Positions 1-35,094 of a stretch of 35,094 nucleotides of DNA are shown piece by piece (the stretch's first letter is position 1; each line of letters opens with the position of its first letter). A program made the translations under genes and the position numbers. This DNA comes from Treponema sp. (GTDB taxonomy: Bacteria > Spirochaetota > Spirochaetia > Treponematales > Breznakiellaceae). The notes beneath the pieces were generated by a model. The model was not told where the DNA came from. It was given only the letters and a program-made list of their open reading frames with translations, and did no database searches. Location of the stretch: the NCBI GenBank assembly GCA_031284195.1, contig JAITAI010000242.1, forward strand, positions 1 through 35,094. The letters are read 5' to 3'.

Positions 1-198
1 ATATGCCAGACGAAGCCCTTGCCCCCCTTTCTCAACACGGATAATCCCCAGGAAACCCATAAAACCCTGCACCAGCGAAGGGCCGCAGCTTATAAAAACA
101 GCGCCTATATGAGGGTTCAGGCAGAAGCTAAGGAGCCTGAACAGATTGCCCAGGAAATCATCCTCGCCTTGGGCCGCTTAGCGGAGCCTCTACCTTGA
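1..198 (+). CDS. possible 3' end of an upstream gene (partial, function unknown)
   Basis: Frame 1 is open from the window edge for 65 codons to TGA at 196-198. It has no start codon in the window, so it is absent from the ORF track. No recognisable motif. Confidence 0.3.
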   Translation: MCQTKPLPPFLNTDNPQETHKTLHQRRAAAYKNSAYMRVQAEAKEPEQIAQEIILALGRLAEPLP

Positions 199-276
199 CG
201 CCGGATAAAGAGGGCTTAACCTTATGGTTTGTCTTCATACTTGATAGGCGTTCCCCTTTATGGGCATACTCATCCT

Positions 277-1572
277 ATGATTAAAAAGATGCTTAAAAAC
301 CTGTCGGTGGTAGACAGGATCCTCTTTGGTTTGGTCCTTATCATGTTACCCTTGGGGTTCTTTATCAAAATCGGTGTCAGAACCATACGAGAAGCTCAGG
401 CAAGTACCCTTGTATTTACCCAATGGTGGCAGGATGAACTAAAAGACGATACCCTTAAAAGGATCGTCAGTGAATTTGAAGCGAGTAATCCCGGTATTAC
501 CATCAAATTGGAGCATCTTTCCTATCAGGAAATGGAGGACCGCCTCTTCGAGGGAATACCTGGCGAAATAAGTAGATCCGATATTCTTGCCCTTGACCTA
601 CAATGGCTGTATGAACTCACCCAGCAGGGTATGCTTAAGCCCTTGGATCCCTATATAGAAAAGACGAAAACCATGGAAAATATTATTCCTGGTTTATCCT
701 CCGATAGCCCCCAAGGATCCGAAACGGTCTGGGCCCTTCCGATGGTCTCATTCATGGTTCCCCTTTTTTATAATGTGGAAGTCTTACAATCTGCAGGGTT
801 TGATCGTCCCCCTAAGAACCGAGTGGATTTTTTACACTACGCCCGGACCATTACCAATAGCAATACTGGCCGCTTTGGTATGGCCCTGGCTTTAAGCCCA
901 GGGTACCCTGCCAGTCTGTATGTGGATGTGTATTCCTGGATCTGGGCTGCCGGGGGGGTCATGCTTCAGGATGGTAAACCCAATTTCATCAGCCCCCCCA
1001 TCTTCGAGACCTTGGGCTTTCTGGATACCTTATATAGAGAAGGACTGCTCTCGCCGGACCTCTTCTTCAAAACAAGAGAACAGAAACTTGAGGAATTCGC
1101 CCAGGGTAAAATCGGTATGATGGTTGCATCGGTACAGGATATCCATACCCTTCAGCAGCAGATGGGAGATACGGGCTTCGGCATCACCACCATCCCCAGC
1201 CTGGATATGGGTAAAAAACCGGTATTCGGTTTAACCAGTTGGTACACCGGTATTTCCCAGTATAGTACGCATCAAGATCAGGCTTGGGCCTTCATCACGT
1301 TTTTGGCGGAACGGAGTTCTCGCTTAGCCATTGCGTCCCATGCAGTGCCGGGAAACTGGAGCGGAACGCGGAACCTTAAAGGGGATGTATATGCCAAGGC
1401 CTATGATATGTATGAGGGAGGGGACGTTATGCAAGAATTCATCGGCATCCCGCAGATTCATTTCCTGGAGACCATAGTCCGGGAGGAACTCTATACCATG
1501 TTTACCCAAGGCCGGGATCCTGCTGCAACGGCTGTATCCATTCAAAAGCGGTGGGAAGAAACCTTACCCTGA
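277..1572 (+). CDS. ABC transporter extracellular solute-binding protein (family 1, sugar/oligosaccharide type), membrane anchored
   Basis: ORF 229-1572. Basic N-region MIKKMLKNL followed by the hydrophobic anchor LFGLVLIMLPLGFFI. Length and composition (WWQDE..., SYQEMEDRL, WYTGIS) are typical of family-1 SBPs. The ATG at 277 is preferred over the TTG at 229, but the start is uncertain. No permease genes follow. Confidence 0.75.
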   Translation: MIKKMLKNLSVVDRILFGLVLIMLPLGFFIKIGVRTIREAQASTLVFTQWWQDELKDDTLKRIVSEFEASNPGITIKLEHLSYQEMEDRLFEGIPGEISRSDILALDLQWLYELTQQGMLKPLDPYIEKTKTMENIIPGLSSDSPQGSETVWALPMVSFMVPLFYNVEVLQSAGFDRPPKNRVDFLHYARTITNSNTGRFGMALALSPGYPASLYVDVYSWIWAAGGVMLQDGKPNFISPPIFETLGFLDTLYREGLLSPDLFFKTREQKLEEFAQGKIGMMVASVQDIHTLQQQMGDTGFGITTIPSLDMGKKPVFGLTSWYTGISQYSTHQDQAWAFITFLAERSSRLAIASHAVPGNWSGTRNLKGDVYAKAYDMYEGGDVMQEFIGIPQIHFLETIVREELYTMFTQGRDPAATAVSIQKRWEETLP

Positions 1573-1822
1573 TCCGGCTTTATCCATGCCCCAAATTGTC
1601 TTTACCATCTTTGCAAACCCTTCGCCCTCGTCTTTAGTTGCTGCAAAGGCAGGAATAGCGAAGATGAGCCTTGTAACGGCCTAGCCGCTTTACCTGCCAA
1701 GGGAAACCGGGGTTCATGGTTAGGAGCACCCCGCACCCCGGCGGTCCAGCCAAAGCGCCTCATAAAACCTTCCCTATGGAGTCTTTATGGTTTGCAAAAC
1801 TGAAGGGAAGTCTAACAGACCC

Positions 1823-2992
1823 CTAGGATTTATCCAAAACCCCCTTCAGCAGGCCCAATCCTTGGTCTATTTCAGCATCCTTGATGATATAAGGCGGAAG
1901 GAAACGCAATGTATGGGTTCCTGCCGAAAGGATGAGCAAACCTGCGGCCAAGGCCTTTTCCAGTACTGGCCACGCTTCCGTAGTGATATCCACTCCAAGC
2001 ATAAGCCCTTGCCCCCGGATTTCCCGGATCTTCGGATGCTGCCAACTACCCAACACCTCCTGAAACTGCTTCCCTTTCCGGACAATCTCTGATAAAAAGT
2101 GGGGCTCCTGTACCGTCTCCAGCACCACAAGCCCTGCAGCTGCAGCCAAAGGATTTCCGCCAAAGGTACTGCCATGATCACTCATCCCAAACACATCCGC
2201 AGCCTTTTCCCCGGTAAGAACCGCTCCTACTGGAACGCCCCCGGAAAGACCTTTTGCCAGGGTAACGATGTCGGCTTTGACCCCGTAGGCTTCACAGGCA
2301 AGAAAGGTCCCGGTCCTGCCCACACCGCACTGGATCTCGTCAAACATGAGCAGTATATCCCGCTCTGCACAGAGTTGAGCTGCAGCGGCTATATAGGGAG
2401 GGGCCAAGGGGAAAATACCACTTTCCCCTTGAATAGCTTCCAGGAGTAGCCCAGCCACAGAAGCCGGGTCTAAAGCCCGATCCAGCGCCTCCAGGTCTCC
2501 CGGCGGAATGAACCGGAACCCCTCGGTAAAGGGGCCGAAGTCCTGGTGAAAACGCTCTTGCCCGGTAGCCGAGAGGGTGGTAATAGTCCTCCCGTGGAAA
2601 CTCCCCTTGAGGCTTACGATGGTATGCCGTCTGGGCCCGTAATTCTTGAGAGAATACTTCCGGGCGATCTTACAGGCTCCTTCATTGGCCTCGGCGCCGG
2701 AATTACCCAGAAAGACCTTCCGCATCCCCACAGGAGCGCAGGCAGCCACCAGCTTTTCCGCAAACGCCTCGGCTACATCACTCTGGTAATAATTGCAGAC
2801 ATGATTGAACTTGGCTGCCTGTTCGGAGATGGCCTTAACCAGGGCTGGATAGGCATGGCCCAGGCAATTTACCGCAATACCTGCGGTAAAATCCAGGTAC
2901 TTTTTCCCAGTCCCATCCTTGAGCCAAGACCCTTCCCCGGAAACAAAAGTAACCGGCAACCGGTGATACGTATTCATAAAAACATCAGCCAT
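1823..2992 (-). CDS. argD: acetylornithine aminotransferase (class III PLP aminotransferase)
   Basis: 389 aa. N-terminus MNTYHRLPVTFVSGEGSWLKDGTGKKYLDFTAGIAVNCLGHAYP, then GNSGAEANEGACKIARKY and FDEIQCGVGRTG...TLAKGLSGG (PLP lysine context). Sits downstream of argB on the same strand. Confidence 0.9.
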   Translation of the reverse strand: MADVFMNTYHRLPVTFVSGEGSWLKDGTGKKYLDFTAGIAVNCLGHAYPALVKAISEQAAKFNHVCNYYQSDVAEAFAEKLVAACAPVGMRKVFLGNSGAEANEGACKIARKYSLKNYGPRRHTIVSLKGSFHGRTITTLSATGQERFHQDFGPFTEGFRFIPPGDLEALDRALDPASVAGLLLEAIQGESGIFPLAPPYIAAAAQLCAERDILLMFDEIQCGVGRTGTFLACEAYGVKADIVTLAKGLSGGVPVGAVLTGEKAADVFGMSDHGSTFGGNPLAAAAGLVVLETVQEPHFLSEIVRKGKQFQEVLGSWQHPKIREIRGQGLMLGVDITTEAWPVLEKALAAGLLILSAGTHTLRFLPPYIIKDAEIDQGLGLLKGVLDKS

Positions 2993-3007
2993 ATTTTTCC
3001 TTTTTTT

Positions 3008-3241
3008 CTCTTACTTCCTATCCGGCTTAGTAACTAAACCCGGCGTCCTAATAGGTGTTTTCTCTTGCTTTCTATCCGGCCTTATGGACTAAACCCAGCG
3101 TCCTCCAGTTTTCCCTTACTTCCTATCCGACCTTATTAACTAAGTCCAGCGTCCTAGGAGGTGTTTCTCTTACTTCCTATCCGGCTTAGTAACTAAACCC
3201 GGCATCCTAGGAGGTGTTTTCTCTTGCTTCCTATTGGGCTT
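3008..3241. repeat. tandem repeat, 54-bp unit, 4 full copies plus a partial fifth, in the argB-argD spacer
   Basis: The CTT(A/G)CT unit starts at 3010, 3064, 3115, 3169 and 3223 (periods 54, 51, 54, 54). Each unit carries a 22-bp near-palindrome CCGGCTTAGTAACTAAACCCGG and an AGGAGGTG ... CTTCCT complementary pair. Confidence 0.9.
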
Positions 3242-3328
3242 TTCTTTGGTTGCAGGCCCTTGGAAACCGGTTTTTCTCATTCGGATTAATCCCGCAATTG
3301 CTGGACCAGCTTGCTGGGCCTGCGATTT

Positions 3329-4213
3329 TTACCCAGCTTCAATCATGGTACCGATCCCCCCATGGGTAAAAAGTTCGATAAGCAAGGCATGGGGAAAACG
3401 TCCGTCAATGATATGGGCCTTCTTGACCCCCCCCTCCAGGGCAAGACTGCAACAATCCGTCTTGGGGATCATACCTTTACTCATAATCCCCTCTTTTCTT
3501 AGCGCTGCCAGTTCTGTGTTCGTGATCACTTTGATAAGGGAATCCGGGTCATGGACATCCCGGAGTAGGCCCGGTACATCGGTCATAAGGAGGAGTTTCT
3601 CCGCCTCCAAAGCCACTGCGATCCGGGCTGCGGCCATATCCGCGTTGATGTTAAGGGCATGTCCCGTGGCAGCTCCTATACCCAGCGCAACCGAGGAGAC
3701 CACCGGAATGGCCCCTGAATGTAATATCCCCTCCAAAACCGAGGTATTCACGGTTTCAATCTCCCCTACTAAGCCCAGATCCTCATCCTCTGTACCAAGC
3801 TGTTTGGCCTGGAGCAGCCCCCCGTCAATACCGCAAATGCCTATAGCCTGCCCCCCTTGTTGCTGAATCAGAAAGGTAATGTCCTTATTCACCTTACCGC
3901 AGAGGACCATCTGCACGATTTCCATGGTCTCTTCATCGGTATACCGAAGCCCCCGGACAAAACGGCTCTCTTTACCCAGCGCCTGGAGCATGGCTTCAAT
4001 TTCCGGGCCTCCTCCATGGACCAGCACGGTCCTGATGCCTACACAGCTCATGAGGATCACATCCTGCATCACCGCTGCCTTGAGGTCGGCATGGATCATG
4101 GCATTCCCGCCGTACTTAACCACCATGGTCTTACCCTGGTAGCGCTGAATATACGGTAAGGCGTGAACCAGAACCGCTGCCTGGTCAGCATAGTTGTTAT
4201 CCCTATCCTTCAT
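3329..4213 (-). CDS. argB: acetylglutamate kinase
   Basis: 294 aa. Contains VVKYGGNAM, LVHGGGPEI, NINADMAAARIA and a C-terminal amino-acid kinase fold signature. Confidence 0.92.
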   Translation of the reverse strand: MKDRDNNYADQAAVLVHALPYIQRYQGKTMVVKYGGNAMIHADLKAAVMQDVILMSCVGIRTVLVHGGGPEIEAMLQALGKESRFVRGLRYTDEETMEIVQMVLCGKVNKDITFLIQQQGGQAIGICGIDGGLLQAKQLGTEDEDLGLVGEIETVNTSVLEGILHSGAIPVVSSVALGIGAATGHALNINADMAAARIAVALEAEKLLLMTDVPGLLRDVHDPDSLIKVITNTELAALRKEGIMSKGMIPKTDCCSLALEGGVKKAHIIDGRFPHALLIELFTHGGIGTMIEAG

Positions 4214-4257
4214 TAGGTTTAGGTATACCCTATTTCTCAGGGTTTGTGCAATATTTA

Positions 4258-4809
4258 TCAGAGCATATTCAAGATAAACGCAGAGGAATTACTATTTCCA
4301 TACAAAATGAAGACTTGGTTAAAATAGGGAACCGCAAGTTCAATTTGCTTATTCCTTATACAACCTGGACGCCGGAGTTCGGAACCAGGACATCGAAGTT
4401 TAGAACGTGGATATCTGAGTTCAGAGTATGGAAATTGGAGTTCGGAGTATGAAAATCGGAGTTCAGAACTTGGACACCGGAGTTCAGAGTAGGGACATTG
4501 GAGTTCGGAGCATGGACATCGAAGTTTAGAACGTGGACATCGAAGTTCGGAGTATGAAAATCGGAGTTCAGAGCATGGACATCGAAGTTCAGAACATGGA
4601 AATTGGAGTTTAGAACATAGACATCGGAGTTCAGAGCATGGAAATTGGAGTTCAGGACATGGACATCGGAGTTCAGAACATAGACATCGGAGTTCGGAAC
4701 ATGAAACTCGGAGTTCAGAACATGGACATCGAAGTTTAGAACGTGGATATCGGAGTTCAGAGCATGGAAATGGGAGTTCGGAGCATGGACATCGAAGTCT
4801 GGAATCCAC
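4258..4809 (-). other. repeat-encoded ORF (about 20 heptads of the type RCPCSEL); coding status doubtful
   Basis: Open only because the 21-bp unit lacks stops in this frame. GTG start at the array edge with no Shine-Dalgarno sequence. Only the SEL tripeptide is conserved; the other four positions change non-synonymously. Confidence 0.2.
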
Positions 4810-4814
4810 AGATG
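4374..4814. repeat. minisatellite: 20 full plus 1 degenerate copies of a 21-bp unit (consensus GGAGTTCAGARCATGGACATC)
   Basis: Units counted by hand start at 4374, 4395, 4416 ... 4773, exactly every 21 bp. There are no indels but many point substitutions. The array has no spacers, so it is not a CRISPR array. Confidence 0.95.
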
Positions 4815-4858
4815 GGGCCTGCCCGTGGCCGCCCAGGGTTCTGCATTTACTTTTGGAA

Positions 4859-4933
4859 TTCTTTATAGAATAAGGAATTACCTTTCCACAGATACATGGG
4901 AGGGTAATACGTAAATCCTTATTCTATAAAGAA
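4859..4933. repeat. 18-bp perfect inverted repeat with a 39-nt spacer in an AT-rich intergenic region
   Basis: TTCTTTATAGAATAAGGA at 4859-4876 pairs with TCCTTATTCTATAAAGAA at 4916-4933. Confidence 0.8.
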
Positions 4934-5328
4934 ATATACCGTTACATGCAGGAGTCATGGCATCTACTGGACATTTTAGTATAAATCTTTTTATTATAGA
5001 AATAGGACTACGAGTAAAAAGGTATTTTATTTTTATATTTGAGGTTGTTTTAAAACTGAAGTTTTGAAACTGGCTCTATTACCGTGAGACGTTCCCAATA
5101 CTTCAATTTGTGGGAAAGCCTCGATATTAAGAAGTGTATGGTCATAAGCAGCGGCGATAATTCTCTTTATGAAGGATGCTTCTGAGGGAATCCAAAAATC
5201 TCATTTTTCTTTTCATCCCTTATCTTCCATGAAGCAAGGGAGTAGCGTATCGGCAGGATTGATAAGGTAAAAAACGAACCCTACACTAATCACTGACCAT
5301 AAGGTCATACCAAGAGGAGGTATTTTGG

Positions 5329-6477
5329 ATGATGAAAACCATGAGCGCATACACCTTTGAAATTGATGACGTGGCTGTTGCGGTATCAGAAATACTCGAT
5401 CAACTTGATGTGGAACATACCTTATGCGCCCATTCTGTGGGTTTGATGACCTGTTATGACGAATTCATCGAAACCGGGGTTACCAAAGCCCTAAGTGACG
5501 CCCTTCCCTTTGATATTATCGGGTGCAGCACTATGGCTAGCGCTTCTGCAGGAGAACTGGGGGAAATGATGCTCTGTCTTACGGTCTTCACCAGCGACGA
5601 AGTGCTGTTTTCCGCCGGGGTTTCCCAGTCTTTGACCGAAATACAGGATGCACCCTTGATAGCAGCATACCAAGGAGCCCGAAAAATCTTGCCTGGAGAA
5701 CCAGCGATGATGCTCATGTGCGGGCCTACCATTAGTCAATTGGGAGGAGAACTACTGGTTGAGAAACTTGACGCCATAACCGGAGGGATTCCCCTCTTCG
5801 GGACTCTGGCAAGCGACTACCGGATGGACTATAACCGGACTTATACGATTTTCAACGGTCAAAGCAGTAACGATACCTTGTCCTTTGTGCTGGTATATGG
5901 ACCGATACAGCCCTCCTTCTTTGTTGCTACCATCCCGGGAGAAAAAGTCCAGACTCAAAAAGCGATTATCACCAAAGCAGAGGGCAATATCTTGATGGAG
6001 ATTAACGACATGCCTGTCCAGGTATATCTGGAACACCTGGGCCTTATAGATGCATGGGTTGCCACGGCTTCTTTCCCCTTTCTTATCGACTATAATGATG
6101 GAACAAAACCAGTACTCCGTTCTATTTATACCCTTACCCCCGAAGGGTATGCGGTCTGCGGAGGGCGTATGCCCGTCGGCACGACCTTAATGGTGGGAGA
6201 TATTGATTGTGCTGACGTGATGTATACCACTGGCGAAACGGTCAAGCAGATCCTGCAGGTACCGGAACCGTCTTGCATCTTAATGTTTTCGTGCCTCACG
6301 CGGTATCTGGTGTTGGAGGCAGATCCCACCGCAGAGCTGGAACAGGTACGTTCTTCCATCCATGATACGGTTTATCAATTCTGCTATTCTGGCGGTGAGA
6401 TTTGTCCGGTATATACTGAAAATGGCCGCTTGGTTAACCGTTTCCATAACTGTACCCTGATCGTATGCGTTTTATAG
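5329..6477 (+). CDS. FIST-domain (FIST_N + FIST_C) sensory protein, stand-alone
   Basis: 382 aa. Strong RBS AAGAGGAGG at 5312-5320. The C-terminal YSGGEICPV...NRFHNCTLIVCVL is the typical FIST_C ending. No output domain. Confidence 0.7.
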   Translation: MMKTMSAYTFEIDDVAVAVSEILDQLDVEHTLCAHSVGLMTCYDEFIETGVTKALSDALPFDIIGCSTMASASAGELGEMMLCLTVFTSDEVLFSAGVSQSLTEIQDAPLIAAYQGARKILPGEPAMMLMCGPTISQLGGELLVEKLDAITGGIPLFGTLASDYRMDYNRTYTIFNGQSSNDTLSFVLVYGPIQPSFFVATIPGEKVQTQKAIITKAEGNILMEINDMPVQVYLEHLGLIDAWVATASFPFLIDYNDGTKPVLRSIYTLTPEGYAVCGGRMPVGTTLMVGDIDCADVMYTTGETVKQILQVPEPSCILMFSCLTRYLVLEADPTAELEQVRSSIHDTVYQFCYSGGEICPVYTENGRLVNRFHNCTLIVCVL

Positions 6478-6643
6478 GTTTTTATAGGCGAGGCAGCTTC
6501 AAAAGGTCAAATTTTGAAACTCCAGCCTTTGTAAGGGAAAAAACAGACCTGAGACCGCTTTTTCGAGCGATCCTTTTATCGGACCATAAGTCCGCTCTAA
6601 GCGAGTTTTGAAATGGCTCAGGTTCATGAGGAAGTAGTTAGGT

Positions 6644-8380
6644 ATGCCTGATGCACTTGAGGATGATGATCACGCGAAACTCATCGCCCTGCGCAAAGAA
6701 GCCAAGAAGCTCAACCGGCAGATCGAGTTCCTACAACGGATCATTGAACGGAATAGGAGCATCATTGCCGCTAAAGCCAAGATGAATACGGTTCTCAGCA
6801 CTGAACGGGCAAAGCAGGATAGTTACATGAACCTGGTCCTCGAAAACAGCCCGGATATTATTCTCCTCTTCGATAAAAACAGTTGTTTTGTATACTGCGC
6901 TGATGTATTTCTCAAAAGGACCGGTATCAAGAACGCGGCCTTTATCAACGGACGGCACTACCGGGAGGTCTTTGGAAGGTTCATTGCTCCCCAGTTGCTT
7001 GATGAAATCACCGCAGCTTTTCAAAAGGGGATTACCGAGCGTTGTTCCACGGTGATTGAACAGATTATTGATATGGGGGATGGGATACCCTTGAATTACA
7101 AGATTCACTTTACCCCCATGTTTGACGGGAACGGAGCCCTTGAAGGTTCCTTCGCCCTGTTTCATGATTTGACCGAGGTGTTGAAGGCGAAGCAGAACGC
7201 GGAACAGGCCAATCTGGCCAAATCGAATTTTCTTGCCACGATGTCCCATGAAATACGGACCCCCCTCAACGCCATCATCGGTATGACCGGCCTGGCCAAA
7301 GCTGCCCAGGGTATAGAGCGCAAAGATTATTGCCTGGCCAAGATCGAAGGGGCCTCGGCCCATTTGCTGGGGCTTATCAATGATATTCTAGATATGTCCA
7401 AAATCGAAGCGGATAAGTTTGAGCTTTCCTATACGGAATTTGACTTTAAAAAGATGCTGCACCAGGTGATTGATGTACTTGCCTTCCGGCTTGATGAAAA
7501 GAAACAGCACCTGGTGGTCAAGGTGGATGAGCATATCCCCCCAAGGCTTGTTTCCGATGAACAGCGGTTTGCCCAGATTATTACTAACCTCTTGAGTAAT
7601 GCTACTAAGTTTACCCCCGATGAAGGGGTCATTACCATTGAGGCGCGGAAGTGCGATGAAATCGAGGGGCTTTGTACCTTGGAAATACAGGTGTCTGATA
7701 CGGGTATTGGAATTTCCCCGGAACAACAACCCCGGGTCTTCAATTCCTTTGAACAGATAGACAGCAGCATTTCCCGAAAATACGGCGGTACCGGACTGGG
7801 GCTGGCGATCAGCAAGAAAATTATAGAGATGATGCACGGGCATATCCGGGTTGAATCTACACTGGGTCAAGGGGCTTCCTTCATTTTTACTATACAGGTG
7901 AAACCGGGCAGCGCTGCTACCGATGCAGCAGGGTCAATCGGTGCGGGATCAGCGGAAAACACGAAAAGCATGGAAACCCAGAACGATCTCATAGGGTGTT
8001 TTAGCCAGTACCGGATGCTCTTAGTAGAAGATATTGACCTTAATCGGGAAATCGTTTCATCTGTGCTGGAACCCACCAGGCTTACCATAGATGAAGTGGA
8101 AAACGGGAAAATTGCCTATGAGCGGTTCATCGCCGTTCCTGAAGCCTATGATGTGATCCTCATGGATATCCACATGCCGGAAATGGATGGGTATGAAGCC
8201 ACCAGACTCATCAGGGCCTTTGATCATCTTCGGGCAAAGACCATTCCCATCATTGCCATGACTGCCAATGTGTTTCGTGAAGACCTGGAGCGGTGTTTCC
8301 AGGCCGGTATGAACAGCCACTTGGGAAAACCCCTCAATCTAGATGAACTGTTGGCTACTTTACGCCGGTATTTACGGTGA
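6644..8380 (+). CDS. soluble hybrid sensor histidine kinase (coiled coil-PAS-HisKA-HATPase_c-REC)
   Basis: 578 aa. H-box [15 protein letters not shown]-box [11 protein letters not shown]-boxes DTGIGI and [12 protein letters not shown]-terminal receiver [12 protein letters not shown]...[14 protein letters not shown]...MTANV...GKP. No transmembrane segment. Confidence 0.9.
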
Positions 8381-8567
8381 ATCTATTTTCATTGTATAAA
8401 ACACCTGCGGGTAGAGGGGATGGCCTCCCCCGCTAGCGGCTTTTAAGTTTCTGCAGCCCTTCAGCCTTCATGGGATTGGGGTTTAAAGAAACTAAAAGAA
8501 AGGGGACGCTGGAAAAAAGCCTCCACCCTGGAAGGTACTTCGGTACTGCAGGGGAAGAGCATCCGAC

Positions 8568-9779
8568 TCATAGGCTTGAGGGCTTTGAAGGTTTTCTTTT
8601 TTTCCCAAGAAAGGCCCGGACTATGACTAAGATTCCTTGGAATAAGAAGGGTTCCATCCGTTTCCGTACCGCGACAAGGGACTGCATGATGGGGAGATGC
8701 TGGGGACAATGGCCTTCGCATTTGCCGCATTGAGCACAAAGCCCAGGACCGCTCCGGCGCTCCGAAGTTATCCCCGTACTTGATATGTATTGCTGCATTC
8801 CGCTTATAAAGCCCATGGAAAAGGAGGTGTTGTACGCGGCAAAACTACCGGGAATATTCACTCCCCGGGGACAGGGCATACAGTAGTTACAGCCGGTACA
8901 GCGGATCTTATAGGCTCTATTGAACACTTGCAAGACCTGCTGGTAGATTTTGTGTTCCTCGCCGGTAAGCATCTGGGGAAAGGCCTTATTCGCCAATGTT
9001 AGATTTTCCTCAAGCTGGCGAAGCTCTTGCATACCGGACAAGAGGAGGGATACTTCCCGCTGATCCCAGACCCACCTCAGGGCCCAGCCTGCAGGACTCA
9101 GTTCTGGATTCGCTCTTTTGAATAGCTCCTGAGCTTCCTTGGGGAGACCTGTCGCGAGTTTCCCCCCCAGGAGGGGTTCCATCACCATAACAGACATCCG
9201 CTCTGCGGCTTTTCTTAAGCCCACTTTACCGGCCTGAAAATTTTCATCCGAATAATTATACTGGATCTGACAGAACTCCCAAGGATAGGCGTCGATAAGT
9301 TTGAGAAATTCCTGTTGGGATCCATGAAAAGAGAAGCCGATGCGTTTAATACGGCCGTTTTTTTTCTGCTCTTGGATCCACCCTTCGATTCCCCAACTCC
9401 GTAATTTGTCCCAGAGGTCCATATCGGTGATCATATGCATGAGGTAATAATCGATATAAGAGGTCCGCAGCCGTTCCAACTGCTTGGTAAACAGTTTATC
9501 AAAATCTTTAGGACCGCGGAGCAAGATCAAAGGCAGCTTGGTGGCGATGTACACGTTCTCTCGGACCTGATAGTGTTCCAGGATTTTTCCTAAAGCCTCT
9601 TCGCTTCCGGGATATAGATAGGCGGTATCAAAATAATTTACCCCTCTATTGATGGCCTCCATGATAAGGTTCCCGGTTTTCTGCATATCAATCGCTCCAA
9701 GATGTTTAGGAAACCGCATACAGCCGAATCCCAACACCGACAGTTTATTACCGGATTGCTTGTCTAGTCTGAATTGCAT
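8568..9779 (-). CDS. aldo/keto reductase fused to a C-terminal 4Fe-4S binding domain
   Basis: 403 aa. AKR N-terminus LGFGCMRFP...GVNYFDTAYLYPGSEEALG. C-terminal Cys clusters CTGCNYCMPCP and CAQCGKCEGHCP. Confidence 0.85.
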   Translation of the reverse strand: MQFRLDKQSGNKLSVLGFGCMRFPKHLGAIDMQKTGNLIMEAINRGVNYFDTAYLYPGSEEALGKILEHYQVRENVYIATKLPLILLRGPKDFDKLFTKQLERLRTSYIDYYLMHMITDMDLWDKLRSWGIEGWIQEQKKNGRIKRIGFSFHGSQQEFLKLIDAYPWEFCQIQYNYSDENFQAGKVGLRKAAERMSVMVMEPLLGGKLATGLPKEAQELFKRANPELSPAGWALRWVWDQREVSLLLSGMQELRQLEENLTLANKAFPQMLTGEEHKIYQQVLQVFNRAYKIRCTGCNYCMPCPRGVNIPGSFAAYNTSFSMGFISGMQQYISSTGITSERRSGPGLCAQCGKCEGHCPQHLPIMQSLVAVRKRMEPFLFQGILVIVRAFLGKKRKPSKPSSL

Positions 9780-9975
9780 GTAACTCCTCCATAATACGCA
9801 TAAGGTTCGGTTCTATCCCATCCTCGTCTTCCTACTATAACGCTTTTTATTACCTTGCAAAACCCTTTAAGCTATGGGTCCTAGGCACCATAAACTATAA
9901 GTTCCGCCTGAAGGAGTATGGGAAAATCACCGGAATAGTATAGTAAAAAAAATACAGAGGAACTATAGTAAAATA

Positions 9976-11463
9976 ATGGATCTTCCTTATTATAACCCTC
10001 AACATGAAAGTACCGGGGATTATGACGTGGCTATTATCGGCTGTGGGGTCTCAGGGGCTAACATCGCCCGGCGCCTTTCGGCGTATACCCTCAGGATTGG
10101 GGTACTGGAAAAAGCAGCAGATGTTTCTTTTGGGACTTCTAAGGCGAATTCGGGAATCGTTCATGGAGGTTTTCACCATCATAAGCAGTACCTCAAAACC
10201 CGGCTTGAAGTCCAGGGGAACCGCATGTTCGATAAGCTACAGCAGGAACTCAAATTTCCTTTTAAACGGTGCGGTATCATCGTAGCTGCTCTGCATGATG
10301 ATGAGCTTAAGGCCGTAGAGTACCTCTATATGCAGGGAGTAGAAAACCAGGTCATTGGTATTGAGTTATGCTCCCGGGACCGAATCCTGGAATTGGAGCC
10401 CAAGCTTTCCCCGGATGTGGTAGGGGGGCTTTACGCCCCAGGAGGGGGCATCATTGAGCCGTACCGTTTTGTATTTGCCTTGGTTGAGTCTGCTTTAAAG
10501 AACGGGGTGCACCTGTACACTAATTATAAGGTAACTGAGGCCCAATACATTGCTGAGCCGACAGCGGGAAACAGAAGTCTCTGGACCATTCAGGCCGCGG
10601 ACGGCAGGAAGATCCGGGCCCGGTATGTGGTTAATGCTGCAGGCTTGTTCGCCGATGAGGTGTCGCGGATTTTTGGAGGGGAAACCTTTTCCATCACCCC
10701 TCGAAAGGGAGAATACTTCCTCTTGGATAAGCAGACCAAAGCCCGGCCTGAACGGGTGGTTTTTCCGGTACCTACTGCGGTATCCAAAGGTATGCTGGTA
10801 ATTCCTACGGTGGAGGGGACCGTATTAGTGGGACCTACTGCAGAGGATGTGAATGACAAGGAGGATTGTGCTACCACCACTGAACGACTAGAGCAGATCC
10901 TCCAGGCAGGTAAGACCATGATCCCTGCCTTGAATCAGCATGACGTGATTACCAATTTTGCAGGGCTCAGACCCTGTTTGGGAGAGGATTTCTACATTGA
11001 GGCTTCAAAAAAAGCCCCCGCATTGGTGCAGGTCGCAGGGATCCAGTCCCCTGGCTTGACCGCATCCCCGGCAATCGGGGAGTACGTCAAAGACATTCTT
11101 AAAGCTATGGGGCTGACCTTAACGGAAAAACCCCTATGGGACCCCTTGGTAGAGGAACGGCCCCGGGCACGGGATCTTGCTCCTTTTGAGCTGGATCAGC
11201 TCATCACCAAAGATCCGGCCTGGGGGAACCTGATCTGCCGTTGTGAACAGGTAAGCGAAGCGGAAATAATCCAGGCGCTGCGTCTAGGGCATCATACCCT
11301 GGACGGGATCAAGTACTTTACCCGGGCACAAATGGGCCGTTGTCAGGGGGGATTTTGTACCTATAAGATCATCCAGCTCATCATGCAGGAGACCGGTCTA
11401 TCTTGGAAAGAAATCACCAAACACGGTGGAGCAAGCCCTGTATTAGAGGCAGCCTTGTCATGA
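9976..11463 (+). CDS. FAD-dependent oxidoreductase, GlpA/LhgO-like, with a BFD-like [2Fe-2S] domain
   Basis: 495 aa. Dinucleotide fold DVAIIGCGVSGANIARRL. C-terminal CRCEQVSEAEI...RAQMGRCQGGFC, a BFD-like Cys pattern. Confidence 0.85.
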   Translation: MDLPYYNPQHESTGDYDVAIIGCGVSGANIARRLSAYTLRIGVLEKAADVSFGTSKANSGIVHGGFHHHKQYLKTRLEVQGNRMFDKLQQELKFPFKRCGIIVAALHDDELKAVEYLYMQGVENQVIGIELCSRDRILELEPKLSPDVVGGLYAPGGGIIEPYRFVFALVESALKNGVHLYTNYKVTEAQYIAEPTAGNRSLWTIQAADGRKIRARYVVNAAGLFADEVSRIFGGETFSITPRKGEYFLLDKQTKARPERVVFPVPTAVSKGMLVIPTVEGTVLVGPTAEDVNDKEDCATTTERLEQILQAGKTMIPALNQHDVITNFAGLRPCLGEDFYIEASKKAPALVQVAGIQSPGLTASPAIGEYVKDILKAMGLTLTEKPLWDPLVEERPRARDLAPFELDQLITKDPAWGNLICRCEQVSEAEIIQALRLGHHTLDGIKYFTRAQMGRCQGGFCTYKIIQLIMQETGLSWKEITKHGGASPVLEAALS

Positions 11464-12725
11464 AAGCGCTTTATTATGATGCCGTGGTGATAGGCGGAGG
11501 TGCAGCCGGTATGGCTTCGGCCTTGGCACTGGATGCCGCAGGTTTTTCTACTGCTATTATTGAACGGGAAGAACAGCTCGGGGGAATCCTCCTGCAGTGT
11601 ATTCACAACGGCTTTGGGTTGCATGAATTTGCAGAAGAACTCACCGGCCCTGAATTTGCAGAACGGTTTATCGAAAAAACGAAGGTATCTCGGATTACCT
11701 GTTATCTCCATACTACCGTACTATCCCTGCGCCCGGTTGGTTCCGTTCATACCGATGACCGAGAGAAGGAACTGTACTGTGTGTCCCCCCAGGGGGTGCT
11801 GCATATCCGTGCCCGGGCAGTGGTTCTTGCCATGGGTTGCCGGGAACGGAACCGGGGTAATGTGCGGATCCCCGGCTCTCGCCCTGCCGGGGTGTATACC
11901 GCAGGGCTGGCCCAGCGGCTGGTGAATATTGAGGGCTACATCCCCGGTAAGGAAGTGGTGATCATTGGATCTGGAGATATTGGTCTCATTATGGCCCGAC
12001 GTATGAGTTGGGTTGGCTGTCAGGTTAAGGCAGTGGTGGAGATCCTGCCCTACCCTGCAGGGCTTACCCGGAATATCGTCCAATGCCTCCACGACTTTGC
12101 CATCCCGCTCTACCTCTCCTCGCAGATCACTCGGATCTTTGGCAATGACCGGGTAGAGGGGGTAGCGGTAAGCCCTCTCGAAAAGGGCGTTTTAGTCCCG
12201 GACAAAGGTTTCCGCATTGATTGTGATACGCTGCTCTTTGCAGTGGGTCTGGTCCCGGAAAATGAGCTTTCCAAGGACGCGGGGGTGGAACTCTACAGTG
12301 CCACAGGAGGGCCTTTGGTGGATTCTTTCCTTATGACCAACCTGGAAGGGGTCTTTGCATGCGGCAATGTGCTCCATGTTCACGACCTAGTGGACTGGGT
12401 TACTGAGGAAGGGAGGCGTGCAGGGGCGTATGCGGCAGAATGGCTCAAGGGGGCGCGGCCTTTGGTACAGATTCGCACCAAGGCCGGTACCAATGTGCGG
12501 TATGTGAATCCTGGAAAACTCAATCCCCAGGAGGATACGAGGGTCTATCTCCGATCCCTCATAGTGAAAAATCACGGGGTCCTGGAATTACGGATGGATA
12601 ATCGGGTCATCAAAACCATCCGGCAAGGGCATGTTCAGCCTTCGGAGATGATCCAGGTACCGATCCACTCCAAGGATTTGGAGGGTTTTACCCGAGACTC
12701 GGTTCTGGAGTTTGGGCTGGCGTAA
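11460..12725 (+). CDS. NAD(P)/FAD-dependent (pyridine nucleotide-disulfide family) oxidoreductase, partner of the preceding gene
   Basis: Start taken at MKALYYDAVVIGGGAAGMASAL, which makes an ATGA overlap with the upstream stop. Second Rossmann motif VVIIGSGDIGL, then ACGNVLHVHDLVD. The ORF-track start at 11403 is probably too far upstream. Confidence 0.8.
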   Translation: MKALYYDAVVIGGGAAGMASALALDAAGFSTAIIEREEQLGGILLQCIHNGFGLHEFAEELTGPEFAERFIEKTKVSRITCYLHTTVLSLRPVGSVHTDDREKELYCVSPQGVLHIRARAVVLAMGCRERNRGNVRIPGSRPAGVYTAGLAQRLVNIEGYIPGKEVVIIGSGDIGLIMARRMSWVGCQVKAVVEILPYPAGLTRNIVQCLHDFAIPLYLSSQITRIFGNDRVEGVAVSPLEKGVLVPDKGFRIDCDTLLFAVGLVPENELSKDAGVELYSATGGPLVDSFLMTNLEGVFACGNVLHVHDLVDWVTEEGRRAGAYAAEWLKGARPLVQIRTKAGTNVRYVNPGKLNPQEDTRVYLRSLIVKNHGVLELRMDNRVIKTIRQGHVQPSEMIQVPIHSKDLEGFTRDSVLEFGLA

Positions 12726-12777
12726 AAGGTCTTTCCTGATGAAACTAACCGGATTTCCCTTAACGTATACATCCTTT

Positions 12778-12893
12778 CGCAATTATCCCCTGACGCATAA
12801 CCGATCATAATCAGAGGTCAGACATAGCCTATGTCAGAAGCCTGTCCCGATCGCCGAACCCGGTGAAGGGGTATACAGCAAGGGATAATTGCG
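12778..12893 (+). promoter_or_regulatory. candidate structured leader or operator region upstream of the exbB-like gene
   Basis: Perfect 12-bp long-range complement: CGCAATTATCCC at 12778-12789 pairs with GGGATAATTGCG at 12882-12893. It encloses a 21-bp near-palindrome TCAGACATAGCCTATGTCAGA at 12818-12838. The 3' arm is followed by CATCCTTTTT. No known riboswitch class recognised. Confidence 0.25.
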
Positions 12894-13162
12894 CATCCTT
12901 TTTAGAAAACGGAAGATCTTTAGGAAGGGTTTCAGCCTAATAGAGAGGGCCGCCGGTGACTTCCATTACCTCCTGAGGGTAGATTTTTTTATGTTGTTCA
13001 TACAAAAAATACCGGTTTCTGGGATCCTTTGGTCTTTTTATATGGGTTGTACTTGTGTGTTAGGAGTATAAGCGCCTGCTGGAGGCAAAGGACATACAAA
13101 CGCCAAGAGAACCTCCGTCCCCTCTTGAAGTACCCGTTGAATACCGGTATTATAGACCCATT

Positions 13163-13879
13163 ATGGAAAGCGAGAGTACTTCATTTTCGTTATTGACGCT
13201 TTTTCAAATGGGCGGTCTTTTCATGTGGCCTCTGCTTTTCTTTTCAATTGCGACCGTGGCCATCGCCTTGGAGCGGGCAGTGTATCTGTTGTACCACAAC
13301 TTACGGCTGGATGATCTCAAAGCCCAGGTACAGGAATGCCTACAAAGGGATAAGCTCCCTGAAGCCCAACAGTATTTGGCCGGTTTGACTAGACGCCGGA
13401 TAGGAGCGAGGATCCTGCTCACCCTGGTAAACCGGGCGGAACTACCGGAACATCAGATAGAAAAAGCCATCGAAGCCGAAGCCATGAGTTGTATCAATTC
13501 CTTGGAAAACGGCTTCAATTTTCTTACTGCCCTGGGTTCCCTCTCGCCCCTCACAGGGTTCCTGGGAACTGTTTCCGGGATGATCGGCGCCTTCAAATCC
13601 ATTGCAGAAGCCACCGACGTGAACGCCCAGATTGTGGCAAACGGTATCTATGAGGCATTGATTACCACCGTGTTTGGCCTTATTATCGCCCTGATCGCTA
13701 TGGTGGCTCATTCACTCTTTACTCATATTGTAGATAAATTCGCCGCGGAAGTGGAAAAAACCTGTTCGGACCTTATCATGGAACTTACCGCGCCCAAAGG
13801 GGAGCCGGGTTTGAATATCCGGCGGCTCTTACCAAAGCCTTCCCAGGCGGATATACTTCCCTTGGAAGACTATACGTAA
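13163..13879 (+). CDS. MotA/TolQ/ExbB proton-channel family protein
   Basis: 238 aa. Three predicted TM segments and the family core LGTVSGMIGAFKSIA...ANGIYEALITTVFGLIIAL. No ExbD/TolR/TonB ORF follows. Confidence 0.85.
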   Translation: MESESTSFSLLTLFQMGGLFMWPLLFFSIATVAIALERAVYLLYHNLRLDDLKAQVQECLQRDKLPEAQQYLAGLTRRRIGARILLTLVNRAELPEHQIEKAIEAEAMSCINSLENGFNFLTALGSLSPLTGFLGTVSGMIGAFKSIAEATDVNAQIVANGIYEALITTVFGLIIALIAMVAHSLFTHIVDKFAAEVEKTCSDLIMELTAPKGEPGLNIRRLLPKPSQADILPLEDYT

Positions 13880-14089
13880 GGCTGAGCAGAAGTCTACCAG
13901 CATCAAAATACGTTGGGTGCTTTTTTTGCTTGTTGCCGGATTACTTTCAGCTAAAACCGTGGTAACCCTTGAGCTGGTGATAGGGTTAAATAGGGAATGC
14001 CGAAAGCCTCTGGAAGTTTTTCTCAGTTTATGCCGGCAAGTTAGGGATAGCCTTTCTCCCTGCCTTTAGTTACGGTACGCCTTATGGGT

Positions 14090-15085
14090 TCACGTTTTCC
14101 GGGCTGTGGATTCCCGGATGATAAGTTTATACGGAAGGATCATATCCGTCCCGGTTCCCCAGCTGCCGTTGATAAGTTTATGCAAGGTAAGGGCGGTCTG
14201 TTCTCCGATTTCATCCAAAGGCTGCCGTATGGTGGTGAGTCGGGGTATGAGATAATCCGCGATTTCGATATCATCGAATCCGACCACGGAAATATCCTCA
14301 GGTACCCGCAGTCCCTCATCCTTTAAAACCCGTAAGGCCCCGATAGCCAGTTCATCCGTAGCGGCAAAGAGGGCGGAAAAATCCCGATCCCGGAGTAAGA
14401 ATTCCCGCATACCGTACATACCGAATTCGATGGTATAATAGGGGACCTGGATCAGCCGGTTTTCATTGCGCTCAAGCCCTGCGGCTTCGTGGGCTTGAAA
14501 GAATCCTTCAGCCCGCTGCCTGCCAAAGGAAAAGCCGCCACCGCTTATCATGCAGATCTTCCGATGCCCCAGGCTGATAAGATGGCTCACCGCATCAAAG
14601 GCAGCCTGTTCCTCATTGACATGAATAGAGAGAACCCCTTGGGTACTGAAGGTAGTGGCCACCAGGGGAAGCTTCATTTTAAGAGCGTATGCATAAAACT
14701 GAGGGTCTTTCATCTCATGGATCATGATGATGCCGTCGAGGGCTTCTGACTTTAAACGGGCAAGACAGACTTCTTCACTGGCGCCGTCAAATTGCACAAA
14801 GAAAAAGAGGGTGTGATACCCAAAAAATTCAAGCCGCCGTTCAATAACGGAGAAAAGCTGGCGTTGAAACAGGTTAAAGGTATCAGTGATGATGATCCCT
14901 ACGGTAAAACTTCGCTGTAACACCATGCTCCGAGCCGCTTTATTCGGCACATATCCGGTTTCTTCTATTATTTTAAGAATCTGGTCCCGCTTTTCCGGAT
15001 TTACGTTGTGTTTTCCATTAATCACCCGGGAAACTGTAGCCGGGGACATCCCCGCCTGTTTCGCAATATCTTTGATGCTAACCAT
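14090..15085 (-). CDS. LacI-family transcriptional regulator (candidate inositol-locus repressor)
   Basis: 331 aa. N-terminal HTH IKDIAKQAGMSPATVSRVINGKHNV, followed by a periplasmic-binding-protein-like sugar-binding core. Confidence 0.9.
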   Translation of the reverse strand: MVSIKDIAKQAGMSPATVSRVINGKHNVNPEKRDQILKIIEETGYVPNKAARSMVLQRSFTVGIIITDTFNLFQRQLFSVIERRLEFFGYHTLFFFVQFDGASEEVCLARLKSEALDGIIMIHEMKDPQFYAYALKMKLPLVATTFSTQGVLSIHVNEEQAAFDAVSHLISLGHRKICMISGGGFSFGRQRAEGFFQAHEAAGLERNENRLIQVPYYTIEFGMYGMREFLLRDRDFSALFAATDELAIGALRVLKDEGLRVPEDISVVGFDDIEIADYLIPRLTTIRQPLDEIGEQTALTLHKLINGSWGTGTDMILPYKLIIRESTARKT

Positions 15086-15255
15086 ACGCTTCCCTTTACG
15101 TTTCTTGCCCTATGGTATATAAATTACCTATTAAGTACAAGCCAGGCCCCAGGGCAACAGCATTAAAAACATGGTCCATCTCTTTCATGGACTAGCAAGG
15201 GTTTTGGTATGAAAAATCCCCCGTAATTCGCGGACCTTGCTGCAACTCTATTAGG

Positions 15256-15294
15256 GTTTATGCTGGTAGCCTTTCAAAGGCCACCGGCATAAAC
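15256..15294. other. long imperfect hairpin between the dehydrogenase gene and the lacI-family gene
   Basis: GTTTATGC at 15256-15263 pairs with GCATAAAC at 15287-15294, and the inner GCCTT-TCA-AAGGC also pairs. No U-run on either strand, so terminator function is uncertain. Confidence 0.4.
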
Positions 15295-15503
15295 GCCTCT
15301 CTTCTATAGGCGTAGAAGGAAGGGCTGACCCCATTCCAGGATTTTACCTTCAAAAAGAGCAAGTCCTGGTCAGTGGTTGGCGGAATAATCCTGACCTTTG
15401 CAGCCTGTAGCCAGTTTACGTATGAGGGGGCCCTTGAAAAAAACCTCCAGCCCCTCCAAAAAAGTTCTATACGGGATACAGTAGGCCTCTAAAAAGTACT
15501 TCC

Positions 15504-16517
15504 CTAAAACCGGACCAGTTCCCCGGTTTCAAAAGCTCGCTTACAGGTATAGGCGATTTCTGAGACCCGGGTTCCGTCGTATACAGAAACCCGGGGCTTT
15601 TGCCCGCTGACGATACAATCGACAAATTCCTGGATCTCGTTACAATAAGCATCACTGAAGCGTTCCAGGAAGTTTTCACTGCACTCCCGCCGCACCCCAT
15701 GACGATCGAGGACTTCCACCAGGTTTTTCTGAGGTACCGAAGCGATACGGAGGATACCCTTGGTACCGATGATCTCCGTTTCTACGTTATAGCCGTGAGG
15801 AGCAGTACGCCCTGCAAAGAGGAACACCATACAGCCGTTCTTAAACTGCATGAGGCAGGACACATTGTCCCCGTCTTGATATTGGGCAAATTCAGGATGA
15901 GCGTAACAGCCTCCAATGGCATACACCGTTTCCGGCTCGCTCCCGGTAAACCACCGGGCGAGATCGATGTCATGGACCGCCATGTCTAAGAATTGGCCTC
16001 CAGAGTGAGGGGCAAAGGCAATGGCTCCTGCAATAAACTTTTCCGGGTCTTGGCTGTAAGATCGGAACAACACAGGGTTGCCGATTTCCCCAGCCGCAAC
16101 TTTTTGCTGAGCATATTGGTAGGAACTATCGAAACGGCGCATAAAACCCAACATGAACACCAAATCAGGATGGGCCTCTACGGCTTTTTCCGCGGCTTTA
16201 CACTCCGCCACCGTAACCCCCAGGGGCTTTTCGGAAAACACATGTTTTCCTGCAGCTAGAGCTGCAGCAATCTGGGTGGTGTGAAGTCCCGAAGGGGAAA
16301 CCAGGACCACTGCGTCTAATTCTGATAAGGAAAGCATATCCTCAAACGCGGTGAACCGGTGGGGCACCCCTAGCTTATCTGCGGTTTGGTGTAATTTAGA
16401 CTTATCCACGTCACAGAGGGCCACCAGTTCGGCATGACGGATTTTAAGGGCGATGTTTTCGGCATGGGCTACACCTAAACGGCCAAGTCCCACAGAACCG
16501 ATACGAATTTTGTGCAT
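15504..16517 (-). CDS. Gfo/Idh/MocA-family oxidoreductase, inositol dehydrogenase-like paralog
   Basis: 337 aa. IRIGSVGLGRLGVAHAENI Rossmann motif, GKHVFSEKP and GFMRRFD. Last gene of the transporter operon. Confidence 0.8.
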   Translation of the reverse strand: MHKIRIGSVGLGRLGVAHAENIALKIRHAELVALCDVDKSKLHQTADKLGVPHRFTAFEDMLSLSELDAVVLVSPSGLHTTQIAAALAAGKHVFSEKPLGVTVAECKAAEKAVEAHPDLVFMLGFMRRFDSSYQYAQQKVAAGEIGNPVLFRSYSQDPEKFIAGAIAFAPHSGGQFLDMAVHDIDLARWFTGSEPETVYAIGGCYAHPEFAQYQDGDNVSCLMQFKNGCMVFLFAGRTAPHGYNVETEIIGTKGILRIASVPQKNLVEVLDRHGVRRECSENFLERFSDAYCNEIQEFVDCIVSGQKPRVSVYDGTRVSEIAYTCKRAFETGELVRF

Positions 16518-16539
16518 ATTTTTTTCTCCCTAAACTAAA

Positions 16540-16604
16540 ACAGGCAGGGAACCTAGGTCCCCTGCCTGTTCACGGTCATGAACTAAGGCTGTTCATGACC
16601 GTGA
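16540..16604 (-). other. two back-to-back near-perfect hairpins in the permease-dehydrogenase intercistronic spacer
   Basis: 16540-16569 is a 30-nt palindrome, ACAGGCAGGGAACCTAGGTCCCCTGCCTGT. In 16570-16604, TCACGGTCATGAAC pairs with GTTCATGACCGTGA around the loop TAAGGCT. Confidence 0.7.
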
Positions 16605-16629
16605 ACTAAGCATGAAATGATGGATCCCG

Positions 16630-17640
16630 TTAATCCCGTTTGGCGTTTTTTCTCATGTCGATGATGACCGCCCCAACGATGATGAGGCCCTCCACGACCT
16701 TCTGCCAATAAGCGTTTACCCCAAGGAGGGTAAGGCCGTTCCGCATCACCGAAAGGACCAAGGCCCCCACAAAAGCCCCTCCGATGGTACCAATGCCCCC
16801 GGAATGAGAGGTACCGCCGATGGTAGTCGCGGCAATGGCGGTCAATTCATAACCGTCTGCAGCTCCAGGATGAACGCTACCTACCCGGCCTGCAAAGACC
16901 ACTGCGGCAAGGCCTGCCAAAAGACCGCAGTACATGTAGATCATGACCAGATTCTTGGGCACATTCACCCCGGATACTTCTGCGGCAGTGATGTTCCCTC
17001 CGATGGCATAGGTGTTTTTGCCAAACCGGGTTTTATTTAACAAGATGTAACTTATCACAATCATGATAAAGTAAATGATAACTGGTATCGGGATGACGTT
17101 AAAAAGCTTCCCGCTTAAGGCCGTGAGGGAGGGGATCATGTTACTCACTGGCCGCCCCCCGGTGTAGATCAGGGCAAAGCCCCGGGACACGGTCATCATA
17201 CCCAAAGTAGCGATGAACGCGGGGATCCTGGTTTTAGCGATTAACAAGCCGCTGATACTCCCGCATACTCCGCCGATAATGAGGGCCGTCAGAATAGGCA
17301 CGATGACCGGCATCACCGGCAGGGAGGGAAAGTACTTTTCCGTGGCGGTAGCGGTTTGCGCAAGACTTGCGGCGATCACCCCGGAAAAAGCCAGGACCGA
17401 ACCCACCGAGAGGTCGATGCCCTTGGATATGATGACAAAGGTCATCCCCAAGGCCATAATGCCAAAGATGGAACTCTGGGTTAACACATTGAAGATATTG
17501 GTGGCGCTCAAGAATGCGGGCTGTACAATACTCAATAAGATGATCATGATCACCAGAACGATAATAATGCCATACTTCTTGGCAGTTTGCCCGATATTGA
17601 TATGTCCCATAGTAACCTTAGTTAAGGCTGCAGATTTCAT
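16630..17640 (-). CDS. sugar ABC transporter permease (RbsC/AraH-like, CUT2 family)
   Basis: 336 aa, about 9-10 hydrophobic segments, GIDLSVGS motif. The start abuts the ATPase stop. Confidence 0.9.
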   Translation of the reverse strand: MKSAALTKVTMGHINIGQTAKKYGIIIVLVIMIILLSIVQPAFLSATNIFNVLTQSSIFGIMALGMTFVIISKGIDLSVGSVLAFSGVIAASLAQTATATEKYFPSLPVMPVIVPILTALIIGGVCGSISGLLIAKTRIPAFIATLGMMTVSRGFALIYTGGRPVSNMIPSLTALSGKLFNVIPIPVIIYFIMIVISYILLNKTRFGKNTYAIGGNITAAEVSGVNVPKNLVMIYMYCGLLAGLAAVVFAGRVGSVHPGAADGYELTAIAATTIGGTSHSGGIGTIGGAFVGALVLSVMRNGLTLLGVNAYWQKVVEGLIIVGAVIIDMRKNAKRD

Positions 17641-19185
17641 TTACCTCATCTCCTTTGCTTTCTTTTCTTTGTGGGCTTGGTAATATTCGTCTATGGTATT
17701 GGTGGCATAAGCCATTAATTCTTCCTGGGTCAGGTCCGGGGAATTCTCGAGGATACCCGTTACCTTGCCCTGATGCATTACCATGATCCGGTCGCTCATC
17801 CCCATAACCTCTGGGAGTTCCGAAGAAATCATCACGATAGACTTTCCTTCCTCGGCAAGCTTGCTAAGCAACCGGTGGATCTCCGATTTGGTAAGCACGT
17901 CGATACCCCGGGTAGGCTCGTCTACGAACAGAATCTCCGGATCCGTCATAAGCCAACGGGCAACCAGTACCTTCTGTTGATTTCCCCCGCTTAAGTTCCC
18001 AATATGCTGTTCCAGCCCTGCGGTTTTGACCTGGATCTTCTTGACGTATTCTTCACATTCCGCCCGCATATAGGTTTCCCGGATAAGCTTAACCTTGTTG
18101 AGAAATTTAGGAATGTTGGCGATGACCATGTTGAGCTGCACTCCCAGCATGGGGAATATCCCGGAACTCCGGCGGTCTTCCGTGAGCCAAGCCATCTTGG
18201 CGTTGATGGCCTCCTTCGCGTTCTTGATTTCCACTTTTTTCCCATCAATAAAGATTTCGCCCCCGCTCTTGGGCCGCACCCCAAAGATGGTCTCCACCAC
18301 CTCACTACGGCCCGCGCCGACCAGTCCTGCAATCCCCAGGATCTCTCCCCGGCGTACCGTAAAGGAAACATCCTGAAAATACTTCCGGTTAGAAAGGTTC
18401 CTGACTTCAAATTTGACTTCCCCTATGGGACACTTCACCTTGGGGAACAGGTCCTCCACATTCCGGCCTACCATCATAGTGATGAGTTGATCCACCTTGA
18501 GCTTGGCCGTATCTTCTGCGCCGATGTACTCCCCGTCTCGGTACACGGTGATCCTGTCGGTGATTTCGTAGACCTCATCAAGTTTATGGGAAATAAAGAT
18601 GATACTCTTCCCCTGGGATTTGAGCTTTCGCATAATCACGAAAAGCTGCTTGATCTCTTTTTCCGCGAGGGCTGAAGTAGGTTCATCCATGATGATGAGC
18701 TTTGAACTGTAGGAAATCGCCCGGGCAATTTCGATCATCTGCATTTTCGCCACCGTCAGGGAAGCCATAAGGGTGCGGGGATCCTCCTCTAGGTCAATCT
18801 CTTTGAGGACCTCCTTGGTCATCGCATACATTTTCTGATGATCGATCAGCCCCAAGGGGCTAAGGGGCTCCCGGCCAAGCCAGATGTTTTCCATGATAGG
18901 CCGGTGGAGCACTGGGCTCAATTCCTGATGGATCATGGAGATACCCATCTCTAGGGCTTGAGCAGGGCTATAAGGTCCTTGAAGCTTCCCATCAAAGATA
19001 ATTTCTCCGCTGGTTGGATGCTGCATCCCAATGATACACTTCATCAAGGTCGATTTACCCGCCCCGTTTTCTCCCATGAGGGCATGAATCTCTCCAGGGC
19101 GGACCTTAAGTTCAACCCCCCGCAGCGCCTTAACGCCGGGAAAGGTTTTTACAATATTTTTCATTTCAAGTAGATACGCTGCCAT
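17641..19185 (-). CDS. sugar ABC transporter ATP-binding protein, duplicated ATPase (RbsA/MglA-like)
   Basis: 514 aa. Walker A GENGAGKST, signature LSGGNQQK, Walker B ILFVDEPTRGID and IIMDEPTSAL. Two nucleotide-binding domains. Confidence 0.92.
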   Translation of the reverse strand: MAAYLLEMKNIVKTFPGVKALRGVELKVRPGEIHALMGENGAGKSTLMKCIIGMQHPTSGEIIFDGKLQGPYSPAQALEMGISMIHQELSPVLHRPIMENIWLGREPLSPLGLIDHQKMYAMTKEVLKEIDLEEDPRTLMASLTVAKMQMIEIARAISYSSKLIIMDEPTSALAEKEIKQLFVIMRKLKSQGKSIIFISHKLDEVYEITDRITVYRDGEYIGAEDTAKLKVDQLITMMVGRNVEDLFPKVKCPIGEVKFEVRNLSNRKYFQDVSFTVRRGEILGIAGLVGAGRSEVVETIFGVRPKSGGEIFIDGKKVEIKNAKEAINAKMAWLTEDRRSSGIFPMLGVQLNMVIANIPKFLNKVKLIRETYMRAECEEYVKKIQVKTAGLEQHIGNLSGGNQQKVLVARWLMTDPEILFVDEPTRGIDVLTKSEIHRLLSKLAEEGKSIVMISSELPEVMGMSDRIMVMHQGKVTGILENSPDLTQEELMAYATNTIDEYYQAHKEKKAKEMR

Positions 19186-19246
19186 GTGTCATCCCCTTAT
19201 AGCAAACCTTATAGCAAAATGGACTAAAGATGGAAAACTAAAAAAC

Positions 19247-20197
19247 CTATTGATACTGAGCCAAATTTTCTTTGGTAATGAGCACAAAAGGTACCCAGGT
19301 GATTGGTTCTGGGGATTCTCCCCGTAGGACTTTGTAAACTATTTCCGCAGCTCCCCTTCCTTGGCCTGCCGCATCTTGAAGCACCGTGGCGGCGAGGCTG
19401 CCATCTGCCACTGCGGCCTTGGCATCAGGAATCGCGTCCACTCCCATGACCAGCACATCGGTACGGCCTGCTGCTTTGAGGGCTTCTACTGCGCCCAAGG
19501 CCATTTCATCGTTATTGGCCAAAATGCCCTTGAGATCCGCTCCGTATGCGGTAAGCCAGTTTTCGGTGAGGCTCAGGCCCTGATCCCGCTGCCAGTTTCC
19601 GGTTTCCTCAGCGAGCACAGTGATACCGGGGAATTTACGGTTAATTATATCCTTGTTCCCTTCAGTGCGCAGGAGGGCCCCTTCGTTATCCAGCTTACCC
19701 ACCAAAATGGTCACCCCTCCAGATCCTCCAAGGAGATTACCCATGGCTTCCATCTGCATTTGCCCTGCAATCACTTCCTGAGATCCCACATAGTACACGT
19801 TAGGAGGAAGGGACTGATTACTAAAAGGATTCCGGTTGACATATACCAAAGGAATATTGGCTTCTTTAGCCGCATTGGTAATCGATTCAGTAGCATTGGT
19901 ATTCACCGGTACTACAATCAAGGCTTTAATTCCCTGGGCAATCAACGTGTTGGCCAGATCCTGCTGCTTGATCACATCCTCCTGGGCATCCTGAAAGATA
20001 AGGTCGTACTCAGGTTTATCCGCGAAAAACGCCCTGGTTTCGTTCATGATGTACCCCTGGAAGGTATCATTGAAGTTGTTACAGATGTACCCGATCCTGG
20101 TCTTGGCACCGCTGCCGGCCGTTTTTTGCCGGGAACATCCCAGAAATCCTGACAGCCCAATCAACGCCGCCATACACACCCATACTGTTTTTTTCAT
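19247..20197 (-). CDS. periplasmic sugar (probably inositol) binding lipoprotein, RbsB-like
   Basis: 316 aa. Signal peptide MKKTVWVCMAALIGLSGFLGCS with a relaxed lipobox. Type I periplasmic binding fold. First gene of the minus-strand operon. Confidence 0.88.
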   Translation of the reverse strand: MKKTVWVCMAALIGLSGFLGCSRQKTAGSGAKTRIGYICNNFNDTFQGYIMNETRAFFADKPEYDLIFQDAQEDVIKQQDLANTLIAQGIKALIVVPVNTNATESITNAAKEANIPLVYVNRNPFSNQSLPPNVYYVGSQEVIAGQMQMEAMGNLLGGSGGVTILVGKLDNEGALLRTEGNKDIINRKFPGITVLAEETGNWQRDQGLSLTENWLTAYGADLKGILANNDEMALGAVEALKAAGRTDVLVMGVDAIPDAKAAVADGSLAATVLQDAAGQGRGAAEIVYKVLRGESPEPITWVPFVLITKENLAQYQ

Positions 20198-20261
20198 GCC
20201 AATCTCCTTAATAAAAAAATAGTGTTCGTTTTCTACTGCACCTAATGAAAGACGCGTTAAA

Positions 20262-20275
20262 TGAAAACGTTTACA
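20262..20275. promoter_or_regulatory. LacI/CcpA-type operator O1 (TGAAAACGTTTACA)
   Basis: Matches the cre-type consensus TGWAANCGNTNWCA at all defined positions. Lies 5 nt downstream of the putative -10 of the minus-strand transporter promoter. Confidence 0.6.
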
Positions 20276-20280
20276 AATAA

Positions 20281-20309
20281 AGTATCCACCTGCTTTCCAG
20301 AATTGTCAA
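20281..20309 (-). promoter_or_regulatory. putative sigma-70 type promoter of the transporter operon
   Basis: The minus strand reads TTGACA (20309-20304), a 17-nt spacer, then GATACT (20286-20281). Confidence 0.45.
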
Positions 20310-20407
20310 CAAAAATTTGATCTATATAATTATTTATAGGATAATGAATTGTATATAAAACATACAAAATCTTTTCAAACAAAACCAAAAAAATTAAAAA
20401 ATATGCC

Positions 20408-20436
20408 TTTACAAAATAGGATATTCAATATAATAT
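20408..20436 (+). promoter_or_regulatory. putative promoter of the iolG-tkt operon
   Basis: TTTACA at 20408-20413, then TATAAT at 20429-20434 (15-nt spacer) or the overlapping TAATAT at 20431-20436 (17-nt spacer). The surrounding region is AT-rich. Confidence 0.45.
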
Positions 20437-20447
20437 TATGAAATAAG

Positions 20448-20461
20448 TAAAAACGTTTTCA
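20448..20461. promoter_or_regulatory. LacI/CcpA-type operator O2 (TAAAAACGTTTTCA)
   Basis: 13 of 14 matches to the cre-type palindrome, with an AAAACGTTTT core. Sits immediately downstream of the putative -10 of the plus-strand promoter. Confidence 0.55.
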
Positions 20462-20517
20462 TGTACTAATCATGGGTGGATTGGAAAAAGAAGACGAGCA
20501 AAAGGATCGGAGGAACC

Positions 20518-21543
20518 ATGGCAGATACAGTAAGGATAGGGCTTATTGGCGTTGGCCGGATCGGGAAGATCCATGCTGAAAATAGTGCTCAGCGTGTTCC
20601 CGGTGCCAGGCTTGAAGGAATTGCAGATATCGTATTACCCCAGGAACAGGTATCCTGGGCCCGGGGGCTGGGAGTCCGACTCCTTTCCACGGATCCCCAG
20701 GATATACTGAAGGATCCCGCCATTGACGGAGTGGTGATTTGTAGTGCTACCGACACTCACGCGGATCTGATCATCGCCGCCGCAGCTGCGGGAAAGCATA
20801 TCTTCTGCGAAAAGCCCATAGATCTGTCGGTTCCCCGGGTGAAGGCAGCTCTGGCTGCGGTGAAAGAGGCAGGGGTTACCCTCCAGATAGGCTTTAACCG
20901 CCGCTTTGATCATAACTTTAGGCGGATTCGAGAACTCATCCAGGCAGGGGACCTGGGAACCGTGCAGCTTATCAAGATCACCTCCCGGGATCCGGCTCCA
21001 CCTCCTCCGGCGTATGTGGCCGGTTCTGGGGGTATCTTCATGGACATGATGATCCATGATTTTGATATGGCCCGGTTCCAGGCAGGGAGCGAAATCACCC
21101 AGGTCTATGCTGCCGGGGCAGTGCTCATTGACCCGGAAATTGGAAAGGCCGGAGATGTGGATACTGCTATCGTAACCCTTACCTTTGCCAATGGCGCACT
21201 AGGGGTAATCGATAATTCCCGGAAAGCGGTTTATGGGTACGATCAGCGGGTAGAGGTGTTTGGCTCCAAAGGCGCGGCCCTAGCGGAAAACGACCTCCCC
21301 AATCAGGTAAGGGTATCCACTGCTGCGGGAGTTACCGGTGAAAAGCCCCTGCACTTTTTCCTGGAACGGTACAAAGAGGCTTATATTGCCGAGCTGGCAT
21401 CCTTTGTGGATGCGGTCTTGCACCATAGCCCTCCGAAAGTAAGCGGAGCAGATGGTTTGGAAAATATGTACGCGGCTCTGGCTGCGGGGAAATCTCTCAA
21501 AGAAAAGCGGCCTGTTTTCATTGATGAAGTCCGGGTTGCGTAA
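20518..21543 (+). CDS. iolG: myo-inositol 2-dehydrogenase (Gfo/Idh/MocA family)
   Basis: Start taken at MADTVRIGLIGVGRIGKIHAEN, preceded by a GGAGG RBS. Contains GKHIFCEKP, GFNRRFD and ITSRDP. First gene of an iolB/D/E operon. Confidence 0.85.
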   Translation: MADTVRIGLIGVGRIGKIHAENSAQRVPGARLEGIADIVLPQEQVSWARGLGVRLLSTDPQDILKDPAIDGVVICSATDTHADLIIAAAAAGKHIFCEKPIDLSVPRVKAALAAVKEAGVTLQIGFNRRFDHNFRRIRELIQAGDLGTVQLIKITSRDPAPPPPAYVAGSGGIFMDMMIHDFDMARFQAGSEITQVYAAGAVLIDPEIGKAGDVDTAIVTLTFANGALGVIDNSRKAVYGYDQRVEVFGSKGAALAENDLPNQVRVSTAAGVTGEKPLHFFLERYKEAYIAELASFVDAVLHHSPPKVSGADGLENMYAALAAGKSLKEKRPVFIDEVRVA

Positions 21544-21565
21544 GTAAAAGAAAGAAGGAGAAAAC

Positions 21566-22366
21566 ATGCAATTTCATCATAAGCCACCCTTTGGCCGAGG
21601 ATACACCCCCCTGGTGCTCAGGAGTGGAGCCACAGCAGATATGCTCATGGATTTCGGGGTTTTGCGTCTTTTACCGGGTGAAACTTACGAGAGTTATTCC
21701 GAAACCGATGAGCGTCTATGGCTTTTATCCCAAGGTATGGGGTTCATGGACGTGGGCAAGGAAGGATCCTTTGAAGTTTCCCGGCTCAATCTTTTTGACT
21801 ATTCCCCTTGGTGCCTTTCAGTTCCGGCAAAACAGCGGGTAACTATCGGCGCGTTGGACCGGGTTACTGAGTTTTACTATGCGGCCACGGACAACCCCCG
21901 GGAATTTAAGGTAAAATGCTACCCTCCTGAAGCATGCCGTAGCGAATTTCGGGGGGAAGGGACCATGCGGGAAACATCCACCCGGATCGTGCGGACCATC
22001 TTTGACGGCACCAACCGTCCTGAATCAAACCTGGTGATAGGGGAGGTTATCGGCGTACCGGGGAAATGGTCGAGCTATCCTCCCCATCATCACCCTCAGC
22101 CGGAGATATATCACTATCGGTTCCTTCCGCCTCAGGGTTTTGGGCTCACCGCCATCGGGGATACCCCCTATATCATCCAGGATCGGGATACTATCCTCAT
22201 CCGGGACGGCGAGGATCATCCTCAGGTAACCGCGCCGGGTTATGCTATGTGGTACCTCTGGGTGATCCGGCATCTAGAGAATAACCGTTATGGACCCCAG
22301 TACGTTGCCAAAGCCCACCAATGGGTAAGCGGGCCGGAAGAAAACATCTGGCAGCCCAAACGGTAG
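21566..22366 (+). CDS. iolB: 5-deoxy-glucuronate isomerase
   Basis: 266 aa cupin with the diagnostic GKWSSYPPHHHPQPEIYHY motif. RBS AGAAGGAGA. Confidence 0.88.
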   Translation: MQFHHKPPFGRGYTPLVLRSGATADMLMDFGVLRLLPGETYESYSETDERLWLLSQGMGFMDVGKEGSFEVSRLNLFDYSPWCLSVPAKQRVTIGALDRVTEFYYAATDNPREFKVKCYPPEACRSEFRGEGTMRETSTRIVRTIFDGTNRPESNLVIGEVIGVPGKWSSYPPHHHPQPEIYHYRFLPPQGFGLTAIGDTPYIIQDRDTILIRDGEDHPQVTAPGYAMWYLWVIRHLENNRYGPQYVAKAHQWVSGPEENIWQPKR

Positions 22367-22451
22367 GAGGATCCGGTACTGCCATCTTGGATGGGCGGTA
22401 TTTTTTAAAGCGTTCACAGGAGAAAAGCGTAATAATAAAGAAGGAGCATAG

Positions 22452-24311
22452 ATGAAAACAGTACGACTTACGATGGCCCAAGCATTGCTGCGTTTTTTAG
22501 ATAATCAATATATCGAAGTAGACGGGGAAGAAATAAAATTTGTAGCCGGAATTTTCGGTATATTCGGGCATGGCGTGGTAGTTGGACTTGGAGAGGCTTT
22601 AGCTGCGGGCGATCAGGGCCTGCGCTTTTATCAGGCTAAAAATGAGCAGGGTGGGGCCCATGCGGCTATGGGATTCGCCAAGCAGCACAAGCGTCGGCAG
22701 ATCATGGCGGTATGCAGTTCCATAGGTCCGGGAGCCCTCAATATGGTAACTGCCGCAGGAACTGCTTCGGCAAACCATATCCCGGTGCTGTTTTTACCCG
22801 GGGACGTGTTTGCCTGCCGTCAGCCGGATCCGGTGCTGCAGCAGATTGAAAACCCGGTGGACTATACCGTAAGCGCCAGCGATGCATTCCGGGCGGTGAG
22901 CCGTTACTGGGATCGGGTGAACCGGCCGGAACAGCTCATGACCGCCCTGATCAACGCCTTCAGGGTCTTGACGGATCCTGCGGAAACCGGGGCGGTTACC
23001 CTGTCTCTTCCCCAGGATGTGCAAGGGGAAGCCTGGGATTACCCAGAGGCGTTTTTAGCCAAACGGGTACATCACCTAGAACGCCGGCCTCCGACACAGG
23101 GCCAGATCCAGCGGGCCTTGGGAATGCTCAAGGCTGCCAAGAAGCCCCTGGTGATCTGCGGTGGGGGAGCCGGGTTCTCCGGGGCAGGCCCCGCATTGGA
23201 ACAGTTCTGTACGGCCTATCACATCCCCTTTGGAGAAACCCAGGCAGGCAAGGGGAACATCCTATGGGATCATCCCTATAACCTTTCCGGTATTGGTACT
23301 ACCGGCAGCTTGGCGGCAAACCGCCTCGCCAAAGAGGCGGACCTGATCATAGCGGTGGGTACCAGGTTGGGGGACTTTACCACCTGTTCCAAGTGGCTTT
23401 TCCAGAATCCTGCGTGCCGGATCTTGGGGATCAACATCGCTCCCTTTGACGCTTACAAGATGAACGGTGAACCTATCATTGCGGACGCCAAACTGACCCT
23501 GGAAGCCATGAACGCCGGCGCATCCCCTTACCGGTCGGATTGGGGTGGACGGATCCAGGAGGTTCGAGCCGAATGGAAGGCAGAGGTAGACCGGCTCTAC
23601 CAGGAAGAAGATCCCCTTGCCCTTTCCCAAGTACGGGTCTTAGGAGAACTCAACGACCGGCTTCTCCCTTCGGATGGGATCGTGGTGTCCGGTTCAGGGT
23701 CCATTCCCTCGGATATGCAGCGGGTATGGCGGGTTAGAACCAAAGGTACCTACCACATGGAATACGCCTTTTCCTGTATGGGCTATGAAATTGCCGCTGC
23801 CTTAGGGGTTAAAATCGCCCAGCCGGATAAGGAAGTGGTAGCCTTAGTAGGGGATGGGGCCTATACCATGCTCCACACCGAACTGTTGACCGCAGTACAG
23901 GAGCGGAAGAAGATCATCGTGGTGGTCCTGGATAATGCAGGGTTTCATTGTATTGATAACCTGCAGCATAGCCAGGGGATCGTCCATTTTGGCAATGAAT
24001 GGAAGACCCGGGATGTCCAAAGCGGGCGTTTGGAAGGGGCTTCTATGCAGGTGGACTACGCTAAAAACGCCGAAAGCTGGGGGGCTTTGGGTATTCGGGT
24101 GCGAACCCTAGAAGAACTCCGGGCAGGGGTAAAGCAGGCCCTGGCAGCTTCGGGACCGGTGGTGATCGATGTTAAGGTCAGCCCTAAGTCCATGACCCAC
24201 GGGTATGAAAGCTGGTGGCGAGTTGGAACGGCTCAAGTATCCGCCAATCCTGAAGTAGTGAAGGCTGCCAACCAGATGGCAGCGGAACTTGCCAAGGCGA
24301 GAACCTTGTAA
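22452..24311 (+). CDS. iolD: 3D-(3,5/4)-trihydroxycyclohexane-1,2-dione acylhydrolase (ThDP enzyme)
   Basis: 619 aa. N-terminus MKTVRLTMAQALLRFLDNQYIEVDGEE is typical of IolD. ThDP motif GDGAYTM...LDN. Confidence 0.9.
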   Translation: MKTVRLTMAQALLRFLDNQYIEVDGEEIKFVAGIFGIFGHGVVVGLGEALAAGDQGLRFYQAKNEQGGAHAAMGFAKQHKRRQIMAVCSSIGPGALNMVTAAGTASANHIPVLFLPGDVFACRQPDPVLQQIENPVDYTVSASDAFRAVSRYWDRVNRPEQLMTALINAFRVLTDPAETGAVTLSLPQDVQGEAWDYPEAFLAKRVHHLERRPPTQGQIQRALGMLKAAKKPLVICGGGAGFSGAGPALEQFCTAYHIPFGETQAGKGNILWDHPYNLSGIGTTGSLAANRLAKEADLIIAVGTRLGDFTTCSKWLFQNPACRILGINIAPFDAYKMNGEPIIADAKLTLEAMNAGASPYRSDWGGRIQEVRAEWKAEVDRLYQEEDPLALSQVRVLGELNDRLLPSDGIVVSGSGSIPSDMQRVWRVRTKGTYHMEYAFSCMGYEIAAALGVKIAQPDKEVVALVGDGAYTMLHTELLTAVQERKKIIVVVLDNAGFHCIDNLQHSQGIVHFGNEWKTRDVQSGRLEGASMQVDYAKNAESWGALGIRVRTLEELRAGVKQALAASGPVVIDVKVSPKSMTHGYESWWRVGTAQVSANPEVVKAANQMAAELAKARTL

Positions 24312-24420
24312 CTCTGGGGGATGGGGAGGATGTCTTCTTGCATCCCCTAAAGGCTTGTAATAAAGACCGGAGAATTTTGAAAAAAGATCGGAGAATTTTC
24401 CAAAAACATAAGGATAAAAA

Positions 24421-25305
24421 ATGGAACCAATTCACCTTGGGATAGCTCCTATAGGCTGGACCAACGACGACCTTCCTGAACTGGGCGGGGAGATTTCCTT
24501 TGAACAATGCCTCAGTGAAATGGCCTTGGCCGGGTTTGTGGGGACTGAAGTGGGGAATAAGTACCCCAAAGATCCAGCTACCCTCAATAGAGCCCTGCAA
24601 CTCCGGGGCCTGACCATTTGTAATGCCTGGTTCAGTTCATTTTTGACCACTAAGCCCTATGAGGAGGTGGAAGCTGCCTTCATTGCCCACCGGGATTTTC
24701 TGTATACAGTAGGCGCCCGGATCATCGGAGCAGCAGAACAGGGTCATTCTATCCAGGGCCAAGCCAAACCCATCTTTGAGGCTAAGCCGGTTTTTACTGA
24801 GGAGGAATGGCGCCGTCTCTGCGAGGGCCTTAACCGCTTAGGAAAAAGGGCTGCAGAAAAGGGGATGCACCTCACCTATCACCACCACATGGGAACCGGA
24901 GTGCAGACCGCAGATGAAATCGACCGGCTTATGGAAAACACCGATCCTCACCTGGTGGGGCTCCTCTACGATACCGGGCATCTGGTGTTCTCTGGGGAGG
25001 ATCATCTAGCGGTCCTGGACAAGTGGATAGGCCGTATCGGTCACGTGCACCTCAAGGACATGCGGGCCCCGATGCGGGAAAAGGCGAAGCGTGAAAAATG
25101 GTCCTTTCTCCAGGCGGTGAAGGCCGGGGTCTTTACCGTACCAGGAGACGGCTGCGTGGATTTTGTCCCGGTTTTCAATGCGCTCAAGGAAGCAGCGTAT
25201 ACAGGCTGGTGGGTGGTAGAAGCAGAGCAAGATCCTGCCAAGGCAAACCCGCTAGAATATGCTATTAAAGCGCGAAGGTATATTAAGGAAAAAGCCGGTA
25301 TCTAG
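24421..25305 (+). CDS. iolE: myo-inosose-2 dehydratase (xylose-isomerase-like TIM barrel)
   Basis: 294 aa. LGIAPIGWTNDDLPELGG N-terminus, HVHLKD and WWVVEAEQDP. Confidence 0.9.
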   Translation: MEPIHLGIAPIGWTNDDLPELGGEISFEQCLSEMALAGFVGTEVGNKYPKDPATLNRALQLRGLTICNAWFSSFLTTKPYEEVEAAFIAHRDFLYTVGARIIGAAEQGHSIQGQAKPIFEAKPVFTEEEWRRLCEGLNRLGKRAAEKGMHLTYHHHMGTGVQTADEIDRLMENTDPHLVGLLYDTGHLVFSGEDHLAVLDKWIGRIGHVHLKDMRAPMREKAKREKWSFLQAVKAGVFTVPGDGCVDFVPVFNALKEAAYTGWWVVEAEQDPAKANPLEYAIKARRYIKEKAGI

Positions 25306-25347
25306 TCGTGTTACGGCGAACCGGCAGGTTTGGTGTAAGGAGCGTTT

Positions 25348-26613
25348 ATGCGATTTGGGATTAACACCTTAGACGATATGGAGGTTCAAGGTAAGACCGT
25401 GCTATGCCGCATTGATATCAATCAGCCGGTAGATCAGGCCACGGGGACCCTTAAGGATACCACCAGGATAGAGGCGTGTACGCCAACCCTCAAAGAATTG
25501 AGTGATAAAGGGGCCAAGGTGGTCCTGTTGGCCCATCAAGGGAGCGATATTGAATACAAGAATTTTTATACCACTGCTCCCCATGCCCAGGTCTTGTCTA
25601 AACTTTTGGGAAAACCGGTCCGTTTCATCGATGATGTCTGCGGTCCTGCTGCTCGAAAGGCCATCCAGGCCCTGAAACCAGGGGAACTGTTACTTTTGGA
25701 TAATGTCCGTTTTGTGGCAGAAGAACAAACCCTCTTTGAAATGAAACTCCAGCTTTCCCATGCTGCCCAGGCAAAAACCCTGTTGGTAAAGAAGTTGGCC
25801 CCCTTAGCGGATCTGTATGTCTGTGACGCCTTTGCCGCAGCCCATCGGGATCAGCCCAGTCTCTGCGGGTTTGAACAGGTCCTCCCCAGCGCCATGGGGC
25901 GGCTCTTTGAAGCGGAATTCTGCGTTATCTCCTCTTTGATGGAAAATCCGGAACGGCCCTGTGTGTTTGTCCTGGGGGGATCTAAGATAAACGACGCCTT
26001 CCTCATGATGAGTACCGTCCTGGGGGGAGGCATCGCTGACCAGGTCCTTACGGGGGGCCTCGTCGGGGAGGTCCTCCTCTGGGCAGAGGATAAGGACATT
26101 GGGGAAAGGGCCCGGACTTTCATCAGGAAGGAGGGTTACGAATCCCTGGTTGGGACTGCCCGGGAACTCCTTGCAAAATACCGGAACCGGATCCTGATGC
26201 CCGAAGACTTCGCCGGGGTTAAGGAGGGGCAGCGGGTAGAATATCCCCTGGGAAAGATCCCTGGAGATACCCTGATCCTGGACATCGGGACCGAAACCGC
26301 AGCTCGCTACCAGACCCGGATCCGTGCGGCCAAGACGGTCTTCGTCAACGGCCCCATGGGGGTCTTCGAGGAGGCCCCCACAGAGCAGGGTACCCGGATG
26401 GTGTGGGACGCCTTGGGGGACACGGCAGCCTATACGGTTATCGGCGGTGGGGATAGCATCACCGCCACGAAGAAGTACGGCAAGACAAAGGATATCAACT
26501 ACATCTGTACCGGTGGAGGGGCGCTTATCCGTTTCCTCACCGGGGAAGAATTGCCGGTGGTAAAAGCCCTCCGGTATGGTTCAAAACTGACCAAAAAGCA
26601 GCTTGAGCGGTAA
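25348..26613 (+). CDS. phosphoglycerate kinase family protein, archaeal-type; physiological substrate uncertain
   Basis: 421 aa. VLCRIDINQPVD, VVLLAHQG, LLLDNVRF, DAFAAAHRDQPS, VFVLGGSKI, VNGPMGVFE, TGGGALIRFLTGEELP. The overall layout resembles archaeal PGKs rather than bacterial ones. RBS AAGGAG. Confidence 0.85.
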   Translation: MRFGINTLDDMEVQGKTVLCRIDINQPVDQATGTLKDTTRIEACTPTLKELSDKGAKVVLLAHQGSDIEYKNFYTTAPHAQVLSKLLGKPVRFIDDVCGPAARKAIQALKPGELLLLDNVRFVAEEQTLFEMKLQLSHAAQAKTLLVKKLAPLADLYVCDAFAAAHRDQPSLCGFEQVLPSAMGRLFEAEFCVISSLMENPERPCVFVLGGSKINDAFLMMSTVLGGGIADQVLTGGLVGEVLLWAEDKDIGERARTFIRKEGYESLVGTARELLAKYRNRILMPEDFAGVKEGQRVEYPLGKIPGDTLILDIGTETAARYQTRIRAAKTVFVNGPMGVFEEAPTEQGTRMVWDALGDTAAYTVIGGGDSITATKKYGKTKDINYICTGGGALIRFLTGEELPVVKALRYGSKLTKKQLER

Positions 26614-26682
26614 AAGAAAAACCAGTCTTTGGGCTGTTTTTCCAGAGCCTTTTTCTATAATAGGGAAATTAAGGAGAAAACA

Positions 26683-27708
26683 ATGGTTAAGGTAGGCGTA
26701 GCAGGCTACGGGGTAATCGGTCAGCGCTTGGCTGACGGCGTGGCCTTACAGAAGGACATGGAACTGGTGGGTATTGCAGACCTGGCTCCCACCCTTTCCA
26801 TCCGGGCGCTCAAAGAGCGGGGAATGCCCTATGATCTGTATCTCGTGGAAGGGGCAAATAAAGCCGCATTTGACGCAGCAGGTATTCCGGTGAAGGGCAG
26901 TTTTGCGGACCTTATCGGAAAGGTTGACATCATGCTCGATTCTTCCCCAGGAGGTGTAGGGGCCAAAAACAAGGAACGCTATGAAAAAGCGGGGATTTCA
27001 GCGATCTTCCAGGGAGGTGAAAAGAACTCCGTGGCGGATGTGTTCTTTCATGGGTATGCTAACTACGAAAAAGGCCTGGGGGCCAAGTATTTGAAGCTCA
27101 CCAGTTGTAATACCACAGGGCTTATCCGTTCGGTGGATTGCCTTGACCGGAATTATGGGGTTGACCGGGTGGCCATCACCATCATCCGGCGGGTAGCGGA
27201 TCCTGGGGACTATCACCGGGGATTGACGAACGCCTTGCAGATGGATAAGGCCCCCTCTCATCAGGCACTGGATCTCATGACCATCATGCCCCACGTGGAG
27301 GCTACCGGTATTTTGGTACACACCCCGGTAACCCACGGACATATCATAACCGTGGTAGCCCACGGCAAGCAGGGGAAGATAAGCAAGGATATGGCCCTAT
27401 TAGCCTTTAAGGCCCATGACCGTATCCGGGTGGTGCGTATTGAAGATGGATTTTTAGGGAATGCCTCCTTCTTTCGGTATGCCCGGGACCTGGGAAACCC
27501 CCGGGGGGATATGTATGAAATTGGGCTTTGGGAAGACAGCATCGTGGAAAGCGGAGACCACATCATGTATGCCATCAACATTCCCCAGGAGTCGGTTACC
27601 ATCCCGGAAACCATGGATGCGATTCGGGCCGCCCTGCGTATGCAGCAGGATTCAGCTTCAGGTACAGCGGAAACCAATAAATACCTGGGCTTAGGTAAAT
27701 GGAAATGA
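26683..27708 (+). CDS. type II (archaeal-type) glyceraldehyde-3-phosphate dehydrogenase family protein; physiological substrate uncertain
   Basis: Start at MVKVGVAGYGVIGQRLADGV after RBS AAGGAG (26671-26676). Contains AIFQGGEK, the catalytic-Cys motif SCNTTGL, IIRRVADP and PQESVTIPETMDAIRA. Confidence 0.85.
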   Translation: MVKVGVAGYGVIGQRLADGVALQKDMELVGIADLAPTLSIRALKERGMPYDLYLVEGANKAAFDAAGIPVKGSFADLIGKVDIMLDSSPGGVGAKNKERYEKAGISAIFQGGEKNSVADVFFHGYANYEKGLGAKYLKLTSCNTTGLIRSVDCLDRNYGVDRVAITIIRRVADPGDYHRGLTNALQMDKAPSHQALDLMTIMPHVEATGILVHTPVTHGHIITVVAHGKQGKISKDMALLAFKAHDRIRVVRIEDGFLGNASFFRYARDLGNPRGDMYEIGLWEDSIVESGDHIMYAINIPQESVTIPETMDAIRAALRMQQDSASGTAETNKYLGLGKWK

Positions 27709-28565
27709 GTGTACCAGACCTGCCTGCCCTCAAGGAGATGACCTGTTTTGCCGCGCGGATCCGCTTGGAAACTCTCAAGTGTGTGGGCGCCCGGGGTTTT
27801 GGTCATCTGGGGGGAGCTTTGAGTATTGTGGAGACCCTGGCGGTCTTATACAGTGGGGTTATGCGGATCGATCCCCATAATCCCCAGTGGCCGGATCGGG
27901 ACAAGCTGGTGATGTCCAAAGGACATGCCGGGCCTGCGCTCTATGCAACCTTGGCGCTCAAGGGCTACTTTCCCCTGGACTGGCTTTCGACCTTAAACCA
28001 ACCTGGAACGCGGCTCCCCAGTCACTGCGATAGGAAGCTGACTCCCGGTATTGATATGACCACCGGGTCCCTAGGACAGGGGGTCTCCACTGCCATAGGC
28101 CTTGCCTTGGCCCAGCGCATGGACGGTAAGGACCGCCGGACCTACCTTATTACCGGCGACGGAGAGCTTAACGAGGGACAAACCTGGGAGGGGGCCCTTT
28201 TTGCCCCTCAGCACAAGCTTACGAACCTGACATGGCTTGTGGATTACAACCACAAGCAGCTTGACGGCGAAACGAAAGATATCCTCGACCTGGGGGACCT
28301 GGAGGCAAAATTTGCGGCTTTCGGCTGGGCTACGGCGTCGGTGAACGGGAACGACCTCGCAGCGGTAGTTCGGGCGCTGGAAGCGGCTCGCCAAGAGACT
28401 GTAAAGCCCTTTTGTATAGTGCTTAACACCGTCAAAGGCGCAGGGGTTCCCTTGGTGGCTGCCATAGCCCTCAATCATCATATCGTGTTTGATGGGGACC
28501 TGCGGGCAAAGGCCATAGCTGCTATGGAACAGGAAGTCGCGGCTTTGGAAGGAGCATATACATGA
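27705..28565 (+). CDS. transketolase, N-terminal (PP-domain) subunit of a split transketolase
   Basis: GHLGGALSIVE, SKGHAGPALYA, ThDP motif GDGELNEGQTWE...VDYN. An ATGA overlap with the GAPDH-like stop gives the start at 27705; the alternative ATG at 27699 is also possible. Confidence 0.9.
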   Translation: MSVPDLPALKEMTCFAARIRLETLKCVGARGFGHLGGALSIVETLAVLYSGVMRIDPHNPQWPDRDKLVMSKGHAGPALYATLALKGYFPLDWLSTLNQPGTRLPSHCDRKLTPGIDMTTGSLGQGVSTAIGLALAQRMDGKDRRTYLITGDGELNEGQTWEGALFAPQHKLTNLTWLVDYNHKQLDGETKDILDLGDLEAKFAAFGWATASVNGNDLAAVVRALEAARQETVKPFCIVLNTVKGAGVPLVAAIALNHHIVFDGDLRAKAIAAMEQEVAALEGAYT

Positions 28566-29506
28566 TAGTATACGACGGCAGTATGGATACGGAAGGGTAC
28601 AAAAACGTCTTTGGCCGGGTGATGGAGGACTTATGCAACGAAGATCCGGATGTGGTGTATCTGGATGCGGATCTGATGAATTCCTTTGGCACCCACAGCT
28701 TATGGAAGCGGAATAAGCGTCAGGCTATTAACTGCGGTGTGAGTGAAGCCAATATGATGGGTATTGCCGCAGGACTTTCCGCAGGGGGGAAGAAGCCTTA
28801 TGTCCATACCTTCGGCCCTTTTGCGTCTCGACGCTGTTATGATCAGACCTTTCTCTCAGTAGGGTATGCGGGAAACAGCGTCCGGGTGTTTGGTTCTGAT
28901 CCAGGGGTAACTGCGGCCTTTAACGGCGGTACCCACATGCCTTTTGAAGACATGGCCCTGATGCGGGCAGTACCTCAGAGTACGGTCATCGAAATCAGCG
29001 ATGGCGTCATGCTGGAAAAGCTGATGCGCCTCACCAAGGACAGACCTGGACTTACCTATTTCAGAACGACCCGGAAAGCCTATCCCAAAGTGTACAGCCC
29101 GGATCACCCCTTGAGCATTGGCAAAGGGGAAGTGTTGCGGGAGGGAACAGACCTGACCATTATCGCCTGCGGACTTATGGTGGGGGAAGCCCTGAAAGCC
29201 GCGCAGCTCCTGCAAGAGCAGGGTGTCCGTACCCGGGTAGTGGATATGTTTACGGTTAAGCCCTTGGACGCGGCTCTGGTCATCCGCTGCGCTCGGGAAA
29301 CCGGTCGTATCCTCACCGCTGAGAACCACAACATCATTGGCGGCCTGGGGGATGCAGTGGGGGCAGCCTTGCTGGAAAGCGGGGTCCCGGTGAAGATGCG
29401 TAAACTGGGGGTTAAGGACGAATTCGGCTCCGTAGGTCCCCAAGAGTACCTCATGGAGCACTACGGTCTCAGCGCTGCCCACCTGGTACAGAGTTCATTT
29501 TTTTAA
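28562..29506 (+). CDS. transketolase, C-terminal (Pyr + C-terminal domain) subunit
   Basis: 314 aa. INCGVSEANMMGIAAGLS, HTFGPFASRRCYDQ. ATGA overlap with the upstream subunit. RBS GGAAGGAG. Confidence 0.9.
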   Translation: MIVYDGSMDTEGYKNVFGRVMEDLCNEDPDVVYLDADLMNSFGTHSLWKRNKRQAINCGVSEANMMGIAAGLSAGGKKPYVHTFGPFASRRCYDQTFLSVGYAGNSVRVFGSDPGVTAAFNGGTHMPFEDMALMRAVPQSTVIEISDGVMLEKLMRLTKDRPGLTYFRTTRKAYPKVYSPDHPLSIGKGEVLREGTDLTIIACGLMVGEALKAAQLLQEQGVRTRVVDMFTVKPLDAALVIRCARETGRILTAENHNIIGGLGDAVGAALLESGVPVKMRKLGVKDEFGSVGPQEYLMEHYGLSAAHLVQSSFF

Positions 29507-29516
29507 AGTTTTTCTT

Positions 29517-29554
29517 CATACTTCGAGCACTCCCAATACCGTGTTCGAAGTATG
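29517..29554 (+). terminator. hairpin downstream of the operon (possible terminator)
   Basis: CATACTTCGAGCAC at 29517-29530 pairs with GTGTTCGAAGTATG at 29541-29554 (14 bp including one G-U), with a 10-nt loop. It is not directly followed by a U-run; CGCTTTTT lies 17 nt downstream. Confidence 0.45.
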
Positions 29555-29689
29555 TGCGTACAGGGTCGCGCTTTTTCTACCCGCTGTAGACTGTTCCAGG
29601 GGAAAGAATTCTGCCGAAGGAAGGCGGTCTTTACGGTATTCTGGTGTTTATGGTATAATAGGCTTCAGAAAAAAGAAAAAGAGCGAAAA

Positions 29690-30994
29690 ATGAAAATCGT
29701 AATGTTTACTGACGCTTACTGGCCCCGGGTGAACGGAGTAACGGTTTCAGTGGAATCCTTTTCTCGTGCCCTGATACGACTGGGGAACGAGGTGATGATT
29801 ATCTGTCCTTTTTATCCAGAATCATCGGTGGTAGGTCGTATATCCGCTGATCGGACTGGGCTTCTTCGTGATAAACAGGATCCCCAGGTTATTCGAGTGC
29901 CCTCGATGCCCTTTATCATCTCTAAAGAAGACCGGATAGCGAAATTTCATAAATGGTTTTGGGTTTCCAAACAGATTGAACAGTTTAAGCCGGATATCAT
30001 TCATATTAACACGGAATTCGTGATTGCCGAATTTGGGTTTCAATATGCGTGGCTGTATTCCCTGCCAACGGTGTATACGTATCATACCCTCTGGGAAGAT
30101 TATGTGGAGAATTATATCCCCTTGGTTCCTACGTTTTTATTACGGCGCATTGTGCGCAGGATCAGTAAAAGTACATTAAAGCGGTCCCAGACGGTCATTG
30201 TTCCCACTTTACAAATTCAAGAGGTGATTAAGAAATACCGGATAAAAAAGAACAGCTACTTGCTGCCCACAGGCATCGAATCCCAATTATTTAACCGTGA
30301 TACCAGGGAAGTCGCCTCCTTTAGGGAACTGCTCGTCCAAAAGTACCCTCAACTTGCTCATAAGCGCATTCTCTTATTTGCCGGTCGTATTGCCAAAGAA
30401 AAAAACATAGATTTCTTGCTGGCCATTGCGCCGATGATTATCGCCAAACATCCGGAGGTGGTCTTTTTATTGGTCGGTAATGGACCGGATCTATATTACT
30501 ATCAAGAGGAATGTGAACGGTTGGGGATTGAAGCTCATTGTATTTTCACCGGTTATTTGGACCGGGAAGATTTAGCCTTGACCTACAAGGTGTCTGATAT
30601 ATTTGTATTTCCATCACTGACCGAAACCCAGGGCCTAGTAACTATCGAAGCTATGTTTTCCGGTATTCCGGTTGTGGCGATTGGGGCTATGGGTACCCTC
30701 ATGGTGATGAACGGCGATAATGGCGGTTTTATGGTCAAAAACGACCCCCAAGAATTTATGCAGCGGGTCTTTGATTTGCTAGAAGACCAGGCCTTATATG
30801 AGCGCAAGGCAGCGCAAGCAAAAAGCCACGCCCAGGAGTGGAGTATTGATACCTTGGCGGTAAAACTGCAAACCATTTACCAGGATACCCTGACTAGCTT
30901 CCAACAGGATCCTCGAGCAAGGCGTTCTATTAAGGTGAGTGCATATCTCAAAAAGTTAAAAAAGCAGCGAGAAACCGCTGATAATTCCGATTAA
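29690..30994 (+). CDS. GT4-family (GT-B) glycosyltransferase, possibly a diacylglycerol glycolipid synthase
   Basis: Start taken at MKIVMFTDAYWPRVNGVTVSVESF. C-terminal FVFPSLTETQGLVTIEAMFSGIPVV is the EX7E-type GT4 motif. The upstream 46 codons of the ORF-track model look non-coding. Confidence 0.8.
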   Translation: MKIVMFTDAYWPRVNGVTVSVESFSRALIRLGNEVMIICPFYPESSVVGRISADRTGLLRDKQDPQVIRVPSMPFIISKEDRIAKFHKWFWVSKQIEQFKPDIIHINTEFVIAEFGFQYAWLYSLPTVYTYHTLWEDYVENYIPLVPTFLLRRIVRRISKSTLKRSQTVIVPTLQIQEVIKKYRIKKNSYLLPTGIESQLFNRDTREVASFRELLVQKYPQLAHKRILLFAGRIAKEKNIDFLLAIAPMIIAKHPEVVFLLVGNGPDLYYYQEECERLGIEAHCIFTGYLDREDLALTYKVSDIFVFPSLTETQGLVTIEAMFSGIPVVAIGAMGTLMVMNGDNGGFMVKNDPQEFMQRVFDLLEDQALYERKAAQAKSHAQEWSIDTLAVKLQTIYQDTLTSFQQDPRARRSIKVSAYLKKLKKQRETADNSD

Positions 30995-31145
30995 TCCCCA
31001 GTCCTTATGGCTTGACCGAAACAGGAGCAATGGTCGTAGATCCGGTCGGTTTTGCCTTTCTTTTACTGGGAATATTCCCCTAAAGTCTGTATCTTTTCCT
31101 AAGGAGAAAACCCTTTAAAACTACCGAATCCACTTTATCTGATGC

Positions 31146-31263
31146 ACTCATAGTATAGGGCTGTTCCCCGGCAGCCTGATTGTTGGTATCCCGACTACCC
31201 GCACCGCCTCATGCCACGTATCGGTGCGGGTATGAGTTTGGCGGTCTCCCTTGTCTATGGGAG
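31146..31263 (+). ncRNA. candidate structured RNA or nested-helix element (class unknown)
   Basis: Perfect 10-bp stem: ACCCGCACCG at 31197-31206 pairs with CGGTGCGGGT at 31222-31231. Outer pair ACTCAT at 31146-31151 with ATGAGT at 31232-31237. Side hairpins GGCTG/CAGCC (31159-31176) and CTCCC/GGGAG (31246-31263). No ORF on either strand. Strand not determined. Confidence 0.2.
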
Positions 31264-31610
31264 CGGTATAAGAACCGGCTCTATAGTTTTTCTTCAGCTT
31301 CCCCGGTAATAACAAAGCAGGATTCTTCGTAAAATAATGTAATACCTCAGGTTACACAAAAACACGATTGTCTCTATGTTAAAGGTAGACAGTAATTCTA
31401 TCCAGTTGCAAAAATAGGTTAGTTTTACTAAATCAAATTTTAGATATATATAGAATGATTGCTTTGCGCTTTATCCTATGTGCAGATGAACTCCCTATGG
31501 ATCTATTTTGTTTTATACTTTCATGATATACGTGACCTGAAAGTTCGATAACAACCCATCGGTACTCGTTTTTTCAAAATAGATAATCTACCAGAGTACC
31601 TCGCTTGATG

Positions 31611-32120
31611 TTATGCGTTAAATTTAGAACATGCATGGAGAGGAAACCCGTGTTCTGAAAGAATGGTATCTCTACTATGGTCAGTGGTACTCAACTGGGT
31701 TTTAAGATCGGTAATGATACGGTCCAGGTATTCCCCAAAGACTTTTTGTTCTTCCTCTTTGAGGCATGCAAAAATATCATGGAGTTGAGAATGCCGGCCA
31801 TCCATTTCTTCAGCCGCAGCTATACCTTTATCGGTAATGCGGATTATCGCGGTCCGATGGTCTTCTTCCGAGGGCGTTTTCGTGATAAATCCGTTTTTCT
31901 CCAGTTTGGCGATAATTTCGCTTAAAGATTGATTACGAATGTCTAAAAGATAGCCCAGGTCTTTTTGGCTGATTTCATTTTTGAGTTTCAAAATCCCCAA
32001 AATCCGCCCTTGGCCGCGCATGGGGTTTCCAAAAGTTCCAAAATGCTGCTGCCGGTATCGGAAGAGTATCATTTCCAAAAGCCGAAACTTTTCATGTAAA
32101 AGCATGTCCTTCTTATCCAT
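31611..32120 (-). CDS. MarR-family transcriptional regulator
   Basis: Start taken at MDKKDMLLHEKF (ATG at 32120). Winged-helix core ISQKDLGYLLDIRNQSLSEIIAKLEKNGFITKTPSEEDHRTAIIRITDKG. Confidence 0.85.
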   Translation of the reverse strand: MDKKDMLLHEKFRLLEMILFRYRQQHFGTFGNPMRGQGRILGILKLKNEISQKDLGYLLDIRNQSLSEIIAKLEKNGFITKTPSEEDHRTAIIRITDKGIAAAEEMDGRHSQLHDIFACLKEEEQKVFGEYLDRIITDLKTQLSTTDHSRDTILSEHGFPLHACSKFNA

Positions 32121-32167
32121 AATTCTTATCCTAATAGCAAGAAACGTTATGTTTGTACAAGCAAAAA

Positions 32168-32195
32168 TCAAGGTACCTTGACTAATACAGGTACC
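32168..32195. promoter_or_regulatory. candidate MarR operator
   Basis: Perfect 14-bp palindrome TCAAGGTACCTTGA at 32168-32181, about 50 nt upstream of the marR start. A further CAGGTACC half-site lies at 32188-32195. Confidence 0.4.
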
Positions 32196-32901
32196 ATTCG
32201 ACAAGCGTTTTTGTCAAGATAGGTGAGGTAAACAATTTTTTCCCTATTTGGATTTGGGAAGGCTTGGTACGGCGATTTCGGCTGCCAATCCAGCGGACAG
32301 GACACCCTATTTTGCCGGTAAACTATTTTCTTCCTATGCTAGCAAGGGCTTAAAAGGTGGGATACTGGACTAGGACAAGTTCTGATAAAGAAACTTTTAT
32401 GGTACATAATTGCGATTGGTTCCCTGGAGGGCGGTTATCATGGTGCAATGTAAGGCGGCTTTTGATAGGCTGCCGTGATTTCATTGAACCTTAAATCTAG
32501 GAACAGGACCTACCAGGTCTTCTCGATCTTAAGTGAAAGCCACTTGAAAAAGCCAATGACGGTATAGTGGTCATATTCTCCTTCGCGGTGTTTTGATCGA
32601 CGCTTTTCTGCTCCCCTCAAGATAACCGCATAGAAAGGTTTGAGATAGTGAAGGGGACGGGTCCTCATTTTTTTAGAAGAGGGGTAAAATTCCGCAAACA
32701 ATGGGGCTTATTCCCCGGAGCAGCATGACCGGTTGCTGATCGGACAGACACGTCCTTGATCAGAGGGCCTTTTGGCCCCTCAATCTCCTGGAAGTTTTCT
32801 ATGCGTTTACTCTACCCGCTCCTTTACGTAATGTTGCGCGCTCCCTGTAAGGCCCTTGGCCTTGTGTTGACCCTAGCGAGTCAGCTATGTACAATAGAAA
32901 C

Positions 32902-34011
32902 ATGGCTCTTAACTGCGGCATAGTAGGGCTTCCCAATGTGGGAAAGTCCACGATTTTTTCAGCCCTCAGTTCCGCTCCAGCAGAGGCGGCAAATTATCCC
33001 TTCTGTACGATCCAACCCAATGTGGGTATCGTCAACCTGGAGGATGAACGGCTTACCAAGTTAGCGGAAATCTTTAAACCCCAGCGTACCATTCCTGCAA
33101 CCGTGGAATTTGTGGATATCGCGGGCCTGGTCAAGGGCGCTTCAAAAGGGGAAGGTCTGGGTAATCAGTTCCTTGCCCATATTCGGGAGGTAGGGGTTAT
33201 TGCTCAGGTAGTACGTTGTTTCGAAGATCCCGATATCGTCCATGTGGATAACCGGATCGATCCTCAGTCGGACATGGAAACTATTGCCATTGAATTGGCC
33301 CTAGCTGATCTGGATACCTTGGCAAAGCGCCGGGAGCGGGCGGAACGGAGCCTCAAGGTACAAGCTAAGGCGGAACAAAAAGCAGCGGAAACGGTCCTAG
33401 CCGCGCTGGACAAAATCAGTGCAGCTTTGGAAGCAGGCAGCCCAGTCCGGCAGGTTCCTTTAAGGGAGGATGAAAAAGCCGCGGTTTATGATTGTCATTT
33501 TATTACGATGAAACCCCAGCTCTACGTGTGCAATGTGGACGAGGCAGGGATACGGCAGGGCAGCCCCTTGGTTGCAGCGGTACAGCAGCGAGCCCAAGCT
33601 GAGGGTTCCGAAGGGGTGATTATCTGTGGTAAATTTGAAGCGGAACTGGCAAGTATTGAAAACAAGGAAGAAAAACAGGCCTTTTTGCGGGATTTAGGCT
33701 TATCCGAATCAGGGTTGAGCGCTTTGGTCCGAGCAGCCTACCGGCTCCTCGGACTCTCGACCTTTTTCACTGCCGGAGCAGACGAATGTCGGGCCTGGAC
33801 CATCTATACTGGGGATCGGGCCCCCAAAGCAGCCGGGACTATCCATACGGATTTTGAGAAGGGTTTCATCAAGGCTGAGGTTTATGCTTATGAAGATCTG
33901 CTCCGTTACGGAACCGAGGCAAAAATTAAGGAAGCCGGTAAGTACCGTATCGAAGGGAAGGACTATATCGTCCGCGACGGGGATGTGATGTTCTTTAGGT
34001 TTAATGGGTAG
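32902..34011 (+). CDS. ychF: redox-regulated ribosome-binding ATPase YchF
   Basis: [22 protein letters not shown] (G1), [10 protein letters not shown] (G3), a C-terminal TGS-like domain and the GDVMFFRFN ending. Start moved to the second ATG. Confidence 0.93.
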
Positions 34012-34387
34012 GTTCAGTAGTATGGGTGATAAGATGATTACGATGATAACTCCCCTTATCTTTGTATCCGTATGTTTGTTTATACTGATTGTCTATTTTG
34101 CCCTTTCCAAACGATCAAGCCTCCTGGTCAAGCGAGCCGCGGTCATCGCCCTTATCCTTGTCGGGATTGCGGTGGTGGTGAGTTTATATCTCATATTCAG
34201 TGAACCCGCTGTTACGCTGACGCCTAGGCCTCCCACTGAAATTCCGCCTGAGAAACCGGTACCGGTTAAGGTAGTTAAGTCTATCCCGATATTAGTAGTA
34301 GCCATACTGTTTCTGTTGTTCATCGCCTTGACGGTGTATATCTCGCTTCGGGATCAGCGTCGGGACCAAGATAGGAAACGGGAGTAG
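34004..34387 (+). CDS. small hypothetical membrane protein (3 predicted TM segments, Pro-rich linker)
   Basis: ORF overlaps the ychF stop. Alternative starts at 34022, 34034 and 34043. Hydrophobic segments ITPLIFVSVCLFILIVYFAL, AAVIALILVGIAVVVSLYLIF and IPILVVAILFLLFIALTVYI. No family recognised. Confidence 0.5.
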   Translation: MGRFSSMGDKMITMITPLIFVSVCLFILIVYFALSKRSSLLVKRAAVIALILVGIAVVVSLYLIFSEPAVTLTPRPPTEIPPEKPVPVKVVKSIPILVVAILFLLFIALTVYISLRDQRRDQDRKRE

Positions 34388-34560
34388 GGACAAGCACTAA
34401 AGCGGAGAAAGATCTGCGGATTTCCCCCTCAAAACACCCAAAATAGATATAGCATCAATACGTGCCATTTCAGTTATCCCATTTCGAGTCTATACAAGAC
34501 AAAATCTCGTATTTTTTTTAAGTTCCCTGCACGGGATCATCCCCCGGGACCTAACACCGA

Positions 34561-35094
34561 TTACTTGTACAGATGTACATACAAGCTGATGCCCTGTTCT
34601 TCGACGTTCCACTTGGAAAACCGAGAGGGGGCAAGCAATTTTTCAAAACCCTCTTTCGTATACGCGCCGTTCCGTAGAAAAGTCCCAAAGGCGAAGACCA
34701 TAAACCACCGTTCAAAGCCGTGGACCTGCATCTTGTCTACCTCTGCCTTGCGTATGGCGGAAGTGGTGTTTTTGTTCATGTCGATAATCAGTCCTTGGCC
34801 GCCTGGTTTGAGAACCCGGTACATTTCCTCTAATGCCCTTAAGGGATCGTGGAAATTCTTAAACGCGGCGCTGCAAAACAGAACATCAAAGCTTTCTCCG
34901 TTAAAGGGCATAGCCGAAACATTGCCCTGGATAAAATCAACCGCGACCTTCTCCTGGTTAGCGTTGTTTTTACAGATTTCCACAAAATCCGCGCTGATAT
35001 CCATACCGGTCAGGTGATAATTACCGAGCTTGGCCAGTTCGATCAAGACATAGCCTGGACCAGGGGCAACTTCTAAGATTTGGGGTTTACCGCC
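34561..35094 (-). CDS. class I SAM-dependent methyltransferase (5' end outside the window)
   Basis: The reading frame stays open to the window edge. Its reverse complement starts GGKPQILEVAPGPGYVLIELAK (motif I), followed by DFIQGNVSAMPF...FDVLFCSAAF and VLKPGGQGLIID. Confidence 0.85.
   Translation of the reverse strand, partial: GGKPQILEVAPGPGYVLIELAKLGNYHLTGMDISADFVEICKNNANQEKVAVDFIQGNVSAMPFNGESFDVLFCSAAFKNFHDPLRALEEMYRVLKPGGQGLIIDMNKNTTSAIRKAEVDKMQVHGFERWFMVFAFGTFLRNGAYTKEGFEKLLAPSRFSKWNVEEQGISLYVHLYK

Follow-up and report, generated by a model that had tools for sequence, protein, structure and literature searches.

A 21-bp tandem array between argB and a FIST-domain gene of Treponema, probably a lineage-specific minisatellite of a dispersed repeat class

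Bacterial variable-number tandem repeats (VNTRs), e.g., the loci used in MLVA and the MIRUs of Mycobacterium tuberculosis, are defined in practice by copy-number polymorphism at the level of strains. Short direct repeats are also found in the iterons and centromere-like arrays of plasmids (P1 incA, F sopC and R1 parC), and sponge RNAs of the CsrB/RsmZ type carry many GGA motifs on one strand, while heptanucleotide tandem repeats (STRR) are said to have been described in cyanobacteria by Mazel et al. in 1990. Literature searches on the motif of the array considered here, on 21-bp bacterial repeats, on Treponema repeats and on the metagenome QMCE01 turned up nothing specific except BrickBuilt, a MITE of Porphyromonas gingivalis that has an internal 23-nt minisatellite of 1-22.8 copies and is always intergenic (PMC4596501). 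BrickBuilt elements have a leader and a tail with small inverted-repeat ends, some copies being without both (Klein et al. 2015, PMC4596501).

The array lies in a 35,094-nucleotide stretch of a Treponema contig (JAITAI010000242.1), and it is this whole stretch that is called the window below. Its gene content was derived from 20 ORFs by Pfam scan, with 4 more identified via the orthologous genes of a related locus (L121), and comprises products for arginine biosynthesis, two-component signalling, sugar and inositol catabolism, and glycolysis. The genes near the array are argD, argB, a gene for a FIST_N/FIST_C protein and a hybrid histidine kinase gene, and the array itself is flanked by argB (AA_kinase) and the FIST gene, which are divergently oriented. 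The nearest named homologs of the FIST protein (84-88% identity) and of ArgB (87-91% identity) are labelled 'MAG: Treponema sp.' and 'Hollandina sp. SP2', both the MAG series and Hollandina being termite-gut-type spirochaetes, and by these matches the source organism appears to be a Treponema/Hollandina of the termite-gut type. The features of the spacer, in window coordinates, are as follows:

4214-4352, minus strand: ancestral argB upstream region, outside the repeat, conserved in L125, L249, L250 and L252.
4258-4809, minus strand: ORF of 183 aa with RCPCSEL-type heptads, judged a by-product of the repeat composition.
4353-4373, no strand assigned: left junction, partial unit ..AACCTGGACGCC (TRF and alignment of the relatives).
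4374-4793, no strand assigned: array units, 20 x 21 bp (TRF, unit cutting, and core counts against shuffles).
4794-4814, no strand assigned: degenerate 21st unit GAAGTCTGGAATCCACAGATG, 12 mismatches (unit cutting and alignment of the relatives).
4839-4962, no strand assigned: palindromic insertion of ~124 bp, a long hairpin with CTGCAT(T/G)TAAC-type ends.
4968-4997, plus strand: promoter-like site TGGACA-N18-TATTAT of the FIST/histidine-kinase operon, conserved in relatives.

A preliminary description of this DNA, made from the letters alone, had reported twenty indel-free 21-bp units followed by a degenerate one, and the array proved real both by Tandem Repeats Finder (TRF; period 21 at 4362-4798, 20.8 copies, 76% matches, 0% indels, score 440) and by the cutting of units from 4374, which yielded 20 in strict register with 0-5 mismatches each to the consensus. 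The plus strand is G- and A-rich, with the consensus GGAGTTCAGA(A/G)CATGGACATC; the majority consensus of the 20 units, GGAGTTCAGAACATGGACATC, in which position 11 is A in 11 units and G in 9, agrees with the one given earlier, GGAGTTCAGARCATGGACATC. The variant unit GAAGTTTAGAACGTGGA(T/C)ATC does recur at units 2, 8 and 18 (4395, 4521 and 4731), and the 9-bp palindrome GTTCNGAAC that had been noted is present in some units. Two other proposals held in part: higher-order duplication is visible in units 1-4 against units 17-20 (89% identical, other lags being at ~77%) and is borne out to that extent only, while GGAGTTC, thought to be the sole conserved element, is indeed conserved, but TGGA.AT in the second half of the unit is nearly invariant too.

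The GRAGTTYRGA core occurs 18 times in the 35-kb window, always within the array, where shuffles gave an expectation of 0.75, and three cores at 21-bp spacing were observed 12 times in the window against 0 expected; the window has one array of this class. The units depart from the consensus 58 times (44 transitions, i.e., 76%, and 14 transversions, with no indels), and these changes collapse to ~20 or more independent substitution events, identical variants recurring in several units. With so few events, and with related arrays mostly indel-free too, the missing indels are weak evidence of constraint. The divergence of units from the consensus, ~14%, suggests that the array is either not very young or was built from already diverged units. 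A CRISPR array was rejected, since the units abut without unique spacers, and a sequencing artefact was rejected as well, arrays of this kind being diverged, 21-periodic and embedded in unique sequence; an Illumina adapter/primer has 10 nt (GGAGTTCAGA) in common with the array core. Compared by eye only, the unit fits neither a tRNA T-arm nor an ArgR or LexA box.

Orthologous loci were available from a Logan assembly (L125), from Hollandina sp. SP2 (L249) and from two JGI metagenomes (L250 and L251). The divergent argB/FIST arrangement is kept in all four, with ArgB 87-91% identical, and in all four the spacer is without the array, measuring 530, 535, 518 and 455 bp, respectively, vs. 1115 bp in the window. 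The 160 bp beside argB, and the FIST promoter-like site with its leader, align well between the window and the relatives, and what sets the window's spacer apart is two insertions: the array, at 441 bp, and, directly to its right and separate from it, the ~124-bp palindrome, which is missing in all relatives compared and has no second copy in the sequences compared. As four independent assemblies agree, collapse of an array during the assembly of the relatives is unlikely. Beyond these loci, an array-specific 28-mer had 0 matches in the metagenome collection, a scan of the viral collection gave 0 matches, and ~80 kb of sequence from close relatives held no array of this class.

The junctions of the array are informative as to its origin. 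At the right, GGAATCC of the 21st unit is the counterpart of CAAATCC in the relatives, which places the junction with ancestral sequence there. At the left, ..AACCTGGACGCC has as its ortholog in the relatives CCCCAGAT(A/G)C(G/C), after which comes, exactly at the start point of the array, a single unit-like sequence (TGAGTTTAGAACAACGAATGAG in L125 and L250, TGAATTGGGAACAACGAATGAG in L249). That a lone unit-like sequence stands at this position in three relatives points to growth of the array from a resident proto-unit, and the array most likely expanded in place within this lineage. The alternative to growth in place is an ancestral array that has shrunk to one unit in all the others.

We consider it probable that the array is a non-coding and lineage-specific minisatellite, driven by slippage, probably near-neutral, and belonging to a dispersed Treponema repeat class. 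Of the two readings offered in the preliminary description, a DNA-level function or a hypervariable minisatellite, it is the latter that is upheld, and not the iteron- or centromere-like binding array. The unit is repeated head to tail, falls within 10-100 bp, exceeds chance by both the TRF score and the core-spacing counts, and lies in non-coding DNA; its copy number is 20 here and at most one in the four orthologous loci. A segment of ~21 bp, single-copy in related species, would have been tandemly amplified in this Treponema/Hollandina lineage by slipped-strand mispairing or by unequal recombination in unit register, and such an in-register process would both keep the 21-bp period exact and copy point variants around, as in the resemblance of units 1-4 to units 17-20. 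The array appears to have no conserved function at this locus. It adds 441 bp, along with ~11 -35-like TGGA(C/A)A hexamers, between the argB upstream region and the FIST-operon promoter region, and the largely neutral evolution that we envisage could be accompanied by an incidental effect on the two adjoining promoter regions. It resembles the VNTRs in being an intergenic head-to-tail repeat of 10-100 bp with lineage-specific presence and with unit variants spread by duplication. It differs from MIRUs, which are longer and often lie within operons, and the variation of the window's array is known between species only.

The window's unit belongs to a dispersed 21-bp class, GGAGTTCNGAACNNGGNNATC, that occurs in termite-gut-type Treponema. 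A metagenome scan for two GGAGTTCNGARC cores 21 bp apart, from which pure heptamer arrays were excluded, found at least 120 loci. Among the matches listed, most arrays have a period of 21, 42, 63 or 84 bp, with indels rare or absent, and the units nearest the window's are those of class GGAGTTCNGAACNNGGNNATC, on at least ~25 contigs of metagenome QMCE01. The LigA encoded on a QMCE01 contig is 70% identical to 'MAG: Treponema sp.' proteins, which indicates that these contigs belong to a Treponema lineage, and arrays with the same core are present as well in L014 and L063, two named MAGs of termite-gut Treponema. In QMCE01 the arrays, of roughly 6 to 58 units, stand between a conserved leader (..GGAGGTGAATCAAAAAGTATGATAAGGAAAGGCAGCGTGAAGTATCCTCGCACATAGCAGTTC) and a conserved tail of ~270 nt (ending ..GGTATCATACTTTTGGAAACACCTCC), the ends of the whole being imperfect inverted repeats of 25-30 bp (GGAGGTG..AAAAGTATGATA) with short AT-rich target-site duplications outside them. 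By this layout, the QMCE01 element is a MITE in which an internal minisatellite forms the variable core. Its tail resembles the N-terminal part of a C5 DNA methyltransferase, the Pfam match being weak (E = 0.12) and a hint only.

Neither the QMCE01 leader nor its tail was found by nhmmer in the window outside the array, and no inverted repeats bracket the array. With neither leader nor tail, the window's array is the bare repeat of this class rather than a QMCE01 MITE copy, its link to the MITE family being one of unit similarity alone. That the array and the neighbouring hairpin form one MITE was likewise rejected, the hairpin having no second copy in those sequences and the pair lacking both bracketing repeats and the QMCE01 leader and tail. 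The similarities to BrickBuilt are, for the window's array, a spacer-free short period (21 vs. 23 nt), imperfect units with conserved and variable positions, and an intergenic location tens to hundreds of bp from coding sequences; the QMCE01 element shares with BrickBuilt, in addition, the same layout and a very variable copy number (roughly 6-58 vs. 1-22.8). The unit sequence, the period and the host phylum differ, and, unlike BrickBuilt, the window's array is without leader, tail or TIR and has apparently grown in place from its proto-unit. Promoter activity has been demonstrated for BrickBuilt, whereas the window's array has a predicted promoter-like site only.

As to setting, each of the 23 Treponema-class arrays examined is intergenic, with 7 in divergent, 11 in co-directional and 0 in convergent spacers, and where the neighbouring genes are co-directional, GGAGTTC is on the sense strand in 9 of 11 cases (p = 0.03). 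Replication-strand composition was rejected as the cause of this orientation, GC skew of the flanks agreeing with the array strand at 13 loci and disagreeing at 10. The strand bias and the lack of convergent spacers hint at an interaction with transcription; an orientation bias is also typical of MITEs that have promoters or are co-transcribed. A REP/RAYT system was rejected, there being no Y1 transposase gene in the window; at L014 only, a related array adjoins a truncated Y1_Tnp ORF.

Several functional readings were weighed against this explanation, and the one that survives best, though unlikely, is that the units are phased sites, two helical turns apart, for a dimeric protein that would bind DNA at the core GTTCNGAAC (GAGTTCNGAACTC in related arrays), and that the array acts upstream of argB, of the FIST operon or of both, in regulation, titration or nucleoid organisation. 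The period of exactly 21 bp without indels, the position upstream of both divergent promoter regions, and the avoidance of convergent spacers by the class are all consistent with such a role, as is the partly palindromic core, which extends toward GAGTTCNGAACTC in related arrays (TC at positions 13-14 in 5 of 22 classes vs. 1.4 expected, p = 0.01, at positions unforced by the search pattern). Against it, the array is missing in four of four orthologous loci despite the conservation of the flanking regulatory sequences, the full palindrome is present in only ~6 of the 20 units, and no candidate binding protein or par/rep gene is nearby; in addition, carriage by a MITE and the very variable copy number elsewhere are better fitted by selfish spread than by a tuned operator. 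The analogy to iterons and centromere-like arrays that had been drawn earlier finds no support, for similar reasons. There is a likeness, in that the plasmid arrays also consist of ~20-bp direct repeats in helical phase, but the window's array has 20 diverged copies, is not conserved with its locus in relatives, and is of a unit class that is borne by a MITE elsewhere. Its context is chromosomal and housekeeping, with no adjacent rep or partition genes and no plasmid or phage surroundings. The observation that no par, rep or phage genes are adjacent was thus correct, none being present among the window ORFs scanned.

Quite unlikely, too, is that the repeats act in RNA. On this reading, transcription of the plus strand would yield either a separate RNA or a long 5' leader for the FIST operon, and the repeats might, for instance, sequester CsrA or another GGA-binding protein at many sites, or govern processing or stability in the manner of MITE-derived leaders. 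The composition of the array invites the idea, since its 441 nt hold 37 GGA triplets on the plus strand vs. 1 on the minus strand, a density of 84 per kb on the plus strand where the rest of the window has 24 per kb, and the plus strand folds better than its shuffles (z = -5.6), which the minus strand does not (z = -1.0). It is also in keeping with the idea that the GGAGTTC strand is usually sense for the downstream gene in the family, that a weak promoter-like site lies inside the array (4534-4561), and that BrickBuilt elements are transcribed and promoter-bearing (PMC4596501). Of the features of a CsrB/RsmZ-type sponge, however, the array has only the many GGA motifs: neither the window, searched at the gathering threshold and also with E allowed up to 10, nor the related loci matched any Rfam family, and the scan of the 35-kb window produced no convincing promoter before the array and no terminator after it. 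The GGA triplets are not consistently in predicted hairpin loops, and they have no conserved hairpin presentation. The relatives do not share the array, and a z-score like that of the plus-strand fold is to be expected of a G+U-rich self-similar repeat. The conserved promoter-like site at 4968-4997, the putative promoter of the FIST operon, is downstream of the array. The orientation, GGA, fold and palindrome signals are modest, and they are outweighed by the absence from orthologous loci, the lack of an Rfam match, and the location of the FIST promoter-like site downstream of the array, and so both the protein-binding and the RNA readings were kept at a low probability.

A broader proposal, which we regard as very unlikely, is that the 21-bp GAGTTCNGAACTC arrays and the GGAGTTY heptamer arrays make up one functional class across phyla, recognized by a conserved DNA or RNA factor and serving as sense-oriented tunable modules; such a class could take in cyanobacteria, Bacteroidota, Acidobacteriota and Spirochaetota. 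If it were so, the window's array would have been recruited to the class recently, with the FIST two-component operon or argB as its target. The palindromic core GAGTTCNGAACTC recurs across phyla, in arrays that were found by a core-based search pattern, and the sharing may be a selection effect of that pattern. In a first scan of a genome collection, with a core that pure heptamer arrays satisfy too, the matches listed were for the most part (GGAGTTY)n arrays, spread over many phyla, and have little bearing on the window's array. GGAGTTY arrays with periods of 7, 14, 21, 42, 63 and 84 bp are common in Nostoc and in other phyla. The 7n-periodic arrays of distant phyla have a GGAGTTCNGAAC core in common, and those of Treponema are also biased in sense strand; were that bias to reflect function, such arrays would amount to evolvable regulatory DNA of a type that has been overlooked. 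The 21-mer can be split into three heptamers, GGAGTTC, AGAGCAT and GGACATC, that look like diverged copies of one another, and in this, as in the 7n periods of the Nostoc arrays, there is a likeness to STRR, but the published STRR sequences are unlike the window unit and TRF reported no 7-bp period in the window's array, and the link is offered as an idea about origin only.

The weakest of the readings is that the minus-strand ORF at 4258-4809 is translated into a Cys-rich (RCPCSEL)n heptad protein. The preliminary description was right that this ORF exists, with 183 aa, a GTG start at the array edge and RCPCSEL-type heptads, that it has no RBS (the sequence upstream of the GTG, GGCAGGCCCCATCT, has no Shine-Dalgarno motif), and that a second minus-strand frame of the array is stop-free as well; the plus strand lacks TTA, CTA and TCA in the phases concerned, which accounts for that second frame being equally open. 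The openness of the frame over 183 codons could speak for a protein, as could an excess of synonymous changes (a fraction of 0.38 vs. 0.25-0.26 simulated, z ~2) that is common to two phase-equivalent mirror frames, CPCSELR on the minus strand and SSEHGHR on the plus strand, in both of which a TCN codon ends on core position 8. The plus frame, however, has a stop and no start, and 62% of the changed codons in these frames are non-synonymous. Variation by codon phase (15, 23 and 20) has no three-base periodicity (chi-square p = 0.43), and the ORF would run head-on into the argB upstream region. No Pfam match was obtained for it. Exhaustive searching of 1.84 billion representative proteins with HMMER yielded 674 matches, and the six of highest identity are low-complexity ORFs of the xxSELRx type with differing residues (heptads such as WFPSELR, TQNSELR and GPRSEVR) and no non-repeat domain in common; they look like translated DNA repeats of a similar kind. 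In a set of 76 related arrays there is no frame that stays open throughout, openness tracking composition and consensus, and in none of the 23 Treponema-class arrays does a larger ORF span the array. With the ORF missing in the relatives besides, a heptad protein is hardly credible and was judged an artefact of the repeat, in accord with the earlier opinion that the array does not encode one.

The array is an ordinary kind of feature, neither a new protein nor a plasmid-like binding array, and its importance at the level of the locus is small: it is best masked as a repeat, and gene annotation should leave out the 183-aa heptad ORF. Arrays of this kind are a likely source of contig breaks in related assemblies, and this one could be a strain-typing marker for its uncultured Treponema/Hollandina lineage. 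Of wider relevance is the element of QMCE01, as this BrickBuilt-like MITE with a 21-bp minisatellite shows that such composite elements are not limited to Porphyromonas. The spacers of this clade, moreover, hold repeats in general: the window has a 54-bp x4.5 array between argD and argB, a homologous 53-bp x5 array occupies the argD/argB position in L249, and upstream of FIST in L121 there is a (GCCGTGA)x18 array plus 43-bp repeats.

In QMCE01, a metagenome assigned to a Treponema lineage by LigA and the source of the 21-bp units nearest to those of the window, a 21-bp minisatellite lies inside a MITE, and tandem arrays also accompany a truncated transposase ORF and the FIST gene at two other Treponema or related loci:

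L134, L193, L197, L216, L229 and other QMCE01 loci (e.g., L229, about 3858-4566): copies of the QMCE01 MITE
L014, 3151-4330: a 32-unit array with the core of the window array, in a termite-gut Treponema MAG
L121, 1-500: 5' of FIST, (GCCGTGA) x 18 at the end of the contig
L121, 1-500: 5' of FIST, 43-bp repeats with GC-rich hairpins

The QMCE01 MITE is about 390-730 bp or more in size, with a conserved leader, a conserved tail and, between them, the 21-bp minisatellite of very variable length. Imperfect TIRs 25-30 bp long (GGAGGTG..AAAAGTATGATA) form its ends, and its copies are accompanied by AT-rich target duplications. In some copies a second small TIR element is nested inside the leader. A weak Pfam hit (E = 0.12) likens the tail to the N-terminal part of a C5 DNA methyltransferase. 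The L014 array directly follows a truncated IS200-like Y1 transposase ORF, is flanked on both sides by direct repeats of the 3' end of that ORF (GTTTAGTAGACGATG.GGTGTCAGA..), and includes sub-blocks of differing unit variants.

The core also occurs outside the spirochaetes. The matches listed from the genome collection (L001-L120) included (GGAGTTC)n and (GGAGTTT)n heptamer tandem arrays, often contig-terminal, in Nostoc and other cyanobacteria, Bacteroidota, Acidobacteriota, Verrucomicrobiota, Synergistota and others, and also 21-bp arrays sharing the core of the heptamer arrays in Chitinophaga, Oscillatoria and Nostoc. The Chitinophaga unit (L019, L093), GGAGTTCGGAACTCGGACAGC, matches unit 1 of the window at 18 of 21 positions.

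Four other features lie in the window:

3004-3241: tandem array of 54 bp x 4.5 copies, occupying the whole argD-argB spacer
4839-4962: palindromic insertion of about 124 bp (arms 4822-4881 and 4911-4970)
4968-5328: promoter-like site, T(G/A)GACA-N18-TATTAT, and leader of the FIST/histidine-kinase operon
24362-24406: tandem repeat AAAGACCGGAGAATTTTCAAA, 21 bp x 2.1, in the spacer that separates a TPP enzyme gene (22452-24311) from the gene that follows (24421-25305)

The argD-argB array has a 105-bp higher-order period, and Hollandina sp. SP2 (L249) carries a homologous array of 53 bp x 5.0 at the same position (about 7003-7265); the repeat is absent from the corresponding spacers of L251 (159 bp) and L252 (42 bp). 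This minisatellite is common to two lineages, in contrast to the main 21-bp array of the window. The short repeat near the TPP enzyme gene is unrelated in sequence to the main array.

The palindrome right of the main array folds into a long hairpin (-65.9 kcal/mol, z = -5.4, for 4800-4990), with the + strand favoured by G-U pairs. It has CTGCAT(T/G)TAAC-type ends, was found in none of the relatives compared, and had no second copy in the window and the related loci compared; it may be a small MITE.

In L121, a relative with an 88% identical FIST protein, the repeats 5' of FIST differ from those of the window, and no argB lies within 1 kb. Several related contigs stop shortly upstream of FIST, which fits assemblies broken by repeats.

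The promoter-like site itself is conserved. Some 330 nt of leader follow it, the final 170 nt being highly conserved in seven relatives, and the leader had no match in Rfam. In its predicted consensus structure, which has compensatory change in only two pairs, the U/C-rich stretch UCAUUUUUCUUUUCAUCCCU is paired with the Shine-Dalgarno and start region. The leader may exert translational control.

Follow-up and report, generated by a model that had tools for sequence, protein, structure and literature searches.

Catabolism of myo-inositol of the canonical Bacillus subtilis type (iolABCDEFGHIJ) involves an upper branch, in which IolG, IolE, IolD, and IolB convert the transported substrate to 5-dehydro-2-deoxy-D-gluconate (DKG), and a lower branch comprising the IolC kinase, the IolJ aldolase, and the IolA dehydrogenase. 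Two-subunit transketolases are encoded inside the catabolic operons of the sulfo-TK sulfoquinovose and apulose-4-phosphate (D-apiose) pathways, where they cleave a C2 unit off unusual ketoses that bear a non-standard terminal anion. Degradation of L-carnitine is aerobic and relies on a non-phosphorylating enzyme of the ALDH family, with zero ATP gain. For Acinetobacter baumannii, malic semialdehyde is reported as an intermediate of L-carnitine breakdown and hypothesized to be converted to malate (PMC11353897). Finally, the discoverers of the nickel-pincer malate racemase Mar2/LarAH6 from Thermoanaerobacterium thermosaccharolyticum did not settle its physiological role (PMC7583248). Here, we propose that an operon combining elements of these systems may encode a transketolase-dependent variant of myo-inositol catabolism, a reading to which we assign a probability of about two in three based on sequence comparisons.

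An inositol operon with GAPDH-, PGK-, and transketolase-like genes

The window, i.e. the whole stretch of 35,094 nucleotides of Treponema sp. DNA that was analyzed, belongs to an anaerobic gut spirochete. Open reading frames and profile matches confirmed the predicted single co-directional operon of eight genes located at positions 20518–29506 of the forward strand, in the order iolG, iolB, iolD, iolE, PGK-like kinase (PGKl), type II GAPDH-like dehydrogenase (GAPl), tktN, and tktC. The successive spacers from iolG to the GAPl gene are of 22, 85, 109, 42, and 69 nt. ATGA overlaps had been claimed for the two following junctions. This was correct for tktN/tktC. For GAPl/tktN, the ATGA overlap requires initiation at the second ATG of tktN (27705), the first ATG (27699) generating a 10-nt overlap. 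The operon apparently ends after tktC, with a weak terminator-like hairpin at 29554–29571 and a promoter-like site at 29630–29659 ahead of the downstream gene.

The first gene, iolG (20518–21543), starts with an ATG preceded by GGAGG and encodes a myo-inositol 2-dehydrogenase (TIGR04380, 468 bits for a cutoff of 355). Genes iolD (22452–24311) and iolE (24421–25305) encode a ring-opening hydrolase (TIGR04377, 892 bits, cutoff 715) and an inosose dehydratase (TIGR04379, 428 bits, cutoff 290), respectively. The isomerase encoded by the iolB-like gene (21566–22366) matched Pfam KduI/IolB (175 bits) and scored 84 bits against TIGR04378, below the cutoff of 205. It was therefore classed as a divergent IolB, and the identification of its product as DKG is for the same reason an assumption.

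As predicted, Pfam searches identified a divergent ABC transporter and a LacI regulator next to the operon. The corresponding genes, on the reverse strand, encode a sugar-binding protein (19247–20197, Peripla_BP_4), a sugar ABC ATPase (17641–19185, two ABC_tran domains), a sugar ABC permease (16630–17640, BPD_transp_2), a second IolG-type inositol 2-dehydrogenase (15504–16517; TIGR04380, 377 bits, cutoff 355), and a LacI-family regulator (14090–15085, Pfam LacI and Peripla_BP_3, best NCBIfam matches under their cutoffs). Many related loci have homologs of the transporter next to their iol genes. The divergent promoter region contains two LacI-type operator-like palindromes, TGAAAACGTTTACA (20260–20273) and TAAAAACGTTTTCA (20447–20460), the latter 58 nt 5' of the iolG start. 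The AAAACGTTTWC core was detected at only two sites across the 35-kb window, both inside the 320-bp divergent spacer. Both divergent units are presumably repressed by the LacI protein, probably via the two palindromes sharing the AAACGTTT core.

Pfam scans of the other large open reading frames of the window revealed no PfkB kinase, class II aldolase, or aldehyde dehydrogenase, in agreement with the lack of iolC, iolJ, and iolA in the original prediction. Neither a malate racemase nor a malic enzyme is encoded in the window.

Residues at the phosphate-binding positions of the recruited enzymes

GAPl (26683–27708) matched NF003251 with 394 bits for a cutoff of 185. A TTG at 26629 was rejected as the initiation codon, the real start being the ATG at 26683, which follows AAGGAG. 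Residues Cys140, His219, Arg167, Arg168, and His193 are conserved. The sole change in the active site, found in 78 of 80 sequences, is the substitution of His194 by Gln (plus G195A and P196V/L). Lys33 is replaced by Asp, suggesting that NAD is the cofactor. GAPl proteins form a clade isolated from all other type II GAPDHs, since the identity of representatives drops from 87% and 62% to 45% or less; comparison of GAPl with any other type II GAPDH gave only 35–45% identity. By sequence, GAPl may still have ordinary GAPDH activity, since both arginines of the glyceraldehyde 3-phosphate (GAP) phosphate site are retained and the NCBI equivalog cutoff is passed.

The closest solved structure to PGKl (25348–26613; Pfam PGK, 385 bits) is 2CUN, the archaeal PGK of Pyrococcus horikoshii. 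Ser takes the place of Arg65, a residue of the 3-PG phosphate patch, and the remaining substrate and catalytic residues are kept (Asp23, Asn25, Arg38, His62, Arg122, Arg170, and Lys215). In both classes of PGKl, position 65 is Ser or Asp within a common loop, HQG[SD][DT][IL][ED]YxN.

The transketolase is split into a thiamine-diphosphate-binding half, TktN (27699 or 27705 to 28565; Pfam Transketolase_N, 172 bits; 231 bits with the split transketolase 6yak), and a half containing the pyrimidine-binding and C-terminal modules, TktC (28562–29506; Transket_pyr and Transketolase_C). The substrate channel of TktC is altered by R318K, a substitution of the phosphate-binding arginine, H416D, E423F, and D424N (numbering of human transketolase). 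The Glu423-Asp424 pair is replaced by [F/Y]-Asn in 36 of the 37 transketolases of the loci, and 32 of these 36 also have Lys in place of Arg318; the Carboxydothermus hydrogenoformans and human enzymes are canonical. Thus, all three recruited families display clade-wide substitutions at phosphate positions relative to their housekeeping relatives, with retention of the catalytic residues. The altered channel raises the question of how a phosphorylated acceptor would fit, and the replacement of His by Asp, which is not an obvious solution for binding a carboxylate, counts against the proposed role of the transketolase.

Related loci, proposed route, and alternatives

A survey of 82 related loci from at least four phyla, including 35 well-flanked loci (at least 8 kb on each side), showed that the arrangement recurs in Spirochaetota, Bacillota, Chloroflexota, and Planctomycetota, and is therefore not due to chance. 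PGKl adjoins GAPl in 72 of the 82 loci (32 of the 35 that are well flanked). PGKl precedes GAPl in spirochetes, and GAPl comes first in Bacillota and Chloroflexota, indicating a functional pairing as opposed to synteny by descent. The well-flanked loci encode a transketolase (n = 20), a malate racemase (n = 21), a malic enzyme (n = 11), or IolD (n = 13), at least one of the four being present in 28 loci. A cultured relative, Breznakiellaceae SP9, harbors a single ten-gene operon, iolG-iolD-iolB-iolE-PGKl-GAPl-tktN-tktC-ME-LarA, and Treponema primitia ZAS-2 the order iolGBDE-PGKl-GAPl-ME-LarA. The LarA neighbor of the loci is a LarAH6/Mar2-type malate racemase (NF052593, 578 bits, cutoff 500; 425 bits with the characterized Mar2 structure 6d6z) that has kept the GHK motif. 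The source organisms are all anaerobes from guts or digesters, as judged from database records, and the proposed route would be shared by hundreds of anaerobes. The predicted co-occurrence of the GAPl/PGKl pair with a split transketolase and iolBDE was thus observed, together with the anticipated lack of a PfkB kinase, which was found at none of the iolD-bearing loci. The malate racemase and the malic enzyme are partners beyond that prediction. A transketolase is missing from 15 of the 35 well-flanked loci, including that of T. primitia ZAS-2, an observation unfavorable to the proposed cleavage; no ZAS-2 protein was present among the best 120 homologs of TktC.

According to the proposed route, the ABC transporter would bring in inositol, and IolG, IolE, IolD, and the IolB-like isomerase, which would act on 5-deoxy-D-glucuronate, would produce DKG, as expected from family membership. 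Transketolase donors need the D-threo configuration, and DKG read from C6 is a D-threo 2-ketose. The split transketolase may take C6 and C5 as thiamine-bound glycolaldehyde and transfer this unit to an aldose phosphate, in the simplest case GAP, to form xylulose 5-phosphate. The aldehyde released would be (R)-3-hydroxy-4-oxobutanoate, i.e. D-malic semialdehyde, a GAP analog having -CH2-COO- instead of -CH2-OPO3. GAPl is a candidate phosphorylating D-malic semialdehyde dehydrogenase, which would form an acyl phosphate from the semialdehyde, NAD+, and phosphate, and PGKl would convert D-malyl phosphate and ADP to D-malate and ATP. Since the configuration of D-gluconate and the D-threo requirement of transketolase lead to a D-configured product, a racemase would be needed. 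In relatives, the nickel-dependent Mar2-type racemase and the malic enzyme, often encoded by the same operon, would convert D-malate to L-malate, and then to pyruvate and CO2. These enzymes are exactly those required for conversion of D-malate to pyruvate, and thus fit the route. In the organism under study, their genes would sit outside the window.

It is unlikely that GAPl, PGKl, and the transketolase are housekeeping or flux-boosting copies handling triose and pentose phosphates produced by an IolC/IolJ/IolA branch encoded elsewhere. The equivalog score of GAPl, its Cys, His, Arg-Arg, and phosphate-site residues, and the catalytic machinery of PGKl are those expected for such copies, and three pairs (L058, L062, and L068 in our survey) are flanked by genes other than those for a racemase, a malic enzyme, a transketolase, or iol functions. 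This explanation accounts neither for the recurring racemase and malic enzyme, nor for the phosphate-binding residues lost clade-wide from TktC and both PGKl classes, nor for the lack of PfkB kinase at iolD loci. In addition, locus L067 encodes a type I GAPDH directly adjoining GAPl, which argues against an only gap gene that merely sits there, and two GAPl copies, each in a different sugar context, are present in some genomes (L048 and L061; L035 and L039). We also consider it improbable, to a similar degree, that GAPl and PGKl work as an ATP-yielding pair on a different 2-hydroxy-aldehyde acid, such as tartronate semialdehyde or a longer deoxy-uronate, with the transketolase otherwise employed in inositol operons and the racemase converting a product that resembles malate, e.g. 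tartrate. Some GAPl-PGKl-racemase loci do occur in non-inositol contexts, near a TRAP transporter, a PdxA-like dehydrogenase, an Asp/Glu-racemase-like protein, and a tartronate semialdehyde reductase (NF008592, 437 bits, cutoff 397), indicating that the pair may act on a broader or different range of aldehydes. Mar enzymes have a side activity on tartrate (PMC11770544), and L039 and L048 combine GAPl and transketolase without PGKl. However, a malic enzyme often accompanies the pair, the link between iolB and transketolase persists without iolD, iolE, and iolG (e.g. L034), and DKG alone among iol intermediates appears, from established chemistry and our own deduction, to combine a ketose structure with the configuration that transketolase donors have. 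Operation in the reductive direction, as a biosynthetic module in which PGKl would activate malate with ATP, GAPl would reduce it to the semialdehyde, and the transketolase would extend it, is very improbable. The reactions of the three families are reversible, although no specific result supports this direction, and the module is located in operons that are catabolic, encoding transporters, repressors, and the IolD hydrolase, which is irreversible, and its malic enzyme partner is decarboxylating.

The original reading of the operon, namely cleavage of DKG by transketolase with formation of ATP and malate, is thus supported by the racemase and malic enzyme, the phosphate-site changes, the lack of PfkB kinase, and the type I GAPDH of L067. 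The claimed ATP advantage is confined to the lower branch. For the whole pathway, arithmetic indicates a probably small gain over the canonical route (ca. 0–0.3 ATP per inositol). Full-text literature searches retrieved no description of such a route, and the operon is likely to represent a new variant of inositol catabolism relying on new enzyme specificities.

Comparison with known systems

The locus shares with the canonical B. subtilis type transport, the reactions leading to DKG, and control of divergent units by a repressor. It differs by the lack of IolC, IolJ, and IolA, both in the window and at all 29 iolD-bearing related loci, by the proposed C2 + C4 cleavage by transketolase, instead of C3 + C3 cleavage by an aldolase following ATP-dependent phosphorylation, and by the proposed product, D-malate instead of DHAP and malonate semialdehyde. 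In comparison to the sulfo-TK and apulose-4-phosphate pathways, the substrate would be a carboxylate-terminated deoxy-ketoacid, and the released aldehyde would enter substrate-level phosphorylation rather than being reduced, exported, or isomerized. GAPl and PGKl have the fold and catalytic residues of the archaeal enzymes (e.g. Methanothermus fervidus 1CF2, P. horikoshii 2CZC and 2CUN), and likewise pair a phosphorylating aldehyde dehydrogenase with an acyl-phosphate:ADP kinase, both D-2-hydroxy-specific. In contrast to these enzymes, GAPl has Gln at position 194 and Asp at the NADP-specifying position 33, PGKl lacks Arg65, and the genes belong to bacterial sugar operons, next to a malate racemase gene. 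Relative to the carnitine route, the GAPDH-family enzyme would save energy as an acyl phosphate. Finally, the LarA genes of related loci, which have no counterpart in the window, belong to the same equivalog family as Mar2/LarAH6, and their context offers a role for this racemase, the salvage of D-malate that the proposed pathway would produce.

Organization of the inositol operon and its flanks

The ORF listing and profile searches bore out the predicted operon iolG-iolB-iolD-iolE-PGKl-GAPl-tktN-tktC on the forward strand (20518-29506), in which PGKl and GAPl designate genes of the phosphoglycerate kinase (PGK) and type II glyceraldehyde-3-phosphate dehydrogenase (GAPDH) families and tktN and tktC the halves of a split transketolase. 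IolG (20518-21543), IolD (22452-24311), and IolE (24421-25305) of the canonical pathway all scored above their family cutoffs (TIGR04380, 468 bits for a cutoff of 355; TIGR04377, 892 for 715; and TIGR04379, 428 for 290, respectively). The IolB-like protein (21566-22366) is, by its profile scores, divergent, with 175 bits for Pfam KduI/IolB and 84 bits for TIGR04378 (cutoff 205). PGKl (25348-26613) matched Pfam PGK with 385 bits, and GAPl (26683-27708) matched NF003251 (394 for 185) and TIGR01546 (292 for 233). The start of GAPl was placed at the ATG at 26683, which lies behind AAGGAG; the homologs open with MVKVGV. Transketolase_N was detected in tktN (27699 or 27705 to 28565), and Transket_pyr and Transketolase_C in tktC (28562-29506). 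The genes are separated by short spacers. Of the two predicted ATGA junctions, that between tktN and tktC was found, and the overlap of GAPl with tktN is 4 nt with one candidate ATG of tktN and 10 nt with the other. Between tktC and the next gene, which encodes a GT4 glycosyltransferase, there is a weak hairpin resembling a terminator, as well as a new promoter-like site. No PfkB kinase, class II aldolase, aldehyde dehydrogenase, malic enzyme, or LarA-family protein was found among the remaining large ORFs of the 35-kb window; the scan of the window ORFs thus agreed with the predicted absence of IolC (PfkB), IolJ (class II aldolase), and IolA (aldehyde dehydrogenase).

Divergently from the operon are transcribed genes for a sugar-binding protein, an ABC ATPase, a permease, a second IolG-type dehydrogenase, and a LacI regulator. 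The second inositol 2-dehydrogenase paralog, located between the permease and LacI genes (15504-16517, reverse strand; TIGR04380, 377 for 355), may act on another inositol isomer. The 320-bp spacer between iolG and the ABC transporter genes contains two 14-bp palindromes with a AAACGTTT core (AAAACGTTTWC pattern), at 20260-20273 and 20447-20460, and no third match to this core was present anywhere in the window. The two palindromes have the form of LacI-family operators and probably serve as such. The G+C content is 0.53-0.56 in the operon region (21001-29000) versus 0.41-0.51 in the flanks, which is compatible with horizontal acquisition. Elsewhere in the window, the stretches 9976-12725 (forward) and 8568-9779 (reverse) contain two overlapping genes, one for an FAD-dependent oxidoreductase that has a BFD-like 2Fe-2S domain and one for a pyridine-nucleotide-disulfide oxidoreductase, an arrangement resembling pairs of the anaerobic glycerol-3-phosphate dehydrogenase type, and, close by, a gene for an aldo/keto reductase with a fused 4Fe-4S dicluster domain; both are unrelated to inositol catabolism.

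Gene neighborhoods of GAPl relatives

Scanning a collection with one genome for each species identified 536 stretches that encode close GAPl relatives. Eighty loci (L001 to L080) were fetched and combined with that of T. primitia ZAS-2 (L081) and the window to give a survey set of 82 loci, including a well-flanked subset of 35 with at least 8 kb on either side. The fetched loci originated from Spirochaetota, many Bacillota (Oscillospiraceae, Christensenellales, Lachnospiraceae, and Peptococcaceae), Anaerolineae, Planctomycetaceae, and Synergistaceae. GAPl was 88-96% identical to proteins of termite-gut Treponema and Breznakiellaceae (91% for T. primitia ZAS-2), so that the window most likely stems from a spirochete of the termite gut. 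A Geobacillus source, hinted at by the G+C content and one published cluster, was rejected, as that cluster is canonical, with iolC, iolJ, and iolA, and the nearest relatives of the window are termite-gut Treponema. Across four phyla, GAPl identity ranged from 77 to 96%, whereas for IolD, IolB, and TktC encoded at the same loci the identity to their window counterparts was only about 35-65%, indicating either an unusually strong constraint on GAPl or recent transfer.

The predicted co-occurrence of GAPl, PGKl, split transketolase, and iol genes in other bacteria was found recurrently across the 82 loci. PGKl adjoins GAPl in 72 of them, in the order PGKl-GAPl in spirochetes and GAPl-PGKl elsewhere, indicating that the pairing is maintained independently of synteny. 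In the well-flanked subset, PGKl was present at 32 of the 35 loci, the split transketolase at 20, and iolD at 13. Clustering of all locus ORFs revealed two additional recurrent partners that had not been predicted, a LarA-family protein (21/35) and malic enzyme (11/35). The most complete arrangement was found in the apparent isolate genome of Breznakiellaceae SP9 (GCA_054889195.1; L082, 1718-14043), in which a single ten-gene operon, iolG-iolD-iolB-iolE-PGKl-GAPl-tktN-tktC-malic enzyme-LarA, encodes the entire proposed route from inositol to pyruvate. In T. primitia ZAS-2, the order is iolG-iolB-iolD-iolE-PGKl-GAPl-malic enzyme-(137 aa)-LarA, the 137-aa ORF (12657-13070) having no family match. 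At 15 of the 35 well-flanked loci, that of ZAS-2 among them, there is no linked split transketolase, and no ZAS-2 copy of this special transketolase was present among the 120 best TktC homologs. Several genomes have two copies of GAPl in differing contexts. In L039 (10001-12850) and L048 (10001-13200), GAPl is directly followed by the special tktN and tktC genes, and a PGK-like gene is lacking; these GAPl genes are second copies, as each of the two genomes contains another GAPl locus.

The LarA partner is assigned by its profile and structure matches to the LarAH6/Mar2 type of nickel-pincer malate racemases. The L061 protein exceeded the NF052593 cutoff (578 bits for 500) and matched crystallized Mar2 (6d6z) with 425 bits and roughly 57% identity, as read from an alignment in which the GHK motif is kept. 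NF052593 was also the best family for the ZAS-2 protein, with a score (399 bits) below the cutoff of 500. Without racemisation, D-malate would be a metabolic dead end; malic enzyme acts on L-malate. Malate racemases form the largest LarA group, and their role in vivo was called open by their discoverers (PMC7583248). In a supplementary table of the same study of the LarA superfamily, PGK (COG0126) is listed in the vicinity of LarA homologs of group 4, and malic enzyme in that of group 6 (PMC7583248).

The enzymes of the canonical lower pathway were sought at the same loci. PfkB kinases were searched with phmmer and tblastn using the E. coli ribokinase RbsK as a seed. PfkB-like ORFs were detected at only two of the 82 loci, L017 (ribokinase-like) and L033 (weak), both of which lack iolD; no PfkB kinase was thus found by these searches at any iolD-bearing locus. 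The weak PfkB-like ORF of L033 (2922-3845) is located some 5 kb upstream of a cluster, IolB-GAPl-PGKl-racemase, that has no transketolase, an arrangement that may be hybrid. No aldehyde dehydrogenase was identified at the loci, the approximate active-site motifs having matched only one ORF of 353 aa, too short for this family, and the motif screen for class II aldolases gave a single match, in a locus without iol genes. These observations are consistent, at the operon level, with replacement of IolC, IolJ, and IolA.

Not all contexts involve inositol. At six loci (L040, L074, L026, L038, L045, and L064), the GAPl-PGKl-racemase trio lies beside genes for a TRAP transporter, a PdxA-like dehydrogenase, an Asp/Glu-racemase-like protein, and tartronate semialdehyde reductase, these neighbors being located upstream of GAPl (at about 10001). 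Neither iol genes nor the module-type transketolase were found at these six loci. This context suggests that the trio is served by at least one further feeder pathway or has a broader substrate use.

Conserved and substituted residues in the three enzymes

The window transketolase contains thiamine-diphosphate- and pyrimidine-binding domains and is split as in C. hydrogenoformans, its halves matching 6yak and 6yaj with 231-232 bits. In canonical enzymes, Arg318, Ser345, His416, and Arg474 (human numbering) bind the phosphate of the substrate and Asp424 selects its stereochemistry. Mapping by alignment showed that this set is incomplete in TktC, with Ser345 and Arg474 kept, Arg318 replaced by Lys, His416 by Asp, and Glu423-Asp424 by Phe/Tyr-Asn. 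The His to Asp and Asp to Asn substitutions were present in 36 of the 37 transketolases of the loci, and Arg to Lys in 32 of these 36; the one canonical exception is encoded by an unlinked gene of L026. The His to Asp substitution is not readily explained as an adaptation to a carboxylate.

GAPl has kept its catalytic residues, Cys140 and His219, and the anion site for the substrate at Arg167-Arg168 (SCNTT, THGH, and RR motifs), together with Ser139, Asn141, and His193. Based on the residue roles assigned for type II GAPDHs (PMC12041015), the Pi site (Ser139, Asn141, Arg167, His193, and His194) is incomplete owing to the replacement of His194 by Gln. This substitution was found together with G195A and P196V/L in 78 of 80 GAPl sequences, whereas nearly all other type II GAPDHs have the second His. 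Lys33, which specifies NADP, is replaced by Asp. Among 1.8 billion representatives searched, the GAPl clade was isolated: full-length matches were 87% and 62% identical and the next at most 45%.

PGKl has the PGK fold, the nucleotide site, and the catalytic Lys215, with conserved GGxK, GPMGVFE, GGGDS, and TGGGA motifs; Asp23, Asn25, Arg38, His62, Arg122, and Arg170 are also kept. The basic patch for the 3-phosphate (Arg65, Arg122, Arg170, and His62) is incomplete, as Arg65, one of the three arginines gripping this group in PGK (PMC7729029), is replaced in all 67 sequences, by Ser in class A and by Asp in class B. Identity between these classes is only 42-46%, but both have an HQG[SD][DT][IL][ED]YxN loop. 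Thus, the alignments indicate that GAPl, PGKl, and TktC have kept their catalytic residues and that positions contacting phosphate were changed clade-wide.

Could GAPl and PGKl be housekeeping glycolytic enzymes? Judging from the residues that it has kept, GAPl may still act on glyceraldehyde 3-phosphate. Stand-alone GAPl-PGKl pairs were considered as lying beside tpi, pgm, and eno, and this was rejected because the neighbors read as unrelated proteins, namely, by inspection without a family scan, a metallophosphoesterase-like protein, flavoproteins, and a small membrane protein. Similarly, class B PGKl was considered as an ordinary bacterial PGK, which would make these pairs housekeeping genes; this was rejected because class B lacks Arg65 and has the special loop. 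In a Saccharofermentanales genome (L067, 8587-9645), a type I GAPDH gene (TIGR01534, 431 for 367) lies directly upstream of GAPl-PGKl-racemase-tktN-tktC, showing that both GAPDH types coexist side by side. The recurrence of racemase and malic enzyme is exactly what a D-malate-forming chemistry predicts, and the housekeeping reading does not predict it.

A proposed transketolase route from inositol to D-malate

The upper pathway (IolG, IolE, IolD, and IolB) produces 5-dehydro-2-deoxy-D-gluconate (DKG). Transketolase donors require a D-threo arrangement, as in fructose and xylulose. By our own derivation combined with established chemistry, the C4 and C3 hydroxyls of DKG, read from C6, are D-threo; this configuration is also the reason why IolJ, a homolog of fructose-bisphosphate aldolase, can cleave the 6-phosphate. 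In the proposed route, a carboxylate-adapted transketolase would cut DKG between C5 and C4, leaving OHC-CH(OH)-CH2-COO- of D (R) configuration, the carboxylate analogue of D-glyceraldehyde 3-phosphate. The D-specific GAPDH scaffold would oxidise this D-malic semialdehyde to D-malyl phosphate, and the PGK scaffold, likewise D-specific, would transfer the phosphoryl group to give D-malate and ATP. In relatives, the racemase and malic enzyme would take D-malate on via L-malate. Comparative genomics and residue analysis lend strong support to this proposed mechanism, and we estimate its probability at roughly two in three.

The ATP accounting is our own and assumes acetate as the end product. The canonical route would yield about 3 ATP per inositol (-1 at IolC, +2 from DHAP, and +1 for each of two acetyl units). 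The transketolase route would yield about 3.3 ATP if the C2 unit enters the pentose phosphate pathway (+1 from PGKl, +1 from pyruvate, and about 1.3 from the C2 unit) and about 3 ATP if it is processed by phosphoketolase (+1, +1, and 1, respectively). By this calculation, the predicted lower branch that spends no ATP and yields one stands, but the gain for the whole pathway is only modest.

A wider claim, for which we consider the odds to be even, is that these genes define an undescribed inositol fermentation in anaerobes of at least four phyla, in which transketolase cleavage of DKG and a new substrate-level phosphorylation by GAPDH and PGK paralogs lead to D-malate and ATP, and that this fermentation is the long-sought source of D-malate for nickel-pincer malate racemases. 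No description of a transketolase-dependent inositol route or of a GAPDH/PGK-type malate-forming step was found in the open full-text literature, subscription-only papers being outside the scope of the search. If correct, the proposal would provide a physiological role for malate racemase and would correct the annotation of GAPl relatives at 536 places, now named type II GAPDH, and of their partners, now named PGK and transketolase. It bears on the fermentation of dietary and plant inositol by gut and termite-gut anaerobes and is directly testable, as the operon is carried by the cultured T. primitia ZAS-2 and Breznakiellaceae SP9.

Based on the sequence comparisons, we would place the operon among variants of inositol catabolism, with putative new specificities recruited within three well-known enzyme families. 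If the route operates as proposed, PGKl would add to central metabolism a new reaction that forms ATP, in effect a natural 'malate kinase' in reverse, and GAPl would be a natural phosphorylating malic semialdehyde dehydrogenase. Comparable activities, acting on the other carboxyl group of L-malate, were engineered for the synthetic production of 2,4-dihydroxybutyrate.

Follow-up and report, generated by a model that had tools for sequence, protein, structure and literature searches.

Two adjacent genes in a Treponema sp. inositol operon, located in a 35,094-nucleotide stretch of contig JAITAI010000242.1 (hereafter the window), encode homologues of archaeal-type phosphoglycerate kinase (PGK) and type II glyceraldehyde-3-phosphate dehydrogenase (GAPDH). 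Judged from sequence, the pair has probably been neofunctionalised, and would provide the ATP-yielding last steps of an inositol pathway that is kinase-free and depends on transketolase. Its usual companions are iolG/E/D/B-like genes, a split transketolase, malic enzyme and a LarA racemase resembling Mar2; iolC is never among them. Both proteins carry substitutions which are not due to chance, as they are invariant in relatives and contrast with the residues found in representative PGKs and archaeal GAPDHs.

Operon layout and the missing iol steps

Two open reading frames were verified on the + strand, the PGK-like gene at 25348–26613 (421 aa) and the GAPDH-like gene at 26629/26683–27708. The latter likely starts at the ATG at 26683, which is preceded by a ribosome-binding site; a TTG at 26629 was considered as a start and judged less likely. 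The features of the window are as follows.

14090..15085, − strand: LacI-family regulator (Pfam LacI + Peripla_BP_3)
15504..16517, − strand: second inositol 2-dehydrogenase, IolG-like (TIGR04380, 377 bits, cut-off 355)
16630..20197, − strand: whole sugar ABC transporter (Pfam BPD_transp_2, ABC_tran x2, Peripla_BP_4)
16630–17640, 17641–19185 and 19247–20197, − strand: permease, ATPase and binding protein of this transporter
20303..20330, + strand: promoter-like site upstream of iolG, the best in the divergent intergenic region (TTGTCA-16-TATAAT, 11/12, a consensus match only)
20476..21543, + strand: iolG, inositol 2-dehydrogenase (TIGR04380, 468 bits, cut-off 355)
21566..22366, + strand: KduI/IolB-family isomerase, a divergent IolB (Pfam KduI, 175 bits; TIGR04378 iolB, 84 bits against a cut-off of 205)
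22452..24311, + strand: iolD, ThDP-dependent ring-opening hydrolase (TIGR04377, 892 bits, cut-off 715)
24421..25305, + strand: iolE, inosose dehydratase (TIGR04379, 428 bits, cut-off 290)
25348..26613, + strand: PGK-like kinase, proposed D-malyl-phosphate:ADP phosphotransferase (Pfam PGK, 385 bits; clade of Arg65-less PGKs)
25531..25563, + strand: AHQGSDIEYKN codons, PGK-like residues 62–72 (Ser66, 25543–25545, at the Arg65 position; Tyr70 is a one-residue insertion)
26671..26676, + strand: AAGGAG ribosome-binding site of the GAPDH-like gene
26683..27708, + strand: type II GAPDH-like dehydrogenase, proposed phosphorylating D-malate-semialdehyde dehydrogenase (NF003251, 393 bits; TIGR01546, 292 bits; PDB alignments; clade-specific positions)
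27253..27273, + strand: PSHQALD codons, GAPDH-like residues 191–197 (Gln194, 27262–27264, in place of archaeal His194)
27699..28565, + strand: transketolase N-terminal half (Pfam Transketolase_N, 172 bits; start overlaps the GAPDH-like stop by 10 bases)
28562..29506, + strand: transketolase C-terminal half (Pfam Transket_pyr + Transketolase_C; 4-base overlap with the N half)

In the established iol pathway, IolG, IolE, IolD and IolB yield 5-dehydro-2-deoxy-D-gluconate (DKG). Of the seven canonical enzymes for myo-inositol (IolG, E, D, B, C, J, A, as in Bacillus subtilis), IolG, IolE and IolD are encoded here, all over cut-off, and the IolB step would fall to the divergent isomerase, which scores below the iolB cut-off. 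The later steps differ. Neither iolC (best 114 against a cut-off of 300) nor iolA (best 21.6 against 448) was found above cut-off in the genome, which is 81.5% complete, and the operon holds no aldolase for the IolJ step, two class II aldolases being present on other short contigs; transketolase, GAPDH-like and PGK-like genes are found instead. The proposed route would differ from the canonical one in spending no ATP and gaining one. The sugar ABC transporter is kept beside the operon in close relatives.

An ordinary gap–pgk pair was detected elsewhere in the genome (contig C62), hence the window genes are second copies, and the PGK-like protein shares 31% identity with the housekeeping PGK of the same genome. 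Across the order, iolD was found in 31 of 151 genomes, of which 25 carried a PGK lacking Arg65 and none carried iolC, and the PGK-like gene occurred in only two of the 120 genomes without iolD, an association which is overstated because kin are not independent. The remaining six iolD genomes had neither the PGK-like gene nor iolC.

Substitutions in the PGK-like and GAPDH-like proteins

An earlier note had placed both proteins by eye in the archaeal families, which the analysis supports. The PGK-like protein matched PF00162 over its full length (profile 1–379/379), although it passed no NCBIfam equivalog, the sole match being a bifunctional PGK/TIM model (308 bits against a cut-off of 883). Its best solved relative was 2cun (286 bits; 1vpe 225), the PGK of Pyrococcus horikoshii. 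As in that enzyme, the match spans both domains, and H-Q-G, Asp23/Asn25, Arg38, Arg122 and Arg170 are retained. Equivalents of Arg122 and Arg170 were present in 80/80 and 79/79 relatives, and those of His62, Asp23 and Asn25 were also retained. The same holds for the catalytic and nucleotide-side motifs, namely GGxKxxDA (Lys and Asp in 80/80), GGGDS (79/79) and TGGGA (68/78, the rest TAGGA or TGGGS).

The PGK-like protein departs from these relatives at Arg65. Where 2cun reads H-Q-G-K-P and 1vpe H-L-G-R-P, the window reads H-Q-G-S-D, so the register from which AHQGSDIEYKN had been said to lack a basic residue was right. This position is Ser in all members of one subgroup (S, 80/80) and Asp in all members of its sister (D, 79/79), hence S or D in 159/159 PGK-like genes, in contrast to R or K in 106 of 122 representative relatives. 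Further differences from archaeal PGK include a one-residue insertion with an invariant Tyr70, N72 for D, an insertion of ~6 residues after the NVRF strand with conserved K133 and H138, and Cys for Ser in I-S-TGGGA. The genes also differ in their bacterial hosts, their catabolic operon and their status as a second copy. According to a review (PMC7729029), the basic patch for the 3-phosphate comprises Arg65, Arg122, Arg170 and His62, with Arg65 one of three arginines hydrogen-bonding this phosphate. The patch of the PGK-like protein is therefore incomplete, one of three arginines (Arg65) having been lost.

The GAPDH-like protein passed both type II GAPDH models (cut-offs 185 for NF003251 and 233 for TIGR01546), and its only solved relatives at E ≤ 1e-5 were four chains (2czc, 2yyy, 1b7g and 1cf2, the last from Methanothermus fervidus). 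The motifs SCNTTGL, AIFQGGEK, PSHQALD and PQESVTIPETMDAIRA are present. Shared with the archaeal enzymes are Ser-Cys-Asn, the catalytic His219 equivalent, Arg167/Arg168 and His193; among relatives, TSCNTTGL with the catalytic Cys140 was found in 70/70 and 76/76, THGH (His219) in 70/70 and 77/77, and the RR of Arg167/Arg168 in 70/70 and 75/75. The catalytic Cys is thus intact, as had been noted, along with the glycine motifs of the PGK-like protein.

Where the window has PSHQ, PSHH is found in all four solved chains, again in the register proposed earlier. Gln occupied the His194 position in 147/147 GAPDH-like genes, and in 68/68 clade members against His in 46/46 archaeal GAPDHs. The clade further differs by Gly195 to Ala, His221 to Ile, a new His at the Leu217 position, vHQES to iPQES, PEN to PET, GPIN to GLTN, and VV to LT before S-C-N, each difference being fixed in 68/68 members against 40 to 46/46 archaeal sequences.

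The earlier note had placed the changes in both proteins at positions contacting the substrate phosphate. This stands for the PGK-like protein, but not for the GAPDH-like protein. A review citing Charron 2000 (PMC12041015) assigns the GAP phosphate to Arg167 and Arg168, and describes a sulfate-occupied site formed by His193/His194 with Ser139, Asn141 and Arg167. PSHH to PSHQ as loss of a substrate-phosphate ligand is consequently rejected, as His194 belongs to this other anion site, in which Ser139, Asn141, Arg167 and His193 are retained. Lying in the site assigned to inorganic phosphate, the change gives no support by itself for a carboxylate substrate. The changed residues were placed by alignment and literature.

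In the PGK tree, a single clade of 29 rows takes in all S/G/A and four of five D rows (SH-aLRT 97), so that the iol-linked copies form a distinct group sharing the substitution. It is nested inside the archaeal-type PGK radiation with Thermococci PGKs; the named clusters among its nearest relatives (two of ten) are Kosmotoga and a deltaproteobacterial MAG, and row P0024 is tied to Thermococci. The GAPDH-like clade is split from 22 archaeal rows by a branch with SH-aLRT 100, in a tree whose outgroup represents one archaeal phylum and does not fix the rooting of the bacterial clade.

Gene neighbourhoods and a proposed route to D-malate

Loci of the S subgroup (n = 80) frequently contained the GAPDH-like gene (70), a LarA homologue (58), the transketolase N half (45), iolE (38), iolD (35) and malic enzyme (35), and nine of the ten without the GAPDH-like gene end <400 bases from the PGK-like gene. 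Among D-subgroup loci (n = 80), we detected the GAPDH-like gene in 75, iolG in 40, transketolase and iolD in 39 each, a LarA homologue in 37 and malic enzyme in 24. Four loci (L035, L042, L078, L082) join the pair to LarA and malic enzyme without iol and transketolase genes, and contexts lacking iol genes include TRAP transporter, SDR, racemase-family and 3-hydroxyisobutyrate-dehydrogenase-like genes.

The most probable reading of these neighbours is a route in which the split transketolase would take the C6–C5 ketol unit off DKG, whose C4/C3 hydroxyls are D-threo, as transketolase donors need. Cleavage would leave D-malate semialdehyde, OHC-CHOH-CH2-COO-, which corresponds to glyceraldehyde 3-phosphate with a carboxylate replacing the phosphate ester. 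The GAPDH-like enzyme would convert this and phosphate to D-malyl 1-phosphate, from which the PGK-like enzyme would form D-malate and ATP from ADP. For most relatives, the next enzymes would be a LarA racemase resembling Mar2 and a malic enzyme, leading from D-malate through L-malate to pyruvate; since the stereochemistry derived here points to D-malate, a racemase is expected before L-specific enzymes. Loss of Arg65 would fit a shorter, singly charged distal group, still held by Arg122, Arg170 and His62, and the carboxylate substrate which the earlier note had proposed fits the independent gene context as well. The Asp of the D subgroup at the Arg65 position is odd next to a carboxylate and was counted against D-malyl phosphate.

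Known LarA-family malate racemases are Mar1, Mar2 and LarAH62 (PMC7583248, PMC11770544). The linked LarA homologue of locus L024 best matches Mar2 (6d6z, 244 bits against 184 for lactate racemase). It reads H-Y-F where Mar2 has H-Y-K, a loop tied to substrate binding in the Mar2 paper (PMC7583248), so that malate is no more than its candidate substrate. A neighbouring malic enzyme was the clue used for Mar2 (PMC7583248). The racemase papers left the in vivo role open, and list PGK beside three of 18 group 4 LarA homologues in a supplementary table, uncommented; inositol, glyceraldehyde and phosphoglycerate are not mentioned in their main texts (PMC7583248, PMC11770544).

Neither a LarA homologue nor malic enzyme adjoins the pair in the window. 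The malic enzyme ortholog of this genome lies on contig C140 (86% to the L018 copy). A LarA ortholog was found in four of four near-complete kin, but not in the window's own 81.5% complete genome (tblastn at E ≤ 1e-5 plus a genome-wide homologue search), which was counted against the D-malate proposal; a weak Lar_N match on contig C17 (32.5 bits) is no ortholog. D-malate/tartrate dehydrogenase was also considered as an exit for D-malate but found no support, with no TIGR02089 match over cut-off in five genomes.

The conversion of malic semialdehyde to D-malate has been shown for the carnitine pathway of Acinetobacter baumannii (PMC11353897), which shares the intermediate and an enantiomer needing a dedicated enzyme. 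There, however, oxidation is by a non-phosphorylating ALDH with Cys/Glu catalysis that conserves no ATP, and D-malate is removed by a decarboxylating dehydrogenase rather than by racemase and malic enzyme. In the openly licensed PMC and bioRxiv text searched, we found no paper joining inositol, transketolase and malate semialdehyde, malyl phosphate or D-malate, though a subscription paper could exist.

Other substrates and directions were weighed against this route. It is unlikely that the substrate is some other non-phosphorylated 2-hydroxy aldehyde, such as D-glyceraldehyde (giving glycerate) or tartronate semialdehyde (giving tartronate), and that the LarA homologue racemises the resulting acid. 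Some LarA homologues are glycerate-specific (PMC11770544), the L024 homologue departs from Mar2 at the H-Y-K loop, and the non-iol contexts suggest other acid-sugar inputs, but transketolase cleavage of DKG can leave nothing but the C4 acid aldehyde, 35/80 and 24/80 loci have a linked malic enzyme, and the retention of two of three PGK-patch arginines and both GAPDH arginines argues for an anionic rather than neutral distal group.

Still less probable are ordinary glycolytic or gluconeogenic isoenzymes handling triose phosphate from inositol breakdown. Relatives are named “type II glyceraldehyde-3-phosphate dehydrogenase” and “phosphoglycerate kinase” in their sources, both type II GAPDH cut-offs are passed and catalytic residues are intact; against this, the genome already has a housekeeping pair, no iolC or iolA was found in it to make triose phosphate from inositol, Arg65 is gone throughout the PGK-like genes, no PGK equivalog model is passed, and the linked LarA racemase and malic enzyme have no role in triose metabolism. 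A reductive module, activating malate with ATP and reducing it to malate semialdehyde for transketolase to build a sugar acid, seems very improbable. GAPDH and PGK reactions are reversible, and such chemistry has proved feasible in a synthetic route to 2,4-dihydroxybutyrate through malyl phosphate (PMC12104201), yet the neighbouring operon genes (uptake transporter, LacI repressor, IolG/E/D) serve catabolism and the carriers are fermenters gaining from substrate-level ATP. Ring cleavage by IolD is a hydrolysis, taken as irreversible, and likewise counts against synthesis.

Meaning for inositol fermentation

We give an even chance to the broader form of the D-malate proposal, in which a phosphorylating malate-semialdehyde dehydrogenase and a malyl-phosphate kinase would form a natural substrate-level phosphorylation module based on D-malyl phosphate, and would give hundreds of anaerobes from guts and sediments an inositol fermentation that is kinase-free and ATP-positive. 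Malate semialdehyde arising by several upstream routes (transketolase, acetoin-dehydrogenase-like complexes, amine/transaminase routes) would drain into this one module, which would also be the missing D-malate source for widespread LarA-type malate racemases.

If true, these racemases would gain the physiological role left open by their discoverers (PMC7583248), and malyl-phosphate chemistry, for which metabolic engineers now rely on mutated aspartate-pathway enzymes (PMC12104201), would have enzymes from nature. Thousands of bacterial “type II GAPDH” and “phosphoglycerate kinase” entries would be misnamed; 4807 GAPDH-like relatives were found at E ≤ 1e-20 among 8000 candidates scored. Inositol, including that derived from phytate, is a major substrate in animal guts, and the carriers of the pair are termite-gut spirochetes, Oscillospiraceae, Christensenellaceae and clostridia, with Clostridium magnum DSM 2767, Fonticella tunisiensis DSM 24455 and Treponema primitia ZAS-2 among the cultured ones. 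A route that costs no ATP and yields one would alter the energy yield expected of these carriers, and the loss of one arginine would signal that an otherwise textbook enzyme has changed its substrate.

A second PGK and GAPDH pair in an inositol operon

The PGK homolog and the type II GAPDH homolog (the pair) lie in a tight plus-strand operon, defined by ORF calls with Pfam and NCBIfam profiles, in which they follow iolE and precede a split transketolase.

Operon genes and the divergent genes facing them
14090-20197, divergent to operon, sugar ABC transporter, second IolG and LacI regulator
20476-21543, +, iolG (family profiles)
21566-22366, +, KduI/IolB-family isomerase (family profiles)
22452-24311, +, iolD (family profiles)
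24421-25305, +, iolE (family profiles)
25348-26613, +, PGK homolog, 421 aa (Pfam PGK)
26683-27708, +, type II GAPDH homolog, 341 aa from the likely ATG (NCBIfam)
27699-28565, +, transketolase N half (family profiles)
28562-29506, +, transketolase C half (family profiles)

The GAPDH ORF opens at a TTG (26629), and the ATG at 26683 is its likely start because AAGGAG precedes it at 26671-26676. The end of this ORF and the start of the transketolase share 10 bases, and the two transketolase halves share four. The best promoter-like site, a consensus match only, is in the divergent gap (20303-20330). The second IolG, beside the transporter (15504-16517; 377 bits, cut-off 355), is 36% identical to the operon IolG and may serve another inositol isomer. 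A GT4 glycosyltransferase (29552-30994) comes after the transketolase, a position conserved in just six of the 80 related loci, each from a close Treponema relative, and its link to the pathway is not apparent. The remainder of the window holds genes without relation to the operon. Within 8568-12725, the minus strand encodes an aldo/keto reductase with a fused 4Fe-4S dicluster domain; facing it are genes for a pyridine-nucleotide-disulphide oxidoreductase and a DAO/BFD-type FAD oxidoreductase, and these two resemble an anaerobic glycerol-3-phosphate dehydrogenase set.

The PGK homolog aligned to the Pfam PGK profile over its full length (385 bits) and passed no NCBIfam equivalog model, its sole match there falling short of the cut-off (308 vs 883 bits); its best solved structure was 2cun (286 bits), with 1vpe at 225 bits. 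The GAPDH homolog exceeded the cut-off of both type II GAPDH models (393 vs 185 and 292 vs 233), and its solved-structure matches were only 2czc, 1cf2, 2yyy and 1b7g, all archaeal-type. Of these, 1CF2 is the Methanothermus fervidus enzyme (excerpt of PMC12041015). Both proteins are second copies in a genome of 311 contigs (81.5% complete), where another contig, C62, carries an ordinary pgk (Pfam, 489 bits) adjoining an ordinary gap (Gp_dh_C, 211 bits); the product of this pgk is 31% identical to the PGK homolog. Databases name relatives of the pair phosphoglycerate kinase and type II GAPDH.

Substitutions at phosphate-binding positions

All motifs quoted in an earlier sequence-only note were found in the translations of both ORFs. 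Its reading of AHQGSDIEYKN as lacking the usual basic residue of PGK was correct, as H-Q-G-S-D aligns to H-Q-G-K-P in 2cun and H-L-G-R-P in 1vpe, placing Ser opposite Lys or Arg. A pattern scan with one genome per species gave 189 PGK-like relatives, and in the best 80 of these AHQGSDIEY is invariant (80/80; the S subgroup). Their hosts are termite-gut Treponema, Oscillospiraceae, Christensenellaceae, Lachnospiraceae, one Coriobacteriaceae genome, and deltaproteobacterial and Peptococcaceae MAGs. In PGK the 3-phosphate is hydrogen-bonded by Arg65, Arg122 and Arg170, His62 contacts the bridging oxygen, Asp23 and Asn25 contact the 2-oxygen, and in the closed enzyme Arg65 and Arg170 pair with Asp218 (excerpt of PMC7729029). 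The equivalents of Arg122 (NVR) and Arg170 (AHR) are each retained in 80/80 of the best 80 of 189 loci, and by alignment Arg65 is the only 3-phosphate ligand lost.

A HMMER search against 1.84 billion representatives returned 15986 relatives of the PGK homolog. Among 122 full-length sequences from the best 150 (28 outside 370-470 aa were dropped), the Arg65 column held R 103, K 3, D 5, S 4, G 2, Q 2, A 1, M 1 and one gap. The window clade was cut to every fifth of its 78 members for a 144-row tree with the housekeeping PGK of this genome as root (IQ-TREE quick, LG+G4, SH-aLRT only), in which H-[L/F]-G-R-P rows split with support of 100 from 138 archaeal-type rows, which include four Thermococci PGKs. 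Together with the GAPDH models and structure matches, this upholds the assignment of both proteins to archaeal-type families. The phylogeny that the earlier note had proposed recovered a distinct clade sharing the PGK substitution, with 29 rows (support 97) comprising all S, G and A rows and four of five D rows; four rows without R or K fell outside it (P0102, P0113, P0022, P0071). A comparison of 78 clade members with 110 R/K relatives showed further fixed positions, namely an inserted Tyr70, N72, T76, C387 and an insertion of about six residues after NVRF, with K133 and H138.

The D subgroup, with Asp at the Arg65 position, has 259 relatives, many cultured (Clostridium magnum, Pelosinus, Fonticella, Caloramator, Lucifera, Desulfosporosinus); Kosmotoga is also a member. 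Its motif, AHQGDTLDY, reverses the charge in 79/79 loci (L154-L233), yet the operon partners are the same as in the S subgroup.

In the GAPDH homolog, P-S-H-Q-A-L-D aligns to P-S-H-H-(G/A)-(P/K)-D in all four solved chains, confirming the PSHQ for PSHH difference. An excerpt of a review (PMC12041015, citing Charron 2000) names Cys140 and His219 as the type II catalytic residues. In its account the phosphate site occupied by sulfate contains Ser139, Asn141, Arg167, His193 and His194, and Arg167 and Arg168 take the phosphate of GAP. Counting residues along the 1cf2 alignment reproduces this numbering. The changed residue is therefore His194, here Gln, which belongs to the assigned inorganic-phosphate site, and neither arginine of the substrate site is lost. 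The proposed loss from the substrate-phosphate patch thus holds for the PGK homolog, at Arg65, and not for the GAPDH homolog.

Neighbouring GAPDH homologs of the S subgroup carry TSCNTTGL, RRVADPGD, [S/T]HQA[V/L]D and HTPVTHGH (each 70/70), and those of the D subgroup share the signature (HQA 77/77, THGH 77/77, RR 75/75). Compared with 46 archaeal GAPDHs from a single phylum (32 Thermococcales-like, 14 divergent; gene found in 81/81 archaeal genomes searched), 68 clade members show fixed differences at His221 (to Ile), at the Leu217 position (a new His) and at 121 (S to F), and in the motifs vHQES to iPQES, PEN to PET, GPIN to GLTN and VV to LT before S-C-N. The 59-row GAPDH tree split 37 bacterial from 22 archaeal rows, the latter of one phylum (support 100).

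Gene neighbourhood and genome census

Among the 80 S-subgroup loci (tblastn, at least 50% coverage), the PGK homolog neighbours a GAPDH homolog (70), LarA homolog (58), transketolase N half (45) and C half (43), iolE (38), iolD (35), IolB-like gene (35), malic enzyme (35) and iolG (20). Nine of the ten loci without the GAPDH homolog end within 400 bases of the PGK homolog, two of these with a C-terminal GAPDH fragment at the contig edge, leaving L090 as the only locus truly without it. The D-subgroup counts, also from 80 loci, are GAPDH homolog 75, iolG 40, transketolase 39, iolD 39, iolE 39, IolB-like 38, LarA homolog 37 and malic enzyme 24, commonly ordered malic enzyme, GAPDH, PGK, transketolase N, C, iolB, iolD, iolE, iolG, LarA. 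The LarA homolog of T. primitia ZAS-10 best matches malate racemase Mar2 (6d6z; 244 bits, lactate racemase 184), and in the loop that follows the catalytic His it has H-Y-F, vs H-Y-K in Mar2. The pair stays with LarA and malic enzyme even at loci without iol and transketolase genes, and its gene context points to malate.

Other loci differ in their upstream genes. An acetoin-dehydrogenase-like E1 alpha/beta, E2 and E3 set replaces transketolase beside the pair, LarA and malic enzyme in L035:3291-9026 (with a 3-hydroxyacyl-CoA-dehydrogenase-like gene) and L082:246-4282, and may give the same aldehyde by oxidative ThDP cleavage. L078:1448-12424 and L085:4214-14143 have no iol genes and combine the pair with TRAP transporter, SDR, Asp/Glu-racemase-family and 3-hydroxyisobutyrate-dehydrogenase-like proteins, plus PdxA in the former and glycerate kinase in the latter, which suggests a further acid-sugar input. 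In a deltaproteobacterial MAG (L036:3721-10245), a class III aminotransferase, alanine dehydrogenase and MtbB (dimethylamine-methyltransferase) homolog directly upstream of the pair suggest an amine route to this aldehyde; the MtbB-like frame has one in-frame TAG and is a full 463 aa if TAG is pyrrolysine.

In the window's 81.5% complete genome, no iolC (best 114 vs 300) or iolA (best 21.6 vs 448) exceeded the cut-off, and two class II aldolases are on other short contigs. Of 151 genomes sampled from the same order, 31 have iolD and 27 an Arg65-less PGK (13 via the window protein query, 14 more via a D-subgroup query); 25 have both, six iolD alone and two the PGK homolog alone. The single genome with iolC lacks both iolD and the PGK homolog. 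Because the genomes are kin, these counts are a pattern, not a statistical test. In the window's lineage, where GT4 follows the transketolase, LarA and malic enzyme are not nearby. A malic enzyme ortholog, 86% to the pair-linked copy of Treponema TIM-1, is on contig C140, and no LarA ortholog was found in this 81.5% complete genome. LarA orthologs occur in 4/4 near-complete relatives, within about 4 kb of the PGK homolog in three and on another contig in a same-genus genome. An ORF on contig C17 (L094:1315-2754, 479 aa, beside a phosphofructokinase gene) has a weak Lar_N match (32.5 bits) and is not orthologous to the LarA homologs linked to the operon.

A putative route from inositol to malate

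In the established iol pathway, IolG, IolE, IolD and IolB lead to 5-dehydro-2-deoxy-D-gluconate. Viewed from the ketol side, the compound is a 2-ketose, and by derivation from Fischer projections its next two hydroxyls are D-threo as in fructose and xylulose, the arrangement required of transketolase donors. Transketolase could then remove a two-carbon unit, and the remaining OHC-CHOH-CH2-COO- would have the configuration of D-glyceraldehyde 3-phosphate, with a carboxylate replacing the phosphate ester. A GAPDH-type phosphorylating dehydrogenase would convert it to D-malyl 1-phosphate, and a PGK-type kinase would yield D-malate and ATP. The D configuration of this malate would account for a racemase ahead of malic enzyme. 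In the carnitine pathway of Acinetobacter baumannii, D-malate is formed from malic semialdehyde, and the authors state that L-malate would require a racemase (PMC11353897).

No description of the pathway was found in full-text searches of CC-licensed PMC papers and bioRxiv. Papers on LarA do not settle what malate racemases do in vivo (PMC7583248, PMC11770544), and inositol, glyceraldehyde and phosphoglycerate are absent from their main texts; in its supplement the 2020 paper tabulates PGK, uncommented, as a neighbour of three of 18 group 4 homologs.

Genomic context, chemistry and the conserved substitutions together make a carboxylate substrate likely, as the earlier note had proposed, and on the same basis we consider that the pair probably acts on malate semialdehyde. 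In contrast to the canonical iol route, the proposed route would spend no ATP at IolC and would gain one.
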